Origin: Candidatus Woesebacteria bacterium GW2011_GWF1_31_35 | GTDB taxonomy: Bacteria; Patescibacteriota; Microgenomatia; UBA8517 | Direction: 5' to 3' | NCBI GenBank assembly: GCA_001029755.1 | Contig: CP011214.1 | Span: 493,767 to 557,766, forward strand | DNA length: 64,000 nt | Shown here: one piece after another, positions 1-64,000 of the stretch | How positions within the stretch are numbered: position 1 is the first letter of the stretch | Layout: each line of letters opens with the position of its first letter | Position numbers and translations under genes: made by a program | Notes under the pieces: model-generated | Seen by the model: only the letters and a program-made list of their open reading frames with translations | The model's database searches: none | Told to the model about the DNA's origin: nothing

Positions 1-716
1 GGGATAACTATTATCCTTTTAGAAAAACATCAGAAGTTTTAAATAATGCAGATATTACTTTTGCAAATTTAGAAAACCCTATTGTTAAAAATTGTCCTGG
101 AACTATTGGAGGTTTTAAATTTTGTACAAATTATGAAATTGCTAATGGTTTAACTTTTGCAGGTATAGATATCGTATCTTTAGCTAACAATCACTCTGGA
201 AATTATGGTTTAGAAGGATTAACTGAAACTAAAAAGTTTCTAAGTGATAATAATATTTCATATGTTGGGGATAGTAATTTAGCAATAAAAGAAGTTAATG
301 GAACTAAGTTTGGATTTTTAGGATTTGACTATACTTTGAAAAATAATTTAGATAATGATTTGAAATTAATTAAAGATTCAAAAGGAAAGGTAGATGTATT
401 AATAATTGGAGTTCATTGGGGTGATGAGTATAAAGACGAAGCAAATAGTTTACAAAGAACAATTGCTAAAAAAATGATAGAAGCAGGAGTTGATGTAATT
501 ATTGGAGGTCATCCTCATTGGATAGAGGATTATGAAGAAATAAATGGAAAATCTGTTTATTATTCACTAGGAAACTTCATCTTTGATCAGATGTGGAGTG
601 AGGAAACAAAAAAAGGTTTAGTTGTAAAATTGACTTTTGATAGGACTAATCTAGTCAAAAAAGAGGAATTTAATACCTATATAAAATCAATAGGACAACC
701 TGAAATAGTTGATTAA
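1..716 (+). CDS. CapA/PgsA-family metallophosphatase (poly-gamma-glutamate synthesis-like), 5' partial
   Basis: Reading frame is open from the window start; it contains the GGHPHW and YSLGNFIFDQ motifs typical of CapA metallophosphatases. Confidence 0.6.
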   Translation, partial: DNYYPFRKTSEVLNNADITFANLENPIVKNCPGTIGGFKFCTNYEIANGLTFAGIDIVSLANNHSGNYGLEGLTETKKFLSDNNISYVGDSNLAIKEVNGTKFGFLGFDYTLKNNLDNDLKLIKDSKGKVDVLIIGVHWGDEYKDEANSLQRTIAKKMIEAGVDVIIGGHPHWIEDYEEINGKSVYYSLGNFIFDQMWSEETKKGLVVKLTFDRTNLVKKEEFNTYIKSIGQPEIVD

Positions 717-736
717 AAAAACTTCAATTATATTAG

Positions 737-819
737 TGCCAAGGCTAGGATTCGAACCTAGGTAGCCTTACGGCAATTGCTCTACAGGCAATCGTGTTTG
801 ACCGCTCCACAACCTTGGC
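737..819 (-). tRNA. tRNA-Tyr (anticodon GTA) with long variable arm
   Basis: Reverse complement folds as GCCAAGG acceptor, anticodon loop CTGTAGA, long variable arm, T-arm GGTTCGAATCC; CCA not encoded. Confidence 0.8.
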
Positions 820-843
820 AAAAACAAACTAAATATTAATTTG

Positions 844-914
844 AGCCTTCCCTGGGAATCGGACCCGGGTCGACGGTTTACAAAACCGTTGCTCTACCAC
901 TGAGCTAGGAAGGC
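844..914 (-). tRNA. tRNA-Thr (anticodon TGT)
   Basis: Reverse complement gives acceptor GCCTTCC/GGAAGGC, D-arm AGCTCAGTGGTAGAGC, anticodon loop TTTGTAA; the T-arm (GGTCCGATTCC) is slightly off consensus. Confidence 0.7.
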
Positions 915-937
915 ATATTGGAATTATATCAGAAAAA

Positions 938-1084
938 CGGTCCTGCGGAAAAAGGATCTCGGTGAACTTCCTGGATAATTCCAGGTGGGTGGACTACCAA
1001 TTACTCCTAAGAGTAATTGAACGCGTCCTCCCGATTCAACGATTTAGTCAGGAAGATCTGACCTCAACCCTTATCAACAGGACC
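938..1084. ncRNA. Candidate structured ncRNA of unknown family (GC-rich island beside the tRNA pair)
   Basis: Local GC is clearly above the flanks. A closing helix pairs GGTCCTG with CAGGACC, and there are several internal perfect hairpins (CCTGGA-TAATT-CCAGG, AATTACTC-CTAA-GAGTAATT, GTCAGG-AAGA-TCTGAC). The 61-aa ORF here has no protein-like features. Confidence 0.3.
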
Positions 1085-1112
1085 ATGTATATTATATCAG
1101 CTGGGGTCAATG

Positions 1113-1742
1113 TCAAACCAGTGGCAACTGTGGGAGTAAGATTTTAAAAAAAAGATTTATTACAGGAGAGATTAGATTAGATATAAAAGATGATCCTCCA
1201 AATGAAGGAAGGATTAGAAGAAATAATATTATTATTCCAAACCTATTTAAAAAAGATTCAACTTCATATGCATATTTTTTAGGTAGGATTCCAATTAAAA
1301 CTTTTCCTCCGTCTAGGGGATGGATTGGAATTAAGTTAAAAATAGCGAGTGATACATTTAATATTACAAATGGAACAACAAAATTAACTAATAATGGAAA
1401 AAATCTTGCAATTAAAGATACTAACAATGCTAAAGTAAGGTTAGAAAGTGGTCCAGCAAGAGAAACAATTGCTGAATCTTTCCTTGGGTTTTTAAAATTA
1501 TAAGGGTCCACTGGAACAGGCTTTGCCCAACCAAATGGAATAACAGGAGCTCCCAGAGCTCTCATTATTGCAAGACCTAATAGAAGGGTAGTTCCTACTG
1601 GATCATAGTGAACCAGAGGGTTTAAAGAAAGTCTTCCTGAAAGTCTTGCTGTTGGATCCCCAAGTCTGTCAGCCATCCATGCATGAGATGCTTCATGAAT
1701 TGTAATTGCTACGACGAAAGCTAGTATCCAAATTATTATCAT
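1113..1742 (-). CDS. Site-2 protease family zinc metalloprotease (peptidase M50B-like)
   Basis: HEASHAW HExxH motif, a polytopic membrane profile, and the downstream NLIPIHPLDGG (LDG) motif typical of M50. Confidence 0.7.
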   Translation of the reverse strand: MIIIWILAFVVAITIHEASHAWMADRLGDPTARLSGRLSLNPLVHYDPVGTTLLLGLAIMRALGAPVIPFGWAKPVPVDPYNFKNPRKDSAIVSLAGPLSNLTLALLVSLIARFFPLLVNFVVPFVILNVSLAIFNLIPIHPLDGGKVLIGILPKKYAYEVESFLNRFGIIILFLLILPSFGGSSFISNLISPVINLFFKILLPQLPLV

Positions 1743-1786
1743 GTTGATGAATATTTACTAAGATAGTATAATGCTTCCTTAGCTTT

Positions 1787-1984
1787 ATGTCATATTCTTG
1801 TGAGAATTGCTTTAAGAAAACTAGTTTTGGGTCTTCACAAACCCATGGACGTGGTGTTGCTGGAAAAAGATGGAAGAAAAGAGCACAGGAAACAAAAAGA
1901 ACTTTTAAACCCAATCTTCAGATGTATCATGGCATGAAGCTTTGTGCTACATGTATTAAAAAACTTAAAAATACTAAATCTTAA
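1787..1984 (+). CDS. rpmB: 50S ribosomal protein L28
   Basis: 65-aa basic protein with the pattern CxxC...SQTHGRG...KRTFKPNLQ...CxxC, matching Zn-ribbon type L28. Confidence 0.7.
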   Translation: MSYSCENCFKKTSFGSSQTHGRGVAGKRWKKRAQETKRTFKPNLQMYHGMKLCATCIKKLKNTKS

Positions 1985-1987
1985 AAT

Positions 1988-2809
1988 TTAAAAAGTAAAA
2001 TCTTTAGAATATGCGCTTTTAAATTGATTCCAAGAAACAGGACCCTTTCCTTCAAGCTGCACTTCATCTAAAATCAAATTTTTCTCTTCCATGTGACAGC
2101 TTAATATTTTTAATCTTTTACCATTTGAAAGTTTTGTCCAAATTCCTGGCCATGGAAAGTATGCTTTTGACTTTCTCATAATTTTTTCTGGATCATCTTT
2201 TTTAAGATCAATAAATCCATCATCCTTTTTTATAAGTTTTGTATATGTAGCAAGACTTTCATCTTGTTTTTTTAAAGTAATTTTTTCTTTTTCATATGCA
2301 GGGAGAAGTTCTAGCAAAGAGTCACTTGATCTTTCAAAAAGTCTTTGTCTTACTGAATTTAGTGTGTCATCTGGGAGTAGCTCATCTTTAAATTGAGTAA
2401 CAATTGGACCATGATCCATTTTGCTATCAAGTTTAATTATTGTTACCCCGATTTTTTCTGGTTCTTCAATTATATTTTCTTGTATTGGGGAAGCGCCTCT
2501 AAATTTAGGTAAAAGAGAAGGATGAATATTTAAAATTCCAAATTTGAAACTATTTAAGGTAGATTCAGGAATAATTTTTCCATAGGCTACCAAAATTCCA
2601 AGATCAGCCTTAGGAAGTTTTTCAAAATTAAAATGTATTGGAATATGCTTTTTGTGAGCCCAGTTATCAACTGCAGAATATGTTAATATTTTTTCTCTAC
2701 CAACAGGTTTTGGAGATTGGGTTACAACTGCGACAATTTCATAATATTTATATATTTTTTCTAAAACTGGTAAACAATAATCAGGTGTTCCAAAAAATAT
2801 AATTTTCAT
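1988..2809 (-). CDS. fmt: Methionyl-tRNA formyltransferase
   Basis: N-terminus MKIIFFGTP and ILNIHPSLLPKFRGASPIQ formyltransferase core; lies next to def. Confidence 0.9.
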   Translation of the reverse strand: MKIIFFGTPDYCLPVLEKIYKYYEIVAVVTQSPKPVGREKILTYSAVDNWAHKKHIPIHFNFEKLPKADLGILVAYGKIIPESTLNSFKFGILNIHPSLLPKFRGASPIQENIIEEPEKIGVTIIKLDSKMDHGPIVTQFKDELLPDDTLNSVRQRLFERSSDSLLELLPAYEKEKITLKKQDESLATYTKLIKKDDGFIDLKKDDPEKIMRKSKAYFPWPGIWTKLSNGKRLKILSCHMEEKNLILDEVQLEGKGPVSWNQFKSAYSKDFTF

Positions 2810-2813
2810 TTTT

Positions 2814-3359
2814 TTAAATTTCTACTTCTTCCCATTCATCAGTTTCAGAGAGTTTAAAAAGTTTTTTATTTTGTTCCAAAAGATGATCTATAAATAAAAT
2901 TCCATTTAAATGATCAATTTCATGCAAAATTATTTGAGCATTAAAACCTTTAAATTCTTCAACAACTTCACATCCATCCTCATTTAAGTATTTGATTTTT
3001 ACCAGCCCTTCTCTTTTTAAAGGTCCGTAATAATAGGGAAGTGAAAGACATCCTTCTAATATTTCAGGTTTTTTAGATTGTTTTTTGATATCATCTTTAG
3101 AAACACTAAGTCTTGGCTCAATTTTTATTATTTCAGGATTAATTACTACCCTTTTTAAGTTTTTATATCCTACTACAAAAATTCTTAAATTCTTTCCAAT
3201 TTGTGGTGCAGCCAGACCAACTCCTTCAGGATCAATTTGAACTGATAGAGTATCTTTTAAATCTTTAATTATTGCTTTTATTTTTTTATCAATTTGGGTG
3301 ACAGGCTTACAAGTAAGTCTTAACAAAGGATCTCCAGACTGGACTATTTTTTGTATCAT
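2814..3359 (-). CDS. def: Peptide deformylase
   Basis: All three PDF motifs are present: GVGLAAPQIG, EGCLSLP, HEIDHLNG. Confidence 0.9.
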   Translation of the reverse strand: MIQKIVQSGDPLLRLTCKPVTQIDKKIKAIIKDLKDTLSVQIDPEGVGLAAPQIGKNLRIFVVGYKNLKRVVINPEIIKIEPRLSVSKDDIKKQSKKPEILEGCLSLPYYYGPLKREGLVKIKYLNEDGCEVVEEFKGFNAQIILHEIDHLNGILFIDHLLEQNKKLFKLSETDEWEEVEI

Positions 3360-3365
3360 TAGAAG

Positions 3366-5429
3366 CTAATTATACATTTTTTTTGTCGCTTCGTCGTCTG
3401 GAGCAATTTTTTCTAAAATATATTTAAAATTTTCGTTAGCTTTACTAGTTTCTCCAATATCTTTATAGAGAGATCCTAATACAAACCTTGCATCTCTATA
3501 GTTAGGTTTAATCTGAACTGCTTTTTCAAAATTTAAAATTGCATCTTCTAGTTTATTTAGTTTTATTTCCAAAAGTCCCAATTGATAGTAAAGTTTGGGA
3601 TCATTTGGAGAAATTATAATTGCCAATTTAACTGTATCTTCTGCATTAGTAAGATAGTTACTATTAAAACTTGTAAGTTTGATATAAATTGTTGATTGAG
3701 TTTTTCTAAGATTTACATTATTTTTAGTTAAATTAACAGCCTTTTCTGATTCATAGGTTGCAAGTTTTGCAAATTCCAAACCTTTGTCATTTTCATTATT
3801 ATTCGCAAGTAAAACCGCTATATCAGAATTAGATATTGCAGATTCATTCCAAAAAATTGCTTCTTTAGGAGAAATTTTCAAAGCCTTGGTAATTTCTTCT
3901 CTTGCTTTAACTGGATTATCTGACCTATTAAAAAGACGAGCTTTGTTGTAATAAATATCTGCTATAAAATAGCGTGAAATTTCATATAAAAATATAATGG
4001 CAATAATTGTTGAAATTAAAATATAAATTTTTTGTTTATTATCTAAATTATTTAATATTAGTTTTTCTTTCTTTTCGCCCTCTAATTTATTGGTTAAAGT
4101 TATTGCTGGAAGTAAGAAGAAAAGGAGAGATGTGGAAACTACAGAAAAGCCAAAAAAATTAGTTATTAGAATGCTTAGAAATCCGGCCAAAAGGGAAATA
4201 CCAAACGTACTTTTGTTTTGAAAAAGTTGATAAACAATAAATCCAATTAAAGTTAGATAACTAATAAATCCCAACGTTCCTGTTGTTGCTAGATAATTTA
4301 AATATTCATTGTGTGCCTTGTTATATATAAAATCCCACTCAGTAGTTAAATTATGTTCAAGTGGTTTAAACATAGGGTAAGCAAAGGCAAATGTTTCAGG
4401 ACCTGTGCCTAAAATTGGATAATTTGTCCAAATTTTAACCGCTCCTTGCCAAACAATTTTACGTATTGTTCCTGACTCAGTTCCACCACTTTCTAAAGCG
4501 GGGCCTGTAGAAGTATTTTCAGTTTTAGATTTTTTAAATTCACTAAATTTAAAAATTGAAGAATTCCAAGGCGTTCCAATTATTGAAATTAGTATTACAA
4601 ATATTATATTAAAAATAACTAATTTTTTAATAAATTCTTTTTTAAATTTAAATAAAATTAATCCACAAAAAATTAAGTCAGCAATAGCAAAACCTAGTAA
4701 TCCAGAACGAGATTTAGTAAAGAGTAATGTGACAAAAAGAATAATTGATAAAAAGTAAAAGAAAAATAGTTTATTTACTTTTATATTGTCTCCCTTTTTG
4801 ATTAAGGTAAATCCAAAAAGAATTGGAATAAGAGTAACAATAGTTGCTGCTAACCAATTAGGTTGCCCAAAAGTTGAATAAACTCTATTTTGTACATCTT
4901 GCACCCAACATGAATTATTCCAACCAACCCCCATTAATCCACAGGTTGTGCTAAATCCAAAATGTTCTAAAATTGCTAAAAATGAAGCTATTCCTGTTGA
5001 AATTAAAAAAAATATAATTGATTTTTTAGTCATTTCTCCATCCATATTGGATACATAGCCCCAGTAAAGTAGAACATAACTAACAATAGAAAATAATCCT
5101 CCATTAAAACGGGAATAATATCCAAAAATAGAAGTTCTAAAATCTAGTGAAAAAATACTGCTTAGTACTAAAATAACTAAGAAAATGATTAGTGGCCAAT
5201 CTAATATTGTACGACGAAAGATAATTTTTTTGGCTACTATAGATTTTACTGCCCAAACTGTTGTTATTAGAATTGTAAAAATATAAAGGGTTATAATCTT
5301 GTTAAATTCAAATAGTTCAGAAGTTGTTTTAAAAAATATTAAAGGAATTAAAAAAAGTAAAATGTTAAAAAGAATTGATATCATTAGTACTTGATTAGTA
5401 TAGCTTATACTGCTATACAAAAAAAGCAT
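3366..5429 (-). CDS. Polytopic membrane protein, O-antigen ligase (Wzy_C)-like with C-terminal TPR repeats
   Basis: About ten predicted TM segments are followed by TPR-like repeats (YYNKARLFNRSDN..., YYQLGLLEIKLNKLEDAILNFEKAVQIKPNY); this architecture is common in CPR. Confidence 0.5.
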   Translation of the reverse strand: MLFLYSSISYTNQVLMISILFNILLFLIPLIFFKTTSELFEFNKIITLYIFTILITTVWAVKSIVAKKIIFRRTILDWPLIIFLVILVLSSIFSLDFRTSIFGYYSRFNGGLFSIVSYVLLYWGYVSNMDGEMTKKSIIFFLISTGIASFLAILEHFGFSTTCGLMGVGWNNSCWVQDVQNRVYSTFGQPNWLAATIVTLIPILFGFTLIKKGDNIKVNKLFFFYFLSIILFVTLLFTKSRSGLLGFAIADLIFCGLILFKFKKEFIKKLVIFNIIFVILISIIGTPWNSSIFKFSEFKKSKTENTSTGPALESGGTESGTIRKIVWQGAVKIWTNYPILGTGPETFAFAYPMFKPLEHNLTTEWDFIYNKAHNEYLNYLATTGTLGFISYLTLIGFIVYQLFQNKSTFGISLLAGFLSILITNFFGFSVVSTSLLFFLLPAITLTNKLEGEKKEKLILNNLDNKQKIYILISTIIAIIFLYEISRYFIADIYYNKARLFNRSDNPVKAREEITKALKISPKEAIFWNESAISNSDIAVLLANNNENDKGLEFAKLATYESEKAVNLTKNNVNLRKTQSTIYIKLTSFNSNYLTNAEDTVKLAIIISPNDPKLYYQLGLLEIKLNKLEDAILNFEKAVQIKPNYRDARFVLGSLYKDIGETSKANENFKYILEKIAPDDEATKKMYN

Positions 5430-6533
5430 AAAATGAATTTTAAAAGGATCAAATTTATTCGAATTAAAAATTCTGTTAAAAGGTTTAATCCATTAAACTT
5501 TATCTTGGGTTTTTTCTCATCTGATTTAGGGATTGATCTTGGGACTTCAAATACTTTAGTTTATATAAAAAATAAAGGTGTTGTAATTAGAGAACCGTCA
5601 GCTGTTGCAAGGCACAAAAAAACCAAAGAAATTTTAGCAATTGGCCTTTCGGCTAAAAAAATGTTGGGAAGAGCTCCTTCTACAATTGAGGTTATTCGAC
5701 CATTAAAAAACGGTGTTATCGCTGATTTTGATGCAGCTTCCTCAATTTTGACCTATTATATTAAAAAAGTACATGAAACAGGTGGAACAATTCCAAAAAT
5801 TCCAAGACCACATGTTGTAGTTGGAATTCCATCTGGAGTTACTGAAGTCGAAAGAAGGGCTGTAGCTGATGCCGTTCGTGATTCGGGGGCAAGAAGAGTA
5901 GATTTAGTAGAAGAACCTATGGCTGCAGCAATAGGAGCTGGCTTACCAGTAGAATCACCTGAAGGATGTTTTATTGTTGATATTGGAGGAGGTACATCAG
6001 AAATTGCAGTAATTTCTTTGGGTGGAATTGTTTTAGGAAGATCATTAAGGGTTGCAGGAGATGAAATGGATGAAGCGATTGTAAATTATGTTAAGTTAAA
6101 ATATTCACTTTTATTAGGTCAGCCATCTGCAGAAGCTGTAAAAATTGCAATTGCATCGGCCGTTAATTTTGAAAAACCAAAAAATTATGTAGTAAGAGGA
6201 AGAGATTTAGAAACAGGACTTCCTAGATCTGTCAAATTGACTGATGATGAGATAAGAGAGGCGTTAGGCTCTACTATTCAAGAAATAATTGCTGGAATTT
6301 CAGATACATTAGAGGAAACTCCTCCAGAACTTATTTCAGATATTATGGAACGAGGAATATATTTAGCGGGTGGAGGATCTTTAATCTATGGAATTGATAA
6401 GGCAATTTCAGAAGCTACCAAAATGCCAGTATTTTTAGCAGAGGATCCTTTAACTTGTGTTGCTAGAGGTTGTGGAAAACTTTTGGAAAATCCCCTAATG
6501 CTTAATAGGCTTAAAATTACAAAAGGGTTGTAG
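5391..6533 (+). CDS. mreB: Rod shape-determining protein MreB (actin homolog)
   Basis: DLGTSNTLVY phosphate-1 motif, the ...DIGGGTSEIAV segment and an actin-fold pattern; the true start is probably the internal Met at 5433. Confidence 0.85.
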   Translation: MISIAYTAIQKKHKMNFKRIKFIRIKNSVKRFNPLNFILGFFSSDLGIDLGTSNTLVYIKNKGVVIREPSAVARHKKTKEILAIGLSAKKMLGRAPSTIEVIRPLKNGVIADFDAASSILTYYIKKVHETGGTIPKIPRPHVVVGIPSGVTEVERRAVADAVRDSGARRVDLVEEPMAAAIGAGLPVESPEGCFIVDIGGGTSEIAVISLGGIVLGRSLRVAGDEMDEAIVNYVKLKYSLLLGQPSAEAVKIAIASAVNFEKPKNYVVRGRDLETGLPRSVKLTDDEIREALGSTIQEIIAGISDTLEETPPELISDIMERGIYLAGGGSLIYGIDKAISEATKMPVFLAEDPLTCVARGCGKLLENPLMLNRLKITKGL

Positions 6534-6547
6534 TGAAATAATATTAT

Positions 6548-6808
6548 TTAAGACTTTTTTAATTGATCTGAAATCGTCATAAGTGTATAAAATATTTCAC
6601 GAGATATAGGATCAGATTTGGTTCGAGTTAAATTAGTTACTTCTCCTGGACGAACCTTTAGTATTTTTGAAACACGATTACATAGACTGAGATTTTCAGC
6701 TAACTTACATCTATCAACATCAAATTTCATTGATTTTCCTTCAATATTTGTGATTATTTCGACCATTTTCTTAAGTATTAATATACTCCTTTTAATTTTA
6801 AAAATCAA
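6548..6808 (-). CDS. Hypothetical small protein
   Basis: 86-aa ORF in an otherwise empty intergenic slot; no recognisable motif. Confidence 0.3.
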   Translation of the reverse strand: MIFKIKRSILILKKMVEIITNIEGKSMKFDVDRCKLAENLSLCNRVSKILKVRPGEVTNLTRTKSDPISREIFYTLMTISDQLKKS

Positions 6809-6837
6809 ACCATATATTTTTTTGATATCATTGATTT

Positions 6838-8322
6838 ATGCAAACACTTTCTAACAAGAAAAATGACAGCTGGCTTAGTTGGTTTTTGAGAGGGGTTTTG
6901 ATTTTGGGAAGCTTGGTTTTAATTGCAAGACTTTTTGAACTTCAGATAATTAAAGGAAATTATTACAGAAATTTATCAGAAGGAAATAGAATTACAAGGG
7001 TGAAAATTGTAGCAACAAGAGGGAAAATTTTAGCAAGAGGTGGGGAAATTTTAGAAGGTTCTGATTTTTCTCATTTGACTGGATATTTAGCTGAAACTAA
7101 TGAAGATGAAGTAGGTAAAATTGATCCAGCTTGTATTGAAAAAGGTCCAAAAAAATTAGGTCAATTGGTGGGTCGTGGTGGTTTACAAGAATATTATAAT
7201 TGTAGTTTAAGTGGTGTCGATGGAGAAGAATTAATTGAGGTTGATAGTTTGGGAGTAAAATTAAGATCTTTAGGAATTAGAGAACCTATTGCTGGGCTAG
7301 ATTTAAAAACAAATATTGATTTTGGTCTTCAAAAAGAAATTGCAAAAGATTTTGATGGAAACCCAGGAGCAGTAGTTGCAACTGATAAGAATGGAGAAGT
7401 GTTGGCACTCTTTTCTTCCCCATCATTTGATCCTAGTGATGTCGCTAAAAGTTTAAATGATTCTAAATTACCACTTTTTAATAGAAGTATTGGTGGACTT
7501 TTCCATCCTGGTTCTATATTTAAACCTTTAGTTGCAATTGTAGCTTTAGAAGAAGGAGAAATTGACAAAAATTATAAATTTAATGATACAGGTGTAATTA
7601 CTGTTAATACTTTATATGGTAATTATTCTTACTCTAATTGGTATTTTACTCAATATGGTGGAAAAGAAGGAGAAATTGACTTAACAAAAGCACTAGCTCG
7701 ATCAACTGATACTTTTTTCTATACAATTGGAGAATTAACAGGAATTGATAATTTAGTTGAATGGATGAAAAAATTTGGACTTACCAAATTAACTGATATT
7801 GATATTCCTGGAGAAATTTTATCTTTGATTCCTTCACCTGATTGGAAATTAAAAGTAAAAAATGAAAAATGGTTTTTAGGAAATACTTATCATTTTTCAA
7901 TAGGTCAAGGGGATTTGGCTCTAACTCCTGTGGGGATTCATAGGGCAAATTTGGTAGTAACTTCAGGAGGCAAACTCTGTTCATTAAAAATTGTAGGAAA
8001 CACCGTTTGTCAGAAATTAAAAATAAAGATAGATAATATAAATTTAATTAAAAGTGGAATGAAAAAAGCTTGTAGTACAGGTGGGACAGGATATACATTT
8101 TTCGACTTTCAGGAAAAATATGAAGGTATTGATGTTGCTTGTAAAACTGGAACTGCTGAAACAAATGATGATGGTAAAACCCACGCTTGGTTTACAGCCT
8201 TTGCTCCAGTTGATAATCCCGAAATAATGTTAACAGTAATGGTTGAAGGAGGGGGAGAAGGAAGCAAGGTAGCAGGACCAATTGCACGAAAGATAATTGA
8301 TTATTATTTTGTCAATAAATAA
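6838..8322 (+). CDS. mrdA: Penicillin-binding protein 2 / peptidoglycan D,D-transpeptidase
   Basis: N-terminal TM anchor, SxxK (SIFK) and KTG (CKTGTAE) transpeptidase motifs; lies downstream of mreB. Confidence 0.85.
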   Translation: MQTLSNKKNDSWLSWFLRGVLILGSLVLIARLFELQIIKGNYYRNLSEGNRITRVKIVATRGKILARGGEILEGSDFSHLTGYLAETNEDEVGKIDPACIEKGPKKLGQLVGRGGLQEYYNCSLSGVDGEELIEVDSLGVKLRSLGIREPIAGLDLKTNIDFGLQKEIAKDFDGNPGAVVATDKNGEVLALFSSPSFDPSDVAKSLNDSKLPLFNRSIGGLFHPGSIFKPLVAIVALEEGEIDKNYKFNDTGVITVNTLYGNYSYSNWYFTQYGGKEGEIDLTKALARSTDTFFYTIGELTGIDNLVEWMKKFGLTKLTDIDIPGEILSLIPSPDWKLKVKNEKWFLGNTYHFSIGQGDLALTPVGIHRANLVVTSGGKLCSLKIVGNTVCQKLKIKIDNINLIKSGMKKACSTGGTGYTFFDFQEKYEGIDVACKTGTAETNDDGKTHAWFTAFAPVDNPEIMLTVMVEGGGEGSKVAGPIARKIIDYYFVNK

Positions 8323-8324
8323 AA

Positions 8325-8897
8325 ATGGAAGATTTATTTGTATTGGGAAAATTATTACCAACTGATAAAAGAGCCGTTGCTGTTGTCGGATCAAGAAAAA
8401 TGACCCCAAGGGGAATGGAATTAACTAAAAAATATGTTAAGGAATTAGTTAAGGAAAAAATAACTATAGTTTCAGGATTGGCCAGGGGAATTGATACAAT
8501 AGCACATATTACTGCATTGGAAAATGGAGGCAGAACTATAGCGGTTTTGGGATCAGGTTTAGATATTATTTATCCTCCAGAAAATAAAGAGTTGGCTGAA
8601 AGAATAACTAAATCTGGATGTTTAATTTCAGGATTTCCATACGATACTAAACCTGAAGGGAAAAACTTTTTAGCAAGAAACAGAATTATTGTAAAACTAT
8701 CTCTTGCAGTTTTGGTTATTGAAGGACTTCGAAGAAGTGGTACATTATCAACCGCCAGCCATGCTGGTAATGATGGAGTTGAAGTATTTGCAATTCCTGG
8801 TTCTGAAGCTTGTGACTACCTAATTGATAATGGAGCGACTGTTGCTAATAGTCCTAAAGATGTAATAAAGTATTTAAAACAAATAGAAAGTATTTAA
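8325..8897 (+). CDS. dprA: DNA-processing protein DprA/Smf (Rossmann-fold domain only)
   Basis: VVGSRKMTPRGMEL...VSGLARGIDTIAH...GSGLDIIYPPEN pattern of DprA. Confidence 0.8.
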   Translation: MEDLFVLGKLLPTDKRAVAVVGSRKMTPRGMELTKKYVKELVKEKITIVSGLARGIDTIAHITALENGGRTIAVLGSGLDIIYPPENKELAERITKSGCLISGFPYDTKPEGKNFLARNRIIVKLSLAVLVIEGLRRSGTLSTASHAGNDGVEVFAIPGSEACDYLIDNGATVANSPKDVIKYLKQIESI

Positions 8898-10805
8898 ATG
8901 CAGTTAATAATAGTTGAAAGTCCTACAAAAGCAAAAACGCTTTCAAGATTTCTTGGAAGTGAGTTTGAAGTGGATTCAACAAGGGGGCATATAAAAGATT
9001 TGCCAAAAAGTATATTAGGAGTTGATATCGAAAATGATTTTAAACCTGATTACGTTCCTGTTGAAAAGAAAAAAGAAGTAATTGCTTCTTTAAAGAAAAA
9101 GGCAAAACTTGCAAAAATTGTCTATATTGCAACTGATCCTGATAGAGAAGGAGAGGCAATTGCGGGTCATGTTGCAGAAATACTTTCAAAATCCAAGCTA
9201 GTAAGGATTACCTTTCATGAAATTACTAAAGAAGCAGTAAAAGAAGCAATCTCACGTCCTGGAAAAGTAAATGAAAATTTGGTAAATGCTCAAATCTCAA
9301 GAAGAGTACTTGATAGGTTAGTAGGTTATAAAATATCTCCACTTCTTTGGAAAAAAGTAAGAAGAGGTTTATCAGCAGGAAGGGTCCAATCAGTTGCCGT
9401 GAGGTTAATTGTTGAAAGAGAAAATGAAATAAAGGCATTTAAAACGGAAGAATATTGGGAAGTATTTGCTAAATTTAAAGATTTTACAGCTGGATTAATA
9501 AATGAAAAGATAACAAATAAAGTTAAAGCAGATGAAATACTTGCCAATTTAGAAAAGGCAGATTATAAAGTTTTCGATGTTAAGAAAAGAGAAGTTAAAA
9601 GTAATGCTTATGCTCCTTTTACAACCTCAACAATGACTCAAGCCGGAGCTAGAATTTTTGGTTGGTCTGCAAAAAGAACAATGAATGTAGCTCAAAGGTT
9701 ATATGAGGAAGGGTTAATTACATATCACAGAACTGATTCAATGAATCTTTCAATTGATGCAGTTAATAAAGCTAGAAATTTTATCTCAAAAGAATATGGA
9801 CAAAAATATTTACCTGAAAAGGCTTTAGTTTATAAAACCAAATCAAAATCAGCTCAAGAAGCTCATGAAGCTATAAGACCTACAAATATTGAACAAATTA
9901 ATGAAGCTGTTGGCTTAATTCCTGACGAGAAAAAACTATATGAGTTAATTTGGAAAAGATTTATAGCCTGTCAGATGAATCCTGCCATCTATTCTGAAAC
10001 AACAATTGATGTCGAAGCAAAACATAAAGAAGGGGTTCATATGTTAAGAGCATCGGGTCAAATTATGATTTTTGATGGTTGGAGAAAATTATTTATGGTT
10101 GATAAGGAGATAATCATCTTACCTAATTTAACGATTGGCGAATCTCTGGTAAAAGAAAAGGTTTGGAGTGAACAGAAATTTACTTTAGCCCCAGCTAGAT
10201 TTAACGAAGCTTCTTTAATTAAGATATTGGAAAAATTGGGTATCGGTAGACCTTCAACATACGCTCCAATTATTTCTACAATCCAAATAAGAAGTTATGT
10301 TGAGAAAAAGGAAGGGAAGTTTTTTCCAACAACAATTGGTTTTGCTGTAACAGAATTTTTAGTTAAAAATTTCCCAATAGAAATGGATTTTGGTTTTACT
10401 GCAGAAATGGAAGAAAATTTAGATAAAATTGCAGATGGAAAAATTAAATGGGTAGAACTTATGAAAAAGTTTTGGAAACCTTTTGAAAAGACATTAAAAA
10501 GTGTTGAAAAAAATGCAGAGAGAGTAAAAATAGAAACAGAAAAATTAGGGAAAGCCTGTCCCGATTGTAAAGACGGAGAATTAGTTATAAGAGTTGGAAG
10601 ATTTGGAAAGTTTATAAGTTGTTCTAAATTTCCAGATTGCAAACATACAGAGAAATTTTTAGATAAAATTGGTATGAAGTGTCCTGATTGCAAAGAAGGA
10701 GATGTAATTATTAAGAAATCTAAGAAGGGAAATTTCTTTGGATGCAGTAAGTATCCAGATTGTAAATTTGCCAGTTGGAAAAAACCTATTGAAGAAAAAA
10801 GTTAA
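8898..10805 (+). CDS. topA: DNA topoisomerase I
   Basis: TOPRIM N-terminus (IIVESPTKAKT), the topo IA core, and three C-terminal CxxC...CxxC zinc ribbons. Confidence 0.9.
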   Translation: MQLIIVESPTKAKTLSRFLGSEFEVDSTRGHIKDLPKSILGVDIENDFKPDYVPVEKKKEVIASLKKKAKLAKIVYIATDPDREGEAIAGHVAEILSKSKLVRITFHEITKEAVKEAISRPGKVNENLVNAQISRRVLDRLVGYKISPLLWKKVRRGLSAGRVQSVAVRLIVERENEIKAFKTEEYWEVFAKFKDFTAGLINEKITNKVKADEILANLEKADYKVFDVKKREVKSNAYAPFTTSTMTQAGARIFGWSAKRTMNVAQRLYEEGLITYHRTDSMNLSIDAVNKARNFISKEYGQKYLPEKALVYKTKSKSAQEAHEAIRPTNIEQINEAVGLIPDEKKLYELIWKRFIACQMNPAIYSETTIDVEAKHKEGVHMLRASGQIMIFDGWRKLFMVDKEIIILPNLTIGESLVKEKVWSEQKFTLAPARFNEASLIKILEKLGIGRPSTYAPIISTIQIRSYVEKKEGKFFPTTIGFAVTEFLVKNFPIEMDFGFTAEMEENLDKIADGKIKWVELMKKFWKPFEKTLKSVEKNAERVKIETEKLGKACPDCKDGELVIRVGRFGKFISCSKFPDCKHTEKFLDKIGMKCPDCKEGDVIIKKSKKGNFFGCSKYPDCKFASWKKPIEEKS

Positions 10806-10820
10806 TTATTTTAATGTAAC

Positions 10821-10849
10821 TTGACAAAAATAATGTAAATTGATAACAT
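10821..10849 (+). promoter_or_regulatory. Sigma70-like promoter (TTGACA-17 nt-TAACAT) abutting the antitoxin ATG; leaderless transcript predicted
   Basis: Perfect -35 hexamer at 10821-10826 and a 17-nt spacer; the -10-like hexamer ends 6 nt before the ATG at 10856. Confidence 0.35.
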
Positions 10850-10855
10850 TAATGC

Positions 10856-11101
10856 ATGTATACAGTTTCCATTACATCACAGGGACAAATTAGTATTCCT
10901 GCAAAATTGCGAGGTCTTTTTAATTTGAAATCTACGAATAAAGCCACAGTTATTTCTACAGAAGATGGGATTTTGATCAAACCCATTGTTGATTTTTTGG
11001 AATTGTCTGGAAGTTTAATTACTAACAAAAAGTCACTTTCAAATTCAATCATTCATGAATCATTTTCTAAAAGTATGGCAAATAGAAAAAAGAGGTCTTA
11101 A
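10856..11101 (+). CDS. AbrB/SpoVT/MazE-family antitoxin
   Basis: TSQGQISIPAKLR swapped-hairpin DNA-binding motif; directly precedes a PIN-domain gene. Confidence 0.65.
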   Translation: MYTVSITSQGQISIPAKLRGLFNLKSTNKATVISTEDGILIKPIVDFLELSGSLITNKKSLSNSIIHESFSKSMANRKKRS

Positions 11102-11500
11102 TTGAAAATGGTTGAAATTATTATTGATACAAATGCAATTCTTCGTTTTATCTTAAAAGATGTTAGTACACAACATATTGAAATATATGAATTAATTAAA
11201 AAAGCAAAAAATAAAAAGTTAAGAATTATTATTCCTGAAATAGTTGTTTTTGAGACGTATTTTACTTTAAAGAGTTATTATGAATATGAAAAAGAAACTT
11301 TATTAAAAGTTTTAGAGTCATTATTAAGTGCGAATTATCTTAAAATTGAAAATAAACAAATTTTTATGGAAGCTGTAAAAATATATAGAACCAGTAACCT
11401 TGAATTTGTTGATTGTTATTTAGTTTCAAATGCCAAAGCCTTAAATTTGAACATGTTTACTTTTGATAGTAATCTCAAGAAATATTTAATAAAAAAATAA
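11102..11500 (+). CDS. PIN-domain ribonuclease toxin (VapC-like)
   Basis: IIDTNAILRF N-terminal acidic motif, FETYF and FVDCYLV acidic residues; 1-nt gap after the antitoxin. Confidence 0.65.
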   Translation: MKMVEIIIDTNAILRFILKDVSTQHIEIYELIKKAKNKKLRIIIPEIVVFETYFTLKSYYEYEKETLLKVLESLLSANYLKIENKQIFMEAVKIYRTSNLEFVDCYLVSNAKALNLNMFTFDSNLKKYLIKK

Positions 11501-11506
11501 ATTAAT

Positions 11507-12049
11507 TTATTTTTTGTATTCTACAATTTCAGTTGATATAAATTCAAGTTTAATTCCACTCTTTCTAAACATTTTTTCTGATTCAGCTCCTGCATGATAT
11601 TTTTTTTCAGCTACAACTCTTTTAATTCCCGAATTGATAAGAAGCATTGCACAAACTCTGCATGGAGTCATGTTTACATATACTGTTGCGCCATCTAGGG
11701 AAACTCCTCTTTTTGCGGCTTGGCAAATTGCATTTTGTTCTGCATGAACAGTTCTAACACAATGATCAGTAATGGTTCCATCTTCGTGAATTGTTTTTTT
11801 CATTTGATGTCCCACTTCATCACAGTGTGGAAGACCGATAGGAGAACCAACGTAACCAGTTACTAAAATTTGTTTATCCTTTACAAAAACTGCTGACGCT
11901 CTGCCTCTATCACAAGTTGCTCTTTTGGAGACAGATTTCATTATTTCCAAAAAGTATTCATCCCAACTAGGACGAATATAATCAGATGATTTTTTCAATT
12001 GTTTTTTCAACTTCTTCATATAATTTTTTGATTGTACCATTATTATCAA
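11507..12049 (-). CDS. Deoxycytidylate (dCMP) deaminase
   Basis: SWDEYF N-terminal motif, HAEQNAI and PCRVCA zinc-binding motifs; the start is probably the internal Met near 12019, because the ORF overlaps the upstream kinase. Confidence 0.85.
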   Translation of the reverse strand: MIIMVQSKNYMKKLKKQLKKSSDYIRPSWDEYFLEIMKSVSKRATCDRGRASAVFVKDKQILVTGYVGSPIGLPHCDEVGHQMKKTIHEDGTITDHCVRTVHAEQNAICQAAKRGVSLDGATVYVNMTPCRVCAMLLINSGIKRVVAEKKYHAGAESEKMFRKSGIKLEFISTEIVEYKK

Positions 12050-12554
12050 ATTTAAAGTCGGCCATCAATATGCATTTTGATAAGTTTTGCTTTGTAGGAT
12101 CATTAGATTGCATTTCTCTTTCTTCATCCTTTTTAAATTTTTCAAAAGTTACTTTATCTGATTCGCTGGCCCTTTCAGTTATTCGTTTGTACCTTTTTTT
12201 CTGATCAGCATCAACAGCAAAAAGAACAAAATTTCCTTTATTCCTTAAGCCTAATATTTCATCAGGGGTTCTTAAACTTTCAATAATGGAATTTTTCCCT
12301 ACCTTTTTTGCATCTTTATAAAGTTCTAATGCTAAATAATTTGATCCAAATTTTTTTCTTAAATCATTAGCAACAATTACCATATTGTCACGATTAACTT
12401 CTAAATTTCTTTTTTTAATTTCTTCAATTAAATAATTCCTTACAGAATAATGTTTGAAGCTCCTTTTATTAACAAGATAATCAACAACAGTTCCCTTACC
12501 AGCTCCTAAGGTTCCTGTAATGCCAATAATTATCATTAATGGAAAAGTATACAC
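11982..12554 (-). CDS. P-loop nucleoside/nucleotide kinase (adenylate/cytidylate/dNMP kinase-like)
   Basis: IIGITGTLGAGKGTV Walker A motif and about 190 aa; the neighbourhood (dCMP deaminase, MazG, thyA) suggests a role in dNMP metabolism. Confidence 0.5.
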   Translation of the reverse strand: MYTFPLMIIIGITGTLGAGKGTVVDYLVNKRSFKHYSVRNYLIEEIKKRNLEVNRDNMVIVANDLRKKFGSNYLALELYKDAKKVGKNSIIESLRTPDEILGLRNKGNFVLFAVDADQKKRYKRITERASESDKVTFEKFKKDEEREMQSNDPTKQNLSKCILMADFKFDNNGTIKKLYEEVEKTIEKII

Positions 12555-12576
12555 AAAAAATGTATAGTAAACACTA

Positions 12577-12915
12577 ATGAAATTTAATAATTTTGATAAG
12601 TACCAAAATTCTTGTAAAAAGACTGCAGTTTATCCTAATATTGGTAAAAATTTTATATATCCAACAATTGGTTTGATGGGTGAAGCAGGGGAGGTTGCTA
12701 ATAAAATTAAAAAAATAATAAGAGATGATAATTCAATAATTACCAAAGAAAAAAAAGAAGAGCTAGTTTATGAGTTGGGGGACATGATGTGGTATATTGC
12801 CCAGCTTTCAACAGAACTTAATTTAAAACTTTCAGATGTTGCAAAGAAGAATTTAGAAAAGCTTGCATTAAGAAAAAAAAGAAACACACTTCAAGGAAGT
12901 GGCGATCATAGATAA
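12577..12915 (+). CDS. MazG-like all-alpha nucleoside triphosphate pyrophosphohydrolase
   Basis: MGEAGEVAN and EELGDMMWYIAQL motifs of MazG/NTP-PPase. Confidence 0.75.
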   Translation: MKFNNFDKYQNSCKKTAVYPNIGKNFIYPTIGLMGEAGEVANKIKKIIRDDNSIITKEKKEELVYELGDMMWYIAQLSTELNLKLSDVAKKNLEKLALRKKRNTLQGSGDHR

Positions 12916-12924
12916 TAATATTTG

Positions 12925-13410
12925 TTACTTTATCTTTGTTAACACTTTAAATTCAAACGGAGGATTATTGTCTAAATGTTTTTCATTAAATGTTTCTTTC
13001 CAACTTGATAAATTTAATTTGGGAAATTTTACATCACCTTCAAATGATTTATAAATTTTTGTTAGGTAGATTCTTGTTGCTTTAGGTAACATCAATTTAT
13101 AAATTGTCCCTCCGCCAATTACTATTAATTCTTTTTCATTTCTTTTCTTTGCAAAACTTAAAGCGTCGTTTAGGTTATTAAATACAAAACATCCTTTTGC
13201 TTTAAATTTTTTATCATCAGAAAGAATTATATTTATCCTTTCAGGTAATGGTTTTCCTATTGATTCATATGTCTTTTGGCCCATTAAAATATGATGTCCT
13301 AGCGTTATTTTTTTAAAATTTTTCAAATCCTGAGGAATACGCCAAAGAAGTTTTCCTTTACCTCCTATTACATTATTTTTAGCGACTGCAACTATTATTG
13401 ATATTTTCAT
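12925..13410 (-). CDS. folA: Dihydrofolate reductase
   Basis: ISIIVAVAKNNVIGGKGKLLW and LMGQKTYESIG DHFR motifs. Confidence 0.9.
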   Translation of the reverse strand: MKISIIVAVAKNNVIGGKGKLLWRIPQDLKNFKKITLGHHILMGQKTYESIGKPLPERINIILSDDKKFKAKGCFVFNNLNDALSFAKKRNEKELIVIGGGTIYKLMLPKATRIYLTKIYKSFEGDVKFPKLNLSSWKETFNEKHLDNNPPFEFKVLTKIK

Positions 13411-13422
13411 TTTAAGTTTTAC

Positions 13423-14364
13423 TCATACAGATATTTCAGCTTTAATTGAAGGATGTGGTTTGTAGCCTTCAATTGTTATTGCATCAGAACTAATATGATT
13501 AATATCTTTAATTGTACTTTTTAGTATTAATTTAGGAAGTTTTTTAGGCTTTCTTTTAATTTGTTCTTTAGCTTGTTTTAAATGATTTAAATAAAGATGT
13601 GTATCTGCTAAAAACATTGTTACCTCACCAGCTACTTTATCTGTAATATTAGCAATTATTTCAGTTAGTAGCGCGTATGAAGCAATGTTAAATGGAAGTC
13701 CTAAAAATGAATCAACAGATCTTTGATACATTACTAAATTTAATTTTTGTCCTACAACTTGAAATTGAAATAATACATGACATGGTGGAAGTGCAACATT
13801 TTCAATGTTAGCTGCATTCCATGCATTTACAATTATTCTTCTTGAGTCGGGATTTTTTTTGATCAAAGTAATTGCATTTTTTAGTTGATCTATTTCTTTT
13901 CCTTTTCCATCTTTCCAATGTCTCCATTGATATCCATAAACCGGTCCAAGATCTCCCCATTTTTGAGAAAATTTCTCATCTATTTTAATTTTTTCTATAA
14001 AATTATTTAATTTAGTTTTCCATATTTCGGAGTATTTAGGGTATTTTTTTGTTAATTTATTTTTTTCTAAATATTTTTGAAAAGGCCATTCATTCCAAAT
14101 ATTTACACCCTTAGTAACTAAAGGTCTTAGATTTCTTTCACCTTTAATAAACCAAAGAAGTTCTTCTTTAACACCTCTAAACCAAACTTCTTTTGTAGTT
14201 AAAAGTGGAAAACCGGCAGATAGATCAAACTTTAACATTCTGCCAAAAACTTTTTTAGTTCCCGTTCCTGTTCTATCTTTACTTACTGTACCGTTTTTTA
14301 AAATGTCTTTAAGAAGCAATTGATATTGAATATCTACATGATTATTAACTTTAGTAGTTGACAT
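13423..14364 (-). CDS. thyA: Thymidylate synthase
   Basis: PPCHVLFQFQV active-site Cys and a LGLPFNIASYALL block. Confidence 0.9.
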   Translation of the reverse strand: MSTTKVNNHVDIQYQLLLKDILKNGTVSKDRTGTGTKKVFGRMLKFDLSAGFPLLTTKEVWFRGVKEELLWFIKGERNLRPLVTKGVNIWNEWPFQKYLEKNKLTKKYPKYSEIWKTKLNNFIEKIKIDEKFSQKWGDLGPVYGYQWRHWKDGKGKEIDQLKNAITLIKKNPDSRRIIVNAWNAANIENVALPPCHVLFQFQVVGQKLNLVMYQRSVDSFLGLPFNIASYALLTEIIANITDKVAGEVTMFLADTHLYLNHLKQAKEQIKRKPKKLPKLILKSTIKDINHISSDAITIEGYKPHPSIKAEISV

Positions 14365-14394
14365 TTATATGCATAGTAAAATATAAAGTGTTAT

Positions 14395-15006
14395 ATGAAA
14401 AGAGGTAAATTATTAGTTGTTGAGGGTGGGGTAGGTTGTGGAAAAACAACACAAATTGAACTTCTTAAAAAAGACTTAAAAGGTTGGGAATTTTATAGAG
14501 AACCAGGAAGTACTGAATATGGAGAAAAAGTTCGTGACGCAGTTCAGGGATTACATGATTATGAAGTAGAAGAATATGCTGCAATGTTTGGTTATATGGC
14601 AGCAAGGGCCAATTTAATAAGAGGTTTGGTTATTCCTAAATTAAAAAAAGGTAAAAATATTGTTCTTGATAGGTATTGGTATTCAACTTATGCATATCAA
14701 GGTTCCAATGGCGCATCTAAAAAAACAATAGAAACTGTTGCTAAAATAGCAACAGATAATTTAAAACCTAATTTAGTAATTTTTTATGATCTGGATCCTA
14801 AAATTGGAATGAAAAGAAAATCAGGTAGGAATGACTCTGACAGGTATGATATTAAAAAAATTGAATTTCATGAAAAGGTAAGAAGAAGTTATAAAAGTTT
14901 AGGAAAAAAGATTGGCGAAATATGGAAAAATATTGATGCCTCTAAATCAATTGATGAAGTTCACATTACTACTCAAAAACTTCTAAAAAGATATAAAATA
15001 GTCTAA
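14395..15006 (+). CDS. tmk: Thymidylate kinase
   Basis: VVEGGVGCGKTTQ P-loop and the DRY-like block. Confidence 0.85.
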   Translation: MKRGKLLVVEGGVGCGKTTQIELLKKDLKGWEFYREPGSTEYGEKVRDAVQGLHDYEVEEYAAMFGYMAARANLIRGLVIPKLKKGKNIVLDRYWYSTYAYQGSNGASKKTIETVAKIATDNLKPNLVIFYDLDPKIGMKRKSGRNDSDRYDIKKIEFHEKVRRSYKSLGKKIGEIWKNIDASKSIDEVHITTQKLLKRYKIV

Positions 15007-16305
15007 ATGGATAAAGTTAATATACTAATTAAAAAAGAAGAAAAAAGACAACAAGAAACTTTAATGATGATTCCTTCGGAAAATTATGCTTCAAAAGAAG
15101 TTAGAAATGCTGTTGGGAGTATATTAATGAATAAATATTCTGAAGGCTATGCTGGTAAAAGATATTACCAAGGAAATAGGATTATTGATGAAATTGAAAA
15201 CTTAGCAATTGAAAAAGCAAAAAAACTTTTTAAAGTAGCTCATGTAAATTGCCAATCATATTCAGGATCCCCTGCAAATTCTGCAGTTTTATTTGCCCTA
15301 CTTAATGAAGGAGATAAAATAATGGGTTTAAAACTTTCTTCAGGAGGACATTTAACGCATGGACACCCCAATATAACATTTTCTGGAAAATTTTTTAAAT
15401 CTGTTCAATTTGGTACAAAAGATGATGGAGTTATTGATTATGAAGTAGTAGAAAAATTAGCTAAAAAAGAAAAACCAAACTTAATGATTATTGGAACAAC
15501 TGCATATCCTTTAATTTTAGATTGGAAAAAATTAGGGGAAATTGCCGATTCAATAGGGGCATGGTTAGTTGCAGATATTTCCCATGTTTCAGGCCTTGTT
15601 TTGGCCGGAGTTTATACAAGTCCTGTACCTTTTGCACATATTGTGACTACAACAACTCACAAAACACTAAGAGGTCCTAGGGGAGCAATGATTATGGTTA
15701 CTTCTAAAGGACTCAAAAAAGATTCTGAAATTGCAAGTAAAATTGATAGGGCAGTTTTTCCTGGACTTCAGGGAGGACCTCACAATAATACAACTGCAGG
15801 AATTGCCCAGTGTTTAATTGAAGCAGAATCAAAAGAATTTAAAGAATATGGTAAACAAATAGTTAAAAATGCCATTAGTTTAGCCAATGAATTGACTAAG
15901 GGAGGATTAACTGTTGTTACTGGAAAGACCCAGTGTCATTTAATTGTTATTGACCTAAGACCTCTTGGTTTATCAGGAAATGTTGTAGCAGAAGCCTTAG
16001 AAGTTGGTGGAATAGTAGTTAATAGAAATTCGGTTCCTAATGATATAGCTCCACCTTTTTATCCATCAGGAATAAGACTTGGAACACCTGCAATAACAAC
16101 AAGAGGAATGAAAGAAAAGGAAATGAAATTAATTTCTAGTTGGATAATTAGTGTTATTAATCATTTTAAAGATGAAAAACTTCCGGATGAAAAGAATGAA
16201 AGAATTCTTTTCATGAAAAATTTTAGAGCAAAGATTTTAAAAGATAAATTATTGATAAGTATTTCCAAAGAAGTTAAAAGTCTTTGTAAAAAATTCCCAA
16301 TATAA
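15007..16305 (+). CDS. glyA: Serine hydroxymethyltransferase
   Basis: SENYASKEV and TTTTHKTLRGPRGA PLP-lysine motif. Confidence 0.9.
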   Translation: MDKVNILIKKEEKRQQETLMMIPSENYASKEVRNAVGSILMNKYSEGYAGKRYYQGNRIIDEIENLAIEKAKKLFKVAHVNCQSYSGSPANSAVLFALLNEGDKIMGLKLSSGGHLTHGHPNITFSGKFFKSVQFGTKDDGVIDYEVVEKLAKKEKPNLMIIGTTAYPLILDWKKLGEIADSIGAWLVADISHVSGLVLAGVYTSPVPFAHIVTTTTHKTLRGPRGAMIMVTSKGLKKDSEIASKIDRAVFPGLQGGPHNNTTAGIAQCLIEAESKEFKEYGKQIVKNAISLANELTKGGLTVVTGKTQCHLIVIDLRPLGLSGNVVAEALEVGGIVVNRNSVPNDIAPPFYPSGIRLGTPAITTRGMKEKEMKLISSWIISVINHFKDEKLPDEKNERILFMKNFRAKILKDKLLISISKEVKSLCKKFPI

Positions 16306-16314
16306 ATATTTACT

Positions 16315-17118
16315 ATGGCAATTATTTTCGATGGAAAAAGTTATGCTTTAAAAAAAGCAGAGGTTTTAAAAAAAGAAGTACTGGATCTTAATGCTAATGG
16401 TATTTTTCCACATTTAGCCTCAATAATAGTTGGAAACAATCCTGCTAGTAAACTTTATGTTGGTTTGAAAAAAAAAGCGGGAGAGAAAATTGGAATTCAA
16501 GTTGATGTTTATTATTTGTCAGAAAATACTAAAAAAGAAGATTTATTGATTCTTATTAAAACATTAAATGAAGATAGATGTTTTAGTGGAATAATGATTC
16601 AGCTTCCTCTCCCAGAAAATTTAAAACTTTTTAAAGAGGAAATATTAAATACAATAAATCCCAAAAAGGATGTTGATGGATTAAGAAGCGATAGTCAATT
16701 TTTACATCCTACTTCAAAGGCTGTTATTAAAATTATTGATGAAGCAAAAGAAAAAACAAAAAAACAATTTAAAGATGTATGTGTAGTAGGGGCAACTGGC
16801 ATGGTAGGAGAGTCTTTAGTTAAAAAATTTAAAGAAGAAAATTATGAGGTAATTGAATGTGGGAAAAATACAAAGGATTTAAAATCAAAAACATTAATGT
16901 GTGATATTTTAGTTTCAGCAACAGGAGAAGAAGGTTTAATAAATGAGGATATGGTTAAAGATGATGCTATTATTGTCGATGTAGGATCCCCAAAAGGAGA
17001 TGTTGATTTTAGTAAAGTTTTAAAAAAAGCATCATTTATTACCCCTGTTCCTGGAGGAGTAGGTCCAGTTACTATTTACTGTTTACTTGAAAATCTGATA
17101 ATTGCATGTAAGATTTAG
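16315..17118 (+). CDS. folD: Bifunctional methylene-THF dehydrogenase / methenyl-THF cyclohydrolase
   Basis: ASKLYVGLKKKA and PVPGGVGPVT motifs. Confidence 0.85.
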   Translation: MAIIFDGKSYALKKAEVLKKEVLDLNANGIFPHLASIIVGNNPASKLYVGLKKKAGEKIGIQVDVYYLSENTKKEDLLILIKTLNEDRCFSGIMIQLPLPENLKLFKEEILNTINPKKDVDGLRSDSQFLHPTSKAVIKIIDEAKEKTKKQFKDVCVVGATGMVGESLVKKFKEENYEVIECGKNTKDLKSKTLMCDILVSATGEEGLINEDMVKDDAIIVDVGSPKGDVDFSKVLKKASFITPVPGGVGPVTIYCLLENLIIACKI

Positions 17119-17153
17119 TTATAGCTAAGTTAGGCATAATTTTTATTAAAATT

Positions 17154-17666
17154 ATGAATTATGTAAATAAACAAACTATAAATAAGTTTCAAAAAGAATT
17201 AGGAAGTAAAAATCCAACTCCAGGCAGTGGAGTAGTCTCAGCCCTAACGGCCTCATTTGCAGCATCTTTAGTTGAAATGGTATGTAACTTGACAATTGAT
17301 AAAGTTGGTTATGAAAAAGTTCAAAAAGACATTATTAAATATAGAAAAGATGTTGTTGAAACGAAAAATAAACTTTCGAAACTCGCAGAAGAGGATAAAA
17401 GAGCATGTGACAAAGTTGTTTTGGCTTATAAGATTAAAAATAAAGAAAAAATTAGAAAAGCTCTAAATTATGCAATTAATGTTTCAATGAAAGTAAGAGA
17501 AATAACTAAAGAATTAGAAATACTGGCAGTAAAGGTGGGTAAGATTGGAAATAAAAATGCATTATCTGACGCAAAGATCGCAGTTCATTTTGCTCATGCT
17601 TCAGGTAAATCAGCTTTAGAAAATATTAAGACGAACAAAGAATCTTTAAAAAAGATGGATAAGTAG
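17154..17666 (+). CDS. Cyclodeaminase/cyclohydrolase family protein (FTCD C-terminal domain-like)
   Basis: NPTPGSGVVSALTASFAASLVEMVCNLT signature helix of the formiminotransferase-cyclodeaminase C-domain family. Confidence 0.7.
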   Translation: MNYVNKQTINKFQKELGSKNPTPGSGVVSALTASFAASLVEMVCNLTIDKVGYEKVQKDIIKYRKDVVETKNKLSKLAEEDKRACDKVVLAYKIKNKEKIRKALNYAINVSMKVREITKELEILAVKVGKIGNKNALSDAKIAVHFAHASGKSALENIKTNKESLKKMDK

Positions 17667-17778
17667 ATAGCTCTTGCTAATTTGTAATTCTTAAATTAAA
17701 ATATCACTTAAGCATACAGATTCAAGTTTCCTGGACCTTCCGAATCTGTAGAAGTACAAGGAAACAAATAAAATTAAT

Positions 17779-18528
17779 ATGGCAGTTAAAGTTTCATTAG
17801 AAGAATTATTAGAATCAGGTGCACATTTTGGGCATCAGGTTAGACGTTGGAATCCAAAAATAAAGGAATTTGTATTTGGTGAACAAGAAGGTGTTCATGT
17901 TTTTGATCTTGTAAAAACCAAAGAAAGTTTGGAAGCAGCACTTGATGTAATTACTAAAGCTTCAAAAGAGGGAAAAACAATTTTACTTTTAGCCACTAAA
18001 AAACAAGCTAAAGATAAAGCATTAGAAGTTGCAAAAGAAACTGGAATTTCATTAGTATCTGAAAGGTGGTTAGGAGGAACCATAACTAATTTTAATCAAA
18101 TCAAAAAATCACTTGATAAATTAGCTGATATGAAGGTTAAATTTTCAACTGGTTATTATGCAAAATATACCAAAAAAGAAAGACTTTTGATTGAAAGAGA
18201 GATAACAAGATTGGAGAGGTTTTTTGGTGGTATTACTAATTTAAGGGATAAACCAGATATTATGATTGTTGTTGATATTAGAAAAGAAATAACTGCAATC
18301 AGGGAAGCTAATAGAAAGGGTATAACTACAATAGGAATCGTTGACACCAATTCTGATCCTAATATGGTCGATTACCCAATTCCAATGAATGACGATGCTA
18401 CAAAAGCTTTGGCCTTAGTTTTAGAATATATTAAGGAAGCAATACTTGAAGGAAAGGGTATAACCAATAAAGTTAATGTTATAAAAGAAACTCCAAAAAA
18501 AGTTAAAAAACCAGAAGCTAAAAAATAA
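17779..18528 (+). CDS. rpsB: 30S ribosomal protein S2
   Basis: GAHFGHQVRRWNPK motif. Confidence 0.9.
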   Translation: MAVKVSLEELLESGAHFGHQVRRWNPKIKEFVFGEQEGVHVFDLVKTKESLEAALDVITKASKEGKTILLLATKKQAKDKALEVAKETGISLVSERWLGGTITNFNQIKKSLDKLADMKVKFSTGYYAKYTKKERLLIEREITRLERFFGGITNLRDKPDIMIVVDIRKEITAIREANRKGITTIGIVDTNSDPNMVDYPIPMNDDATKALALVLEYIKEAILEGKGITNKVNVIKETPKKVKKPEAKK

Positions 18529-18530
18529 AA

Positions 18531-18983
18531 ATGAGTAAAATTGATGCAACACTTATCAAGAAATTAAGAGAAGAAACAGGTGCAGGAGTTATGCGTGTTA
18601 AAAATGTATTAGAAGAAGTAAAGGGAGATGAAAAGAAAGCTCTTGATGTATTAAAGAAAGAAGGTTTTGAAAAAGTAGCTAAAAGAGAAGGAAGAGAGAC
18701 TAATCAAGGAAAAATTTTTGCCTATACGCATCATACTGGTAAAGTTGCCTCAATTACTGAACTTTTTTCAGAAACTGACTTTGTAGCCAAAAATGAATTA
18801 TTTGAAAATCTTGGAAAAGATATTGCTTTACAAGTTGCATCAATGGGAGAAAAGGATATTGAGAAACAGGAATTTATTAAAGATCCTTCTAAAAAAATTT
18901 CAGATTTAATTAAAGAAGTAATTGCTAAGACCGGAGAAAATATTAGACTTGGTAGGGTTATGCGTGTAGAATTAGGAAAGTAA
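18531..18983 (+). CDS. tsf: Elongation factor Ts (short, 150 aa)
   Basis: LIKKLREETGAGVMRVKNVL UBA-like N-terminus followed by the TDFVAKNE block. Confidence 0.85.
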   Translation: MSKIDATLIKKLREETGAGVMRVKNVLEEVKGDEKKALDVLKKEGFEKVAKREGRETNQGKIFAYTHHTGKVASITELFSETDFVAKNELFENLGKDIALQVASMGEKDIEKQEFIKDPSKKISDLIKEVIAKTGENIRLGRVMRVELGK

Positions 18984-19537
18984 TGGACGAAACTCAAGTA
19001 ACTTCAAAAATGCAAAGAGTCGTTGATTTGGTAGTTTCTGATATTAGTGGAATTCGAACAGGTAGAGCAACACCATCTTTAGTTGAAAATATTAATTGTC
19101 CCGCATATGGTGGAACACAGGTTTTAAAAGTAATTGAACTAGCTTCAATCTCTGCTCCTGATACTCAAACTTTGGTAATTTCTCCCTGGGATAAATCAAT
19201 TATAGGAGACATCAGAAAAGGAATATTGGAAGCTAATATTGGAATGAACCCATCAATTGATGGAGAAATAATTAGAATATCTTTCCCTCCATTAACAACA
19301 GAAGATAGAGAAAAATATGTAAAAATATTATCAGGAAAACTTGAAAATGGAAAAGTACTTATTCGATCAGTTAGGGCTGATGAGATGCATTTAATTAAGA
19401 AAAATTTTGAAGACAAAAAAATTACTGAGGATGAGAAAAAAGATGCAGAGACTAAGATCCAAGAGTTAACAGATTTATATATAGGAAAAATTGAAAGTTT
19501 AGGAGAAGCAAAAAAAAGTGATTTACTTCAGATTTAA
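18983..19537 (+). CDS. frr: Ribosome recycling factor
   Basis: RRF pattern ISGIRTGRATPSLVENI; overlaps the tsf stop. Confidence 0.85.
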   Translation: MDETQVTSKMQRVVDLVVSDISGIRTGRATPSLVENINCPAYGGTQVLKVIELASISAPDTQTLVISPWDKSIIGDIRKGILEANIGMNPSIDGEIIRISFPPLTTEDREKYVKILSGKLENGKVLIRSVRADEMHLIKKNFEDKKITEDEKKDAETKIQELTDLYIGKIESLGEAKKSDLLQI

Positions 19538-19788
19538 ACAAAATCCACTACGGGTAGTTTTAAATTTTTCTGAATAATTTGCACATTTTTGGTTACATGA
19601 ATGTTTTGTTTATCAAGATAGTTCGATGTATCTTTTAAATCTTTGCTTATCTTTTTGACATCTTCTTTGATAATTTTTATATCGTCTCTGATTGGTTTTA
19701 ATTTTTCTCCTAATTTAGATTTTAATTTTTCTTCAAGTTTAGTATCAATCAAATTTCCAATTGAATTAAGATCGTTTTTGGTAAGCAT
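19534..19788 (-). CDS. Hypothetical coiled-coil protein
   Basis: 84-aa Lys/Glu-rich ORF convergent with frr. Confidence 0.35.
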   Translation of the reverse strand: MLTKNDLNSIGNLIDTKLEEKLKSKLGEKLKPIRDDIKIIKEDVKKISKDLKDTSNYLDKQNIHVTKNVQIIQKNLKLPVVDFV

Positions 19789-19842
19789 AAATTAATATTA
19801 CACCGTGTACTTTTGACGTCAATTATTGCATAATGACAAAAT

Positions 19843-20931
19843 ATGTTGGGATCAATCTTAATTTTTATTTTAGTTCTTTCTATTTTAGTTTTGGTTCATG
19901 AATTGGGGCATTTCTTGGTTGCTAAAAAGTTTGGTATTCTTGTTGAGGAATTTGGGTTTGGCTTACCCCCTCGCATTTTTGGTAAAAAAATAAAGGATAC
20001 AATTTATTCTATAAATCTACTTCCTTTTGGTGGTTTTGTGAGACTTCATGGCGAATTGACAGATGATAAAGTAACGAACTCTAAACGAGCCTTTTTAAAT
20101 AAACCAAAATTAATTAAGGTTGCAGTAATAATTTCCGGGGTTATTATGAACTTTATTTTAGCAATTGTTGCCTTTGCTATAGTCTATTCTTTTACTGGGA
20201 TTCCAAGAGATACTAAAGAAGTTAAAATACTAGACATAGCTACAGGATCTCCAGCACAAATTGCACAAATATTACCAGGAGACAAAGTTTTGGCTGTCGA
20301 TGGAGTAAAAGTAATTAGTGTCACAGAATTTATTTCTAAAGTTGAAGATAAAAAAGGTAAAAAGGTTATATTACAATTACAAAATAGAAAAGTAACAATA
20401 ATTCCAAGAATAAGCCCTCCAGAGGGGGAAGGTCCATTAGGTGTTGCTGTTACAAATACTGAAGTTTATTTTGCTCCTATTTGGCAAAGACCTTTTTATG
20501 GTGCATATTTTGGATTTAAAGAAGCTATATTTTGGGGTAAAAATGTTTTAATGGGCTTAGGTTCAATTTTTACAAGTTTATTTAAAGGACAAGTTCCTCA
20601 GGATGTTTCAGGACCAGTAGGGGTTTTTGCAGTAACTTCAGAAGTTGCTAAAGAAGGAATTTTAAGTTTAATTAATTTACTTGGAATCATTTCAGTTAAT
20701 TTAGCAATTATTAATATTTTACCTTTCCCAGCCCTTGATGGTGGAAGACTTTTGTTTATTTTTATTGAAAAAATAATTGGAAAAAGAATTATTCCTAAAG
20801 TTGAGAACTTTATTCATACTGTTGGTATGATTATTCTTTTAGGTCTAATTTTAGCAATTACAATCCATGATATTAGACGTTTAATAACTGCTGGTTCAAT
20901 TTCAGGATTTCTAAATTCAATGATAAAATAA
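19843..20931 (+). CDS. rseP: Regulated intramembrane zinc protease RseP (M50 with PDZ)
   Basis: HELGH motif, a PDZ segment and NILPFPALDGG. Confidence 0.85.
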   Translation: MLGSILIFILVLSILVLVHELGHFLVAKKFGILVEEFGFGLPPRIFGKKIKDTIYSINLLPFGGFVRLHGELTDDKVTNSKRAFLNKPKLIKVAVIISGVIMNFILAIVAFAIVYSFTGIPRDTKEVKILDIATGSPAQIAQILPGDKVLAVDGVKVISVTEFISKVEDKKGKKVILQLQNRKVTIIPRISPPEGEGPLGVAVTNTEVYFAPIWQRPFYGAYFGFKEAIFWGKNVLMGLGSIFTSLFKGQVPQDVSGPVGVFAVTSEVAKEGILSLINLLGIISVNLAIINILPFPALDGGRLLFIFIEKIIGKRIIPKVENFIHTVGMIILLGLILAITIHDIRRLITAGSISGFLNSMIK

Positions 20932-20938
20932 ACCAATA

Positions 20939-22153
20939 ATGAAGCAATCAATTTTATTTCCAAAAACAAGAAAAGAAGCTCCAAAAGATGCAGAAAGTGT
21001 CAACCATAAACTTTTAGTCAGAGCAGGGTTTATTGATCAATTAATGGCAGGAAGTTGGACACTTTTGCCTTTAGGTTGGAGGGTAGTTTCTAAAATAAAT
21101 AACATAATTAAGGAGGAAATGGATGCAATTGGTGGTCAAGAAATGCTGATGCCACTACTTCACCCTAAAGAAATTTGGAATGAAACAGGAAGATGGGATA
21201 AGGCAGATGAAGTTATGTATAAATTAAAGGATAAAAGAAAAAAAGAATTTGTTCTTTCTTTTACTCATGAAGAAATAGTAATGGATTTAATTCGCAAAAA
21301 CATTACAAGTTATAAAGATTTACCAATTTCAATTTATCATTTTTCGACCAAATTTAGGAATGAACTGCGAGCAAAATCAGGAATATTAAGAGGGCGAGAA
21401 TTTATGATGAAGGATCTTTATTCTGCACACACATCAGAGGAAGATCTAATGGAATATTATGAAAAAGTTAAAAAAGCTTATTCTAAAATATTTAGAAGGT
21501 TAGGTTTTAACAGCGAAACCGGTTATGTTTTTAAAGTTACGAAAGCTTCAGGTGGGGTATTTACAGATAAATATACACACGAGTTTCAGGTACTTTCTGA
21601 AGCAGGTGAGGATACAATTTACTGGAAAAATGATGAAGATGAGGCCATTAATGAAGAGATATTAGAAGGAAATAAAGATGATTATAAAATGGCTAAATCT
21701 ATTGAGGTGGGAAATATTTTTCCATTAGGTACTTGGTATGCAGAGAGAATGAAAATTTACTTTACTGATGAAGATGGAAAGAAAAAGCCCCTTTGGTTTG
21801 GAAGTTACGGAATAGGGTCTACCCGTGTAATGGGAACATGGGTTGAAGTTTCTCATGATGAAAAAGGAATAATTTGGAATAAAGAAATAAGTCCCTTTGA
21901 TGTTCATTTGATTGAACTTACAGGCGGAAAAGCTAAAGAAGTATATGAAAAATTAACTTATACAGGAGTTGATGTTCTCTGGGACGACAGAAATATACCT
22001 GCCGGAGAGAAGTTTGCAGATTGTGATTTAATTGGAATTCCTGTAAGACTTGTTGTTTCAGAAAAAACAAAAGGTAAGATTGAATTTAAAATGAGAAATT
22101 CTAAAGATATCGAACTTTTAAGTTTAGATGAGGTTATAAATAAATTAAAATGA
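20939..22153 (+). CDS. proS: Prolyl-tRNA synthetase (compact, 404 aa)
   Basis: LMPLLHPKEIWNETGRW and RGREFMMKDLYSAH class II motifs. Confidence 0.8.
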   Translation: MKQSILFPKTRKEAPKDAESVNHKLLVRAGFIDQLMAGSWTLLPLGWRVVSKINNIIKEEMDAIGGQEMLMPLLHPKEIWNETGRWDKADEVMYKLKDKRKKEFVLSFTHEEIVMDLIRKNITSYKDLPISIYHFSTKFRNELRAKSGILRGREFMMKDLYSAHTSEEDLMEYYEKVKKAYSKIFRRLGFNSETGYVFKVTKASGGVFTDKYTHEFQVLSEAGEDTIYWKNDEDEAINEEILEGNKDDYKMAKSIEVGNIFPLGTWYAERMKIYFTDEDGKKKPLWFGSYGIGSTRVMGTWVEVSHDEKGIIWNKEISPFDVHLIELTGGKAKEVYEKLTYTGVDVLWDDRNIPAGEKFADCDLIGIPVRLVVSEKTKGKIEFKMRNSKDIELLSLDEVINKLK

Positions 22154-22476
22154 ATGAAGATTGCGTATTTTGTAAGATTATAAATAAAGAAATTCCCACA
22201 AAAAATATAAGATATGAAGATTCTGATATTATTGCTTTTGATAGTATTGATCCTGTAGCTAAAACACACATACTAATAGTTCCCAAAAAACATATTATAA
22301 GTTTTCTAGAAATTAATGACGATTATGATTTTTCAAAAATAATTAAAGCTGCACAAAAAATCATTGTGGAAAATAAAATCGAATTAGCGTATAAATTAGT
22401 ATTCAATGGCGGAAAGTTTCAAACTATACAACACCTGCATTGGCATTTATTATCAGGTAATCTAAAAGAAATATGA
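22150..22476 (+). CDS. HIT-family (histidine triad) hydrolase
   Basis: CVFCKII N-terminus and HLHWHLL triad; TGA stop overlaps the next start (ATGA). Confidence 0.8.
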   Translation: MNEDCVFCKIINKEIPTKNIRYEDSDIIAFDSIDPVAKTHILIVPKKHIISFLEINDDYDFSKIIKAAQKIIVENKIELAYKLVFNGGKFQTIQHLHWHLLSGNLKEI

Positions 22477-22925
22477 TTGCAAATACTCTAACACAAAAAA
22501 TAGGCGAAGCAATGAAGGCAAGAGATGCAATTCGTCTTTCAACTTTACGTATGCTTTCATCTGCATTTAATTATGAAAAGATTGCAAAACAACACGAACT
22601 AAATGATGAAGAGGAATTAAGTGTTGTAAGAAAAGAAGCTAAAAAGAGAAAAGAAGCAATTGATGCTTATGAAAAAGTAACAGATAAAGAAAGTGTGAGA
22701 GAAAGAATTGATCAGGAAACAAAGGAATTGGCTATTTTGCAAGAATATTTACCACCAGAAATAAGTCAGGATGAAATAATAAAATTGGTAGATGCAGCAA
22801 TTTTAGAATTAAAAGTAAGTTCTATTTCAGATATGGGCAAAGTAATAGGATTAGTCAAATCAAAATCTCCAGGAGTGGATGGTTCTACATTAGCTGAAAT
22901 AGTAAAGCAAAAATTATTAAGTTAA
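22473..22925 (+). CDS. GatB/YqeY domain protein
   Basis: LTQKIGEAMKARD...LSTLRML YqeY pattern. Confidence 0.7.
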   Translation: MIANTLTQKIGEAMKARDAIRLSTLRMLSSAFNYEKIAKQHELNDEEELSVVRKEAKKRKEAIDAYEKVTDKESVRERIDQETKELAILQEYLPPEISQDEIIKLVDAAILELKVSSISDMGKVIGLVKSKSPGVDGSTLAEIVKQKLLS

Positions 22926-22938
22926 TTTTTTTAACATT

Positions 22939-23325
22939 ATGATAAAAGTAAAAGTGTCTAAACAATTAAATTATCCTGTTAGTGGAGTCAAAATTCGAAA
23001 TTTTTTGCAAAATTTTTTCAAAGATCAGGGAATTGTGTCAGATGCAACCGCTCACGTTTTTTTGGTAAATGAAGCAAAAATGTTAAAACTTGCTAAAAAA
23101 TATTATAAAGATAATAAGTTACATAATGTTTTTACTTTTGTGGAATCTGAGGTAGCTGGGTTTGTTAATCCTCCAATTACTGGAATAAATTTGGGAGAAA
23201 TTGTAGTTTGTTTTCCAGTTGCTGTTAAAGAAGCAGGAATTGAAGGAAAATTGATAGAAGAAAAAGTATTAGAACTTATTGAACATGGTGGAATGCATCT
23301 TTTGGGTAAACATCATGAAGAATAA
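22939..23325 (+). CDS. ybeY: rRNA maturation endoribonuclease YbeY
   Basis: C-terminal HGGMHLLGKHH zinc-binding motif. Confidence 0.75.
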   Translation: MIKVKVSKQLNYPVSGVKIRNFLQNFFKDQGIVSDATAHVFLVNEAKMLKLAKKYYKDNKLHNVFTFVESEVAGFVNPPITGINLGEIVVCFPVAVKEAGIEGKLIEEKVLELIEHGGMHLLGKHHEE

Positions 23326-23344
23326 TTAAAATAAGTTTTATAAA

Positions 23345-24799
23345 ATGACTTTTTATTTAAAATACAGACCACAAAAATTAGACGATTTAGATATCTTATC
23401 GGTCAGAAATACTTTAGTTAATATTTTAAAATCAGGTACGATTCCCCACGCATATCTATTTGCTGGGCCTAAAGGAACTGGAAAAACATCAGCAGCAAGA
23501 ATACTGGCCAAAGCCATTAATTGTGAATCAAAAAATCCACCATGTAATAAATGCGATCAGTGTGTCTCTATTACTAATGGAACAAACATTGACGTGATTG
23601 AAATGGATGCTGCTAGTAATAGAGGAATTGATGATATTAGAGCTTTAAGAGATATTATTAAATTAGCTCCCGCTAAAGCAAAATCCAAAATTTATATTAT
23701 TGATGAGGCTCATATGTTAACAATTGAAGCTTCTAATGCACTTTTAAAAACTTTAGAGGAACCACCATCTCATGTTTACTTTATTTTGGCTACGACTAAT
23801 CCTGAAAAATTAATTGAAACAATAAAAAGTAGAACTACTTTAATTCATTTTACCAAAGCTACAGCTGATGAAATATCTAGATCATTAAAAAGAGTTGTGG
23901 ATGGAGAAAAAATGAAAATATCAGAAGAAGATCTTAAAATTATCGCCAAAATGTCTAAAGGGTCATTTAGAGATGCTGTAAAAATACTAGAGCAAGTAAG
24001 TGTTGATAAAAATTTATTAAAAAATTCAAAGAGTTTTAATGTAGATAATTTTTTGGAATTACTAAATAAAAAAGATTTAAAAAAAAGTCTTAATGAGCTA
24101 TCAAGTGCCATTAAAGAAGGGATAAGTGTCGAATTAATAACTGAATCAGTTTTAGAAAAGTTGAGGTTTGAACTTTTGGCGTTATCCGGAATAGGTTCTA
24201 ATGAATATAAATTTACAAAATTAGAACTAATTCAACTAATTGAATTCATAATTCAATCACAGGAAAATATTAAACTTTCCCCAGTTGAGGAATTGCCTTT
24301 AGAACTTGCTATAATTAAATGGTTTGGAGATGACGGGGAAGTTGATATTGGGGATGGAGATATAAATGATGATAAGAAAGATGAAACTACAGAAAAACAA
24401 AATACTAAAGTTTTAAAAGATGATATAAAACTTAGTGATACAAATATAGAAAACTCAACTCCTTCTGAATTTAACATACCTGAAGTAAACATCGAATACT
24501 GGACTAAAATTTTGGCTGAAGTTAAATTAATAAATGCATCAATTGAAGCGCTTTTAAGATCTTCTAAACCAATTGGGTTTGATGGACAAAGATTAAAATT
24601 AGGTGTTTATTATAAATTTCATAAAGATAAATTAGAAGAATTAAAAAATAAAAAATTGTTAGAAGATATTGCTACAAAAATTTTTGAAAAGACAATTAGG
24701 ATTGAATGTCTATTAACTGAACCACCTGCAAAAATACAATTGACTGAGAGTAAGGATGATAATATACTAAACGTTGCAGAGGAGATATTTAATGTTTGA
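23345..24799 (+). CDS. dnaX: DNA polymerase III subunit gamma/tau
   Basis: GPKGTGKTS Walker A, CNKCDQC zinc module, IIDEAHML box. Confidence 0.85.
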   Translation: MTFYLKYRPQKLDDLDILSVRNTLVNILKSGTIPHAYLFAGPKGTGKTSAARILAKAINCESKNPPCNKCDQCVSITNGTNIDVIEMDAASNRGIDDIRALRDIIKLAPAKAKSKIYIIDEAHMLTIEASNALLKTLEEPPSHVYFILATTNPEKLIETIKSRTTLIHFTKATADEISRSLKRVVDGEKMKISEEDLKIIAKMSKGSFRDAVKILEQVSVDKNLLKNSKSFNVDNFLELLNKKDLKKSLNELSSAIKEGISVELITESVLEKLRFELLALSGIGSNEYKFTKLELIQLIEFIIQSQENIKLSPVEELPLELAIIKWFGDDGEVDIGDGDINDDKKDETTEKQNTKVLKDDIKLSDTNIENSTPSEFNIPEVNIEYWTKILAEVKLINASIEALLRSSKPIGFDGQRLKLGVYYKFHKDKLEELKNKKLLEDIATKIFEKTIRIECLLTEPPAKIQLTESKDDNILNVAEEIFNV

Positions 24800-24833
24800 T
24801 AAGCAAAGCTTGTCAAACAGTTTTTAATAAAAT

Positions 24834-25121
24834 ATGTTTGATAAATTTAAACAATTAGGAGAGTTAAATAAAATGCGTCAGCAAGCTCAGAGTTTGCAGA
24901 AAGAGCTTGAGAAAATTATAGAAACTGTTGAGAAAAATGGTTTAAGTGTTTCAGTTACAGGGGATCAAAAAATTAGATATATTAAAAAAGATGGAGAAGA
25001 AATGAAAGAGTTGGTTGAACTTATTAACGAAGCTATGAAAAAAGTACAAAAAGAAGCAGCCAAAAAGATGATGGAAATGGGTGGAGGACTTTCAGGACTT
25101 CTAGGTGGAATGGGTAAATAA
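24834..25121 (+). CDS. ybaB: Nucleoid-associated protein YbaB/EbfC
   Basis: MRQQAQSLQKELEK pattern; canonical dnaX-ybaB-recR order. Confidence 0.8.
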   Translation: MFDKFKQLGELNKMRQQAQSLQKELEKIIETVEKNGLSVSVTGDQKIRYIKKDGEEMKELVELINEAMKKVQKEAAKKMMEMGGGLSGLLGGMGK

Positions 25122-25122
25122 A

Positions 25123-25392
25123 TTAGTTATCTTTATCAAGTCGATCTAAAAATTGACAAGGAGAAGGATTACTTCTCCCCCTGGTAATAGCAGGATTTGT
25201 ACACTGGACTCTTTTTTCTCCGGAAGCATTTAAATTCATTGGAAATTGGCAACTTGCACGAGACCCTTTTGGAGGACATTCTGGATAACCACCAGGTCTT
25301 GTTTCAAGTGGAGCTGATATACTATTAATTTCAACAAATTTAATATCAGGTGTCATTATTGGATATTGTACTGTTTTTGTGTGATTTTTCAA
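25123..25392 (-). CDS. Hypothetical Cys-rich small protein (antisense in the ybaB-recR spacer)
   Basis: 89-aa ORF with 6 Cys that exactly fills a 285-nt gap; no homology recognised. Confidence 0.3.
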   Translation of the reverse strand: MKNHTKTVQYPIMTPDIKFVEINSISAPLETRPGGYPECPPKGSRASCQFPMNLNASGEKRVQCTNPAITRGRSNPSPCQFLDRLDKDN

Positions 25393-25407
25393 GTAAAATG
25401 AATAGTT

Positions 25408-26019
25408 ATGAAAATTGCAAAAGCTATCTCTTCATTAATTGAATCTTTTGAAAAACTTCCTGGAATTGGTCCAAAGTCGGCTCAAAGACTTACATATTAT
25501 CTATTACACGTTCCACAAAGAGAATTAGACGAATTTGGAAAAAATCTAGAAAGATTAAAAAAAGATACAGTATTTTGCACAGTTTGTAAAAATATAGCTG
25601 AAGTTGACCCTTGTCCAATTTGTTCAGATAATTTAAGAGATAAGACTATACTTTTAGTGGTTGAACAACCTTTAGACATTTTAGCTTTTGAAAGAAGTGG
25701 GAGATTTAGGGGAATTTATCATTGTCTTCATGGGGCTATTAATCCCTTGGAAAACATTGGTCCTGATGAGATTTTTATAGATGAATTAATCAAAAGAGTA
25801 AAAGATACCAAAAAAAATAAAATTGAAGAAGTAGTTATTGCTACAAATCCAACAATGGAAGGGGAAGCAACTGCGATGTATCTAGTAAAACAATTTAAAA
25901 GTATTAATTCAAAAGTAAAAGTTACTCGTCTAGGAATGGGAATTCCTACCGGAGCTGATTTAGAATATGCAGATGATGTAACATTAACTCAGGCCCTAGA
26001 AGGTCGTAGGGAAATGTAA
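25408..26019 (+). CDS. recR: Recombination protein RecR
   Basis: LPGIGPKSAQRL HhH motif, C4 zinc finger CTVCKN...CPIC, Toprim. Confidence 0.9.
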   Translation: MKIAKAISSLIESFEKLPGIGPKSAQRLTYYLLHVPQRELDEFGKNLERLKKDTVFCTVCKNIAEVDPCPICSDNLRDKTILLVVEQPLDILAFERSGRFRGIYHCLHGAINPLENIGPDEIFIDELIKRVKDTKKNKIEEVVIATNPTMEGEATAMYLVKQFKSINSKVKVTRLGMGIPTGADLEYADDVTLTQALEGRREM

Positions 26020-26024
26020 ATTAT

Positions 26025-26555
26025 ATGAATACAACTGCCCAAAGTTTTAAACAAGCTATTAAAAAGTCCGCTAGAACTATTGGAGATGAGCCGTTAGAGA
26101 TTCTTAAAAATGCTAGAGATCAAGTGACAGGGTCTGAAGATTATTTTTCAGGAAATGAGAAAACTAATGAAGTATCTAAAGATGATTCTGCAATTAGAGA
26201 TGAAGAACAGTACAAAAAAAAAGTTTCTGAACAAGACGGAAGGCATTTGGAGGCTTTAGAAGTAGAACTTAAAGATATAAGACGTCAAAAACTTTTTAAT
26301 GAAATAATGCAAAAAATACAAGATGGAATTGATGTTTCAGTCGAAGAATTTAGTGAACTTACTTATGAACAGAGAGAAGTATTAAAAGCACAGATTGAGG
26401 TAATTAAAAATAAAAAAATACAATCTTTAAATCAAAACAATGGTTTAATAGAACCTGCTTCTAAAAAAGGTAGGAGACTTGGGATATTTGGACAAAAGCA
26501 GGCAGCAGAAAAACAAACTACTAGAGTAGAGAATCCTATTCAGTCTTCTACTTAA
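26025..26555 (+). CDS. Hypothetical charged/coiled-coil protein
   Basis: 176-aa ORF with no recognisable motifs. Confidence 0.4.
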   Translation: MNTTAQSFKQAIKKSARTIGDEPLEILKNARDQVTGSEDYFSGNEKTNEVSKDDSAIRDEEQYKKKVSEQDGRHLEALEVELKDIRRQKLFNEIMQKIQDGIDVSVEEFSELTYEQREVLKAQIEVIKNKKIQSLNQNNGLIEPASKKGRRLGIFGQKQAAEKQTTRVENPIQSST

Positions 26556-26574
26556 AATTTGCTACAATACTAAT

Positions 26575-27987
26575 ATGCCAGGACTTTTAATTTACAATTC
26601 TTTAACTAGAAAAAAGGAATTATTTACTCCTATTAACCCATCTGAAGTGAAGATGTATACCTGTGGTCCAACTGTCTATCATTTTACCAGTATTGGAAAT
26701 TTTAGAACATATACTTCAGCTGACATATTACTTCGAGTTTTAGAATATAACGGTTTTAAGGTTAAATATATTATGAATTTAACTGATGTTGGTCATTTAA
26801 CTGGAGATAATTTAGGAGATGCTGATACCGGAGAAGATAGATTGGAAAAAGCTGCTAAGGAAGAAAGGAAAACCGCATGGGATATTGCTTCAATTTATAC
26901 TGAAAGTTTTCTTACTGATTTTAAAAAATTAAATCTAACAAAGCCTTTTGAGTTTGTTAAAGCAACTGATCATATTCAAGAACAAATAGATCTTATTAAA
27001 AAGCTTGAAGAAAAAAATCTTATCTATAAGACTTCAGATGGAATATATTTTGATACAGTTAAGTTTGAAAAAAATACAGGGAAAAAATATGGAGAACTTT
27101 CAACACTTGATCAAATTAAAGAAGGAGCAAGAGTTGAACCAAATCCAGAAAAGAAAAATCCTAGAGATTTCGCGCTTTGGAAATTTAGTCCAAAAAATGT
27201 TAAAAGAGATATGGAATGGGAATCTCCTTGGGGAATTGGTTTTCCTGGTTGGCATATAGAATGTTCTGCAATGAGTATGAAATATTTAGGAGAAACAATA
27301 GATATTCATACGGGGGGAGAGGATTTACGCTCAACTCATCATCCAAACGAAATTGCCCAAAGTGAGGGTGCAACAGGAAAACAATTTGTTAACTATTGGA
27401 TGCATGGCTCATTTTTAAAAGTTGATGGAAAAAGAATGGGAAAAAGCTTGGGTAATGCCTATACCATTAAAGATATTGATGATAAAGGGTTTAGTCCTTT
27501 GGATTTAAGATATTTTTATTTAGGTGGAAAATATAATGAGCAATTAAATTTTACTTGGGAAGGTTTAAATTCAGCTAAAATAGCTTTAGAAAAAATCAAA
27601 AATCAACTTGAGATTATTAAATCAAATAAGGATCGTAATGTAATTTCAAACGAAAAATTAGAAAAGTTAGATAAATATAGAAATGATTTCATATCTTCGC
27701 TTAATGATGATTTAAATACTCCAAAAGCACTAGCTACCCTTTGGGAAGTTATTAAAAGTAATATTCCAAGTCAAGATAAATATGATTTAATTTTAGACTT
27801 TGACGAAGTTTTAGGTTTAGATCTTTCAAAACAGGCGGAAACTAAAGAAATTCCTGAAAATATAGAAAAATTAATTGATGAAAGGAATAAATTGAGAAAT
27901 GAAAAAAGGTTTGAAGAATCGGATAATATAAGAGATAAGATTATTAAATTAGGATTTGAAGTTAAAGATCCTGCCAAAAATGAATAA
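26575..27987 (+). CDS. cysS: Cysteinyl-tRNA synthetase
   Basis: MYTCGPTVYHFTSIGN (HIGH region) and KMGKSLGN (KMSKS). Confidence 0.9.
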   Translation: MPGLLIYNSLTRKKELFTPINPSEVKMYTCGPTVYHFTSIGNFRTYTSADILLRVLEYNGFKVKYIMNLTDVGHLTGDNLGDADTGEDRLEKAAKEERKTAWDIASIYTESFLTDFKKLNLTKPFEFVKATDHIQEQIDLIKKLEEKNLIYKTSDGIYFDTVKFEKNTGKKYGELSTLDQIKEGARVEPNPEKKNPRDFALWKFSPKNVKRDMEWESPWGIGFPGWHIECSAMSMKYLGETIDIHTGGEDLRSTHHPNEIAQSEGATGKQFVNYWMHGSFLKVDGKRMGKSLGNAYTIKDIDDKGFSPLDLRYFYLGGKYNEQLNFTWEGLNSAKIALEKIKNQLEIIKSNKDRNVISNEKLEKLDKYRNDFISSLNDDLNTPKALATLWEVIKSNIPSQDKYDLILDFDEVLGLDLSKQAETKEIPENIEKLIDERNKLRNEKRFEESDNIRDKIIKLGFEVKDPAKNE

Positions 27988-28639
27988 ACAAAATTTTGTT
28001 AATTTAGTTGGTAGATTTATTTTAATTATAAATTTATTAGGACTTATTATTCTTTCAGTTTTTGTAGTTTTAATTTATCAAAAGTCTACAAAACAAGAAA
28101 AATTAGTTACAACAACTGAAAGTACTAAGGAAAATGATACTTGTGGCTCAGATTGTAAAGCTTATATTGATTCTGCAATATTGAATGTTTCTCAAAAAGA
28201 CATAAGTTTACCAACAACTTCTCCTACCTCTACAACTAAACCAACATTTTTACCAACAACTAAGCCTAAAACTTTTATTTCTTATATCCCAATTGCTGGT
28301 CCAGCAACAACAACATCAACAACTTGGGAAGATGTTTCTGGAACCGATTTTAACCTCGATCTAAATACAAATTATGGATCTAATGCTAAAACATCTTGGG
28401 AAGCTTTTATAAAAGTAGCCCATAATAACGGACAGGTTTTTGCAAGATTAATTGATGTTACTCATGGAATAGTTGTAAATGGTAGTGAAATATCTTTAAT
28501 TAATAATTCAAATCTTACACAAGTTTCTTCTGGACCTTTAAGTTTTTGGTCTGGGAATAATCAATACAGGGTTCAATTAAAATCTTTAAATTCATTTGAA
28601 GTCACTTTTGGAAGCGGGAGAGTAAAGATTACTTATTAG
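27956..28639 (+). CDS. Hypothetical membrane-anchored extracellular protein with Thr/Pro-rich linker
   Basis: N-terminal TM segment, then TSPTSTTKPTFLPTTKPKT linker and a beta-rich C-domain. Confidence 0.45.
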   Translation: MKLKILPKMNKQNFVNLVGRFILIINLLGLIILSVFVVLIYQKSTKQEKLVTTTESTKENDTCGSDCKAYIDSAILNVSQKDISLPTTSPTSTTKPTFLPTTKPKTFISYIPIAGPATTTSTTWEDVSGTDFNLDLNTNYGSNAKTSWEAFIKVAHNNGQVFARLIDVTHGIVVNGSEISLINNSNLTQVSSGPLSFWSGNNQYRVQLKSLNSFEVTFGSGRVKITY

Positions 28640-28641
28640 TC

Positions 28642-28980
28642 TTAAAAGTTAATTTTTTTAATTCCAAATTTTTTTTCGGGAATGGATTTTTTAACAATCA
28701 CCCCAACATAGTCAATTAAAGGAAAAGATTTTCTAACTTCCAACATAAATTTTTCTGAAAGATTTGTGGTGTAATTACCAAAGCCTGCCTTTTCACTTTG
28801 CGAACAAAGTTTACTTTCCCATTCACGAATTATTGAAAGAATCTTTGCACCTCCATTATTAAATTCTTCCTGTAGTGAATCTTGATCTAAACTATATTTC
28901 ATATGAAGTTTGGTAAAGTCTTCAAAAGCCTTTTTTTCAGTTGTGATCATTCTCTCAAAATATTCTCTATATTTTGTCAT
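28642..28980 (-). CDS. Hypothetical protein
   Basis: 112-aa ORF with no recognisable motif. Confidence 0.4.
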   Translation of the reverse strand: MTKYREYFERMITTEKKAFEDFTKLHMKYSLDQDSLQEEFNNGGAKILSIIREWESKLCSQSEKAGFGNYTTNLSEKFMLEVRKSFPLIDYVGVIVKKSIPEKKFGIKKINF

Positions 28981-29043
28981 ATATGATATTTAAACGATTT
29001 AACCTATTGATTTCAAGTCCTAAAATATGCAATTATTAAAGAT

Positions 29044-29649
29044 ATGCCAGAAGAAGAGGTAAAGATTGTGGGTCTTTCTAAAGAAAAAGTTGGAGGGAAA
29101 GTTAATTTTAAGATTATTTTTGCAATAATTGGAATTGTTGTTTTAGCTTTAGGGATAGTTGCTGGAATTATTTTAGTTCGTGAGCAACAAAATATATCAG
29201 AAGATGCTCAGACATGTAATGAAGAATGTCCAAGTGCAGATGGAGTACTTCGAAACTGTCATCCACCAAATTCAAATGGTTCTGCTCAAGAAAGTGTCTG
29301 TAGTAGTAGTGGGCTGGTCGCTTTTTGCGGATCTAGAAATTATTGCTGTCCTTCAGCTGGAGCTCCGTGGACTACAAATTTAACTTTGTGTGCAACAGAG
29401 GCGCCAACACCTACAGAAACTGCGACAGCCACCACAACATCAACAGGATCAGGTTCTCCAACATCAACTACTAGTACAGGATCAGGAAGTGCATCAGTAA
29501 CACCAACTGGTTTTTCAAGAGCAACACCAACTGCTATAGCTTCTGAAACATCAGCTCCAATACCGGTTACCGGAGCATCTTGGCCAACAATATTGGGTGC
29601 AGGAGTTGGTATTATTGTAGTATTAACTTCACTTCTTTTGGCTTTATAA
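29044..29649 (+). CDS. Hypothetical cell-surface protein (Cys-rich domain, Thr/Ser/Gly linker, C-terminal hydrophobic anchor)
   Basis: N-terminal TM, an 8-Cys module, a TPTETATATTTSTGSGSPTSTT linker and a C-terminal TM. Confidence 0.45.
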   Translation: MPEEEVKIVGLSKEKVGGKVNFKIIFAIIGIVVLALGIVAGIILVREQQNISEDAQTCNEECPSADGVLRNCHPPNSNGSAQESVCSSSGLVAFCGSRNYCCPSAGAPWTTNLTLCATEAPTPTETATATTTSTGSGSPTSTTSTGSGSASVTPTGFSRATPTAIASETSAPIPVTGASWPTILGAGVGIIVVLTSLLLAL

Positions 29650-29680
29650 TAATTAATTGTTTTTTTAATAAATTAAACAA

Positions 29681-30037
29681 ATGGAAAAAGGAATAATAAT
29701 TACGATTGCAACTTTGGTATTAGTGTCAGTTGGTTTTATCATATTTAAACCAAAATTAAATCAAAAAGTTCTAGGTAACAAAACTGAGATAACTTATACT
29801 TTAAATGATGTTTCTACTCATTCAACAACAAATGATTGTTGGACTGTGATTGATAATGGAGTATATGATGTAACAAAATTTATTTCTCAACATCCTGGTG
29901 GAGATAAAATTCTTATGTCTTGTGGAATAAATGCAACAGATTTATTTAATGGAATTTCACCTTTAGGTAGAGTGCATTCAGAAGTTGCCAAAAGGCTTCT
30001 AACTGGTATGAAAATTGGAAATTTTAAGTCTAATTAG
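29681..30037 (+). CDS. Cytochrome b5-like heme/steroid-binding domain protein, membrane anchored
   Basis: DCWTVIDNGVYDVTKFISQHPGGDKIL (HPGG heme-ligand motif). Confidence 0.7.
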   Translation: MEKGIIITIATLVLVSVGFIIFKPKLNQKVLGNKTEITYTLNDVSTHSTTNDCWTVIDNGVYDVTKFISQHPGGDKILMSCGINATDLFNGISPLGRVHSEVAKRLLTGMKIGNFKSN

Positions 30038-30067
30038 AAAGTATCTTCATGTGTTACAATTTAAAAT

Positions 30068-30697
30068 ATGCTAGAAGAAGGTTTAATTTTATCTGTTAAA
30101 AATTTAAATGTTGATTTTAATGGTCATAAAATACTTGATAATTTAAGTCTTGATCTAAAGAGAGATTCAACCTTAGCAATAATAGGACCAAATGGAGCAG
30201 GTAAAACTGTATTTATTAAAACTCTTTTAGGATTAATAAATTATTCAGGAAATATAACTTGGCAGAAAGATGTAAGAATTGGCTATGTCCCACAAAAACT
30301 TTCAGTTTCAAGAGAACTTCCTTTAACAGTATTGGAGTTTTTAATTTTAAAAGAAAAAGATACTAAAAAAATAAATGATATTTTACTTAAAGTTGGATTT
30401 AAACAAAAAGCAGAACATATTCATCATGATATCAGAGTACTAAATACTAAACTTGGTAGTTTATCTGGTGGAGAAGTACAAAGAATTTTAATGGCATATG
30501 CATTACTTGGAAATCCAAATGTATTACTACTAGATGAACCAACTGCGGGAGTTGATATTAAAGGAGAGGAAACTTTCTATGAACTTTTTAAAAATTTAAA
30601 AAAAGATAGTGATTTAACTATTATTTTTATATCACATGACGAAGAAATTGTTACAAAATATGCTGATAATATTATTAAACTAATACATGAACACTAA
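30068..30697 (+). CDS. ABC transporter ATP-binding protein (metal uptake, ZnuC/MntB-like)
   Basis: GPNGAGKT Walker A and LSGGEVQR signature; short 209 aa. Confidence 0.8.
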   Translation: MLEEGLILSVKNLNVDFNGHKILDNLSLDLKRDSTLAIIGPNGAGKTVFIKTLLGLINYSGNITWQKDVRIGYVPQKLSVSRELPLTVLEFLILKEKDTKKINDILLKVGFKQKAEHIHHDIRVLNTKLGSLSGGEVQRILMAYALLGNPNVLLLDEPTAGVDIKGEETFYELFKNLKKDSDLTIIFISHDEEIVTKYADNIIKLIHEH

Positions 30698-31454
30698 TCT
30701 AATATTCTTAATTATTTTAGGAGGATTAATAGGAGCATCATCAGGATATCTTGGGTCTTTTATGGTTTTAAAAAGAATGTCTTTAGTGGGGGATGCACTT
30801 TCCCATGTTGCTCTTCCTGGTATTGCTATTGCATTGATTTTAGGTATAAATCCAATGTTAGGAGCAATCTTGGCTTTAACTTTAGCAATAGTTGGAATAT
30901 GGTACTTAGGTGAAAAATCTCAAATATATCCTGAAGCTTTGGTTGGAATATTTTTTACGGGAAGCTTGGCAATTGGTATTTTATTAACTCCAGAACCTGA
31001 AATGTTTGAGGCTTTATTTGGAAATATTGATAAGATAACAAATCTTGATGGATTAATAATTATATTAGGAACGGTTATAATTTTTGTTTTAACAAAGTTA
31101 ATTTCAAAAAAATTAATGTTGGGAATTGTTTCAGAAGATTTGGCTAAATCACAAAAAATAAATATTTCTAAAGTAAATTTAACTTATTTATTATTAGTAG
31201 GATTAGTTGTTACTTTGGGAGTTAAGTTTTTAGGGACTTTATTAACTGGAGCATTAGTTATTATTCCTGCAGTTACAGCCAGAAATATTTCAAAAAGTAT
31301 TAAAAGTTTTCATATTTTATCAGTTGTTTTTGGAATAATAGCAGCTACATTTGGAATTTTAATTGCAAAAATATTAGGAATTCCATCTGGCCCAATTGTA
31401 GTTTTGGTTGGAATTTTTCTTTTTTTATTTAGTTTTCTTTTACGTAGCAAATAA
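30687..31454 (+). CDS. ABC-3 family metal transporter permease (ZnuB-like)
   Basis: 8-TM profile typical of ABC-3; overlaps the ATPase gene. Confidence 0.7.
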   Translation: MNTNLIFLIILGGLIGASSGYLGSFMVLKRMSLVGDALSHVALPGIAIALILGINPMLGAILALTLAIVGIWYLGEKSQIYPEALVGIFFTGSLAIGILLTPEPEMFEALFGNIDKITNLDGLIIILGTVIIFVLTKLISKKLMLGIVSEDLAKSQKINISKVNLTYLLLVGLVVTLGVKFLGTLLTGALVIIPAVTARNISKSIKSFHILSVVFGIIAATFGILIAKILGIPSGPIVVLVGIFLFLFSFLLRSK

Positions 31455-31481
31455 TTTTCTTCAAGTGTAAAATACACATAT

Positions 31482-31540
31482 GTCATTATCTGTAGGGACG
31501 CGTATTTTACCGCCCCACAATTTGATTTTTACTTCAAAGT
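31482..31540 (+). repeat. Copy A of a ~55-nt direct repeat (hairpin plus T-rich tail), left flank of the radical-SAM cassette
   Basis: GTCAT...GGGACGCGTATTTTACCGCCCCACAATTTGATTTTTACTTCAAAGT is about 80% identical to copy B at 34266-34328. Confidence 0.6.
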
Positions 31541-31668
31541 AACGCTACCCAAGGCTAGAAAGGAAAGAGAAATAGTTGAGCGAGACTGTTTAGGTGGGAT
31601 TTTAGCTTCAAGAGTGCCAGAAGATAAATACCACACACCTGAACTCACTATATATTAAGAAAATCTTT

Positions 31669-32796
31669 TCAGATAAAGACATCGTTAGTCTGAGGTGTAC
31701 GTATCATGTAAGGTAGAAGATTAATTCCTTGTTCGTGGCCATTAGCTAAAAGATGAAGCAACAAATTTGATTCATGTCGAATGCAATAAAATGGGCAAGT
31801 TTTTTTTGGGTTAATAGATTTAGCTTTTTCTACACGAGCAGTAGAATTCCAATAGTCTTTAAAATTTATTTCTATTGAACCGATTTTTTCGTTTTCATGT
31901 CCGCGTTTGTATGGGCAGGGGTAAATTCCTTTAGGAGTTACAACAGTTCTTAATTCAACACTTGGACAAGTTTGGTAATCTTTTGGTTGATTTGGAAACT
32001 TGTTTGTTAACAAGTAATCAGTGGATTTTGGCGAAATAACTTGAAATTCATTAGTATTTAATGCCTCCAACAATGGAGTTTGTCTTACTATCTCAGATTT
32101 AGTATTTATGGATAAGGGTATGAGGTTGTGGTGTGCATCTACTGCTGGTTTATATTCAAAATAATCACAACCAAGATCTCTGGCCAATTTAGCAGCAACA
32201 AAAAGTTCTTGCACATTTGTTTTAGGTCGAGCATTGGGTAAATTTCTTTCAATTAATAAAAAGCTATATCCAAGAATACCTTTTTTTACTTTTGCGAGAG
32301 TCTCAATGTTTGCAGTTGTTTTTGAGAATGAATTGAGAATGTGTGATGGCCGAAATTTAGAATATGTTTCCTGTGTCCCCGCATCCATTGAGACACGTGT
32401 CCACTGTACACATTCAGCTATTTCGTTGGTATATCTATTCATAAGTGAACCGTTTGTTGTAAGACCGACAGAAATTCCTAACTCATACGCTTTGATAATT
32501 GGTTCTGGCATCGATTTATGAGTAAGTGGTTCACCTCCACCAATGAATATAATTCCTTTAACATCTGTATCGTGAAATTCGTCTATCAATCCAGTCAATC
32601 TTTCGTCTTCAATACCACCTTTATTAAGAAGATTGGCGTTTATACATTCAGGACATGAGAAATTGCATGCCGTAGTCGGATCTAGTTCTACAACTAATGG
32701 ACCTGATGTTTGTCGTTTTTCAATATATTCTTCAACTCTAGGTAAGAGGTTCGGTTGTAGCATTTTATGTGTAAAATTTAATACTTCAATTGACAT
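31669..32796 (-). CDS. Radical SAM enzyme with Cys-rich C-terminal region
   Basis: CNFSCPEC (CxxxCxxC) cluster, GGGEPL SAM motif, extra C-terminal cysteines (CPSVEL, CPYKRG, CPFYC). Confidence 0.75.
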   Translation of the reverse strand: MSIEVLNFTHKMLQPNLLPRVEEYIEKRQTSGPLVVELDPTTACNFSCPECINANLLNKGGIEDERLTGLIDEFHDTDVKGIIFIGGGEPLTHKSMPEPIIKAYELGISVGLTTNGSLMNRYTNEIAECVQWTRVSMDAGTQETYSKFRPSHILNSFSKTTANIETLAKVKKGILGYSFLLIERNLPNARPKTNVQELFVAAKLARDLGCDYFEYKPAVDAHHNLIPLSINTKSEIVRQTPLLEALNTNEFQVISPKSTDYLLTNKFPNQPKDYQTCPSVELRTVVTPKGIYPCPYKRGHENEKIGSIEINFKDYWNSTARVEKAKSINPKKTCPFYCIRHESNLLLHLLANGHEQGINLLPYMIRTPQTNDVFI

Positions 32797-33865
32797 GGCT
32801 ATTTAATTTATTCACTATAACACCATCGTTCGATGGTTTTGTTACATAAACCTTAACAGGTAATTCTTTTAGGGAATTAGTGACTTGTTTTGTATTACAA
32901 TTTGGAACTAGCGCAAAAGTACACCCTCCCATGCCTGTACCAGTTAATTTTGCACCAATGGCACCATATTTTAGCGATCTTGAAATACACTCTTCAATGA
33001 GATTTGTTGAAACTCCCATATAATCACGCATTAGAGTGTGACAGTGTGAAATTGAAGATCCAAGCTTATTTGCATCAATTACTTTTCCATCTAGAATATT
33101 TTTCATTTCGTTTATAGCATCATTTGTTGTATTGACATATTTCATTATTAGAGTTTCCTTGTTTGCATATCTTATGCGTTTTTTTCTTATAACATCTGCT
33201 GTATTTCTTGGTGTGAGAGTATCGACAATCACTATATCAAATCCGTCAGGGAGAACAAATTTTTCAATATTTTTTGGGGGTATAGTTGAACTATCTAAAT
33301 ATATCAAACCACCAATTCCGCATGAATACATATCCATTTGACCTGCCCCTGTTCTTAACTCCTCGGACTCGATTTTATAAGCTAGATCGCAAATGGTTGT
33401 TGTGTCCAAAATTGATCCATAAAAGTTTGCAATCGCAGCAACACTAGCAACTGAAACTGCAGCACTGCTACTTAGTCCAGCTTTTGCAGGAAGATTGCTT
33501 GTAATCTCTATAGTAATTGGATATGTTTTAATACCTAAATCACTAATTACTTTTATTGCAGCATTTGTATAATCCAACACATGGTGTGAATAATTACCGA
33601 TTTGATCTTTTAATAAATCTATCTCAGAGTTTAATGAGCCTTTAGTTTTTAATTTGAATACATCATTATTGTTTGATACTGAAGCTTTAGTTTTTAAATC
33701 AATGGCACACAAAATCGAAGGACCTGTTATCCAGTCAATATCTTCTCCTGCCAAACAAATTCTTCCTGGCGTCGTGGCTTCAATTTCCTGAAACATTTTA
33801 TATAGATTTGGCAGGAATTTTGTCGTCCTTAAAAATTTGTGAATTGTTGTTTCCAGTGAGAACAA
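32786..33865 (-). CDS. GHMP-family sugar kinase (galactokinase-like signature)
   Basis: GRICLAGEDIDW resembles the galactokinase signature GRxNLIGEHxDY; PAKAGLSSSAA GHMP ATP-binding motif. Confidence 0.7.
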   Translation of the reverse strand: MFSLETTIHKFLRTTKFLPNLYKMFQEIEATTPGRICLAGEDIDWITGPSILCAIDLKTKASVSNNNDVFKLKTKGSLNSEIDLLKDQIGNYSHHVLDYTNAAIKVISDLGIKTYPITIEITSNLPAKAGLSSSAAVSVASVAAIANFYGSILDTTTICDLAYKIESEELRTGAGQMDMYSCGIGGLIYLDSSTIPPKNIEKFVLPDGFDIVIVDTLTPRNTADVIRKKRIRYANKETLIMKYVNTTNDAINEMKNILDGKVIDANKLGSSISHCHTLMRDYMGVSTNLIEECISRSLKYGAIGAKLTGTGMGGCTFALVPNCNTKQVTNSLKELPVKVYVTKPSNDGVIVNKLNSHVN

Positions 33866-34178
33866 GTTTTATAACAACAAAAATCGCGGTTTTATCGTTG
33901 GTGTTTGCAAAAGTGTGTATGCTATTTTCTACACGAATTAAGTCTCCCTTTTGCACAGTTTCCTTTTTTTCTGTTTCTTTTTCTAACCATCTTATTTCCA
34001 GAGACCCATCAATTATAAATATCAACTCTTCTACGACATTGTGCGAGTGCCATTCTTGGGTTGTTCCCGCAGGAATTTCATTATAGTGAAGTTCGTATTC
34101 TGGTTGAAGGTAATAGTCTACCTGGGTGCCATCAGGTTTTTTCCTATGAATAGCATTTAGTCGATTTATAATTTCCAT
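33798..34178 (-). CDS. Cupin-fold protein
   Basis: WHSHNVVEEL (HxH...E) and GDLIRVENSIHTFAN cupin motifs. Confidence 0.6.
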   Translation of the reverse strand: MEIINRLNAIHRKKPDGTQVDYYLQPEYELHYNEIPAGTTQEWHSHNVVEELIFIIDGSLEIRWLEKETEKKETVQKGDLIRVENSIHTFANTNDKTAIFVVIKLVLTGNNNSQIFKDDKIPAKSI

Positions 34179-34265
34179 TATTAAAAGCTGAGCCTAAGTT
34201 TACTACTTTTTGTTTGTAAAATCAAACCCCTATAGGGTGTGTTTAATCTGTTATAATTACGTTAT

Positions 34266-34328
34266 GTCATCGCTTTCTTGTGGGACACTCATTTCACCGT
34301 CCCAACTTTTGATTTTCACTTCAAGTTT
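34266..34328 (+). repeat. Copy B of the ~55-nt direct repeat, right flank of the radical-SAM cassette
   Basis: GTCAT...GGGACACTCATTTCACCGTCCCAACTTTTGATTTTCACTTCAAGTT; perfect GGGAC/GTCCC stem followed by a T-rich tract. Confidence 0.6.
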
Positions 34329-34450
34329 AAGATTCCGGAGCCAAATAAAGACAGGTTGATTTTAGAAAGAGATAATTTGGGAAGAATAATTCATTCAGAG
34401 CTTCTTTTTAACCAAATTAAAGAAGATGTAATTGATAGTTTATAAAAATT

Positions 34451-35083
34451 TTGTATAATCATTATATGATTAACGAGGAAGAACAAGGGACGAACTCTCA
34501 GCAATCAGAAAAACCATCTGCTTCAGAAATATTTAGTGGAAAGGATGTTGTAATTGGAAGAGAATTAGTAGAACTTCTTATTGCAGACGAGGTAGGAGTT
34601 CCTGTTTATTATCACAATTATCAGAATTTAGATAAAAAGATTAATGTAATGGTAGATAGAGAGGTGGGAAATGAAGACTATTCTGTAAGACAGAAAGAGG
34701 AAAATCATGACCAGCTTTTAGGAATAATTATTCCTACAGCTGATGCCAAAGACCAGTTTATATATATAGGTATCATGGAAGACGATTTTGTTTTTCAAGC
34801 AGGTAGCGATCTTCAAGCTGAATTTAACCCAGAGTCGAATGTTAGATATACATTTGGTTGGCAAAGATTTGGCGACAGAATTGCTCAGCATGAGAATGAT
34901 TCTACAACCCCAGAACGCTATAAATTAGAGATTCTGTTCAAAGCTCATGAAGACTCCCAAAGATTTGATACGAAAGTTTTGGAGGCAGTAGAAAAAAGAA
35001 GACAAATTCATGAAGCGATACGAAAATCGAGAACTGAAATAAGGCAAAATCTCAAAGACAAACTTTTTGGTGGATCTAGTTAA
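34451..35083 (+). CDS. Hypothetical soluble protein (island cargo)
   Basis: 210-aa ORF, acidic, with no recognisable motif. Confidence 0.45.
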   Translation: MYNHYMINEEEQGTNSQQSEKPSASEIFSGKDVVIGRELVELLIADEVGVPVYYHNYQNLDKKINVMVDREVGNEDYSVRQKEENHDQLLGIIIPTADAKDQFIYIGIMEDDFVFQAGSDLQAEFNPESNVRYTFGWQRFGDRIAQHENDSTTPERYKLEILFKAHEDSQRFDTKVLEAVEKRRQIHEAIRKSRTEIRQNLKDKLFGGSS

Positions 35084-35303
35084 CAATCTTCGTGTTAAAA
35101 TACTCTCATGTCAGCCTTAAAAGTCGGGATATACAGTTCACTATTCCAAAAATAGAATTTGCTTCATCTTTTATACTTCCGTTGCCTCGTAAAGCTAGGT
35201 TTATAACACAAAGAGATTGCTTGGGTAGAATTTTAAACTCAAAAATACCTCCAACTATATATAATTATCGGTCAACATAATAAGAATTTAAGGTGTAAAA
35301 TGT

Positions 35304-35852
35304 TTGTGTATGGAGGCACCATTTGGAATAATTTTTCTTAAAAAGGCAGAATTGTTTAATTTAGTTTCAAGGTTTGATAAACAATATGGTGGTTCGCCTA
35401 GCAATAATCCTTGGTTGATTGAAAAACAAATCTTAAGATGGACATATGGACACCATAAACATCTGGGTAGTCCAATAAAGACAGAGCATTTATCGTTAGG
35501 TTCTCAGAATAACAAACTTCATGATTTTAAAATGATTGATTCAAAAGGTGGACTGAGGTCGCAATTTAAATATTTAGAAAAAAACAGTTTAACTAAGCCT
35601 CTGGAAAACTTGGTTGTAAGGGGGTTTGCCAATTATTTTAACGAGTCAGAAGGACATAATGCTATTGTCATAAACAAAGATGGTTTACTTGTAGGAGAAG
35701 TAATTGCTGACATGGAAAAGGACAATATTTTTATTAAAGCAAATTATCTCTTTTATAGTCATATGATGGATCATCTTGGTGCCACTGTAATGATGATTGT
35801 TACAACAATAGGTCTGATAAAGTTATTTATCAGTTTTTTTTATGTCAAATAA
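35304..35852 (+). CDS. Hypothetical protein with C-terminal TM helix (island cargo)
   Basis: 182-aa ORF overlapping the next gene by 11 nt. Confidence 0.4.
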   Translation: MCMEAPFGIIFLKKAELFNLVSRFDKQYGGSPSNNPWLIEKQILRWTYGHHKHLGSPIKTEHLSLGSQNNKLHDFKMIDSKGGLRSQFKYLEKNSLTKPLENLVVRGFANYFNESEGHNAIVINKDGLLVGEVIADMEKDNIFIKANYLFYSHMMDHLGATVMMIVTTIGLIKLFISFFYVK

Positions 35853-36534
35853 AATTCAACCCATAACAGACTATTTTTTATCATTATCAGCTAATCCTAT
35901 TGTTAAGGCTCTTTCACAAATCAGCGTATTTACGGCACCAGTTAATTCACTTTTTTCTGGTGAATATAGTCGTCTTAAAGAAGAAGAACTCTTAACTGTT
36001 GTTCATTCGTTACATTCAAAAATTCAAACAATTGAGCAGAGGTTTATTGATAAGGACTTCTTTTCTTCATATGACGGAAAAAGAGCTTTTGGTATGGCAT
36101 TTTCATCTTTATTAAAGGATTCTAGAAAGCAAAAATTAGAAGCTATGTCCAATCTGTTGGTAAATCTGAGTTTAAAATCAAATGTGTCTTATGATGAACG
36201 ACTTTTATTTTTGGATATATTAGATAGTCTTAACCCGTTTCAACTTACTGTTTTAGGAAGAATATATGAATTTAATAAAGAAAATAGACCAAATTTAAGA
36301 AAAATAGAACCTTCTGGTATTGCAGATTATTTTGCAGATAAGGGAATTGATAGACAATTAACACTCCAAGCAATATCTATCCTTGCAAACAATTATATTT
36401 TAAATAGAGATTCTAGCCCTGTATTAGGAGGGGGAGGGTTAACCCATCATTTTACGGATTTTGGTGAAAAATTTTATATATTTATCTCAACAGTATTGGA
36501 TAAAAATAGTGAGTATCTAAAGATAACTAGTTAG
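35842..36534 (+). CDS. Hypothetical protein (island cargo; weak resemblance to Abi-type proteins)
   Basis: 230-aa ORF translationally coupled to the upstream gene; no confident motif. Confidence 0.4.
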   Translation: MSNKIQPITDYFLSLSANPIVKALSQISVFTAPVNSLFSGEYSRLKEEELLTVVHSLHSKIQTIEQRFIDKDFFSSYDGKRAFGMAFSSLLKDSRKQKLEAMSNLLVNLSLKSNVSYDERLLFLDILDSLNPFQLTVLGRIYEFNKENRPNLRKIEPSGIADYFADKGIDRQLTLQAISILANNYILNRDSSPVLGGGGLTHHFTDFGEKFYIFISTVLDKNSEYLKITS

Positions 36535-36748
36535 GTTTGATATCCAACAATTTTGACAATGTTGTATCCAATGCTCTGGCTATATTGTATGCTGTTCTAA
36601 TAGATATATTCCTTCCCTTTTCAATATCCCAGAAATATGCTCTATGTAAGTTTGATTTTTCAGCTAGTTGTTCTTGGGTCATTCCCTTTTCCTTGCGTAG
36701 CCATTCAATTCTTTCACCTAACTTTCTGTAAATAGGTTTGTAATTCAT
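36527..36748 (-). CDS. XRE-family helix-turn-helix transcriptional regulator
   Basis: LRKEKGMTQEQLAEKSNLHRAYFWDIEKG is a canonical XRE/Cro-CI HTH. Confidence 0.8.
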   Translation of the reverse strand: MNYKPIYRKLGERIEWLRKEKGMTQEQLAEKSNLHRAYFWDIEKGRNISIRTAYNIARALDTTLSKLLDIKPN

Positions 36749-36863
36749 ACCCTAAGGGTAGTAGATTCCAAAATAAATCTTTACCAGATATATCTTGCTT
36801 TTATAGTCGTTGGAGGCGTATTATCAAGATAACATGTTCTGTTATCAGAATACTTAGATAGAT

Positions 36864-37556
36864 ATGGAAGAAATACGATTTTCAAAAAATAATGCAAAAA
36901 AATTTAGAAATATTTGGCTTGTAAGTTTATTGCTCTTTGTAGTTTCTATAATAGGTATGCTTTCAAATATTGCCACCGATAATACTGGCACATATTTTGG
37001 TCTGTTTACGCTCATTTTATCCCTTTCTGTTATCGTTGGTTCTTTGTCATTTGTTATATGGATATACAAAATAGGAAATAAAATAATTAAGAATATTATT
37101 AAGATTCTTGGAATGCTAACGGGAAGTATATTTTTTCTTATGATTTTATGGATGATCCTTTTTCGCTATGCGATTGTTGATGGAAGTTCAATGGAGCCAT
37201 CATATAAACACAATGAAATATATCTTGTTAGTAAGTTCGCCCTCAAATCTAGTGATCCTAAACGAGGAGATGTAGTTGATTATTACTTTATTAATAAAAA
37301 TAATGAGAGGATGGGTAGAATAGTGGGTTTACCACACGAAACCATTCTTGTAGCCTCTGACGAGCTTACAGTTGACGGTAATAAGCTTGATGAACCTTAT
37401 GTTGATTGGAGTGAATGGACCAAGGGAAGAGAAGAAAACATCACCCTTAAAGACGGCGAGTTTCTAGTGCTTTTTGATAAAAGGGGTGGGGACATGCAAG
37501 TTATTAAAAAAGAAAACATAATAGGTAAATTTATATTCAAGCTATACGCTAAATGA
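36864..37556 (+). CDS. Signal peptidase I (S26 family)
   Basis: DGSSMEPS catalytic Ser box and GDVVDYYF; two N-terminal TM helices. Confidence 0.7.
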   Translation: MEEIRFSKNNAKKFRNIWLVSLLLFVVSIIGMLSNIATDNTGTYFGLFTLILSLSVIVGSLSFVIWIYKIGNKIIKNIIKILGMLTGSIFFLMILWMILFRYAIVDGSSMEPSYKHNEIYLVSKFALKSSDPKRGDVVDYYFINKNNERMGRIVGLPHETILVASDELTVDGNKLDEPYVDWSEWTKGREENITLKDGEFLVLFDKRGGDMQVIKKENIIGKFIFKLYAK

Positions 37557-38173
37557 AATCTATCTTCAAAAAGTTTTTTTCAGAAATAAAAAGAATGGCA
37601 GATAATTATAGTTCATTAATTTTAATACTGATTTTAATTGTGCTTATTGCTCCTTATGCATTTCAGTTAACAAACAAGTTAAAAAATAATTATGTTTTAA
37701 ATAAAAGGTTCAAGGTAGAACTGAGGGAAAGAGAAATTGAAAAGCTTAAACAAGAAAATGTTAATAACAAAATCAATAATCTAATCCAACAATACAATAT
37801 TGAAACACTTACGAGTGGTGGGTTTGTAAAACTATTATATGAATATTTGGATGCTAAATCAGATATTGAAAGATATTACAAAGATTATAACCTGTCTTGC
37901 GCAGACTTAGCCAATGGAGTGGAATATAAATCTGACTCCACTTTTTTTAATGATATAGACTTCTCTAGATTTACACGAGATATTGCTATTGAAAATTGTC
38001 AGATAGCTAATTCAACAAAAGGTCATTATGAACAATTTATTAAAGAAAAAGGTTTGATTGAAAAACTTATTTCTGAAAACCAAAATAATACAGATCTAGA
38101 AATCAGAGATTTTATATCAAACATTTCTAGACAATTAGTATCCATAAACTTAAAATTGAGTCTATTAGATTAA
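37553..38173 (+). CDS. Hypothetical membrane-anchored coiled-coil protein
   Basis: N-terminal TM, a coiled-coil stretch, 4-nt overlap with the signal peptidase gene. Confidence 0.4.
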   Translation: MKSIFKKFFSEIKRMADNYSSLILILILIVLIAPYAFQLTNKLKNNYVLNKRFKVELREREIEKLKQENVNNKINNLIQQYNIETLTSGGFVKLLYEYLDAKSDIERYYKDYNLSCADLANGVEYKSDSTFFNDIDFSRFTRDIAIENCQIANSTKGHYEQFIKEKGLIEKLISENQNNTDLEIRDFISNISRQLVSINLKLSLLD

Positions 38174-38180
38174 CGAAATT

Positions 38181-38810
38181 ATGAAAAAATATCTGTTGAT
38201 AATATTTTTAGGAGCCCTAACACTTTCTGTATTTACTTTTATTAATAGATCTAACCCAATTATTAATGTTAAAAATACAAACCAATCACCTTCTATAAAA
38301 GATAGTTCTCAAGCAGAATGCCCTTTTTTTGTAGATAAAAACTTTCCAAAAGAATACTTTTCTAATGTATTTAATGAAGTAATGGTGTCTTACCCTCCTT
38401 CTCTGATCACTTCCAATCAAGAAATAATTCCCATTAAAGAAAGATTCAATCCATTAAAAGAACCTTTTGGCGGTGAATTTTATACGATTCCTAAAGGAGC
38501 ATATCCTTGGACCGAAAGAAATTTTGATCTAGATAACGACGAGAAGAAGGAAAGGATTTTATCTGCAGATACTGCCATGAATCACACACCAAATTTGGCA
38601 GTAATTGTTAAGGATGGATACATAATTTATAAAACCAAGGGGGCAAATGTATATATAAGTGAGGTTGGTGACCATAATGGATTTTTTCTCCATGAAAATA
38701 CCGATTGGAATAGTGGAGAATATAAAACCACTAGGTATGTTCATAAGGACGAAAAATTCATTCCTGTTTGGTTTCAAACCTCTTGTGTTGTTAGACCACA
38801 AAGTGACTAA
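38181..38810 (+). CDS. Hypothetical secreted protein
   Basis: Signal peptide MKKYLLIIFLGALTLSVFTF. Confidence 0.4.
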   Translation: MKKYLLIIFLGALTLSVFTFINRSNPIINVKNTNQSPSIKDSSQAECPFFVDKNFPKEYFSNVFNEVMVSYPPSLITSNQEIIPIKERFNPLKEPFGGEFYTIPKGAYPWTERNFDLDNDEKKERILSADTAMNHTPNLAVIVKDGYIIYKTKGANVYISEVGDHNGFFLHENTDWNSGEYKTTRYVHKDEKFIPVWFQTSCVVRPQSD

Positions 38811-39227
38811 CTCCTTGTGTGTATAAGGACTACACATGTTTGTGCCCATCCTCAAGCATCCCATCAAGGCTAGAGTCATTTTCTACAAGCAAAACAACTT
38901 CAATGCAATATCAATGCAATTGCCTAGGCAAGGGCAAGGCTACGCCCTGTGCAAATGTAATGACTATATTGCTAAGTAGCAGGTTTGGTAATTGAACTAT
39001 ACCTACCCTCCATATTAATATTTTGGTTCCCTGTGGGTATTGATATTATTTGATAGATGAGATATATTGATATAGTCAAGAGAGATTGGAGATAGAAAAA
39101 TATACAGAAAGATCTCCAGTTTTCTCCATTACACAAAGTAATTAATACACTAATCATTTAGCACAGCCATTGTCCCAGCTCCATTTGAGCGTTTGACCAA
39201 GGCACCGCATTAAGATTCAAAATTTTT

Positions 39228-39245
39228 AAGACGGTGTCTTTTTTG
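39228..39245 (+). terminator. Intrinsic terminator-like hairpin (AAGAC-GGT-GTCTT followed by TTTTTT)
   Basis: 5-bp GC-containing stem and a 6-T run. It sits at the end of a 450-nt ORF-free GC-shifted segment, inside the 9-bp inverted repeat TTTGACCAA/TTGGTCAAA. Confidence 0.4.
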
Positions 39246-39261
39246 TTGGTCAAATATTTAT

Positions 39262-39444
39262 ATGATTAATGATACTAGTCAAGCTATATTAACAAGCCCA
39301 GAACCCCTTGTAGTGGCTCAAAAGTGTCCTGTGTGTAATGGTTTCGGAACTTTAAAATATGGATCTTTAATTTGTCATGGTTGTTCTGGTAAGGGTTACA
39401 TATTGATACCTAACAATATTAGTTCAAAAAAGAACAAACAATAG
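39262..39444 (+). CDS. Small DnaJ-type zinc-finger protein (two CxxCxGxG repeats)
   Basis: CPVCNGFG and CHGCSGKG. Confidence 0.45.
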   Translation: MINDTSQAILTSPEPLVVAQKCPVCNGFGTLKYGSLICHGCSGKGYILIPNNISSKKNKQ

Positions 39445-39456
39445 AAAGTTGGAATC

Positions 39457-40011
39457 ATGACACTATACAGAATTGAAGATGTTAAAAAGAAATATCCAAA
39501 TTGGTTTTCCGCCGATTCTGAATTAACTTATGATGAACAAAAATGGATATGGGAAAATTCACTGTTACCTGAAGGCAATAACAAAGGCTTAGAACAAGTA
39601 GGTAAACAAGATAGCACAAGTATTAGTCTTATTAGAAGTGTTAGTGGTATACGGAATCTTAAAGAAAATGTAAACGAAAACCGACAGAAAAATGAAGCAA
39701 TTAAGGATCTTCAAGATTACACATACAAAACCCCCCTTAAATTCATAGCGATAAAATTAGAAACCATATTTGGCATATGGGATAAAAAGCCTTTCCACTG
39801 GATATATATAGCAGAGAACTACACTCCTAAAGCAATAAATTCTGTTTTAAGAGAGATGAGAAAACGAAAAGAAAACGGAGGTATGCCATTAGAGATACCT
39901 GGTGCCTATTTTACTAAAGTATTAACAAAGTATCACTCCAAAAGAAAATTACCCAAACGAAAAGAGATTGCATATACCAATGGAGGCATCAAACAGCAAA
40001 ATAATGAATAA
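39457..40011 (+). CDS. Hypothetical protein (island)
   Basis: 184-aa ORF, basic C-terminus. Confidence 0.4.
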   Translation: MTLYRIEDVKKKYPNWFSADSELTYDEQKWIWENSLLPEGNNKGLEQVGKQDSTSISLIRSVSGIRNLKENVNENRQKNEAIKDLQDYTYKTPLKFIAIKLETIFGIWDKKPFHWIYIAENYTPKAINSVLREMRKRKENGGMPLEIPGAYFTKVLTKYHSKRKLPKRKEIAYTNGGIKQQNNE

Positions 40012-40178
40012 GTTAAAAGTTCTAAAACTTAATTTCTATTCGTGCGAAGGAAATGATTATAAACATGAGGTGAATAGTTTTTACTTCAATTTGTTTGACA
40101 ATATTTTAAGAGAAATACGACAAAAGTCATTGACAATAAAGTGTGATATAAATACACTAAAGTTAACTAAAGTATAGT

Positions 40179-40355
40179 ATGAATGATGAATATCTTACAT
40201 TAGAAGAAGTTTCAAAAAAACTAAAAGTGAATAAAATCACAGTTTACAGAATGGCAAAAAGGGGAAAAATCCCTGCATTTAAATTCGGAAAAGTATGGAG
40301 AGTTGATAATAAAAAGTTAGAAAGAATGATAGAAAGAAAATTAAATGGAAAATGA
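40179..40355 (+). CDS. Excisionase-family (HTH_17 / Xis-like) DNA-binding protein, 58 aa, not in the supplied ORF track
   Basis: Translation gives MNDEYLTLEEVSKKLKVNKITVYRMAKRGKIPAFKFGKVWRVDNKKLERMIERKLNGK. The LTxxEVxxxLxVxxxTVYRxxxxGxIPAxKxGxxWR pattern is diagnostic. It overlaps the recombinase start by 11 nt. Confidence 0.65.
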   Translation: MNDEYLTLEEVSKKLKVNKITVYRMAKRGKIPAFKFGKVWRVDNKKLERMIERKLNGK

Positions 40356-41976
40356 CAAAAAAATTGTAGCTATATATGCGAGGGTATCAACTGGAAGGCA
40401 GGAACAGGAAGCAACTATTGAATCTCAATTGGATGAAGTTAAAAGGAAAATTATAGAAGATGGACATATATTACCTGATGAAAATATCTTTATAGATGAT
40501 GGATGGTCTGGCGAACTTATAGCTAGACCAGACCTAGACAGAATGAGGGATTTTGCTTTGACGGGAAAATTTTCTGCTTTATATGTTTATGACAGGGGAA
40601 GATTATCAAGAAGATTTACTCATCAAGAAATAGTTATTGAGGAACTGTCCGATAAAGAAATTGGTTTTATTTCTCTTCATGATATTAATGCACTGACTCC
40701 AGAAGAACATGTTTTGCAAGCAATGCAGGGTGTATTTCACGAATATGAAAGAGTAAAAATTGTTGAAAGGATGAGAAGGGGGAAATTATTTAAAGCAAGG
40801 AACGGAATAGTAATTAGTGGCGATGCTTTGTATGGTTATAAGTATGTTAAAAAGACTGATACTACTCCTACACATTGGGCAATAGATGAAAACGAGAGCG
40901 AAGTGGTTAAGAAAATGTTTAGGTGGTTTGTGATAGATAAAATAGGCATTAACGCAATTATTAACAAGCTATCTGATGAGGGAATTCCAACAAAAAAAGG
41001 TAAGAGTAAACATTGGACTAAAGGACCAGTTAGTAGAATATTGTGTTGTGATACTTACTTTACTGGAGTGGCTTACTACAATAAATCAGAGTCAATTGTA
41101 AGTAAACGAAGGTTAAAGAATGAAAAGTATTTCAAAATCAAGAAAAATAGTCGTAAACAACGACCTAAAGAGGAATGGATTCCATTTGATGTGCCGATAA
41201 TTATAGAAGATAAATCTTTTTTTGATAGATCACTTCAACTATTAAATTACAACAAAAAATTTGCCAATAAGAATAAAAAATTTGACTACATTCTTTCAGG
41301 AAAATTTTACTGTGAACACGGCTTCCCAATGGTTGGAGATGGTAAACAAGGCAGTCAAAGATATTATCGTAGCAGTGATAAAGTTCGCAGGAACGAATTA
41401 AGAACTTGTGATTGTGAGGGGGTGAATGTTTTTGTTGTTGAGGGTCTTTGGTGGAAACATATTAAGGATATAATATCTAATCCTGATTTTATAAAACTGA
41501 AAATTAAAGAATATGTTGAATCAAGAGCAGGAGTTAATACATCATTTGAACAAGACATACTTATAAATAAAACAAAGATCTCTAATTTAACTGATCAGGA
41601 GTCAAAATTTGCACAAATGTATGCTGAGAATTTGATTGATCTTGATCAATTGAGAGGATTGATTAAACAAGTAAAAGATAGGAAATTCATATTTACACGG
41701 AATCTTAAAAAACTAGAAAGAATTAAACCAGTAAAAGTAAGAATTAACGATGAAGAAATATCTCTACTTTACGATAAGGCAAGAGAGGTATTACAATCAC
41801 AAGACTTTTCGGATAAAAATTTGGTGTTACGAGATTTAGTGAGTAAAATAGTATTAAAGAAAGGAGGAGAGGTAAATACATGGATAAATATACCAATAAA
41901 TACCCAATACTTGGAACATGGGACTGAGCGTAGGGATAGTAGGTCTTCCAAATGTGGGGAAGTCCACACTTTTTAA
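40345..41976 (+). CDS. Large serine recombinase (resolvase/invertase catalytic domain, recombinase domain and zinc ribbon)
   Basis: IYARVSTGRQE catalytic Ser motif, DRLSRR-like block (DRGRLSRR), GYKYV recombinase domain, Cys clusters; the 3' end overlaps ychF by 59 nt. Confidence 0.8.
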   Translation: MENDKKIVAIYARVSTGRQEQEATIESQLDEVKRKIIEDGHILPDENIFIDDGWSGELIARPDLDRMRDFALTGKFSALYVYDRGRLSRRFTHQEIVIEELSDKEIGFISLHDINALTPEEHVLQAMQGVFHEYERVKIVERMRRGKLFKARNGIVISGDALYGYKYVKKTDTTPTHWAIDENESEVVKKMFRWFVIDKIGINAIINKLSDEGIPTKKGKSKHWTKGPVSRILCCDTYFTGVAYYNKSESIVSKRRLKNEKYFKIKKNSRKQRPKEEWIPFDVPIIIEDKSFFDRSLQLLNYNKKFANKNKKFDYILSGKFYCEHGFPMVGDGKQGSQRYYRSSDKVRRNELRTCDCEGVNVFVVEGLWWKHIKDIISNPDFIKLKIKEYVESRAGVNTSFEQDILINKTKISNLTDQESKFAQMYAENLIDLDQLRGLIKQVKDRKFIFTRNLKKLERIKPVKVRINDEEISLLYDKAREVLQSQDFSDKNLVLRDLVSKIVLKKGGEVNTWINIPINTQYLEHGTERRDSRSSKCGEVHTF

Positions 41977-42889
41977 TGCTCTTTTAAAAAAGCAACTTGC
42001 ATATGTTGCTAATTTTCCATTTGCAACGATAGAACCTAATATTGGAGTTGTTCCTGTTCCTGATGAAAGACTTACTAAATTATCTAAAATATATAATTCT
42101 CCAATTGTTCCAGCTACTGTTCAATTTGTAGATATTGCAGGACTAATTGCAGGAGCTTCTAAAGGAGAAGGACTTGGAAATAAATTTTTAAGTCACATTA
42201 GAGACGTATCCGCAATTTGTCATGTAATTCGAGTATTTACTGATCCTGACATAATAAAGCAAGGAGTAGTAAGTCCTAAAGATGATTTTGAAATAGTTAA
42301 ACTTGAATTGGATTTAGCTGATCAGCAAACTTTAGAAAATCATGAAAAGAAAAAAAATAAAGATATTGAGAGTTTACCTTTATTTTCTAAAAAACCTATT
42401 TTAATTGTTTTAAATATTGATGAAAAAGATTTAGTTAAGGCAGAAGAATTGGAAGGTGAGTATGCTACCAAACTTGGTGTTTTAAAAGATCAAGTCGTTG
42501 CAGTATCTGCAAAAGTTGAATCAGAACTATCAGAACTTTCAGAAGATGATCAAAAATCATATCTTTCCGATTTAGGTGTTAAAAACTCAGGACTTGAAAG
42601 ACTTATTCAAAAAGCATTTAAAACATTAGGATTAATTACCTTTTTAACTGCAGGTGAAAAAGAAGTTAGGGCTTGGACTATTAAAGATGGAATTACAGCT
42701 CAGGAGGCATCTGGTGTTATTCATACTGATTTTATGAATAAATTTATAAAAGCTGATATTTGTAATTTTAATGATTTTATAGAGAATAATGGATGGAAAA
42801 ACGTTAGAGAATTAGGAAAGGTAAGAAGCGAAGGAAGAGATTATATAGTTAAAGATGGAGATGTTGTTGAATTTAAAATTGGAAGTTAA
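41918..42889 (+). CDS. ychF: Ribosome-binding ATPase YchF (Obg-family GTPase)
   Basis: GIVGLPNVGKSTLFNAL G1 motif and a TGS-like C-terminus. Confidence 0.85.
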   Translation: MGLSVGIVGLPNVGKSTLFNALLKKQLAYVANFPFATIEPNIGVVPVPDERLTKLSKIYNSPIVPATVQFVDIAGLIAGASKGEGLGNKFLSHIRDVSAICHVIRVFTDPDIIKQGVVSPKDDFEIVKLELDLADQQTLENHEKKKNKDIESLPLFSKKPILIVLNIDEKDLVKAEELEGEYATKLGVLKDQVVAVSAKVESELSELSEDDQKSYLSDLGVKNSGLERLIQKAFKTLGLITFLTAGEKEVRAWTIKDGITAQEASGVIHTDFMNKFIKADICNFNDFIENNGWKNVRELGKVRSEGRDYIVKDGDVVEFKIGS

Positions 42890-42898
42890 CCTTTATTA

Positions 42899-43171
42899 TT
42901 AGATTTCTAATTTACGTTCAGTATTTGAAAATCCATCTCTAATAATAACTTTTATATTTTGGTTGGTAGAGTAATAGACAATCTTTTCCAAGACGTGAGG
43001 TACTGGATACAATTCTATATTATTATCTTTTTTTAGAGATGTAATAAAATCATCAATTTTGGTAAGGCATGTACCATTGTGAAATTCTTCGATGCAATTT
43101 TTTTGAAAGACACAGCTATTGGTACAAGGTAAATTTCTTAATTCAATTGTTGTAATTTTTTCCTTCCCCAT
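42899..43171 (-). CDS. Hypothetical small Cys-containing protein
   Basis: 90-aa ORF with no recognisable motif. Confidence 0.35.
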   Translation of the reverse strand: MGKEKITTIELRNLPCTNSCVFQKNCIEEFHNGTCLTKIDDFITSLKKDNNIELYPVPHVLEKIVYYSTNQNIKVIIRDGFSNTERKLEI

Positions 43172-43229
43172 GATATAAAAATGATATTAACATCTCTATT
43201 GAATAAATCAAGTTAGGCGTGTTATACTT

Positions 43230-43517
43230 GTGGTCATGAATAATTATGAATTGACCTTGGTTTTAGAAGGTAAAACAACAGCTGCAAAAAAGAAATCTCT
43301 ATTAGAATCTTTAGAAAAGACAGTTAACCTTTTAAAAGGAAAGATTGGAAAAGTTGAAGATTGGGGAGTTAAAGAATTATTTCATAAAATAAAGAAAAAT
43401 AGCGAAGGATTGTTTTTAAATTGTGATTTAGAGCTTCCAGCCTCTGCAGTTAAACAACTGGACTTAAAGTTAAAAACAGAAGATAATATAATTCGATTTT
43501 TGATAGTTAAAAAATAA
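43230..43517 (+). CDS. rpsF: 30S ribosomal protein S6
   Basis: YELTLVL start and canonical rpsF-ssb-rpsR context. Confidence 0.75.
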   Translation: MVMNNYELTLVLEGKTTAAKKKSLLESLEKTVNLLKGKIGKVEDWGVKELFHKIKKNSEGLFLNCDLELPASAVKQLDLKLKTEDNIIRFLIVKK

Positions 43518-43518
43518 A

Positions 43519-44010
43519 ATGGCAAAAAGTTTAAACAAGGTACAATTAATAGGTAATTTAACTAAAGATCCAGAATTAAAATTTACTCCAAATGGTGCTG
43601 CAGTTTGTACAATAGGAATTGCAACAAATAGAAGTTGGACTACTGATTCAGGCGAGAAGAAAGATGAAGCAGATTTTCATAGATTAGTAGCTTGGAATAA
43701 ACTTGCCGAAATTTGTGGACAACTTCTTAAAAAGGGACGAAAGGTATATGTTGAAGGTAGGCTTCAAACTAGAAATTGGCAAGATAAAGATGGTCAAACA
43801 AAATATATGACTGAAATTGTTCTTTCTGACATGATTTTACTTGATTCAAGGAGAGATGGAGAAACTTCTACTGTAGTAACTGATGAATTTAATGTTCCTG
43901 AAAATTTAGATGAAAGCCAGGTTCCTGCTGCCGAAGAACCAACAAAATCAAAAGGGAAATCAAAAAAAGAAGAAGTAAAAAAAGAAGCTTCTGATGATAT
44001 TCCTTTTTAA
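43519..44010 (+). CDS. ssb: Single-stranded DNA-binding protein
   Basis: OB fold (VQLIGNLTKDPELKFTPNG) and acidic C-terminal tail DDIPF. Confidence 0.85.
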   Translation: MAKSLNKVQLIGNLTKDPELKFTPNGAAVCTIGIATNRSWTTDSGEKKDEADFHRLVAWNKLAEICGQLLKKGRKVYVEGRLQTRNWQDKDGQTKYMTEIVLSDMILLDSRRDGETSTVVTDEFNVPENLDESQVPAAEEPTKSKGKSKKEEVKKEASDDIPF

Positions 44011-44044
44011 GATTTTTATTATTAGTGTTTAATTAGAAAATAAT

Positions 44045-44284
44045 ATGCCAGCAAAGAAAAAATTTAAAAAACAAATTAAAAAATTAAGACCAGTTTCAAC
44101 AAAATGTGTTTATTGTGAAACAAAGGCTATTCCAAGTTATAAAAATTATGATCTTTTAAGTAGATATCTTTCTGATAGAGGAAGAATATTTTCAAGGGAT
44201 AGAAGTGGAATTTGTGCTAAACATCAAAGAAAAATGGCTGATGAGATTCAAAGGGCTAGATTTTTAGGACTTCTTCCTTTCTAA
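44045..44284 (+). CDS. rpsR: 30S ribosomal protein S18
   Basis: YKNYDLLSRYLSDRGRI and RFLGLLPF. Confidence 0.85.
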   Translation: MPAKKKFKKQIKKLRPVSTKCVYCETKAIPSYKNYDLLSRYLSDRGRIFSRDRSGICAKHQRKMADEIQRARFLGLLPF

Positions 44285-44304
44285 AATTTAAGGTACTATT
44301 ATTT

Positions 44305-45570
44305 ATGTCAAAAATTAATATGAATTTTTCATATGTCAGAAAAGTAATTTTAGGAGTTATTGCTATTGGAGTTATTTTTACTGCAGGATATATCTTAGGT
44401 TCTAATGGATTTAAATTAGAAACAGCATCTTTTCCTAAGATTAAGATTTCAAGAGAAGTTCCTCAAGATAAACGAGATGTTGACTTTTCTCTTTTCTGGA
44501 GAGTCTGGGATACTTTAAATACTTCATACTACGATAAAAGTAAAATAAGTCCACAAAAAATGGTCTATGGTGCAATTAGTGGAATGGTTGCCTCGTTAGG
44601 AGATCCTTATACAGCTTTTCTTCCCCCCGAAGAAAATAAAGTTATAGAAGAAGATTTATCAGGGTCATTTGAAGGTGTTGGGATTCAAATTGGATTTAAG
44701 GGTAAAAATTTAGCAGTTATTGCTCCACTTCCCGGATCTCCTGCCGATGAGGTAGGGGTTAAAGCAGGGGATTTAATAATTGAGATTAAAGATGAAGAAA
44801 AGAAAATTGATGTTGGAACAAACGGGATGACATTAACTGATGCAGTAAAATTAATTAGAGGTAAGGCTGGAACCAAGATTACACTGTTTCTCTTAAGAGA
44901 AGGTGTTAGCGAACCAATTAAGACGGAAATTACAAGAAAAAATATTGATGTTCCATCAATAATTCTTTCCTTTGTAGATAATAATGGAGTAGTTATTCAG
45001 AATGGAACGATTGCTCATATTAAACTTTTAAAATTTGGTGCTGATACTTTAACCGAATGGACAAAGGCAGTAAATGAAGTTGTAGGAAAAAGGGGAGTTA
45101 AATCAATTGTATTAGATTTAAGAAATAACCCAGGTGGTTATATGCAAGGAGCAGTTGATATCGCAAGTGAATTTGTAAAAACAGGTTCTGTAGTTGTTAT
45201 TGAAGATAAGGGTGGAATTAATAAACAAGAATATAAAACTAATAAAATTGGTGCACTTAATGATTATAAATTAGTAATTTTAGTTAATGGAGGAAGTGCT
45301 TCAGCTTCAGAAATTTTGGCAGGAGCTTTAAGAGAAATTAAAGGAGTAAAACTTGTTGGAGAGATAACTTTTGGTAAAGGTACAATTCAAGAGCCATTAC
45401 AACTTGAACAAGGATCTGGACTTCATATAACAATTGCTAAATGGTTAACACCAAAAGGAGTTTGGGTTAATGAAAAGGGATTTGAACCAGATGTTAAAAT
45501 AGAAGATAAAGTAGATACTCAAGTTGATGAACAACTTTTGGAAGCCATTAAAATTTTAAGCAAAAATTAA
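44305..45570 (+). CDS. Carboxy-terminal processing protease (S41, PDZ)
   Basis: PDZ segment (GSPADEVGVKAGDLIIEI) and GGSASASEILAGAL catalytic Ser block. Confidence 0.8.
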   Translation: MSKINMNFSYVRKVILGVIAIGVIFTAGYILGSNGFKLETASFPKIKISREVPQDKRDVDFSLFWRVWDTLNTSYYDKSKISPQKMVYGAISGMVASLGDPYTAFLPPEENKVIEEDLSGSFEGVGIQIGFKGKNLAVIAPLPGSPADEVGVKAGDLIIEIKDEEKKIDVGTNGMTLTDAVKLIRGKAGTKITLFLLREGVSEPIKTEITRKNIDVPSIILSFVDNNGVVIQNGTIAHIKLLKFGADTLTEWTKAVNEVVGKRGVKSIVLDLRNNPGGYMQGAVDIASEFVKTGSVVVIEDKGGINKQEYKTNKIGALNDYKLVILVNGGSASASEILAGALREIKGVKLVGEITFGKGTIQEPLQLEQGSGLHITIAKWLTPKGVWVNEKGFEPDVKIEDKVDTQVDEQLLEAIKILSKN

Positions 45571-45670
45571 GGAAGTATCTATATTATATAAAGAAAGAAT
45601 ATATAAAAAATAAGTCAAAGAAATCAATCAAAATTTCAACTAATCTTTCTGAATTTAGTGAGTAAGAATA

Positions 45671-46375
45671 TTAATTTACAATGGTTTTAGTAAGGGCAAT
45701 TACTTTTTCCAGGTTTCCTTCAACAATAACTTCAAGGTTTCCCCATGATTTAGCTAATCTGTGATCAGTAACTCTGTCTTGTGGGAAGTTATAAGTTCTG
45801 ATTTTTTCAGATCTCATGCCACGACCAATTACTGACCTATATCCTGCAATTGTTTTTAATTTTTCCTCTTCCTCTTTCTCCCAAAGTTTAGAACGAAGTA
45901 GAGAAAGAGCAATAACTCTATTTTGTTCTTGAAACCTCTCTTCTCTGGCTTGGACTACAATTCCTGTTGGAATATGAGTAAGTCTTACTGCTGTTGATAC
46001 TTTATTTACATTTTGTCCTCCATGCCCACCGGCTCTTGTAAACTGCCACTCCAAATCACTAGGGTTAATATTAACGTCTGTTTCGGCAACTTCAGGTAGA
46101 ACTACTACTGTTGCAGTTGAAGTGTGAATTCTACCTCTTTTTTCAGTTGAAGGAACTCTTTGAACTCTATGAACTCCTGATTCATTTTTAAGATCATCAA
46201 ACACAGAAATTCCTACGAATTTTAAGGTTAAATCATCAATTTGTAATTGTTTCCAATTTTTCTTGGTTGCGTAACGCGAGTACATTCGGAGAAGATCTTG
46301 TCCCCATATTTTTGCTTCATCTCCACCTGTGGCGCCTCTTACCTCAAGGTAACAAGTTTGATTAGTAGGATTCAT
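45671..46375 (-). CDS. prfA: Peptide chain release factor 1-type protein lacking N-terminal domain 1 (234 aa)
   Basis: [23 protein letters not shown], the PST (PxT, RF1-type) codon-recognition motif, and GGQ in [26 protein letters not shown]. Starts 1 nt after the rpmE stop. Confidence 0.75.
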
Positions 46376-46376
46376 T

Positions 46377-46694
46377 TTACTTTACTTTTTTAGCACGAAG
46401 TACTTCTAAGTTTTCAGGTCTACTCATTTCTTCTTTAATCTTTTTCTCTTTTTTAATTCTTCTCTTTTCAGTTTTTGATACAACATTTTTAGCAACATGA
46501 GATAGCTTTGTTTTAAATGCTTCAACTCTTCCTGCAGCATCTAGGTATTTCATCTGTCCTGTGTAGAAAGGATGACAGACAGAACAAACCTCAACGTTTA
46601 TTTCAGGCAAAGTTGCGCCAACAACAAATGTATTGCCACAAGCACAAGTTACTTTTGCTTCTTTAAACCATTTTGGATGAATATTTGCTTTCAT
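46377..46694 (-). CDS. rpmE: 50S ribosomal protein L31
   Basis: MKANIHPKW start and CxxC...[10 protein letters not shown] zinc ribbon. Confidence 0.85.
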
Positions 46695-46716
46695 ATATTT
46701 TATCTATTACTTTTGC

Positions 46717-47622
46717 TTACAGTGAGTTATTATATCGCGATCTTTTAATTTCAGCAATGGCTACACCAATAGTAATAATAATTGCACCAACAATGAAAGT
46801 AGGTGTAATTTTTTCTCCCAACCAAAGAACAGCAATAGGAAGAGATAAAACAGGGTAGAGGTAAGCAAAAAGTGACTGTTCTCCTATTTCAATTGTTTTT
46901 TGAGCTTTGTTAGAGAGAAAATATGCAAGACTTCCGGATATTATGGCCATATAGAAAACTCCTAAATGGTAGTTAAAATTAACTGAGAGAAATGATTTTT
47001 GAGACGTAAGGAAAACAAACGGTAAAAATGATAAAAACCCTATTATGAATGAAAAATTAGTTAACGTTAAAGGGTTAACACCATTTTTAAGTAACTTTTT
47101 AGTAATAACTGCAACTACTACAGTTGCTATTACGTATCCTAAAATCAAAAGGTTACCTGAAAACTTTAAATATTCGTGCCCTCTTTGAATTATTGGTTCA
47201 ATTACGGTTAAGATTGTTCCAATAACAGCAATTCCCATTCCTATTTTTTCTCGTTTTGTTACTTTTTCGTTTAAAAATACAACTCCGGCCATGGATATAA
47301 TTAAAGGACTTGCTAATGAGATTAAACTTGAATCAAGAACTGTAGTGTCATTAAGACCAAAAAATAAAAGCCCTAAAGATACAGTTGATGTCAAAAAACC
47401 ACAGAAAAGCATGAGCCAAAAAGTTTTTTTATCAGTTGGAAGATGTAATCCAAAAACTGCAAAAGATATTAATGCAATAATTGTTGATATTCCAAATCTA
47501 TAAGTTAGAAAAACTATTGGAGAAAAACCACCTAATGTATATTTAATAATAGGACTGGCAACACCCCAAATGACAGCAACAATAAGAAGCATTAAATAGG
47601 CACGGGTTCTGGCAGAGTTCAT
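46717..47622 (-). CDS. EamA/DMT-family transporter
   Basis: 10-TM profile with two EamA-like halves. Confidence 0.6.
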   Translation of the reverse strand: MNSARTRAYLMLLIVAVIWGVASPIIKYTLGGFSPIVFLTYRFGISTIIALISFAVFGLHLPTDKKTFWLMLFCGFLTSTVSLGLLFFGLNDTTVLDSSLISLASPLIISMAGVVFLNEKVTKREKIGMGIAVIGTILTVIEPIIQRGHEYLKFSGNLLILGYVIATVVVAVITKKLLKNGVNPLTLTNFSFIIGFLSFLPFVFLTSQKSFLSVNFNYHLGVFYMAIISGSLAYFLSNKAQKTIEIGEQSLFAYLYPVLSLPIAVLWLGEKITPTFIVGAIIITIGVAIAEIKRSRYNNSL

Positions 47623-48491
47623 TATTGTAATTCGACTATTCTATCTATACCGAACGAAAAACCAACGGCAGGAATTTTTCTTCCTGCAAACATTCCGATT
47701 AAATTATCATATCTTCCACCGCCACCAATTGATAAATCATTAGGATTTCCATTTAATTTCATTTCAAAAACTGTTGATGTGTAGTAATCCAAGCCTCTTG
47801 CCAGTGTAGAATCGAAGTAAAAATCAACATTTTCCTTTAATTTATATTCACTTTCCAATATTTTAAATATTTTAAGTAAATTTTCTGTAGGCTTTGTTTT
47901 TTCAATAAAATTTAATAAATTTTGAGGCATTTTATCTTTTCCGATTTTATGCATTTTGTCGATTAATCTAATATCTTCAACTTTTAATTCTTTAAAATTA
48001 TTTCTGTCATTTATTGCAAGTTTAGCTTTTGAAAAACCTATTGCTCGAAAACCTTCAATTGCTGTAGCAATTACTTTTGCATCATTTTCAATATTTTCGC
48101 TTCCAACAATATCAAAATCAAATTGTGTCAACTCTCTTGACCTTCCTTTTTGAGGTTTTTCACCTCTAAAAACTTGACCTATTTGATATCTTGAAAAAGT
48201 AGGGGAAAGAAGGCCTAAGTTATTTGCTACAAATCTAGCTAATGGAACAGTTAAATCATATCTTAACGCTAATTTTCTTCTTCCCTTGTCTTCAAATTGA
48301 TAAACCAATTTTTCTTCTTCACCATATTTCCCTAAAAGTGTTTCTGCAAATTCAACAATTGGAGTTTCTAAAGGTTCAAACCCATATTTTTCTAATACAA
48401 GACTAATGGAATTAATATAAGTTCTTTTCCTTTTTTCAACTTCAGGAAAAATATCGTTAAAACCCTTAGGTGTTACTGGACCTTTCTGCAT
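47622..48491 (-). CDS. Histidyl-tRNA synthetase-like class II catalytic core without anticodon-binding domain (289 aa)
   Basis: Motif 1 (LALRYDLTVPLARF), motif 2 (RELTQFDFDIVG) and motif 3 (GGGRYDNL). The ORF ends right after GFSFGIDRIVEL, where the anticodon-binding domain would start. Confidence 0.65.
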   Translation of the reverse strand: MQKGPVTPKGFNDIFPEVEKRKRTYINSISLVLEKYGFEPLETPIVEFAETLLGKYGEEEKLVYQFEDKGRRKLALRYDLTVPLARFVANNLGLLSPTFSRYQIGQVFRGEKPQKGRSRELTQFDFDIVGSENIENDAKVIATAIEGFRAIGFSKAKLAINDRNNFKELKVEDIRLIDKMHKIGKDKMPQNLLNFIEKTKPTENLLKIFKILESEYKLKENVDFYFDSTLARGLDYYTSTVFEMKLNGNPNDLSIGGGGRYDNLIGMFAGRKIPAVGFSFGIDRIVELQ

Positions 48492-48495
48492 AATT

Positions 48496-49395
48496 TTATT
48501 CTACAGGAGTAAAGATACTTCTTAAAGAGTATGTTTCGGAAATTATATTACCAGCAACAATTATTGTTTGACCCTCATTTAAATCAAAAACATCAGGTCC
48601 ACTCCAAGTTTTAGGTAAGATAATCTCTAAAGTTTCTCCATCATTTTTAATTAAAGTCAATTTCTTTTTTGTAACTTCTGAGATTTTTCCCCATACAATT
48701 TCTTTTTTATCATCCATTAATTCACTTGTAATCAATATCCTTTTGGCAGATAGAACTTTATTGCCATTAAGAAGTCCCATTGCAACAATATAATCTCCAA
48801 TTGCAAGGTCAGTTGCTTTAACTACAGCTGATTTTTTTAAAACGTTTATATAAGTTGTATCATCGGCAGTTCCTGCTTGAAGAATTTCACCGTTTATTGC
48901 CTTTATTTGAATTGTTCCACCCGAAATATCAGTAACTGTTCCAACATATGCTTTGGATTTTTTGGTTGGATCTACATATTTTTCAAATTCTTCAGAATAA
49001 ATTATTTTAATTTTAGTTTCAGCCAAATCTCCTTTGGAATCAAAACTAACAGCTTTTATTTCAGAAAACCCAACTGGAAGTTTAACTTCTAATTCAAACG
49101 ATCCATTCTCTTTTGCCTTTCCTAAAAAATCATTGTCGGTTGTTGAGATAACAACATTTGAAAGAGATTTTGTCATTCCATTAACAATTTTTGGACTTTC
49201 AGTGATTACGTCAAAATCAGACATATTTGCAATTGTAAGTATCAAATTTTGTTTAGGGGTAGTAACTGGAGTTTCAAGGGTTTCAGATTCTTGAGTATTT
49301 TTTTTAATAGAAGAAGTTGCTTTCCATATCCCAAAAGCAGTAATTAAACCAATAGAAATTCCTGCAAATATGGCTAAAGCTGTTTCTTTTCTCAT
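48496..49395 (-). CDS. Hypothetical membrane-anchored extracellular protein
   Basis: N-terminal TM segment, a Thr-rich linker, beta-rich. Confidence 0.4.
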   Translation of the reverse strand: MRKETALAIFAGISIGLITAFGIWKATSSIKKNTQESETLETPVTTPKQNLILTIANMSDFDVITESPKIVNGMTKSLSNVVISTTDNDFLGKAKENGSFELEVKLPVGFSEIKAVSFDSKGDLAETKIKIIYSEEFEKYVDPTKKSKAYVGTVTDISGGTIQIKAINGEILQAGTADDTTYINVLKKSAVVKATDLAIGDYIVAMGLLNGNKVLSAKRILITSELMDDKKEIVWGKISEVTKKKLTLIKNDGETLEIILPKTWSGPDVFDLNEGQTIIVAGNIISETYSLRSIFTPVE

Positions 49396-49448
49396 TTTAT
49401 TTTAAATAAAAATACTTAGAGAGCTAATATAAGCGTAAAAGTGTCCTC

Positions 49449-49985
49449 TTGTCAAGCCAACATAAAATATATAGAATGGCATTACCTATGGATATAACTT
49501 TTATTTCAGGCCAAACATTCAAAATTAAAGGTAGAACTGGTATTACTTTAACAGATCCAATTGGTCCAACAATAGAATCTTTAAATGGAGAAAAAAAGAC
49601 GTTTACAGGGCCGGGAGAATATGAAGTTTCTGGAATTTCAATAATTGGAATTTCAACAGATGATGGAACTTTATTTATTTATGAAGTGGACGGCTTAAGA
49701 ATTTGCCATGTTGGAAACTTAAAGAAAAAACTTCCAGAAAACAAATTATCATTTATTGGTGATATCGATATATTGTTAACTTCTATAGGACCTGAAACTA
49801 TTGAAATAATTCAACAAATAGAAAGTTATTATGTAATTCCATTTGATTATGAATCACAAGAACAACTTGATAAATTCTTAAAAGATAGTGGATTAACTGT
49901 AGAAAAAATGTCTAAATTTAGCCTTAAAAAAGAAGAAATAATTGAAGAGTCCTCTGCTCAAGTTATTGTCCTAGAGAAAAATTAA
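49449..49985 (+). CDS. Hypothetical protein
   Basis: 178-aa ORF with no confident motif. Confidence 0.4.
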   Translation: MSSQHKIYRMALPMDITFISGQTFKIKGRTGITLTDPIGPTIESLNGEKKTFTGPGEYEVSGISIIGISTDDGTLFIYEVDGLRICHVGNLKKKLPENKLSFIGDIDILLTSIGPETIEIIQQIESYYVIPFDYESQEQLDKFLKDSGLTVEKMSKFSLKKEEIIEESSAQVIVLEKN

Positions 49986-52588
49986 TGGCAGACATAAATC
50001 AAGTTAGAGTACCTCCGCACTCTGCCGAAGCCGAAGGAAGCGTCCTCGGAGCTCTTCTATTGGATAAAGATGCTGTTATAGCTGTTGCTGAATTTTTACT
50101 ACCTGAGGATTTTTACGATGAACGCAACAAAGAAATATATGAAGCAATGCTTACTTTATATGAAGAAAGAGTTCCAGTTGATGTTTTAACAGTAACTGAA
50201 AAATTAAAAAAGAATAAGAATTTAAAAAAAATAGGTGGTGCATCATATTTAACAGATATTGCCAATAAAGTTCCAACTGCAGCTCATGTTGAGCATTATG
50301 GAAAAATAGTTAAAGATTCTTCAGTTAAAAGAGCTTTAATGAAAGCTGCAAGTAGACTTGTTGATTTTTCAATGGATGAGGGAATGTCATCGGGAGATCT
50401 TTTGGATAGGGCAGAATCAGAAGTTTTCTCTTTAACTCAGAAACATCTAACTAAAGCCTTTACTTCTGTAAGAGATACTTTGGCTGAAAGTTTCGATAGA
50501 TTAGATGAACTTCATAAACAGGGAGAGGGTTTAAGGGGGGTATCAACTGGCTTTGAAGATCTTGATAATGCTTTAGCGGGAATGCAAAAATCGAATCTTT
50601 TAATATTAGCAGCTAGGCCGTCTGTTGGTAAAACTTCATTGGCATTAAACATTGCTCAACATGCAGCTGTAACTGATAAACGATCAGTTGGTTTTTTCTC
50701 ACTTGAAATGAGCAAAGAGGAATTAGTAGATAGACTTTTAGTTGCTCAAGCTGATATTGATGCTTGGAGATTAAAAACAGGAAAATTAACAGAAGAAGAT
50801 TTTACTAAACTATCAAATGCAATGGGAGAGTTAGCCGAAGCGCCTCTTTACATTGATGACACCCCAGCTCTTTCTATATTAGAGATGAGAACAAAAGCAA
50901 GAAGACTTCAGGTTGAACATGGGCTTGACCTTTTGGTTGTTGATTATCTTCAACTTGCAAGAAGTAGAAACTTGGAGAATAGGGTTCAGGAAGTTTCTGA
51001 AATTTCACAAGGACTTAAAAACTTAGCAAGAGAACTTAAAGTTCCAGTTTTAGCTCTATCTCAACTTTCAAGAGGTGTAGAATCAAGGGGAGTAAAAAAG
51101 CCCCAATTATCGGATTTGAGAGAGAGTGGATGTCTTTTGGGGGATACTTTAATAACTCTTTATAAATCAGGCGAAAGAGTCAGAATGGATTCATTAGTTG
51201 GAAAGACAAATTTCAAAGTTTTGGGTATGAATGATAATTTTGAGATTGTACCAGTAACTGTTTCAAAAGTTTTTGAAAGTGGCAAGAAATTATCTTATAA
51301 ATTAATACTTAAAAGTGGGAGAATCGTCTTTGCATCGGGAAATCATCCTTTTTACAAACTTACGGGTTGGGAAAGACTTGATAAACTTAAAGTTAAAGAT
51401 AACATTGCTGTTCCTAGAAAAATTATTAATAAGATAAACTTAAAATCTGCACTTTCTGATTCACGCCTGATTTTACTTGCTCATTTAATTGGCGATGGAT
51501 GCTTTGTTAAAAGACAACCTTTACATTATACAAATTCAGAAATGAAACTTATTAAGATTGTAGAGAAGTCTGCATTAAAGGAATTTAATATAGTTCCTAG
51601 AATTATTAAACAAGAAAATTGGTACCATATCTATCTTTCTTCTAAAGAAAAATTAGCAAGGGGAAGAAGAAACCCAATTGTTAAGTGGTTGGATGAGGAA
51701 TTAAATATTTATGGACAAAGATCAAGAGAAAAAATCATTCCAGATATTGTTTTCCAACAAAATGACAAAAAAATATCATTATTTCTAAAACATTTATGGT
51801 CAACTGATGGATGTATTTATGTTTATAAAGGAAAAGATAAGAGAAAAGTTACTCTTTATTACGCTTCGGGAAGTAGAATATTAGCTGAACATGTATCACA
51901 TTTACTCTTAAGACTTGGAATTATTTCAACGATAACTACTTCAAAAAAGAAAGGTTATGAAGATATATATAATGTTCAAATTCAAGGTAAAGAAAATCAA
52001 ATCAAGTTTATTAGAAAAATAAATTTTGTCGGTATAAAGGCTAATAAATCAATAGAAGCACTTTTATTTTTAAAAAGAATTAAATCAAACCCAAATAATG
52101 ATGTAATTCCAAAAGAAATTTGGGAATATATTGAAAGTATTAGAAGAGAAGAGTGTTTAACAACAAGGGAATTTCATAAAAAAATGGGTTGGGCATATAG
52201 TGGAACACAAAGACATGGAAATGGTGTAGGAAGAGAAAGATTAGATAAAATTGCAAAAATATTAGAGGATAAATATTTATCAAATTTAGCAAACTCAGAT
52301 TTATACTGGGATGAAATAGCAAGTATTGAAAAAATTGGAATTAAAAAAGTATATGATCTGACCGTACCTAAATATTCAAATTTTGTTGCAAATGACATAT
52401 TAGTTCATAACAGTATAGAGCAAGACTCTGACGTCGTTATGTTTTTATGGCGCGAAGATGATGAAAAGATTGAAAATATTAGACTTGATGTTGCAAAACA
52501 CAGGAATGGTCCTTTAGCTTCAGTTCCATTATTCTTTAAAGGAGACAGAATAAAGTTCTATGCAAGAGATGTAAAAAGTGGGAAATAA
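49985..52588 (+). CDS. dnaB: Replicative DNA helicase DnaB interrupted by an intein
   Basis: DnaB N-domain, Walker A (ARPSVGKTS) and H4 motif (SQLSRGVESR). The extein resumes with SIEQDSDVVMFLWRED after a 427-aa insertion. Confidence 0.9.
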   Translation: MADINQVRVPPHSAEAEGSVLGALLLDKDAVIAVAEFLLPEDFYDERNKEIYEAMLTLYEERVPVDVLTVTEKLKKNKNLKKIGGASYLTDIANKVPTAAHVEHYGKIVKDSSVKRALMKAASRLVDFSMDEGMSSGDLLDRAESEVFSLTQKHLTKAFTSVRDTLAESFDRLDELHKQGEGLRGVSTGFEDLDNALAGMQKSNLLILAARPSVGKTSLALNIAQHAAVTDKRSVGFFSLEMSKEELVDRLLVAQADIDAWRLKTGKLTEEDFTKLSNAMGELAEAPLYIDDTPALSILEMRTKARRLQVEHGLDLLVVDYLQLARSRNLENRVQEVSEISQGLKNLARELKVPVLALSQLSRGVESRGVKKPQLSDLRESGCLLGDTLITLYKSGERVRMDSLVGKTNFKVLGMNDNFEIVPVTVSKVFESGKKLSYKLILKSGRIVFASGNHPFYKLTGWERLDKLKVKDNIAVPRKIINKINLKSALSDSRLILLAHLIGDGCFVKRQPLHYTNSEMKLIKIVEKSALKEFNIVPRIIKQENWYHIYLSSKEKLARGRRNPIVKWLDEELNIYGQRSREKIIPDIVFQQNDKKISLFLKHLWSTDGCIYVYKGKDKRKVTLYYASGSRILAEHVSHLLLRLGIISTITTSKKKGYEDIYNVQIQGKENQIKFIRKINFVGIKANKSIEALLFLKRIKSNPNNDVIPKEIWEYIESIRREECLTTREFHKKMGWAYSGTQRHGNGVGRERLDKIAKILEDKYLSNLANSDLYWDEIASIEKIGIKKVYDLTVPKYSNFVANDILVHNSIEQDSDVVMFLWREDDEKIENIRLDVAKHRNGPLASVPLFFKGDRIKFYARDVKSGK
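51131..52411 (+). mobile_element. Intein (Hint domain with LAGLIDADG homing-endonuclease module) in the DnaB helicase domain
   Basis: N-terminal splice junction RESG|CLLGDTLI, LAHLIGDGCF LAGLIDADG motif, C-terminal junction ILVHN|S; in frame with dnaB. Confidence 0.8.
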
Positions 52589-52925
52589 ATAAAGATTGTA
52601 ATTTATATGGATAAAGAGAGACAAGGTAATAATCAGACGGAGCTCAAAGTACCAATAGAGGTCAACAAAAAAATTCATCAGACCCACTTTCCAGTTTCGA
52701 AAGTACAATTACAAAATGAGGATTTTGATAGTGGTTACGAATGGATAAAATCAGGTATTGGGCGTTTGAAACGTGTACCCAAGAAAACGGAAAATACCTA
52801 ATTCACTACCTGTGCCGAGGGGGGGTATTCAAATCGAACACTCTCGACAGGCTTAATTCTACATCAACCGAAACTCTAGCCTCACAAACAGAAACTCTAA
52901 ATTCATATTTAGTTACGGGAGCAAT

Positions 52926-53300
52926 TTACTCCATCAAAAATTTTGTATTTTTGCAGGGAACGCCACATTTCATAAACTCGCCAGCTAAATTGGTGTTATA
53001 AATAAAAATGGGTGGGTTTTTTACCTCAATGACTTTGTTATCCGTGAGTTTAAAAATAATTCTACCATGAAGCGCTGCAACCTCAACCACGCGACCGTTC
53101 TTTAATAGCTTTATGCCTTGTCGATATTTAATCCAACTGGGAAAATAAACTAAAGCAAGAACAACTGAAATAACAGAAATTACTATTAATATTTCACTAA
53201 TATACTTGTGCAGTATTCTTGAATTAGTTCGAACGCATTTTGGCGAGGAGCCCCCCCGCGAAAACCGAACGACTTCGCCGGAAGATTTAACAATTTCCAA
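52926..53300 (-). CDS. Hypothetical small membrane protein
   Basis: 124-aa ORF with one TM segment; the region has atypical composition. Confidence 0.3.
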   Translation of the reverse strand: MEIVKSSGEVVRFSRGGSSPKCVRTNSRILHKYISEILIVISVISVVLALVYFPSWIKYRQGIKLLKNGRVVEVAALHGRIIFKLTDNKVIEVKNPPIFIYNTNLAGEFMKCGVPCKNTKFLME

Positions 53301-53346
53301 TTTTCCTTTGGCGGAAAGAATTTATAAATTTATGCCAAACAAAACA

Positions 53347-53904
53347 CTAGCCAGGCAACCAACCAACTCTTATTTTCCTAAAGATAAGTTCGTCAACTGT
53401 TATATCAGAGTCATTACCATTCTCTTCGACAAAACGAACATCTTTCAAGATTACAGTTGTCGTGTAGTTTCTGTTCCACGCTGATTGAGATTCGTCAATT
53501 TTCGAAATAGAGATAATTGCCTTTCCGGTTTTTCCAATCAATTTTTTAGATTTTGGTTGGTTGGGATCCACAGCATCATTGCAATACAACATTTTTATCT
53601 TATCTCCTATAAGAATCTCAACACTCAAACCATCCGTTTTCCCAATTTCAAAGGTTTTTTCCATGGTAGAAAGGTTAAGCTTTTCTTTTATTGCATACAC
53701 AGAAATACCAGCAGTATTGTTGCTGTTAATTTTGTAAACAAAGATATTGCTACAACCACCACCGATCTCTTGAAAAGAGATGGAGGCAGGCACTTTGGGA
53801 GTTGGAGAAAAGACGTTCGTTTTTCTTGCTACAAAAAAGTAGCCAAGTATTGCGACCAGACCAACGATAGCTATCAAGAGAGTTGTTTTTGTTGTTTTGT
53901 TCAT
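53347..53904 (-). CDS. Hypothetical membrane-anchored protein
   Basis: N-terminal TM (LLIAIVGLVAILGYFFV), 185 aa. Confidence 0.4.
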   Translation of the reverse strand: MNKTTKTTLLIAIVGLVAILGYFFVARKTNVFSPTPKVPASISFQEIGGGCSNIFVYKINSNNTAGISVYAIKEKLNLSTMEKTFEIGKTDGLSVEILIGDKIKMLYCNDAVDPNQPKSKKLIGKTGKAIISISKIDESQSAWNRNYTTTVILKDVRFVEENGNDSDITVDELIFRKIRVGWLPG

Positions 53905-54025
53905 GTGATTAAAAAATTTTCTTTTCTTCTTTCAAAATCGCCAATTCGTTTTTGTCCCGAAAATTCAATACAAACTGTCCACCGAGCGAAGCGAGGCGAA
54001 CCCCTCTTGCTTGCAATTTCCTCAA

Positions 54026-54113
54026 TGGTGCCGAGGAGAGGAGTCGAACCTCCACGGGGTTTTATCCCCACAGGTTTTTGAGACCTGAGCGTCTGCCATT
54101 CCGCCACCTCGGC
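54026..54113 (-). tRNA. tRNA-Leu (anticodon CAA), CCA encoded
   Basis: Reverse complement gives GCCGAGGTGGCGGAATGGCAGACGCTCAGGTCTCAAAAACCTG...GGTTCGACTCC...CCTCGGCACCA, with a long variable arm and anticodon loop CTCAAAA. Confidence 0.85.
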
Positions 54114-54140
54114 GTAAAAAGATTGACTCTTATTGTATCA

Positions 54141-54169
54141 TTGACACTTTTCTTTTCAAAGAATATATT
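54141..54169 (+). promoter_or_regulatory. Sigma70-like promoter TTGACA-17 nt-TATATT abutting the ATG of the next gene (leaderless)
   Basis: Perfect -35 hexamer with a 17-nt spacer; the -10 hexamer ends 6 nt before the ATG at 54176. Confidence 0.4.
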
Positions 54170-54175
54170 AAAAAT

Positions 54176-54439
54176 ATGATAAAAAATAAATTAACAGAAA
54201 CAGAAAAACTTAGATTAAGGATGGATTATAAATTTTCGACGGTTGATGAAAAATTTGAAGAAGTTATTGAAAAAATTGAAGGTACTGATAAAAAAATTGA
54301 CAGAGTTTTAACTCAACTTGATTCAATGGCTGGACAATTTAAAAAATTTGATGAAGAGCTAATGATGCAGTCAGGTAGAATAACTATACATTCAGATCAA
54401 ATTAAAGAACTTCAGGGTGTAGTTTTCCCAAATGCGTGA
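54176..54439 (+). CDS. Hypothetical coiled-coil protein
   Basis: 87-aa charged ORF. Confidence 0.4.
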   Translation: MIKNKLTETEKLRLRMDYKFSTVDEKFEEVIEKIEGTDKKIDRVLTQLDSMAGQFKKFDEELMMQSGRITIHSDQIKELQGVVFPNA

Positions 54440-54454
54440 TAAAATAGCTTCATT

Positions 54455-55024
54455 ATGTCAACAATAAATGCAACAGCATTACGAGCAGGAATCGCTTTTT
54501 TATATGAAGGAAAACCTTTTAAAGTTATAAAATACTCTTTGATTAAAATGGGTAGGGGTGGAGCTACTGTAAGAGTTAATTGTAATAATCTTGAAAATGG
54601 AGCCAACATCGAACATGCATTTTCTTCTAATCTTTCTTTTGAACAAATAAGTTTAAGTAAGAAAAAATTACAATATCTTTATAAAGATCCTAATTTTGCA
54701 TATTTTATGGATTCTTTCTCATATGAACAAATTGAAATTCCATTATCGATTATTGGATCTGAACTTTTATATTTTAAAGAAGGAGAGGATGTTAATATCT
54801 TATTTTGGGATGAAAAACCAATGTCTTGTGAACTTCCACCAAAGGTAACACTAGAAGTAATAGAATGTGATCCAGGGGTTAAGGGAAATTCTGCGTCTAA
54901 TTTTTTGAAATCTGCAAAAATGGAAAATGGACTATTAACAAAAGTTCCACTATTTATTAAAGTTGGTGAAAAAATAAGAATAGATACAAGAAGCGGAGAT
55001 TATGTTGAAAGAGCTAAAGAGTAA
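54455..55024 (+). CDS. efp: Elongation factor P
   Basis: KMGRGGATVRVNCNNLENGA loop region (KPGKG-like) and three beta-barrel domains, 189 aa. Confidence 0.8.
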   Translation: MSTINATALRAGIAFLYEGKPFKVIKYSLIKMGRGGATVRVNCNNLENGANIEHAFSSNLSFEQISLSKKKLQYLYKDPNFAYFMDSFSYEQIEIPLSIIGSELLYFKEGEDVNILFWDEKPMSCELPPKVTLEVIECDPGVKGNSASNFLKSAKMENGLLTKVPLFIKVGEKIRIDTRSGDYVERAKE

Positions 55025-55038
55025 AGTAATTATCTAAA

Positions 55039-55503
55039 TTACTTCTGAAAAATCCAAAAAAGTGAGGCAATAACCGTAATTATTTGTGTAGTAAAACCTA
55101 GAGTGAAATTTGTATCTACCTGAATTGATTTTTGTAGTTTAATCCATTTACTTAAAAATATGTTTCTAACTCCCAAAAAGAAATATGGACCTTCCATAAT
55201 ATCTGGTAAAACTGAAGCAAAGGAACAAAGAAGAATATTTAGAGAAAGTAATGAATTGGGAAATTTACTATATGCTACAAAAAATCCTAATATTAAAGAA
55301 ATAACTACATCAATAGTTACGATAATTGTAGATTTTTTAGTAGGTTTCCCATATTTTTCTGTCTCAGTATTTAGATGTGGGTTCCAATGGGGGATTCTTT
55401 CTAAAAGAAAGTGACTAGCAAAAGCTAAAGGAACCGCAATCCATGGATTTGGAATCTTTGTTGCAATTGCAATCCCTAGGGCTACATGTGGTGTTTCAAG
55501 CAT
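55039..55503 (-). CDS. Hypothetical integral membrane protein
   Basis: Four TM segments. Confidence 0.4.
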   Translation of the reverse strand: MLETPHVALGIAIATKIPNPWIAVPLAFASHFLLERIPHWNPHLNTETEKYGKPTKKSTIIVTIDVVISLILGFFVAYSKFPNSLLSLNILLCSFASVLPDIMEGPYFFLGVRNIFLSKWIKLQKSIQVDTNFTLGFTTQIITVIASLFWIFQK

Positions 55504-55530
55504 GTTACTTAATATGATATTATCAACATT

Positions 55531-56124
55531 ATGGTAATAGCAAATATCTTGGGGATTTTAATCTTTTTATTCTTACTTTGGAAGAAGCTTAAAGAAGACT
55601 ATTCCTATGAAAGAATATTTAATTTAGCCACACTAATTTTAATAGGTTTATTAGTAGGTTTTTTAATTTCAAAAAAAGTTTTGCCTGAGTTTTGGTTTTT
55701 TCTGGAACTAATTGGGGTTGGAATTGGATTCGTAATAGGGGTTATAAAGTTTAAATTAAATTTTTTTGAAACATTCGAAGGGGTTGTAATTGGATTTTTA
55801 CCCTTGCTTACATTATTTTTCCTTTCTGATTCTATTAAAAACTCTAGTCTTTCATCCTTTTTAGCTTTTTGGTTATCTTTGATTTGCATCTTTTTATTCT
55901 TTCTAGTGGATACTTATTATCGAAGTTTTTCTTGGTATAAATCAGGTAGAGTAGGTTTTTCTGGTGTTTTTATAGCAGGATTATTTTTTTTAATCCGTGC
56001 ATTGATTTCTATATTTTTTCCAGATGTGATATCCTTATCAGGTAATTTTGAAGGTTATATTTCAGGTACTTTAGCTTTTATACTTTTCTTGTTATTATTT
56101 AACTTATCAAGGAGTGAAAAATGA
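55531..56124 (+). CDS. Hypothetical integral membrane protein
   Basis: Six TM segments. Confidence 0.4.
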   Translation: MVIANILGILIFLFLLWKKLKEDYSYERIFNLATLILIGLLVGFLISKKVLPEFWFFLELIGVGIGFVIGVIKFKLNFFETFEGVVIGFLPLLTLFFLSDSIKNSSLSSFLAFWLSLICIFLFFLVDTYYRSFSWYKSGRVGFSGVFIAGLFFLIRALISIFFPDVISLSGNFEGYISGTLAFILFLLLFNLSRSEK

Positions 56125-56519
56125 GTACAAAACAAAATAAAAATATTAAAGATCATCAAGTACGTTTTCCTGCGAATTTATTAAGACCTGTTTCTGATTT
56201 TTTAGTTCTTCAACTTAAAAATTTAAAAATAAACAAGAGTAAAATTTCTTCAGAAGACCCTTTTAAAGATAAATCAAGAGTCTTGGATAATGCTGCTACA
56301 GACACTGAAGCTGAAGAACAATTTGGTCATGCAAGAGTTTCTGCAATTAAAGAAGAACTAAACAGAAAGTCAGATCAAATTAAAAAGGCTTTAAAAAGAG
56401 TTAAACAGGGTAAGTATGGAATTTGTGAAGATTGTGGAAAAATGATTGATACAGATAGATTGGGAGCATATCCTGAAGCTACGATGTGTATTGATTGCGA
56501 GAAGAAAAGAGAAAAATAA
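56121..56519 (+). CDS. DksA/TraR-family C4 zinc-finger protein
   Basis: C-terminal CEDCGKMID...CIDCEKK zinc finger. Confidence 0.7.
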   Translation: MSTKQNKNIKDHQVRFPANLLRPVSDFLVLQLKNLKINKSKISSEDPFKDKSRVLDNAATDTEAEEQFGHARVSAIKEELNRKSDQIKKALKRVKQGKYGICEDCGKMIDTDRLGAYPEATMCIDCEKKREK

Positions 56520-56573
56520 AATATAGATTTACTTCACATAGTAAGTAAAGTAAAGTAAAATACTTCGTAATAC

Positions 56574-57287
56574 ATGTTAGAACCAAAAATAATATTTGAT
56601 GATCCTGATTTTTTTGTTGTTGAAAAACCTACTGGTTGGATTTCAAATGAGGCAGGAACAACTACAAATCAGCCGGTACTACAAACTTGGATAAAGAAAA
56701 ATTTTAAGTATCCATTAAATGGAAATTTAGAGGCAAGAGATGGATTGGTCCATAGACTTGATAAAGAAACATCAGGACTTATTTTGATTGCCAAGAAAAA
56801 AGAGACATTTGAAGCCCTACAAGGTCAATTTAAGGATAGGTTGGTATCAAAAACGTACATGGCTTTAGTTCATGGTAGAGTAGATCGTTTAGAAGGGGAA
56901 ATTAAAGAAACCGTTGGAAGGTTACCATGGAGAAAAGATAGATTTGGAATTGTTCCTGGTGGAAGAGAAGCTGAAACCCACTATAAAGTTATTGGATATT
57001 ATGAAAACAAAATTAATAAATTTACTCTTTTAGAATTAACTCCAAAAACAGGTAGAACACATCAGATTAGGATTCACCTTAAACATATTGGGCATCCAAT
57101 TGTTGCTGATGATTTTTACGCCGGTAGAAAAACTTCTCGGAGTGATAGAAAATGGTGTTCTAGATTGTTTTTGCATGCTGGGGGAATTACCTTTTTACAT
57201 CCCAAGGAAGGAGAAAAAATAAGTTTTGAATCTAATCTTCCTTCTGACCTTCGTGAAACACTAGAAAAATTAGTGAAATTAGCCTAG
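56574..57287 (+). CDS. RluA-family pseudouridine synthase
   Basis: HRLDKETSGLILIAKKK catalytic Asp motif. Confidence 0.8.
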   Translation: MLEPKIIFDDPDFFVVEKPTGWISNEAGTTTNQPVLQTWIKKNFKYPLNGNLEARDGLVHRLDKETSGLILIAKKKETFEALQGQFKDRLVSKTYMALVHGRVDRLEGEIKETVGRLPWRKDRFGIVPGGREAETHYKVIGYYENKINKFTLLELTPKTGRTHQIRIHLKHIGHPIVADDFYAGRKTSRSDRKWCSRLFLHAGGITFLHPKEGEKISFESNLPSDLRETLEKLVKLA

Positions 57288-57300
57288 TATTAATGTTAGT

Positions 57301-58974
57301 ATGGTTATTTCTTTCACACTTGCTCTTTTTATCGTTTTGTCATCAGCTTTAATGGGGGGGTATATCGCCAAGAGACTTAAATTTCAGCCAATTATTGGAT
57401 ATATTCTAGCAGGAGTAATAACTAGCGCAATTTTTCCAATTTCAGGCCTTGGAATTGAGAAGTTAGCAGAAATTGGAGGAATTTTACTTTTATTTTCAAT
57501 AGGTTTAGAGCTTTCAGTAAATAAATTTAAGAACATTCTAAAAAAGATTCTAATAGCTTCAGTTTTGCAAATGTTACTAGTTACAGTGTTTTTATTTTTT
57601 GTTTTAAGATTGTTTGGATTTAGTAATATCTCATCTTTTGTCTTAGCTATTGGCTTTTCTCTTTCTTCAACAGCTGTAGTAGTTAAGACACTTTTTGATA
57701 GAGGAGAGTCAGAAACGATTCATGGAAAGTTAATGATTGGTTGGCTATTAGTACAAGATTTAGCAGTTATTCCAATCATGGTAATTTTACCAATTTTGGC
57801 TAGCAATCAAGAATCTGTAATAGTTTTAGGTGGAATTGCAATATTAAAGGCAATTTTTCTAATTGTTGTATCAATTGTATTAGGTAAACATGTAGTACCT
57901 TTTTTTGTTCATAAAATAACGATTTTAAATTCTAGAGAGTTATTAGTATTAACATCAATTGCTCTTGCTGTAGGAACTGCTGTTGGAGTTTCTTTCTTTG
58001 GTATTTCAGCAACACTTGGCGCATTTATTGCTGGTTTTGTAATTTCTGAGTCTCAAGAAAACCATACTATTTTTGCAGAGGTAAGACCTTTAAGAGATCT
58101 TTTTGTTGCACTTTTCTTTGTAACTCTAGGTTTTTTTGTAAGTTTTCCTGTTATTATTTCTCACCTTGGAGTGATACTTGTTTTGGCAATAATTGTTATT
58201 TTACTAAAGTTTATTGTTGTTTCTCTAATTAATTATTTATTAAAGTTTAGTGGTAAAACAATGATTATTTCTGCAATAGGTTTAGCTCAAGTAGGAGAGT
58301 TTTCTTTTATTATATTTTCAACTGCAGCAGTATTAAAATTAATTCCTTCCGAAATTGCTTCAATCGGTATTGCTGTAAGTTTAGTAACTTTAATATTAAC
58401 CCCATTTATATATAAAAAGGCCTTACCTTTATGGAAATTATTAAGATCAAAATTTAAAGTATTTTCTTCTCTTGAAAGAAATCCAAAAGAAATAATTGAT
58501 TTTTCTGATCATATTATAATTTGTGGTTATGGCAGAGTAGGGGGTTGGATTGGTAGGGCATTACAAGATAAAGGAATTAAATTTGTGGTTATTGATTATA
58601 ATCAAGAAATTGTAAATTCTTGTTTGAAAAAAGGAATAAGTGCAATTTATGGTGATCCTGTTGAAAAAGAAGTTTTACAAATGGCAAATATAACTTCTGC
58701 CAAGGCAATTGTAATCGCGATTCCTGATAGACTCTCTCATGAATCTATTATTGCTCATGTTGAAACTTTGTCTCCTAATGTAAAAATTATTTCAAGGGTT
58801 CATCTCGATGAAGACTATGAGAAGTTTAGATCATTAAGGGTTGATAGAATTGTTCAACCTGAATTTGAAGCAGCTGTTGCGATTACTAGAAATATATTAA
58901 TTTCGATGGGTAAAGAAAAAGATGAAATTCAAAGATCAATTAAAAGTCTAAGACTATCACATGCGAAGATATAA
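57301..58974 (+). CDS. Monovalent cation:proton antiporter (CPA2/Kef-type) with C-terminal RCK/TrkA-N domain
   Basis: 12-TM CPA2 core followed by an IIICGYGRVGGWIGRAL Rossmann (RCK) domain. Confidence 0.8.
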   Translation: MVISFTLALFIVLSSALMGGYIAKRLKFQPIIGYILAGVITSAIFPISGLGIEKLAEIGGILLLFSIGLELSVNKFKNILKKILIASVLQMLLVTVFLFFVLRLFGFSNISSFVLAIGFSLSSTAVVVKTLFDRGESETIHGKLMIGWLLVQDLAVIPIMVILPILASNQESVIVLGGIAILKAIFLIVVSIVLGKHVVPFFVHKITILNSRELLVLTSIALAVGTAVGVSFFGISATLGAFIAGFVISESQENHTIFAEVRPLRDLFVALFFVTLGFFVSFPVIISHLGVILVLAIIVILLKFIVVSLINYLLKFSGKTMIISAIGLAQVGEFSFIIFSTAAVLKLIPSEIASIGIAVSLVTLILTPFIYKKALPLWKLLRSKFKVFSSLERNPKEIIDFSDHIIICGYGRVGGWIGRALQDKGIKFVVIDYNQEIVNSCLKKGISAIYGDPVEKEVLQMANITSAKAIVIAIPDRLSHESIIAHVETLSPNVKIISRVHLDEDYEKFRSLRVDRIVQPEFEAAVAITRNILISMGKEKDEIQRSIKSLRLSHAKI

Positions 58975-59812
58975 AAGAATTAAAAACAAAAAGAGTAGAG
59001 AATTAAGAATAAAAAAGATTAGAGGTTTTATTTATTTATTTTTAATTTTATTAATTTTAATTATAGCTTTTGTTTTAATTAAGATTACTAGCTTAAAAAA
59101 ATTTATTTATGTAAATAATGTTGATAGTAATGCTGAGATAACAGTAGTTGATCCTCAAAAACTTAAAATAATTAAGATTTTAATTCCTGAAAATACTCAA
59201 ATTAATTCTTCAAGAGGTTTTGGTGTGTATAAGATTTCAAGTCTCTGGAAATTGGGAGAAAAAGAAGGTTTAAAGGGAAAATTAGTAACCGAGTCTGTTA
59301 GAAGAGACTTTTTGATTCCTCTTTATTTATGGAAAGATGGAGACAAAACAAATTTAAATTTTTGGCAGAGAATTAAAATTTATCTTCTGGATAAAGGATT
59401 TTCAAATTATTATGTTAATAATATAAATTTAATAGATAATAGAGTTTTAAAATTAAAAAAATTTACTGATGGAACAGATGGTTACATTATTTCTTCGAAA
59501 ATTCCTGAATCAATTTTGATTAATTTTGTAGAAGACTATATGACCGAAACGGTTTCCAAAATTGAAATAGAGGATTTAACAGGAAATTCCATGACTGTTG
59601 AAAATATTTCAAAAATACTTGGAGTAATGGGAGGAAAAATTATTTCATATTCTAAAGGATTTGATAAAGATTTTGATTGCGAAGTAATTGGGAAAGATAA
59701 AATTCTGGTCGGTGTGGTTTCAAAAAATTTCGATTGTAAGGTAAGTATTGACACTAAACTATCAGTTGATCTCAAAATCAGACTGGGAGGAAGATTCGTC
59801 GATAGATTCTGA
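58961..59812 (+). CDS. Hypothetical membrane-anchored extracellular protein
   Basis: Basic N-terminus, one TM segment, 283 aa. Confidence 0.4.
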   Translation: MRRYKRIKNKKSRELRIKKIRGFIYLFLILLILIIAFVLIKITSLKKFIYVNNVDSNAEITVVDPQKLKIIKILIPENTQINSSRGFGVYKISSLWKLGEKEGLKGKLVTESVRRDFLIPLYLWKDGDKTNLNFWQRIKIYLLDKGFSNYYVNNINLIDNRVLKLKKFTDGTDGYIISSKIPESILINFVEDYMTETVSKIEIEDLTGNSMTVENISKILGVMGGKIISYSKGFDKDFDCEVIGKDKILVGVVSKNFDCKVSIDTKLSVDLKIRLGGRFVDRF

Positions 59813-60424
59813 TTTTTCTAATGGAAAAGACATACAATTTTCAAATTCTTTTCCTTTTTTTACTTCTTTAATAAAGACTTTTATGTTAGATGAACAAACT
59901 GATTTAATAAACACTTTATAGGAATTTCCCCCCTTAACTAATAGACGAATGCGAGCTGATATGTCGTCAGGAAGTCTACCAACATAAGTATCATCTAAAG
60001 TAGTTATAGTAGCTCTGTGGGAATGTGTTAATAATTTCACTTCGTCTCCTGAATATAGTTTAGAAATATTTTTAGGTGAGCCTAGGTTAATTAAGTTAGT
60101 TAATTTGGTTTTACCAACTTCTTCTAAAAAAACGGAGGCATCTATATTTTGTTCGCTTCCTGAATCAACGTTAGTTTTAAATCTTTTATATTTTTCAATT
60201 GATTTTTCAGCAATCTTGTTTGAAGGCTCAATTTTAAGAACTTTTTTAGATACACCTTTAGCTTTTGTGATTTCACCCGTTTCAAGATAAGCTCTTGCAA
60301 GACGGTTTAACGCTTCTGTGTCAGATCCATCTTCTTTAATAATTAATTTATTTATTTTGATGGCTTCTTTCCATTGACATCTTAAAGCTAGATTAATTGC
60401 TTTACGGGTCAGATTTTCTTCCAT
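59762..60424 (-). CDS. TPR-repeat protein
   Basis: N-terminal TPR-like helices (LNRLARAYLETGEITKAKGVSKKVLKIEP). Confidence 0.45.
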   Translation of the reverse strand: MEENLTRKAINLALRCQWKEAIKINKLIIKEDGSDTEALNRLARAYLETGEITKAKGVSKKVLKIEPSNKIAEKSIEKYKRFKTNVDSGSEQNIDASVFLEEVGKTKLTNLINLGSPKNISKLYSGDEVKLLTHSHRATITTLDDTYVGRLPDDISARIRLLVKGGNSYKVFIKSVCSSNIKVFIKEVKKGKEFENCMSFPLEKSESIDESSSQSDFEIN

Positions 60425-60527
60425 ATTTTTTAATTTTAATAAGTAATTTTTCTATTCTATATAAAAAATTTTTCTTTTTAAAGTATAGAGATGGGAAAGA
60501 AGTTGTCAATATAGTATAATTGCCTTT

Positions 60528-61238
60528 ATGTCAGGACATTCTCATTTTGCGACTATAAAAAGACAAAAAGAAACAAAAGATGCGGCAAAAGGAAATCTTT
60601 TTGGAAAACTTTCGAAAACTATTTCAATAGCGATAAAATCGGGTGGGGGAGCCAATCCTGACACAAACTTCAAATTAAGAGTCGCAATTGATAAAGCTAA
60701 AGAATTTAATATGCCTAAAGATAATATTGATAGGATATTAAAATCTGCTATGGAAAAAATGGACAATATAGAAGAAATAACATATGAAGGGTTTGGACCA
60801 TGTGGAGTTGGAGTTTTGGTTGAAACTGTAACTGATAATAAAAATAGAACTGCGCAGGAATTTAAAAATATTTTTGAAAAATCAGGGGGAAGTATGGCTG
60901 GCCCAGGAGCAGTATCTTATAATTTTGAGAACAAAGGATTTTTACTAGTACAGAAAAAAGGTGATGTTGAAAATCAGATATTAACCTTAATTGATATTGG
61001 GATAGAGGATTGCGAAGAAAGAGAAGATGGCTTGGAAGTTTTTGTTCATCCTGACCATTTAAAAGAGACTAAAGAGAAGATAGAAGCAGCAGGATTTGTT
61101 ATATTAAGTACAGAACTTAGGATGGAAGCTAAGACTTATTTAGAAGTAACAAATGATGATCAAATTGCAAAAATTACAAATTTTCTTGAGGAATTAGAAG
61201 AACATGACGATGTGCAAAAGGTATATTCTAATTTTTAA
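60528..61238 (+). CDS. yebC: YebC/PmpR-family transcriptional regulator
   Basis: MSGHSHFATIKRQKE...KLRVAIDKAK. Confidence 0.85.
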   Translation: MSGHSHFATIKRQKETKDAAKGNLFGKLSKTISIAIKSGGGANPDTNFKLRVAIDKAKEFNMPKDNIDRILKSAMEKMDNIEEITYEGFGPCGVGVLVETVTDNKNRTAQEFKNIFEKSGGSMAGPGAVSYNFENKGFLLVQKKGDVENQILTLIDIGIEDCEEREDGLEVFVHPDHLKETKEKIEAAGFVILSTELRMEAKTYLEVTNDDQIAKITNFLEELEEHDDVQKVYSNF

Positions 61239-61241
61239 ATT

Positions 61242-62012
61242 ATGTCTAAACGCTTGCGTTTTTTAATTTCTTCTCTGGTTCTGTCTGTCGGATTTATAAT
61301 TATTCAATTTTTGGAAGGATCGTTAAAATTTCCTGCAATTGGAATTTTAGTTCTATTAACAGGAGCTTTATCAGTTTGGTCTTTCTTTGAGGGTTTGGGT
61401 AAAAATATGACTTGGATTTCATTAATACTTCCAATGATGTTTACCTTAAGTGTAGGTATTTTTTGGTTTTTACTTCCAGCAAGCATATATACTCGCATAC
61501 CAATAGTTATTTTTTATTCATTGGGTATTTATGTTCTGTCAACAACAATGAATATTTATACTGTTTCATCTCTTAGAACAATTGCACTTCTTCGTGCTGC
61601 GCGCGGAGTAGGCTTTGTCTTAACCTTAGTTACATCCTTTTTAATCTTTGATGCAATTCTTTCTATAAGACAAAATATTTTAATTACAATTTCTTTAGTT
61701 TTAGTGTCCTCGTTTTTACTGTTTTTACAAGGCTTTTGGTCTATTAACCTTGAGAAAGAATTTGATAAAGATGTTTTTCAAATGGCAACAATTTCTTCTT
61801 TAATCATGGCTGAACTTTCAACCTTAATTTACTTCTGGCCTGTAACTGTTGTTGTAGGTTCACTTTTCTTAACTAGCGGGGGATATCTCTTGCTAGGGTT
61901 AGGACAAGCAAAACTTGAAGAAAGACTTTTCTCTGCAACCATTAAAGAGTATTTAACCGTAGGATTAATTGTTTTAATTGGAATGTTTTTTGCCACCCGT
62001 TGGGGGGGATAG
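61242..62012 (+). CDS. Hypothetical integral membrane protein
   Basis: About eight TM segments. Confidence 0.45.
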   Translation: MSKRLRFLISSLVLSVGFIIIQFLEGSLKFPAIGILVLLTGALSVWSFFEGLGKNMTWISLILPMMFTLSVGIFWFLLPASIYTRIPIVIFYSLGIYVLSTTMNIYTVSSLRTIALLRAARGVGFVLTLVTSFLIFDAILSIRQNILITISLVLVSSFLLFLQGFWSINLEKEFDKDVFQMATISSLIMAELSTLIYFWPVTVVVGSLFLTSGGYLLLGLGQAKLEERLFSATIKEYLTVGLIVLIGMFFATRWGG

Positions 62013-62105
62013 GGAAGTAGGTAAGAAGTACCCCATAATTATAGGTTATGTTTTCACGAGGCAGGGAAGAGTTTTCACGAAATAAACCCGAATGATATAG
62101 TTTGA

Positions 62106-62114
62106 TGTGGATAA
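62106..62114. promoter_or_regulatory. DnaA-box consensus 9-mer (TGTGGATAA = reverse complement of TTATCCACA) between short direct repeats
   Basis: Perfect 9-mer. It lies between the TTTTCACGA pair (62051, 62072) and the ATAAACCCGAA pair (62082, 62126) in a 1-kb ORF-free AT-rich region. Confidence 0.25.
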
Positions 62115-62996
62115 CTTATTGCGACATAAACCCGAAAAGTACTATTCAATAATAACTTAAGGGAGGTGTTACTCTAACTAATTAGCTAATCTGTATCTTA
62201 TGTCTTTATTAGATCTTATAAGTAATGTTCTCTGAAAAATAGTACTACCATTCAAAATTTATTAACTGAGTATAATAAACCTTACACTCGGTTTCAATAA
62301 TGAAAGAGGACAGTGTAAGTAATAATTTTAATAAAATCATCTAGACTTGTTAACTTATATTTCCACTTCATTATTTAAAGATATTCTCTTCTTTTTATTA
62401 AACTCATTAACTTTTTTAACCGAAATTATTCCATATAAAAACATTTTATTAATCTTCAACAATTTGTTAAAAAGTAAAATATATGCAAATTGCTGTTTAG
62501 CCCGATAATATGGGATTTAACATAGATGATTAACTACCCGTCTTTTGTTCCAGACAGGTCTTAAAATCGATTTGGTGAGGTCACATTTATGCTTATATTT
62601 TTTAAGTATTTCTTAAATATTATTTACATTTTTACTATTATTTTTTTATAATTTAATTATTAATGTTCATATATAAATATAAAATGAGATTTAAATTAAA
62701 TTAATACTAATAAACAATTTACTATAAATTTTTTACAAATATTTATTATGAGAATTTAGTCTAAATTTTAATTTAGGAAAATTTTAATACTATAGGAAAT
62801 AATGAGATTTTGGTAAAATTATCTACCCCTACTCCCCCATTTTCCCTTTAACTCGTGAAAATTTTACCTTTTTATAAATTGTCATATTGTTACAACATGA
62901 CTGAAGGGACTCCTTGTGGGTGGTGGGTAGATCAATCGGGTTCAAATTTGAAAGTAATTTGACTGATTTACGATAAAACATTAAACTGAGTATAAT

Positions 62997-63959
62997 ATGA
63001 AGAACTTTGTTCAACTACCTCATTTTGATGATTATCTTTTGTATATTAAAACTCAAAATTATTCAGATGAAACTGTCTATAACTATGAAAGAGATTTAGA
63101 GACATTTAGAAATTTTTTAGATTCTGGCCTCTCCTCCCCTACCCAATTTAATAAAATAAATAAACAAGTAATTAATGAATATAAAGCTTATTTATCATCA
63201 TCAGATAGAGTTACTTCTAAAAATAAGTTTAAGAGTGTTAAAAAATTATCTTCTTATAGCTTAAATAGAATACTTTCAAGTTTAAGATCATATACCAAAT
63301 ATTTAATAGAAATGGACTTTGAGTCACCAATTTCACCCAATTCAGTAAAATTAGTTAAAACTGAAAAAAAACATTCTAAGGTTGCAGAATTTGATCAATT
63401 AGTTAATTTAATCGAATCGCCAGAGCGTTTAGAAAAAAGTCCAATAATTGGCCTTAGAAATAGAGTAATGCTTGAAGTATTATTCTCAACTGGTATGCGT
63501 ATTTCTGAACTTTGTAATTTAAAAAGAGTTGATATAGATGGTAGTGGAAAAATTTTTATAATGGGTAAAGGTAAAAAAGAAAGGTTTGTTTATTTAACAC
63601 CTAGAGCGGTAGATTTATTAGATAGTTATTTAAAAATAAGAACTGATAGTTTGGAAAATTTATTTATTCCACTACGAGGTCCAAATAGTAAAAAAAATGA
63701 CAAGAAAATTTCAACAAACTATTTGCAGGCTAAAATAAAGGAATATAGACAAAAATTAAGAATAAATGTTCCAACATCAGCCCATTCATTAAGGCACGGG
63801 TTTGCAACTTATTTAGCAGAACAGGGTGCTTCAGCTACAGCCATACAATTTCTTTTGGGTCATGAGTCTTTAAACACAACCACTCGTTATTTGCACGCAT
63901 CAGACAAATTTGCTGAAGAGACTCACAGAAAGTATCATCCACTTAAGGATAAAAAATGA
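62997..63959 (+). CDS. Tyrosine site-specific recombinase, XerC/XerD-like
   Basis: C-terminal R..HxxR..Y catalytic pattern (LRHGFATYL, LLGHESLNTTTRYLH) and an N-terminal SAM-like core-binding domain; 320 aa. Confidence 0.8.
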   Translation: MKNFVQLPHFDDYLLYIKTQNYSDETVYNYERDLETFRNFLDSGLSSPTQFNKINKQVINEYKAYLSSSDRVTSKNKFKSVKKLSSYSLNRILSSLRSYTKYLIEMDFESPISPNSVKLVKTEKKHSKVAEFDQLVNLIESPERLEKSPIIGLRNRVMLEVLFSTGMRISELCNLKRVDIDGSGKIFIMGKGKKERFVYLTPRAVDLLDSYLKIRTDSLENLFIPLRGPNSKKNDKKISTNYLQAKIKEYRQKLRINVPTSAHSLRHGFATYLAEQGASATAIQFLLGHESLNTTTRYLHASDKFAEETHRKYHPLKDKK

Positions 63960-64000
63960 ATTATTCAATTGAATATATTTTAAATAATATAGTTTTTACT

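Follow-up and report, generated by a model that had tools for sequence, protein, structure and literature searches.

Genetic Context of the Segment

The window analyzed here is a stretch of 64,000 nt on the forward strand of contig CP011214.1 (positions 493,767–557,766), belonging to the assembly GCA_001029755.1 of Candidatus Woesebacteria bacterium GW2011_GWF1_31_35. It carries a composite island inserted near the start of ychF (Table 1), whose boundaries were obtained by comparison with the empty site of a close relative (L087; YchF 98% identical), where ABC-3 is followed by ychF after 25 nt: the blastn homology to this relative ends at window position 31496 and is found again from 41930 onward. 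The GTAGG copies at these two junctions are the true att sites, and the reconstructed island attP reads CTTGGAACATGGGACTGAGCGTAGGGACGCGTATTTTACCGCCCC. Apart from the active attL, located in a copy at 31480–31660, attL-like copies are present at 34265–34450 and, as a relic, at the left end of the youngest unit (~35134–41929, 6.8 kb), which contains the segment described below. The copies at 31480 and 34265, as well as a copy in the related locus L007, start with a remnant of the ychF 5′ end (ATGTCATTATCTGTAGGGAC-like), while the relic copy is degenerate, and the approximately 100 nt after the remnant are conserved in all attL-like copies. The comparison locates a serine-integrase att site in the 5′ end of ychF, which is conserved, and signs of repeated insertion in tandem were seen at this site; the pair of att site and integrase may have practical interest.

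The segment itself (38811–39260, 450 nt) directly follows the gene of a 209-aa protein, g209, which has a hydrophobic, signal-peptide-like stretch at the N-terminus (as read by eye from the alignment), and precedes the right-hand operon starting with the zinc-ribbon gene Zn60. All features listed for it in a first-pass annotation were found in place, including the lack of coding capacity: there are zero ORFs longer than 61 aa inside, and in 12 out of 12 homologous copies of the 5′ half stops occur in each of the six frames. An overlooked coding sequence was rejected on this ground, and weak YchF-like peptide matches inside the segment are attributed to chance because of the stops in all frames. 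The gap after g209 homologs recurs in related islands, 12 of which have homologs that align with the segment; conservation in 12 independent loci shows that it is more than a chance gap. The segment is, thus, conserved and non-coding. The GC content is elevated to 0.38–0.41 over positions 38700–39000 against ~0.31 in the window, although the shift previously ascribed to the whole segment concerns only its 5′ half. A search for DNA similarity to GenBank phages gave nothing for the segment, a tRNA/tmRNA search gave nothing near it, and the Rfam 15 covariance-model scan proposed earlier matched no family at gathering thresholds, the best matches having E-values of 4–7.5 and 11–17 bits, far below gathering. 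The 450 nt proved to be three things and not one, namely a DNA platform, a predicted promoter and a predicted leader RNA.

Table 1. Features of the ychF island and of its non-coding segment (window coordinates).
Feature	Position	Strand	Remarks
Composite integrated island	31497–41929	+	10.4 kb; inserted in ychF codons 5–6
Crossover GTAGG	attL 31492–31496; attR 41930–41934		5 nt; from empty-site comparison
Relic attL-like repeat	35110–35290	+	left end of youngest unit
g209	38181–38810	+	209 aa; homologs followed by conserved gap
DNA platform	38811–39035		non-coding
Box A	38816–38835		TGTGTGTATAAGGACTACAC; conserved (alignments A1, A3)
WWRRCAAW phased array	38901–38933		starts 38902, 38913, 38925; 11–12 nt apart
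Box B	38947–38969		CTGTGCAAATGTAATGACTATAT; conserved in islands and viral contigs L047, L055
Inverted repeat-motif copy	38968–38981		ATTGCTAAG...; within B-C spacer
Box C	38990–39009		AATTGAACTATACCTACCCT; most conserved block
Box D	39018–39030		ATATTTTGGTTCC; consensus AAATTTGRAAYC; 9–10 nt 3′ of box C
Sigma-70-type promoter (predicted)	39040–39068	+	−35 TTGATA 39040–39045; 17-nt spacer; −10 TATATT 39063–39068
Leader RNA (predicted)	~39076–39245	+	~170 nt; stem I 39080–39126; GCUC/GAGC hairpin 39178–39190; composite terminator
Outer helix	39192–39254	+	TTTGACCAA 39192–39200 with TTGGTCAAA 39246–39254; encloses terminator
Intrinsic terminator (predicted)	39201–39244	+	GGCACCGC 39201–39208 pairs GACGGTGTC 39230–39238; apical helix; T6 39239–39244
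Zn60	39262–39444	+	60 aa; DnaJ-type CxxCxGxG zinc ribbon; first gene of right-hand operon
g184	39457–40011	+	operon member
65–69-aa ORF	39968–40177 (listed); ~39980–40177 (called, 65 aa)	+	operon member
HTH_17 excisionase-like protein	40179–40355	+	operon member
Large serine recombinase	40345–41976	+	543 aa; operon member

The DNA Platform

The platform is a non-coding double-stranded DNA module without excess RNA structure, conserved in 12 related islands: the folding z-scores of the 5′ 225 nt were near 0 on both strands in the 12 loci, and no consensus structure was found by RNAalifold on either strand. In some loci box A could be paired by eye, over a long range, with sequence 3′ of box C, albeit in shifting registers, and this pairing was dropped. 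Box A is a direct-repeat relative of box B. Between them, the two CAATGCAAT(A/T) copies of the first-pass annotation, located 11 nt apart at 38901 and 38912, belong to a conserved WWRRCAAW array with an 11-bp period and 2–5 copies per locus. Phased neighbor pairs of this motif numbered 20 in the 12 loci against 0.15 expected in shuffles, a statistic inflated by the post hoc definition of the motif and by the relatedness of the loci. The GC-rich hairpin AGGGC..GCCCT is present at 38931–38948 but is not conserved. The spacer between boxes B and C has a variable sequence and a fixed length of 26–27 nt, and the same combination of fixed spacing and varying sequence was observed between boxes C and D. 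The 18-nt pattern of box C, ATTGAACYAYACCTACCC, has an exact match in the viral contig L047. A sigma-54-like reading of box D together with TTGCT was inconsistent across the loci.

One or more trans-acting proteins would bind the platform, directly upstream of the rightward “early” promoter. Its function as an upstream regulatory or recognition site for this promoter is put forward tentatively, at rather less than even chances; a function as a helper-phage packaging signal is unlikely, though not negligibly so, and the share of probability remaining after these two and a replication origin falls to something else. No island protein could be linked to the platform, and the conserved HTH_3 repressor has, at the promoter of its own gene, another conserved palindrome (AGATATATCT).

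Predicted Promoter and TTGATA Copies

The promoter scan returned TTGATA-17-TATATT, matching 10 of 12 positions, with a predicted transcription start near 39076. Since such matches were as frequent as in shuffles (19 vs. 16.9 across the region), the support for this promoter comes from positional conservation: an equivalent TTGACA or TTGACT, followed after 15–18 nt by a TAnnnW hexamer, occupies the corresponding place in eight loci. The promoter, the start site and the termination were each predicted from sequence, and from these predictions we infer transcription of the leader. The TTGATA copies at 39040, 39050 and 39067, previously taken for iterons, do show a locally unusual clustering, but only the one forming the −35 box is conserved in the related loci. 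The window contains 37 TTGATAKW sites on both strands. An interpretation of the three TTGATA copies as conserved iterons was rejected for lack of conservation in the related loci; the suggestion of an iteron region was sound insofar as a conserved 11-bp phased array exists, which is carried by the CAATGCAAT copies and not by TTGATA.

Predicted Leader RNA and Terminator

The 3′ half of the segment is structured. In the window, the leader had a folding z-score of −6.25 for the plus and −2.32 for the minus strand; in five other loci the plus-strand values ranged from −2.8 to −5.4, and in each of the six the plus strand was the stronger. The leader is predicted to form stem I, two small hairpins and the intrinsic terminator, and the fold architecture is common to the six loci. 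In the consensus, 92% of the cells pair compared to 30–47% with the partners slid, and the G·U pairs are valid on the plus strand only, while the covariation is weak, with only two pairs changing on both sides and a score reached by 38 out of 500 shuffles for the six sequences. Stem I resists a common alignment and, therefore, is supported by per-sequence folding only. A conserved single-stranded ACUAAUCA is located at 39147–39156. The covariance model built for the leader recovered only its six training sequences among 36 loci and 15 viral loci. The first-pass proposal of an ncRNA ending at the terminator was correct in that a structured plus-strand RNA is predicted to end there, but its length would be ~170 nt instead of ~400 nt and it has a promoter of its own.

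The hairpin AAGAC-GGT-GTCTT-T6 noticed previously is present, although the conserved stem is the longer GGCACCGC...GACGGTGTC. In the RNA, GGCACCGC pairs with GACGGUGUC, followed by U6, an arrangement kept in six loci; L013 and L030 have variants of the terminator. The stem shows a C-G to A-U double change in L007 and L003, and its G·U pairs suit the plus strand only. A simple terminator scan was empty because of the large apical loop. The inverted repeat TTTGACCAA/TTGGTCAAA surrounding the terminator was confirmed. Its pairs change from G-C to G·U and U·G, and the differing sequence in L003 still pairs; since wobble pairing is used in other loci, the arms fit a plus-strand RNA helix and not a DNA palindrome. 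The recombinase site postulated for the TTTGACCAA arms, as part of an attP-derived region, does not agree with this, nor with the crossover being elsewhere. The 3′ arm of the outer helix abuts the Zn60 start codon, and the edge of the helix likewise coincides with a start codon in L003, L007, and L040. Two further pairings were discarded: a pseudoknot between the leader loop and the linker (GAUUG with UAAUC) is not kept in L040 and L003, and a pairing of the leader motif with the Zn60 start codon (9/10 match) occurs in the window only and, by inspection, is not conserved elsewhere. A search of the leader for an alternative antiterminator structure gave none, and no antitermination factor was identified.

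The Downstream Operon and Its Proposed Gating

In the islands, every locus with Zn60 has the leader and vice versa. In 13 phage contigs, by contrast, Zn60 is placed directly behind a TTGACA promoter without leader or terminator; there it lies ahead of an O-like/DnaD-like initiator gene and in divergent orientation to TerS/TerL. Because Zn60 of the phages directly adjoins its promoter, leader and terminator have the look of a lock, specific to the islands, on an early operon of phage type. Homologs of the phage O-like/DnaD-like initiator occur in the islands as L039_255 and L007_254. A comparison of g184 with the O-like initiators revealed no relation, and its AlphaFold model (pLDDT 55) was too poor for use.

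In the proposed mechanism, most transcripts would stop at the T-run, and the operon, comprising Zn60, g184 (or a lambda-O-like initiator in sister islands), the excisionase-like protein and the serine integrase, would stay silent until termination is overridden by a factor for which an infecting helper-type phage is a possible source. In read-through transcripts the outer helix would also pair the sequence just upstream of the Zn60 start codon. The terminator probably gates the replication, excision and integration genes of the island. Jointly, the platform, the promoter and the leader with its terminator would constitute the central control region of a patescibacterial integrative island derived from a phage, an interpretation in which we place slightly more confidence than doubt.

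Alternative Interpretations

Two alternatives treat the whole 450 nt as one element, either a single large ncRNA or an att-derived recombination site, and both are highly improbable. The fold of the entire segment, with a plus-strand z-score of −3.2, seems to favor one RNA, but the signal is confined to the 3′ 184 nt (z-score of −0.4 for the 226 nt at the 5′ end) and the promoter sits mid-segment; one large RNA was rejected on the basis of the split z-scores and the empty RNAalifold output for the 5′ half on both strands. As to recombination, box C, read as its reverse complement, agrees with the crossover region of the island at 13 of 15 positions (GAGGGTAGGTATAGT), a marginal similarity which lies on the opposite strand and was equaled by 25 out of 500 shuffles (p ~0.05). 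The segment lies 7.3 kb and 2.7 kb away from the true att sites, whose location indicates that it is not att-derived: it is internal to the island, where it would be misplaced as an attachment site of a large serine recombinase. If the single-RNA view is narrowed to the ~170-nt unit, the latter might be an independent trans-acting sRNA gene, for example of the P4/P1 immunity type, instead of a cis leader. It has its own promoter, terminator and conserved fold, and both the single-stranded ACUAAUCA and the loop GAUUGAAGCA could pair with targets. Nevertheless, this is improbable, as the leader strictly co-occurs with Zn60 and abuts it, with the outer helix reaching its start codon, no conserved complementary target was found, and Rfam gave no match to c4 or other phage sRNAs.

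The remaining alternatives to the gated control region concern the platform. An origin of the iteron type in the 5′ half, serving replication of the excised island through initiator-bound repeats upstream of a replication operon as in iteron plasmids, would be consistent with direct repeats in helical phase, variable in copy number and accompanied by an inverted copy between boxes B and C, and with their position directly upstream of the operon encoding a lambda-O-like/DnaD-like initiator in sister islands and phages. However, the adjacent initiator does not co-vary with the repeats: the window island (g184 family) and L039 (O-like) have nearly equal repeats followed by unrelated proteins, and a cognate initiator is disfavored because the downstream genes change family while the array stays. 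Furthermore, islands without Zn60 keep the platform, two phages share B-C-D without the repeats, the repeat units are short (8–11 bp), and neither a conserved DnaA box nor an AT-rich unwinding element was seen by inspection, a single 7/9 DnaA-box-like TGTGGGTAT of the window not being conserved in other loci. An origin at this place therefore has little probability, and for the partition role suggested earlier no Par-family match was obtained among the island proteins scanned. A packaging interpretation would make the platform, above all its B-C-D core, a cos- or pac-like signal of a helper phage and the islands satellites packaged by L047/L055-type phages, with leader and terminator keeping the island silent until the helper comes. 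The core is found in these two ~41–42-kb IMG/VR contigs within a divergent intergenic region of ~580 nt, starting 45–130 nt from a gene for a 183–185-aa protein, which is followed by genes for a 527–531-aa protein with a Walker-A-like GAGKT motif (by eye) and a 631–644-aa protein with a weak portal match (phrog_64, E = 3e-4); other Zn60-bearing phages have TerS, TerL and portal at the corresponding position. Integrase type and downstream gene families are exchanged between islands, but the core does not change. Structural genes gave no PHROG or Pfam match in the islands, which carry defense-like cargo (Fic, SLFN/AlbA_2, SocA, HEPN, methyltransferase) upstream of the repressor. On the other hand, the L047/L055 genes are only weakly annotated as terminase (for the L047 527-aa protein, neither tblastn against phages nor a search of PDB sequences gave anything), nothing places the genome ends of the phages at the core, both phages lack the phased repeats, and these are the only two phage examples, both from one sample. 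We regard the packaging interpretation as unlikely; the core is a sequence shared with phages, adjoining putative packaging genes in two viral contigs. The 6.8-kb unit with its serine integrase, HTH_17 and HTH_3 proteins and no structural-gene matches has the appearance of a satellite, but none of the known satellite hallmark genes (e.g., Sid/Psu/Delta/alpha; Stl, Pri-Rep, TerS/Ppi/Cpm) was detected when the island proteins were scanned with PHROG and Pfam. That the ychF islands represent the first phage satellites from CPR/Patescibacteria, with B-C-D recognized by an L047/L055-type helper for packaging or activation and the island-specific leader-terminator, set between an early promoter of a phage and the first gene behind it, as a new kind of RNA lock opened only by this helper, is a speculative proposition with low probability; a CPR satellite was not described in the literature searched.

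Comparison with Known Systems

The mobile elements and the gene regulation of CPR are almost unexplored. The region described here defines a previously undescribed leader RNA family without an Rfam match and a conserved DNA platform common to small islands and phages of CPR. If the gating is true, a phage early operon has been domesticated by insertion of a terminator cassette, and if the satellite interpretation is true, phage-satellite parasitism extends to ultra-small bacteria.

In the late control of phage lambda, the promoter pR′ is followed by the 6S RNA and the terminator tR′, which is overridden by Q. The island would be similar in having a strong promoter, a terminated RNA of <200 nt and, behind it, a silent operon of a temperate element that needs read-through. 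It differs in that no Q homolog or Q-binding element was identified, the gated genes are those of replication, excision and integration instead of late genes, and the leader has no sequence or Rfam relation to 6S. Zn60 gave a marginal match to the Q-like family phrog_127 (E = 0.009), its gene being downstream of the terminator. In the immunity leader of satellite P4, the transcripts from PLE end early and the CI RNA is produced, and c4-type RNAs are known from P1, P7, and N15. Common to P4 and the present case would be the small integrative element and the control of a replication operon by early termination in a structured leader, while internal complementarity of the seqA/seqB/seqC type, an Rfam c4 match and P4 marker genes were not found here.

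Short phased repeat arrays bound by proteins include the 11-bp repeats of the pMV158 “bind” locus, parC of R1 and the R sites of lambda cosB. They resemble the platform in their 2–5 direct repeats one helical turn apart with variable copy number and an adjoining promoter, whereas the repeat sequence is unrelated and the island has no match to Rep_2, ParR or ParM and no confidently identified terminase gene. Among cos-carrying satellites, P4 has the cos site of P2, and there are cos-type PICIs. Their hallmark genes are missing from the island and the packaging function is putative here, but in both cases a small integrase-bearing island without structural genes shares one short, highly conserved block of non-coding DNA with phages, in which it lies beside packaging genes (putative ones in the present case).

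Conservation of the non-coding segment

The segment at positions 38811–39260, between a gene for a 209-aa protein (g209) and a gene for a 60-aa protein (Zn60), was described in the first-pass annotation as ORF-free and GC-shifted; every feature listed there is present and the observation is confirmed, while its interpretation was partly right. No ORF exceeds 61 aa, and the GC shift (0.38–0.41 at 38700–39000 against ~0.31 overall) is confined to the 5' half. From sequence comparison, the basis of all functional statements made here, the segment appears to be a composite control region in which a DNA platform precedes a promoter and a terminator-bearing leader RNA. The phage-derived integrative islands of CPR bacteria to which it belongs form a mosaic family. 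Parts of these kinds are familiar; no description of this RNA, the phage-shared platform or the inserted-terminator arrangement was found in Rfam or the literature searched.

Homologs of g209 in other CPR contigs were 52–81% identical, most of them followed by 245–675 nt without a called gene, and further loci were added by scans of genome and metagenome collections. These non-coding stretches were alignable (alignments A1 and A3), dividing the segment into three parts. In a single MAG contig (L002, position 1384; GC 0.45) the stop codon of the g209 homolog directly abuts secY and the ribosomal-protein operon, without a platform; the locus is either a remnant left by decay or the product of chimeric assembly.

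Probable DNA platform

The first part (38811 to ~39035) was conserved in 12 distinct loci. Stops interrupted every frame on both strands in all of them, and the overlooked coding sequence considered in the first-pass annotation was not found. Neither strand folded better than shuffled sequence (z of −0.4 and −0.1 in the window, ~0 across the 12 loci), and RNAalifold, with or without viral copies, gave no notable helices (none, or one of 3 bp on the minus strand). The conservation lies in primary sequence and spacing: box A is followed by WWRRCAAW repeats, box B, a spacer of 26–27 nt, box C, 9–10 nt and box D. The B–C spacer varies in sequence and often holds an inverted repeat copy. The WWRRCAAW repeats start 10–12 nt apart, with three copies in the window, five in the comparison loci L039 and L011, and four in L040 and L013. 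Phased neighbor pairs numbered 20 in 12 loci versus 0.15 in dinucleotide shuffles, a contrast overstated by the post hoc definition of the motif and the relatedness of the loci. Two exact CAATGCAAT(A/T) copies, 11 nt apart, and AGGGC..GCCCT (38931–38948) were located as annotated. Copy number changing by one helical turn at a time is nonetheless characteristic of a protein-binding array, and the evidence points to a platform acting as double-stranded DNA, neither RNA nor gene.

An exact search with box C retrieved one viral contig, L047, and a shorter one added a second from the same sample, L055, among chance matches. Both have boxes B, C and D at the island spacing. Around them, an intergenic region of ~580 nt is crowded with repeats of 12-nt period and of GATC type and brings pac or origin regions to mind. 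On one side lies a leftward cluster of a 183–185-aa gene, a 527–531-aa protein with a Walker-A-like GAGKT motif (read by eye) and a 631–644-aa protein that matches a portal weakly (E = 3e-4), and on the other a rightward set of small genes; these flanks hold the position of terminase and early genes in the zinc-ribbon phages. The B–C–D core remains constant while islands swap integrase type (serine or tyrosine) and downstream genes, which points to a partner supplied by phage or host. Tentatively, the platform may serve as a site of regulation or recognition; a role as packaging signal seems somewhat less likely, and one as origin, the iteron reading of the first-pass annotation, less likely still.

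Predicted promoter and leader RNA

At the position of the predicted promoter, related loci have TTGACA or TTGACT, 15–18 nt and a TAnnnW hexamer, replaced in three loci by an extended −10, TGn-TATAAT. Promoter-like matches across this AT-rich region were not in excess (19 versus 16.9 in shuffled sequence), so the case for a promoter rests on positional conservation and downstream features. The TTGATA copies taken for iterons are present at 39040, 39050 and 39067, but only the −35 copy is conserved.

The third part (~39076–39255) was found in six loci (the window, L039, L011, L007, L040 and L003); L013 and L030 contain shorter variants of it. In all six its plus strand folded far better than shuffles (z of −6.25, −3.09, −3.34, −3.41, −2.79 and −5.42) and better than the minus strand. 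The minimum-energy folds agree in architecture. In it, stem I, a long 5' hairpin, bears the conserved AUUGRAGC/GCUCCA segment; the other elements are AAUACUAAUCA, conserved and single-stranded, a GGC/GCC hairpin missing from the window, a GCUC/GAGC hairpin and a composite terminator. RNAalifold placed 24 pairs in the 3' half, where 92% of cells pair versus 30–47% with partners slid; covariation was weak, two pairs changing on both sides among only six sequences, and 38 of 500 shuffles attained the score. G.U pairs occupy several positions in some loci, and one position in four of six; on the minus strand they would be C.A mismatches. The candidate ncRNA of ~400 nt thus shrinks to a predicted structured leader of ~170 nt with a terminator, the 5' part having no fold excess. 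The suggested Rfam scan matched no family to the leader, a covariance model of the leader unit found no further copies in the comparison loci, viral ones included, and no alternative antiterminator pairing was found in the leader.

The 9-nt inverted repeat (39192–39200/39246–39254), annotated as a possible recombinase site, forms the outer helix around the terminator. G.U or U.G pairs join its arms in L039, L007 and L011, and in L003 the sequence differs with pairing kept, which argues for an RNA helix rather than a palindrome bound by a recombinase. Downstream of the U-run, the 3' arm runs up to the start codon of Zn60 (gap of 7 nt in the window, 0 nt in L003, L007 and L040). The T6 run (39239–39244) stands as annotated, but the conserved stem is GGCACCGC...GACGGTGTC instead of the 5-bp AAGAC/GTCTT; a simple terminator scan reported nothing because of the long apical loop of this stem.

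Zinc-ribbon gene and downstream operon

Zn60 has two CxxCxGxG motifs of a DnaJ-type zinc ribbon, and the leader is present exactly in loci with Zn60 and absent from those without. The protein is also encoded in 13 IMG/VR viral contigs. In at least 10 of the 13 its gene comes first behind a TTGAC-type promoter, the leader being short or missing and a terminator absent. There a lambda-O-like/DnaD-like initiator of replication (E = 1e-21 to 4e-23) comes next, and a small-terminase-like gene and an unambiguous large terminase (E = 8e-38) are divergently oriented to it. In L039 and L007 the island protein encoded directly after Zn60 (254–255 aa) is a homolog of this initiator, while g184, its successor in the window, belongs to an unrelated family. 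These homologies identify the right-hand operon of the islands as a phage early/replication operon plus excisionase-like and integrase genes.

Leader and terminator together resemble an insertion, specific to the islands, that separates the promoter from its first gene. Most transcripts would terminate after ~170 nt, and in read-through RNA the outer helix would sequester the translation start. In the viral contigs L074–L085 (~40 nt inspected around each start) Zn60 begins a few nt from the −10 box, nearly leaderless, and the initial 30 nt of the island leader are similar to its purine-rich 5' coding end (GACAGACAGATAG; AGATTGAAGC in L083), from which the 5' end of the leader may therefore derive.

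Island boundaries and probable repeated insertion at ychF

The window is chromosomal DNA of Candidatus Woesebacteria (CPR/Patescibacteria), a protein flanking the region being identical to one of 'Woesebacteria bacterium RIFOXYC1_FULL_31_51', with housekeeping genes (topA, glyA, proS, dnaX, recR, cysS, ychF, ssb, dnaB) around a block of mostly unannotated genes that holds the segment. The last two genes of the block encode an HTH_17 excisionase-like protein and a large serine recombinase (543 aa); the stop codon of the latter lies 58 nt inside ychF, overlapping its start.

Table. Coordinates of features in the window and in comparison loci.
Feature	Position	Strand	Remarks
Sigma-70-type promoter	39040–39068	+	Predicted; TTGATA-17-TATATT, 10/12 consensus positions
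Serine-integrase crossover GTAGG	31492–31496, 41930–41934; L087 10013–10017		Codons 5–6 of ychF
Repeated element, ~140 nt	31480–31660, 34265–34450, 35110–35290; L007 4555–4740		In L007, left of the island
Leftmost part of inserted block	31669–34178	−	Radical-SAM, GHMP-kinase and cupin genes; no integrase of its own
Divergent region, HTH_3 repressor/S26-peptidase-like genes	36749–36863; L007 6036–6130; L041 2693–2787; L006 8679–8772; L042 3075–3138		Nearly identical across islands
Variable genes beside conserved module	L003 5733–9460; L006 10940–17827; L040 4660–6280; L041 1098–2414		Fic, YaaC, HEPN, MmeI-like methyltransferase, SocA/Panacea, SLFN/AlbA_2
Viral repeats around B–C–D core	L055 5300–5700; L047 1110–1500		12-nt-period TGGTCTTGACCT, GGTCATGGCTAT; many TGATCA/GATC; repeated CCTACAAG

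A relative with 98% identical YchF (L087) carries the empty site, with 25 nt between an ABC-3 transporter gene and the ychF behind it. Homology to it ends at 31496 and restarts at 41930 with a 5-nt overlap, GTAGG, which sets the island at 31497–41929 (10.4 kb) within ychF codons 5–6; its right end rebuilds ychF with a new start, MGLS replacing MSLS. The ~140-nt element opens with a ychF 5' remnant (ATGTCATTATCTGTAGGGAC-like; degenerate in the third window copy), followed by a GGGAC...GTCCC hairpin with compensatory changes and a conserved stretch translating as FKIPEPNKDRLILERDNLGRI. We read the window copies as an active attL and two relic attL left by successive insertions at ychF; they indicate repeated tandem insertion at one site.

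The attP-derived origin proposed for the segment is rejected, since the att sites map to the two crossovers and the segment lies well inside the youngest unit (~35134–41929, 6.8 kb). Read as its reverse complement, box C agrees with the attR crossover region at 13 of 15 positions (reached by 25 of 500 shuffles, p ~0.05), and peptides weakly similar to the YchF N-terminus occur at 38980–39006 on the minus strand (VGIVQLPNL versus VGIVGLPNV, E = 0.8) and 39160–39201 on the plus strand (STAIVPAPFERLTK, E = 0.03); these likenesses are probably due to chance.

The leftmost part of the block resembles cargo left from an older insertion that has since decayed. In the divergent region a perfect palindrome, AGATATATCT, inside TTTACC-N16-TATAGT is probably the operator of the HTH_3 repressor. 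The variable genes look like defense or toxin cargo. In L006 a ~8-kb cassette begins directly after box B, taking the place of boxes C–D, promoter, leader and Zn60. Outside the island, the window encodes a DnaB helicase with an intein and LAGLIDADG endonuclease (49985–52588, 867 aa), intein-free and of 440 aa in the close relatives L087 and L089.

Follow-up and report, generated by a model that had tools for sequence, protein, structure and literature searches.

Serine integrases are valued for a directionality that is simple and switchable, and those of LI/A118, Bxb1 and phiC31 act on an attP that lies outside int. In these phage systems, directionality depends on a separate factor. SCCmec and other SCC elements of staphylococci (CcrAB, CcrC) are inserted by a large serine recombinase (LSR) at the end of rlmH (orfX), a conserved single-copy housekeeping gene that stays intact, and form tandem composite islands that include recombinase-less members (in part PMC3146451). 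The ssrA islands of Dehalococcoides carry DsiB, a CcrB-like LSR, with the integrase gene beside the junction with a single-copy essential gene, and it has been suggested that 15 islands without an integration module are cis-mobilizable elements which move by accretion (PMC3146451). The gene ychF has already been reported as an integration site, for pipolins with LSRs in Actinobacteria; the passages concerned give neither the position within ychF nor a site inside the recombinase gene (PMC11551731). Among integrases whose attP lies inside their own ORF, a review describes only archaeal tyrosine enzymes, the SSV-type 'suicidal' integrases of viruses and plasmids, the gene of which is fragmented on integration (PMC8371274); our literature search for an attP inside the gene of a serine integrase found no report. 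In the integration-dependent immunity of the mycobacteriophages BPs, Brujita and relatives, attP lies in coding sequence, and the viral and prophage C-termini differ, driving a switch (PMC3694055).

In the window, i.e., the whole stretch of 64,000 nucleotides analysed in this work, an LSR element is inserted in ychF, with its attP inside int. As in SCC, the LSR has inserted its element at one end of a single-copy housekeeping gene that is conserved and remains intact, and the element belongs to a tandem composite island with recombinase-less members; unlike SCC, the target is the 5' end of ychF instead of the 3' end of rlmH, the junctions carry a promoter-like element and a start codon, and int, in contrast to the ccr genes, spans the attachment site, with part of the recombinase being exchanged. 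The position of int beside an essential-gene junction and the tandem arrays are shared with the Dehalococcoides islands, which differ in their target (the 3' end of the tmRNA gene), 20-bp direct repeat, large size and unsplit integrase. An attP inside the integrase ORF and a gene partitioned by integration are shared with the SSV-type enzymes, whereas here the recombinase is a bacterial serine enzyme, only a C-terminal tail of ~50 aa is exchanged, and the recognised domains stay in one ORF. In BPs, Brujita and relatives, which use a tyrosine integrase, it is the repressor that is rewritten and that loses a degradation tag, while here the integrase itself is rewritten and the tail is a conserved segment of ~50 aa. 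The rows of small, mostly single-gene, co-oriented cassettes beside a fixed site recall integron arrays, from which they differ in having a promoter-like element and start codon at each junction and a recombinase carried on the mobile element. Domain order, an attP of ~56 bp, inverted outer motifs, a central dinucleotide and, on the right arm of attB, a motif shifted inward by 5 bp are as in LI/A118, Bxb1 and phiC31.

Three assignments were rejected. The best NCBIfam matches of Int, CcrB (91 bits) and CcrC (85 bits), lie far below the equivalog cut-offs of 900, and its target is ychF and not rlmH, so that Int is not an SCC recombinase of the CcrA/B/C type. Pfam detected no polymerase among the ORFs of the region from 31.5 to 41.9 kb, and neither piPolB nor another pipolin gene is present, which discards a pipolin; likewise, the locus is not an integron, as the enzyme is a serine recombinase and not IntI, and the junctions are attL-type duplex sites without attC hairpins.

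The integrase gene and its junction with ychF

The features at the right end of the element are the following:

40179-40355, + strand: HTH_17/excisionase-family gene, 58 aa, its 3' end overlapping the int start (Pfam, NCBIfam, PHROG)
40345-41976, + strand: int, large serine recombinase gene in its integrated state, 543 aa (Pfam)
41905-41957, + strand: attR, consisting of P arm, central GG (41933-41934) and B' arm
41905-41916, + strand: outer motif of the attR P arm, CAATACTTGGAA
41918-41932, + strand: element-supplied ychF ATG and codons 2-5
41918-42889, + strand: ychF, intact, 323 aa, start MGLSVGIVGLPNVGKST (YchF-GTPase_C and MMR_HSR1 matches)

The earlier note on this DNA had described a recombinase ORF that runs 59 nt into ychF, preceded by a 58-aa Xis-like HTH protein, and both descriptions stand. 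The overlap is exactly 59 nt, and Int displays the domains of an LSR: a catalytic resolvase domain (Resolvase, PF00239, E 6.3e-26, residues 8-154), a Recombinase domain (PF07508, E 1.3e-13) and a zinc ribbon with a coiled-coil insertion. The Zn_ribbon_recom match (PF13408) is sub-threshold in the window protein (22.1 bits, cut-off 25.3) and is recorded for most homologs, and the AlphaFold model of the homolog P0008 places long helices between strands at 365-466. Residues Y11, R13, V14, S15 and T16 are invariant among 31 Int homologs. The 58-aa protein matches HTH_17 (Pfam E 9.5e-14) and PHROG excisionases, and passes the NCBIfam excisionase cut-off (TIGR01764, score 43.7 vs 28.8); 27 of 71 int starts are directly preceded by an ORF resembling its gene, and we regard the 58-aa protein as a candidate directionality factor or regulator.

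The overlap is the attR of a 6.8-kb LSR element, E3 (35128-41932), inserted in codon 6 of ychF. Codons 1-530 of int belong to the element, and the final 13 codons (41935-41973), the only part of the overlap in which host ychF is read out of frame, are ychF sequence; the first 16-17 nt of the overlap (41918-41934) are element DNA coding in both frames, and the first 16 nt of ychF are now element-derived. The P arm is thus the int 3' end, read in a second frame as ATG plus ychF codons 2-5, and this double use leaves ychF intact after insertion. Int homologs with 33-95% identity across Patescibacteria have tails that correspond to an out-of-frame translation of the ychF start, and in 29 independent genome loci, with integrases 33-77% identical to the window Int, ychF starts ~55 nt before the int stop, a recurrence which indicates that the overlap is not due to chance. 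Codon-position entropy in the overlap, in the ychF frame, is 0.37/0.21/1.41 for positions 1/2/3; as the variation falls on ychF codon position 3, the int tail is read-through constrained by ychF and not conserved integrase sequence. Of the contrary case set out beforehand, in which homologs would share the tail as conserved protein sequence, the sharing was therefore found and the conservation as integrase sequence was not. None of the members examined has an int stop codon ahead of the crossover.

The attP lies inside int, with the crossover within codon 530 of a 580-codon reconstructed ORF. The P' arm and ~130 nt beyond it encode the last ~50 residues of Int, here termed ext, and insertion consequently swaps this part of the enzyme; since ext is encoded on the P' side, integration moves it to the far end of the element, behind the displaced ychF start. 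These features, and the remaining content of E3, are as follows:

35093-35155, + strand: S3, attL of E3, with the central GG at 35126-35127 and the P' arm
35093-35101, + strand: promoter-like TGtTAAAAT of S3
35108-35125, + strand: displaced ychF start of S3, ATGTCAGCCTTAAAAGTC
35144-35155, + strand: 12-nt outer motif of the S3 P' arm, with TTCCAA at 35144-35149
35125-35280, + strand: ext copy 3, the displaced int 3' end, 51 codons and a stop (reconstruction)
35128-41932, + strand: E3, integrase-bearing element, 6.8 kb (collinear with locus L006 between its attL and ychF)
36527-36748, - strand: cI-like HTH_3 gene of E3
36864-37556: S26 peptidase-like gene of E3
39262-39444: small Zn-finger ORF of E3

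The -10 box of S3 lies 6 nt upstream of the displaced ychF start, and E3 further contains ORFs without recognised function, the HTH_17 gene and int. Rejoined to ext copy 3, the window int reads in frame through 580 aa, comparable with the fused homologs P0008 (580 aa), P0043 (579 aa) and P0018 (573 aa), and in the integrated gene ext is replaced by the 13 unselected codons derived from ychF. The reconstruction predicts the attP junction ...GAGCGTAGG/GATATACAGTTC..., or in longer form CAATACTTGGAACATGGGACTGAGCGTAGG/GATATACAGTTCACTATTCCAAAAATAG, and the attB TGTTAAAATACTCTCATGTCAGCCTTAAAAGTCGG/GATAGTAGGTCTTCCAAATGTGG, where the slash marks the junction; the rebuilt attB encodes MSALKVGIVGLPNVGKST.

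The crossover, predicted at 41.88-41.98 kb, was mapped to the GG at 41933-41934, which opens the ychF Gly6 codon, and the imperfect inverted repeats anticipated around a central dinucleotide were recovered. The attP consensus CAAAAGTTGGGA-N16-GG-N16-TCCCAACTTTTG, from 32 P arms and 78 P' arms, is a perfect 12-bp inverted repeat at equal distance from GG on both sides; in the attP reconstructed for the window itself, the arms agree at 16 of 28 positions, and 129 of 132 sites have GG as their central dinucleotide. In the B' arm, TTCCAA lies at +12 to +17 (41946-41951 in attR) vs +17 to +22 in the P' arm, i.e., 5 bp nearer the centre, in agreement with the attB motif shift of the model for LI integrase (PMC3783163); on the left (B) arm, no clear counterpart symmetric to the B' motif is seen. 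A partner site was expected at the left boundary, and it lies at 35126-35127, where the homology of L006 to the window starts. Around 41.9 kb, k-mer searches of the window for direct and inverted repeats, also with mismatches allowed, found no partner site, as is expected for a serine integrase, and the left partner was found only through a protein-level match to ext (tblastn). A search of the whole window against Rfam returned three tRNAs only.

Junctions, cassettes and the displaced integrase tail

To the left of E3, the window carries two further segments:

31466-31524, + strand: S1, outermost attL-type junction with P' arm (sequence, tblastn ext match, arm layout)
31468-31473, + strand: -10 box TAAAAT of S1, followed by the displaced ychF start ATGTCATTATCTGTA (31480-31494) and GG (31495-31496)
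31494-31658, + strand: ext copy 1, orphan integrase 3' segment, RDAYFTAPQFDFYFKVTLPKARKEREIVERDCLGGILASRVPEDKY..., stop-terminated (HMM score 82.7)
31497-34281, no strand assigned: E1, integrase-less segment, 2.8 kb
31669-32796, - strand: radical SAM gene of E1 (Pfam)
32786-33865, - strand: GHMP kinase gene of E1 (Pfam)
33798-34178, - strand: cupin gene of E1 (Pfam)
34249-34311, + strand: S2, second attL-type junction; P' arm with GTCCCAACTTTTG
34249-34257, + strand: TGtTATAAT of S2, followed by the displaced ychF start ATGTCATCGCTTTCTTGT (34264-34281) and GG (34282-34283)
34281-34445, + strand: ext copy 2, orphan integrase 3' segment, WDTHFTVPTFDFHFKFKIPEPNKDRLILERDNLGRIIHSEL... (HMM score 87.1)
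34284-35125, + strand: E2, integrase-less cassette, 0.84 kb
34451-35083: sole ORF of E2, 210 aa, without recognised function

S1 lies 26 nt after the stop of the ABC-3 permease gene (31454), and ext copy 1 keeps a coding signature in the int frame. The window thus holds three copies of a ychF start joined to ext (S1, S2 and S3). The earlier note had proposed an integration junction that re-supplies the ychF start, and this proposal is borne out on both sides: each of the three left junctions carries a displaced ATG with ~5-6 codons, and the int 3' end provides the ATG and codons 2-5 now in use. Beyond what the note foresaw, attP is inside int, the true C-terminus of the enzyme resides at attL, and three att-bounded segments make up the locus; since E1 and E2 are bounded by the same type of left junction, the locus constitutes an attL array ending in one attR. 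Both E1 and E2 are older than the E3 insertion and, as integrase-less att-bounded segments beside an integrase element with the same target, they have the arrangement of cis-mobilizable elements or accretion islands. The cargo of E1 gives viperin-like and mevalonate/galactokinase-like matches that are weak, none of them reaching a curated cut-off. A homolog of the E2 ORF (43% identity) is found in locus L124, within a cassette running from ext to ychF, the one indirect sign that such segments may be co-mobilised with a neighbouring element. A specificity of the resident Int for S3 alone is unsupported, the resident P arm matching the P' arm of S2 at 18 of 28 positions and that of S3 at 16 of 28.

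In metagenomes, many arrays of ext-headed cassettes lie upstream of ychF, and 50 unique integrase-less segments were collected from other loci. These cassettes are small (median ~1 kb, mostly one or two genes), their ORFs are co-oriented in 66 cases and opposed in 13, and genes for NUDIX, GNAT, toxin and unknown proteins abound in their cargo. The junction consensus, aTGtTAAAAT-N6-ATG, was taken from 86 unique junctions and not from a -35/-10 hexamer promoter scan, which gave no enrichment over shuffles. Near-identical cassettes in different contexts yielded too few close pairs to define the mobile unit.

With regard to ext, in-frame int-ext fusions of 573-584 aa occur in seven distinct contigs (P0008, P0018, P0043, L074, L103, L107 and L142). 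An alignment of 15 ext sequences was too diverse for a locus scan, and a 5-sequence subset was therefore used. The wider survey comprised 133 ext copies, every one sharing the strand of the corresponding ychF or int match. Of these, 101 were classed as ATG-preceded, two of which proved on inspection to have int 3' ends upstream, six were classed as fused to int, and the remainder had no ATG or lay at contig ends. About 90% of the copies do not adjoin int, yet they keep the coding signature: codon-position entropy is 0.84/0.52/1.18, and pN/pS is 0.40 in the ext frame vs 1.24 and 1.39 in the other two frames. The ext frame always continues the int frame across the crossover. Comparison of ext with Pfam and PDB sequences gave nothing significant, and a word-indexed protein search with the Int C-terminus plus ext returned only 7 short ORFs or fragments. 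AlphaFold models the body of the fused protein with confidence and ext with a pLDDT below ~55, so the structure is silent on the role of ext.

That the integrase-less segments are decayed full elements and their ext copies fossils, without any cassette mobilisation, is in our opinion unlikely. Although ~20 of the 133 ext copies lack an ATG or cover only part of the profile, being truncated or degenerate, and the tandem ssrA islands of Dehalococcoides include integrase-less, perhaps fixed members (PMC3146451), most ext copies are full length and under purifying selection, and the right ends of the cassettes are promoter-type arms instead of int 3' ends, which simple int decay does not produce. 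The small size, low gene number and predominant co-orientation of the cassettes, as well as the recurrence of the E2 cargo homolog in a ychF-adjacent cassette of another genome, also speak against decay.

The persistence of the coding signature away from int could also reflect a free-standing protein of ~60 aa at the head of each cassette, with the fusion to int being incidental. An in-frame ATG is present in 36 of 72 intact cassette copies, mostly 10-11 codons upstream, and gene-caller ORFs of 26-206 aa carry ext, with 194 representatives matching, of which the best 150 are all short. Nevertheless, this recurrent ATG falls on the TGn of the extended -10 box and is equally common at native ychF sites, and 26 of the 72 intact copies have no possible in-frame start codon; the unbroken frame between int and ext, the seven fusions and the missing int stop before the crossover in the members examined add to these objections, and we find a separate ext protein quite improbable.

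A proposed cycle of excision and integration

We consider it very probable that the locus is to be read as a whole as an LSR element in ychF with attP inside int, an exchange of ext and an array of attL sites, which would operate through the excision and integration steps described here. The effect of the tail swap and the origin of the cassettes are inferred, and against the scheme stands that the first acquisition of a promoter-type right end by a cassette is not accounted for by canonical LSR reactions. Excision would rejoin int to the ext of whichever attL is used, yielding the 580-aa form, and integration may be carried out only, or best, by this form; excision would be performed by the truncated form, possibly with the HTH_17 protein. 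If an outer attL is used, the intervening cassettes would be carried along, and if the inner attL is used they would stay, with a promoter-bearing ychF site being restored. The selection seen on cassette ext may act through the need to rebuild a working integrase.

Because the enzyme has its own site inside its own gene, its C-terminus differs between the excised and the integrated state. A tentative extension, which we hold possible but rather doubtful, is that recombination rewrites the recombinase gene such that directionality resides in DNA topology and not in a separate factor, and that cassettes accrue at ychF in an integron-like manner. Each cassette would then bear a spare int 3' exon at its head and a promoter and ychF start at its end; excision at a given junction would assemble a full-length, integration-competent enzyme, and integration would take it apart again, leaving a form that is inactive or capable of excision only. 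Should the tail control directionality or activity, the system would be a self-contained switch. This large and diverse family, for which attP and attB sites have been defined computationally, is therefore a source of candidate orthogonal integrases. Patescibacteria, an unculturable group, appear to have a major hotspot of gene gain at the 5' end of ychF, and the promoter-like element at each junction offers a route to study accessory-gene flow.

Relatives, excised forms and the nature of E3

Two relatives delimit the variable part of the locus. L006, with an integrase 77% identical to that of the window, carries the same element as E3, bounded at S3, next to an unrelated left flank; in L083, which is syntenic, both window flanks are matched, and between them lie four cassettes that differ from those of the window and have no integrase, together with a native site in the order promoter-ATG-ychF. 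All 24 contigs examined for the window's organism carry the island, with no excised circle or empty site among them, and exact-protein look-ups with the flanking ABC-3 and YchF proteins returned the occupied locus only. The exact pattern of the reconstructed attB had zero matches in metagenome contigs, and contigs with fused genes that were checked for circularity showed no terminal overlaps. Where the flanks of fused int-ext genes are known (L001, L074 and L103), the genes lie inside chromosomal tandem arrays and are not demonstrably circular, for which reason we infer the excised form.

The cI-like HTH_3 repressor, the excisionase-like HTH_17 gene and the serine integrase of E3 might be taken for a prophage remnant, the junction being an ordinary serine-integrase prophage attR; this is very improbable, as comparison of E3 with PHROGs revealed no capsid, terminase, tail or lysis gene, no Int relative was found among 2.9 million viral contigs, and the related elements of 6-11 kb have no recognisable phage module, and the prophage reading was rejected for want of structural genes. 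The occupied state of all 24 examined contigs, the missing circular form and the conservation of the int-ychF arrangement across many Patescibacteria lineages would also suit a fixed, domesticated neighbour of ychF, for instance an expression regulator, with an overlap ordinary for a compact genome, but the duplicated ychF start at the left junctions, the wholly different cargo between junctions in the window vs L083 and vs the left flank of L006, the canonical LSR attP/attB architecture and the integrase-bearing segments of 6.2 to 11.4 kb make this exceedingly improbable. By their source names, the Int homologs and loci belong mostly to Patescibacteria (Woesebacteria, Microgenomates and others).

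The integrase gene and its overlap with ychF

The window has a G+C content of about 30%, and its genes, like the source names of homologs, indicate Patescibacteria, with Woesebacteria nearest. The 543-aa product of the ORF at 40345-41976 has Resolvase and Recombinase domains, plus a zinc-ribbon match close to threshold, and the ORF is thus a predicted large serine recombinase (LSR) gene, here int. The 59-nt overlap of int with the conserved GTPase gene ychF, described in an earlier note, was borne out: ychF is intact from 41918 (MGLSVGIVGLPNVGKST...) and encodes 323 aa, and the int stop is a TAA arising from the ychF codons TTT-AAT (Phe-Asn). In longer-tailed homologs this position is Gln and the frame reads on, as expected from a TTC Phe codon. 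The 58-aa Xis-like HTH protein placed upstream of int by the same note was also recovered, as ORF 40179-40355, which matches HTH_17 and scores above the NCBIfam excisionase-domain cut-off. A promoter-like site (TTGACA-N17-TACACT, 40130-40158) lies 20 nt 5' of the HTH_17 gene and may drive the HTH_17-int pair; the scan that gave it showed overall no enrichment against shuffled sequence.

A protein search with the integrase returned 976 relatives at E < 1e-10. Among the best 60 (44-95% identical), nearly all C-termini were variants of ...LGYEPISRNCWxxECGEVxxF, which is the ychF N-terminus M-x-L-S-V-G-I-V-G-L-P-N-V-G-K-S-T-L-F with the frame shifted by one base. When loci were scanned with each species represented by one genome, 63 were recovered; in 29 the ychF start lies about 55 nt ahead of the int stop. 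The integrases of these 29 are 33-77% identical to that of the window, and among their source names are Woesebacteria, Levyibacteriota, Collierbacteria, Daviesbacteria, Roizmanbacteria and Saccharibacteria. No ychF was found near the distant homologs (<=45% identity, mostly 25-34%; Chloroflexota, Anaerolineae, Planctomycetota and other names). Over the first 20 ychF codons of the 29 junctions, variation sits at ychF codon position 3 (entropy 0.37/0.21/1.41 for positions 1/2/3), and therefore the integrase tail is conserved only through ychF; the last ~20 int codons, which the earlier note left between read-through and conserved integrase sequence, are read-through.

Several loci (L006, L008, L011, L019 and others) combine Patescibacteria-type genes and this integrase family with the titles 'uncultured Gammaproteobacteria bacterium', 'Methylomirabilota' or 'Methanofastidiosum', and are probably mis-binned or mislabelled MAGs. 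An Andersenbacteria homolog (L031, 9947-11756; 39% identity, 593 aa) ends overlapping a short non-ychF ORF (MLRVGKG...) and has no ychF downstream; the junction may represent a different target or a decayed one.

Left junctions and the predicted integrase tail

Three segments lie upstream of ychF, each opened by a left (attL-type) junction, S1 to S3 from outermost to innermost:

31495-6, centre of left junction S1
31497-34281, segment E1: minus-strand radical SAM, GHMP kinase and cupin genes (31669-34178)
34282-3, centre of left junction S2
34284-35125, segment E2: a single 210-aa ORF
35126-7, centre of left junction S3
35128-41932, element E3: int, the HTH_17 gene, a cI-like HTH_3 gene, an S26 peptidase-like gene and genes of unknown function
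41933-4, centre of attR

A collinear element in locus L006 (integrase 77% identical) fixes the left boundary of E3, because homology to the window starts at S3 and runs through ychF and beyond, with an unrelated left flank; the partner site expected at the left boundary thus lies at S3. Phage structural genes are absent from E3. E1 and E2 lack an integrase, and each ends on the right in a promoter-type arm instead of an int 3' end. A homolog of the E2 ORF occurs in a cassette of another locus (L124), between its junction and ychF. The E1 radical SAM protein has weak viperin-like matches below curated cut-offs (PADLOC pVip, E 2e-14; NCBIfam viperin, 47 bits, cut-off 180), and the E1 cargo may be a small nucleotide-modifying or defence module.

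Three homologous integrases (P0008, P0018 and P0043) part from the others directly after ...SRD and continue into a conserved tail of ~45 residues, ..FTVPTFDFYFKxxLPKxRKERxIxxRDxLGRIxxSxxP, here ext. By tblastn, ext is present in the window in three plus-strand copies, at ~31.49, 34.28 and 35.12 kb. Each has an upstream -10 box (TAAAAT or TATAAT) ending 6 nt 5' of an ATG, followed by five or six ychF-like codons (MSLSV, MSSLSC, MSALKV) and GGGA before ext. We read these sites as left junctions keeping displaced ychF starts. The ext frame always continues the int frame over the junction, and joining 40345-41934 to 35128-35283 gives a 580-aa ORF, equal in length to P0008. The reciprocal join, a rebuilt attB, encodes MSALKVGIVGLPNVGKST, an intact ychF start; together with the displaced starts, this agrees with the proposal in the earlier note of an inserted element that preserves the gene start.

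Searching every fetched locus, translated in six frames, with an HMM gave 133 ext copies, all on the strand of the locus's ychF or int match. In 85 unique full-length copies, codon-position entropy was 0.84/0.52/1.18 and pN/pS was 0.40 in the ext frame vs 1.24 and 1.39 in the other two; picking copies by protein profile biases amino-acid conservation and does not create an excess of third-position variation. In-frame int-ext fusions were found on seven distinct contigs. No Pfam family or PDB sequence matched ext, and structure prediction modelled it at low confidence. We conclude from these codon patterns and fusions that ext is a predicted integrase C-terminus. That some cassettes express ext as a free small protein seems quite improbable: half of the intact copies do have an in-frame ATG, mostly 10-11 codons upstream, but this ATG falls on the TGn of an extended -10 box and is just as common at native ychF sites, and 26 of 72 copies have no possible in-frame start.

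Attachment sites and cassette arrays

Arms were aligned for attP (32 int-side left, P; 78 ext-side right, P') and attB (76 promoter-side left, B; 29 ychF-side right, B'). P and P' share a 12-nt motif, CAAAAGTTGGGA, in inverted orientation and equidistant from a central GG (positions 17-28 in both), matching the inverted repeats around a central dinucleotide anticipated earlier. The GG, nucleotides 1-2 of the ychF Gly6 codon, is present in 129/132 sites; in the window it lies at 41933-4, inside the 41.88-41.98 kb predicted for the crossover. The B' motif is the reverse complement of the ychF Gly-Leu-Pro-Asn codons (..CTTCCAAAT..), is related to the P/P' motif and lies 5 bp nearer the centre, a shift between attP and attB described for LI integrase (PMC3783163). 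No clear symmetric motif was seen in the 76 B arms. Judged from these alignments, the site set is of the canonical LSR type with one peculiarity, that the P arm repeats the ychF start in its inner 16 nt, and attL and attR therefore share ~20 similar bases around a true crossover of 2 bp. At one locus (L017, 11562-11590) the Gly6 codon at attR is GCG (protein MGLSVAIVG) and the matching attL has GG; with the two central dinucleotides now different, excision should fail and leave the element trapped at this site.

A metagenome scan with the ext alignment gave 204 confirmed stretches, and 79 distinct loci were fetched. Many carry 2-5 ext copies at 0.1-1.5 kb spacing, directly upstream of a ychF with a promoter-type arm and with no integrase in the fetched stretch.

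Segments and junctions in the fetched loci (loci were picked by sequence patterns, and the counts therefore do not represent frequencies)
Unique integrase-less segments: 50; 0.26-5.3 kb, median ~1 kb
Integrase-bearing segments: 11; 6.2-11.4 kb
Cassette ORFs: 66 co-oriented with ychF, 13 opposed
Cassette cargo: NUDIX (6), exo/endonuclease-phosphatase (3), GNAT, MazF, methyltransferases, CorA, HAD, a glycoside hydrolase, many unknowns
Junction consensus (86 unique): aTGtTAAAAT-N6-ATG

From this consensus we infer that native ychF mRNA is leaderless and that transcription from each junction promoter enters the following cassette. Locus L083 matches both window flanks, with amino-acid identities of 64% for the ABC-3 permease and 70% for YchF, and shares recR, cysS and ssb. 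Between these flanks lie four cassettes unlike those of the window, none with an integrase, and a native ychF site; among related genomes this locus comes closest to an unoccupied attB. Arrays occur in two orders, with cassettes left of the integrase element, as in the window, or with the integrase element to the left and int fused to the ext of the next segment (for example L001, L074 and L103). In L074 (8399-19153) a 584-aa int-ext fusion gene is followed by a defence-like cluster encoding a PLD-SNF2 helicase, an Eco57I-type methylase, a UvrD helicase and a PD-(D/E)XK nuclease, with no ychF within the 10 kb examined; an integrase element can thus be followed by a large island. Partial cores (..AAAGTTGGGAC) followed by unrelated sequence lie ~40-50 nt 5' of junction promoters in L081 (~2360-2380), L089 (~1125-1140) and L095 (~9120-9135), and look like scars of cassettes shrunk to almost nothing.

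Proposed mechanism and related systems

These comparisons show where the sites lie, that int is split, that ychF is preserved and how the array is built. By established LSR behaviour, E3 would have been placed by attP x attB integration at a promoter-bearing ychF site right of E2, and would excise by attL x attR recombination, probably with a directionality factor, for which the HTH_17 protein is a candidate. The single attR could pair with any of the three attL sites: excision via an outer attL would carry cassettes along, and excision via the inner one would strand them and return ychF to a native-type site. The same logic, of accretion and cis-mobilisation, has been proposed for the ssrA islands of Dehalococcoides (PMC3146451). 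Each excision would rebuild int with the ext of whichever attL was used, which would explain purifying selection on cassette ext. A tentative, rather doubtful extension is that the tail sets activity or direction, in which case the enzyme made from the circle would integrate and that made from the integrated copy would excise or be idle. Neither an excised circle nor an empty site of this strain was found among the organism's contigs, by the exact attB pattern in metagenome contigs, or at fused-gene contig ends.

P arms (32 loci) have AAAAGT where B arms and native ychF sites have TAAAAT, at the same 6-nt spacing to ATG; the window P arm (41905-41917) has ATACTT there. AAAAGT keeps the two -10 bases that matter most in sigma-70 promoters. 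P and B arms may be of common ancestry, which may bear on the origin of the cassettes' promoter-type right arm, and ychF behind attR may keep a weak leaderless promoter overlapping the integrase-binding motif.

Taken together, these features describe a putative integrative and accretion system of the LSR type, marked by a split integrase gene and by cassette junctions that carry promoters. Work on actinobacterial pipolins (PMC11551731) reports LSR elements at ychF, the same target as here, and tandem LSR arrays with integrase-less members, as in the window, are known from SCC and Dehalococcoides (PMC3146451). SSV-type tyrosine integrases, which a review describes as confined to archaea (PMC8371274), likewise have their attachment site within the integrase gene; the present enzyme is a serine recombinase. 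In mycobacteriophages, integration-dependent immunity is driven by an attachment site within the repressor gene (PMC3694055), rather than the integrase gene as here. Full-text literature searches turned up no account of a serine integrase gene that spans attP, nor of this Patescibacteria integrase family.

Elsewhere in the window, an 867-aa DnaB helicase gene (49985-52588; L070, 18068-20671) has Intein_splicing and LAGLIDADG_3 between two DnaB_C domains (precomputed Pfam), which suggests an intein with a homing endonuclease. The 286-nt gap separating a ybaB-like gene and recR (25122-25407) gave no Rfam match at gathering score, just a weak chance-level one, and carries on its minus strand a Cys-rich ORF of 89 aa (77 aa as called in the source assembly).
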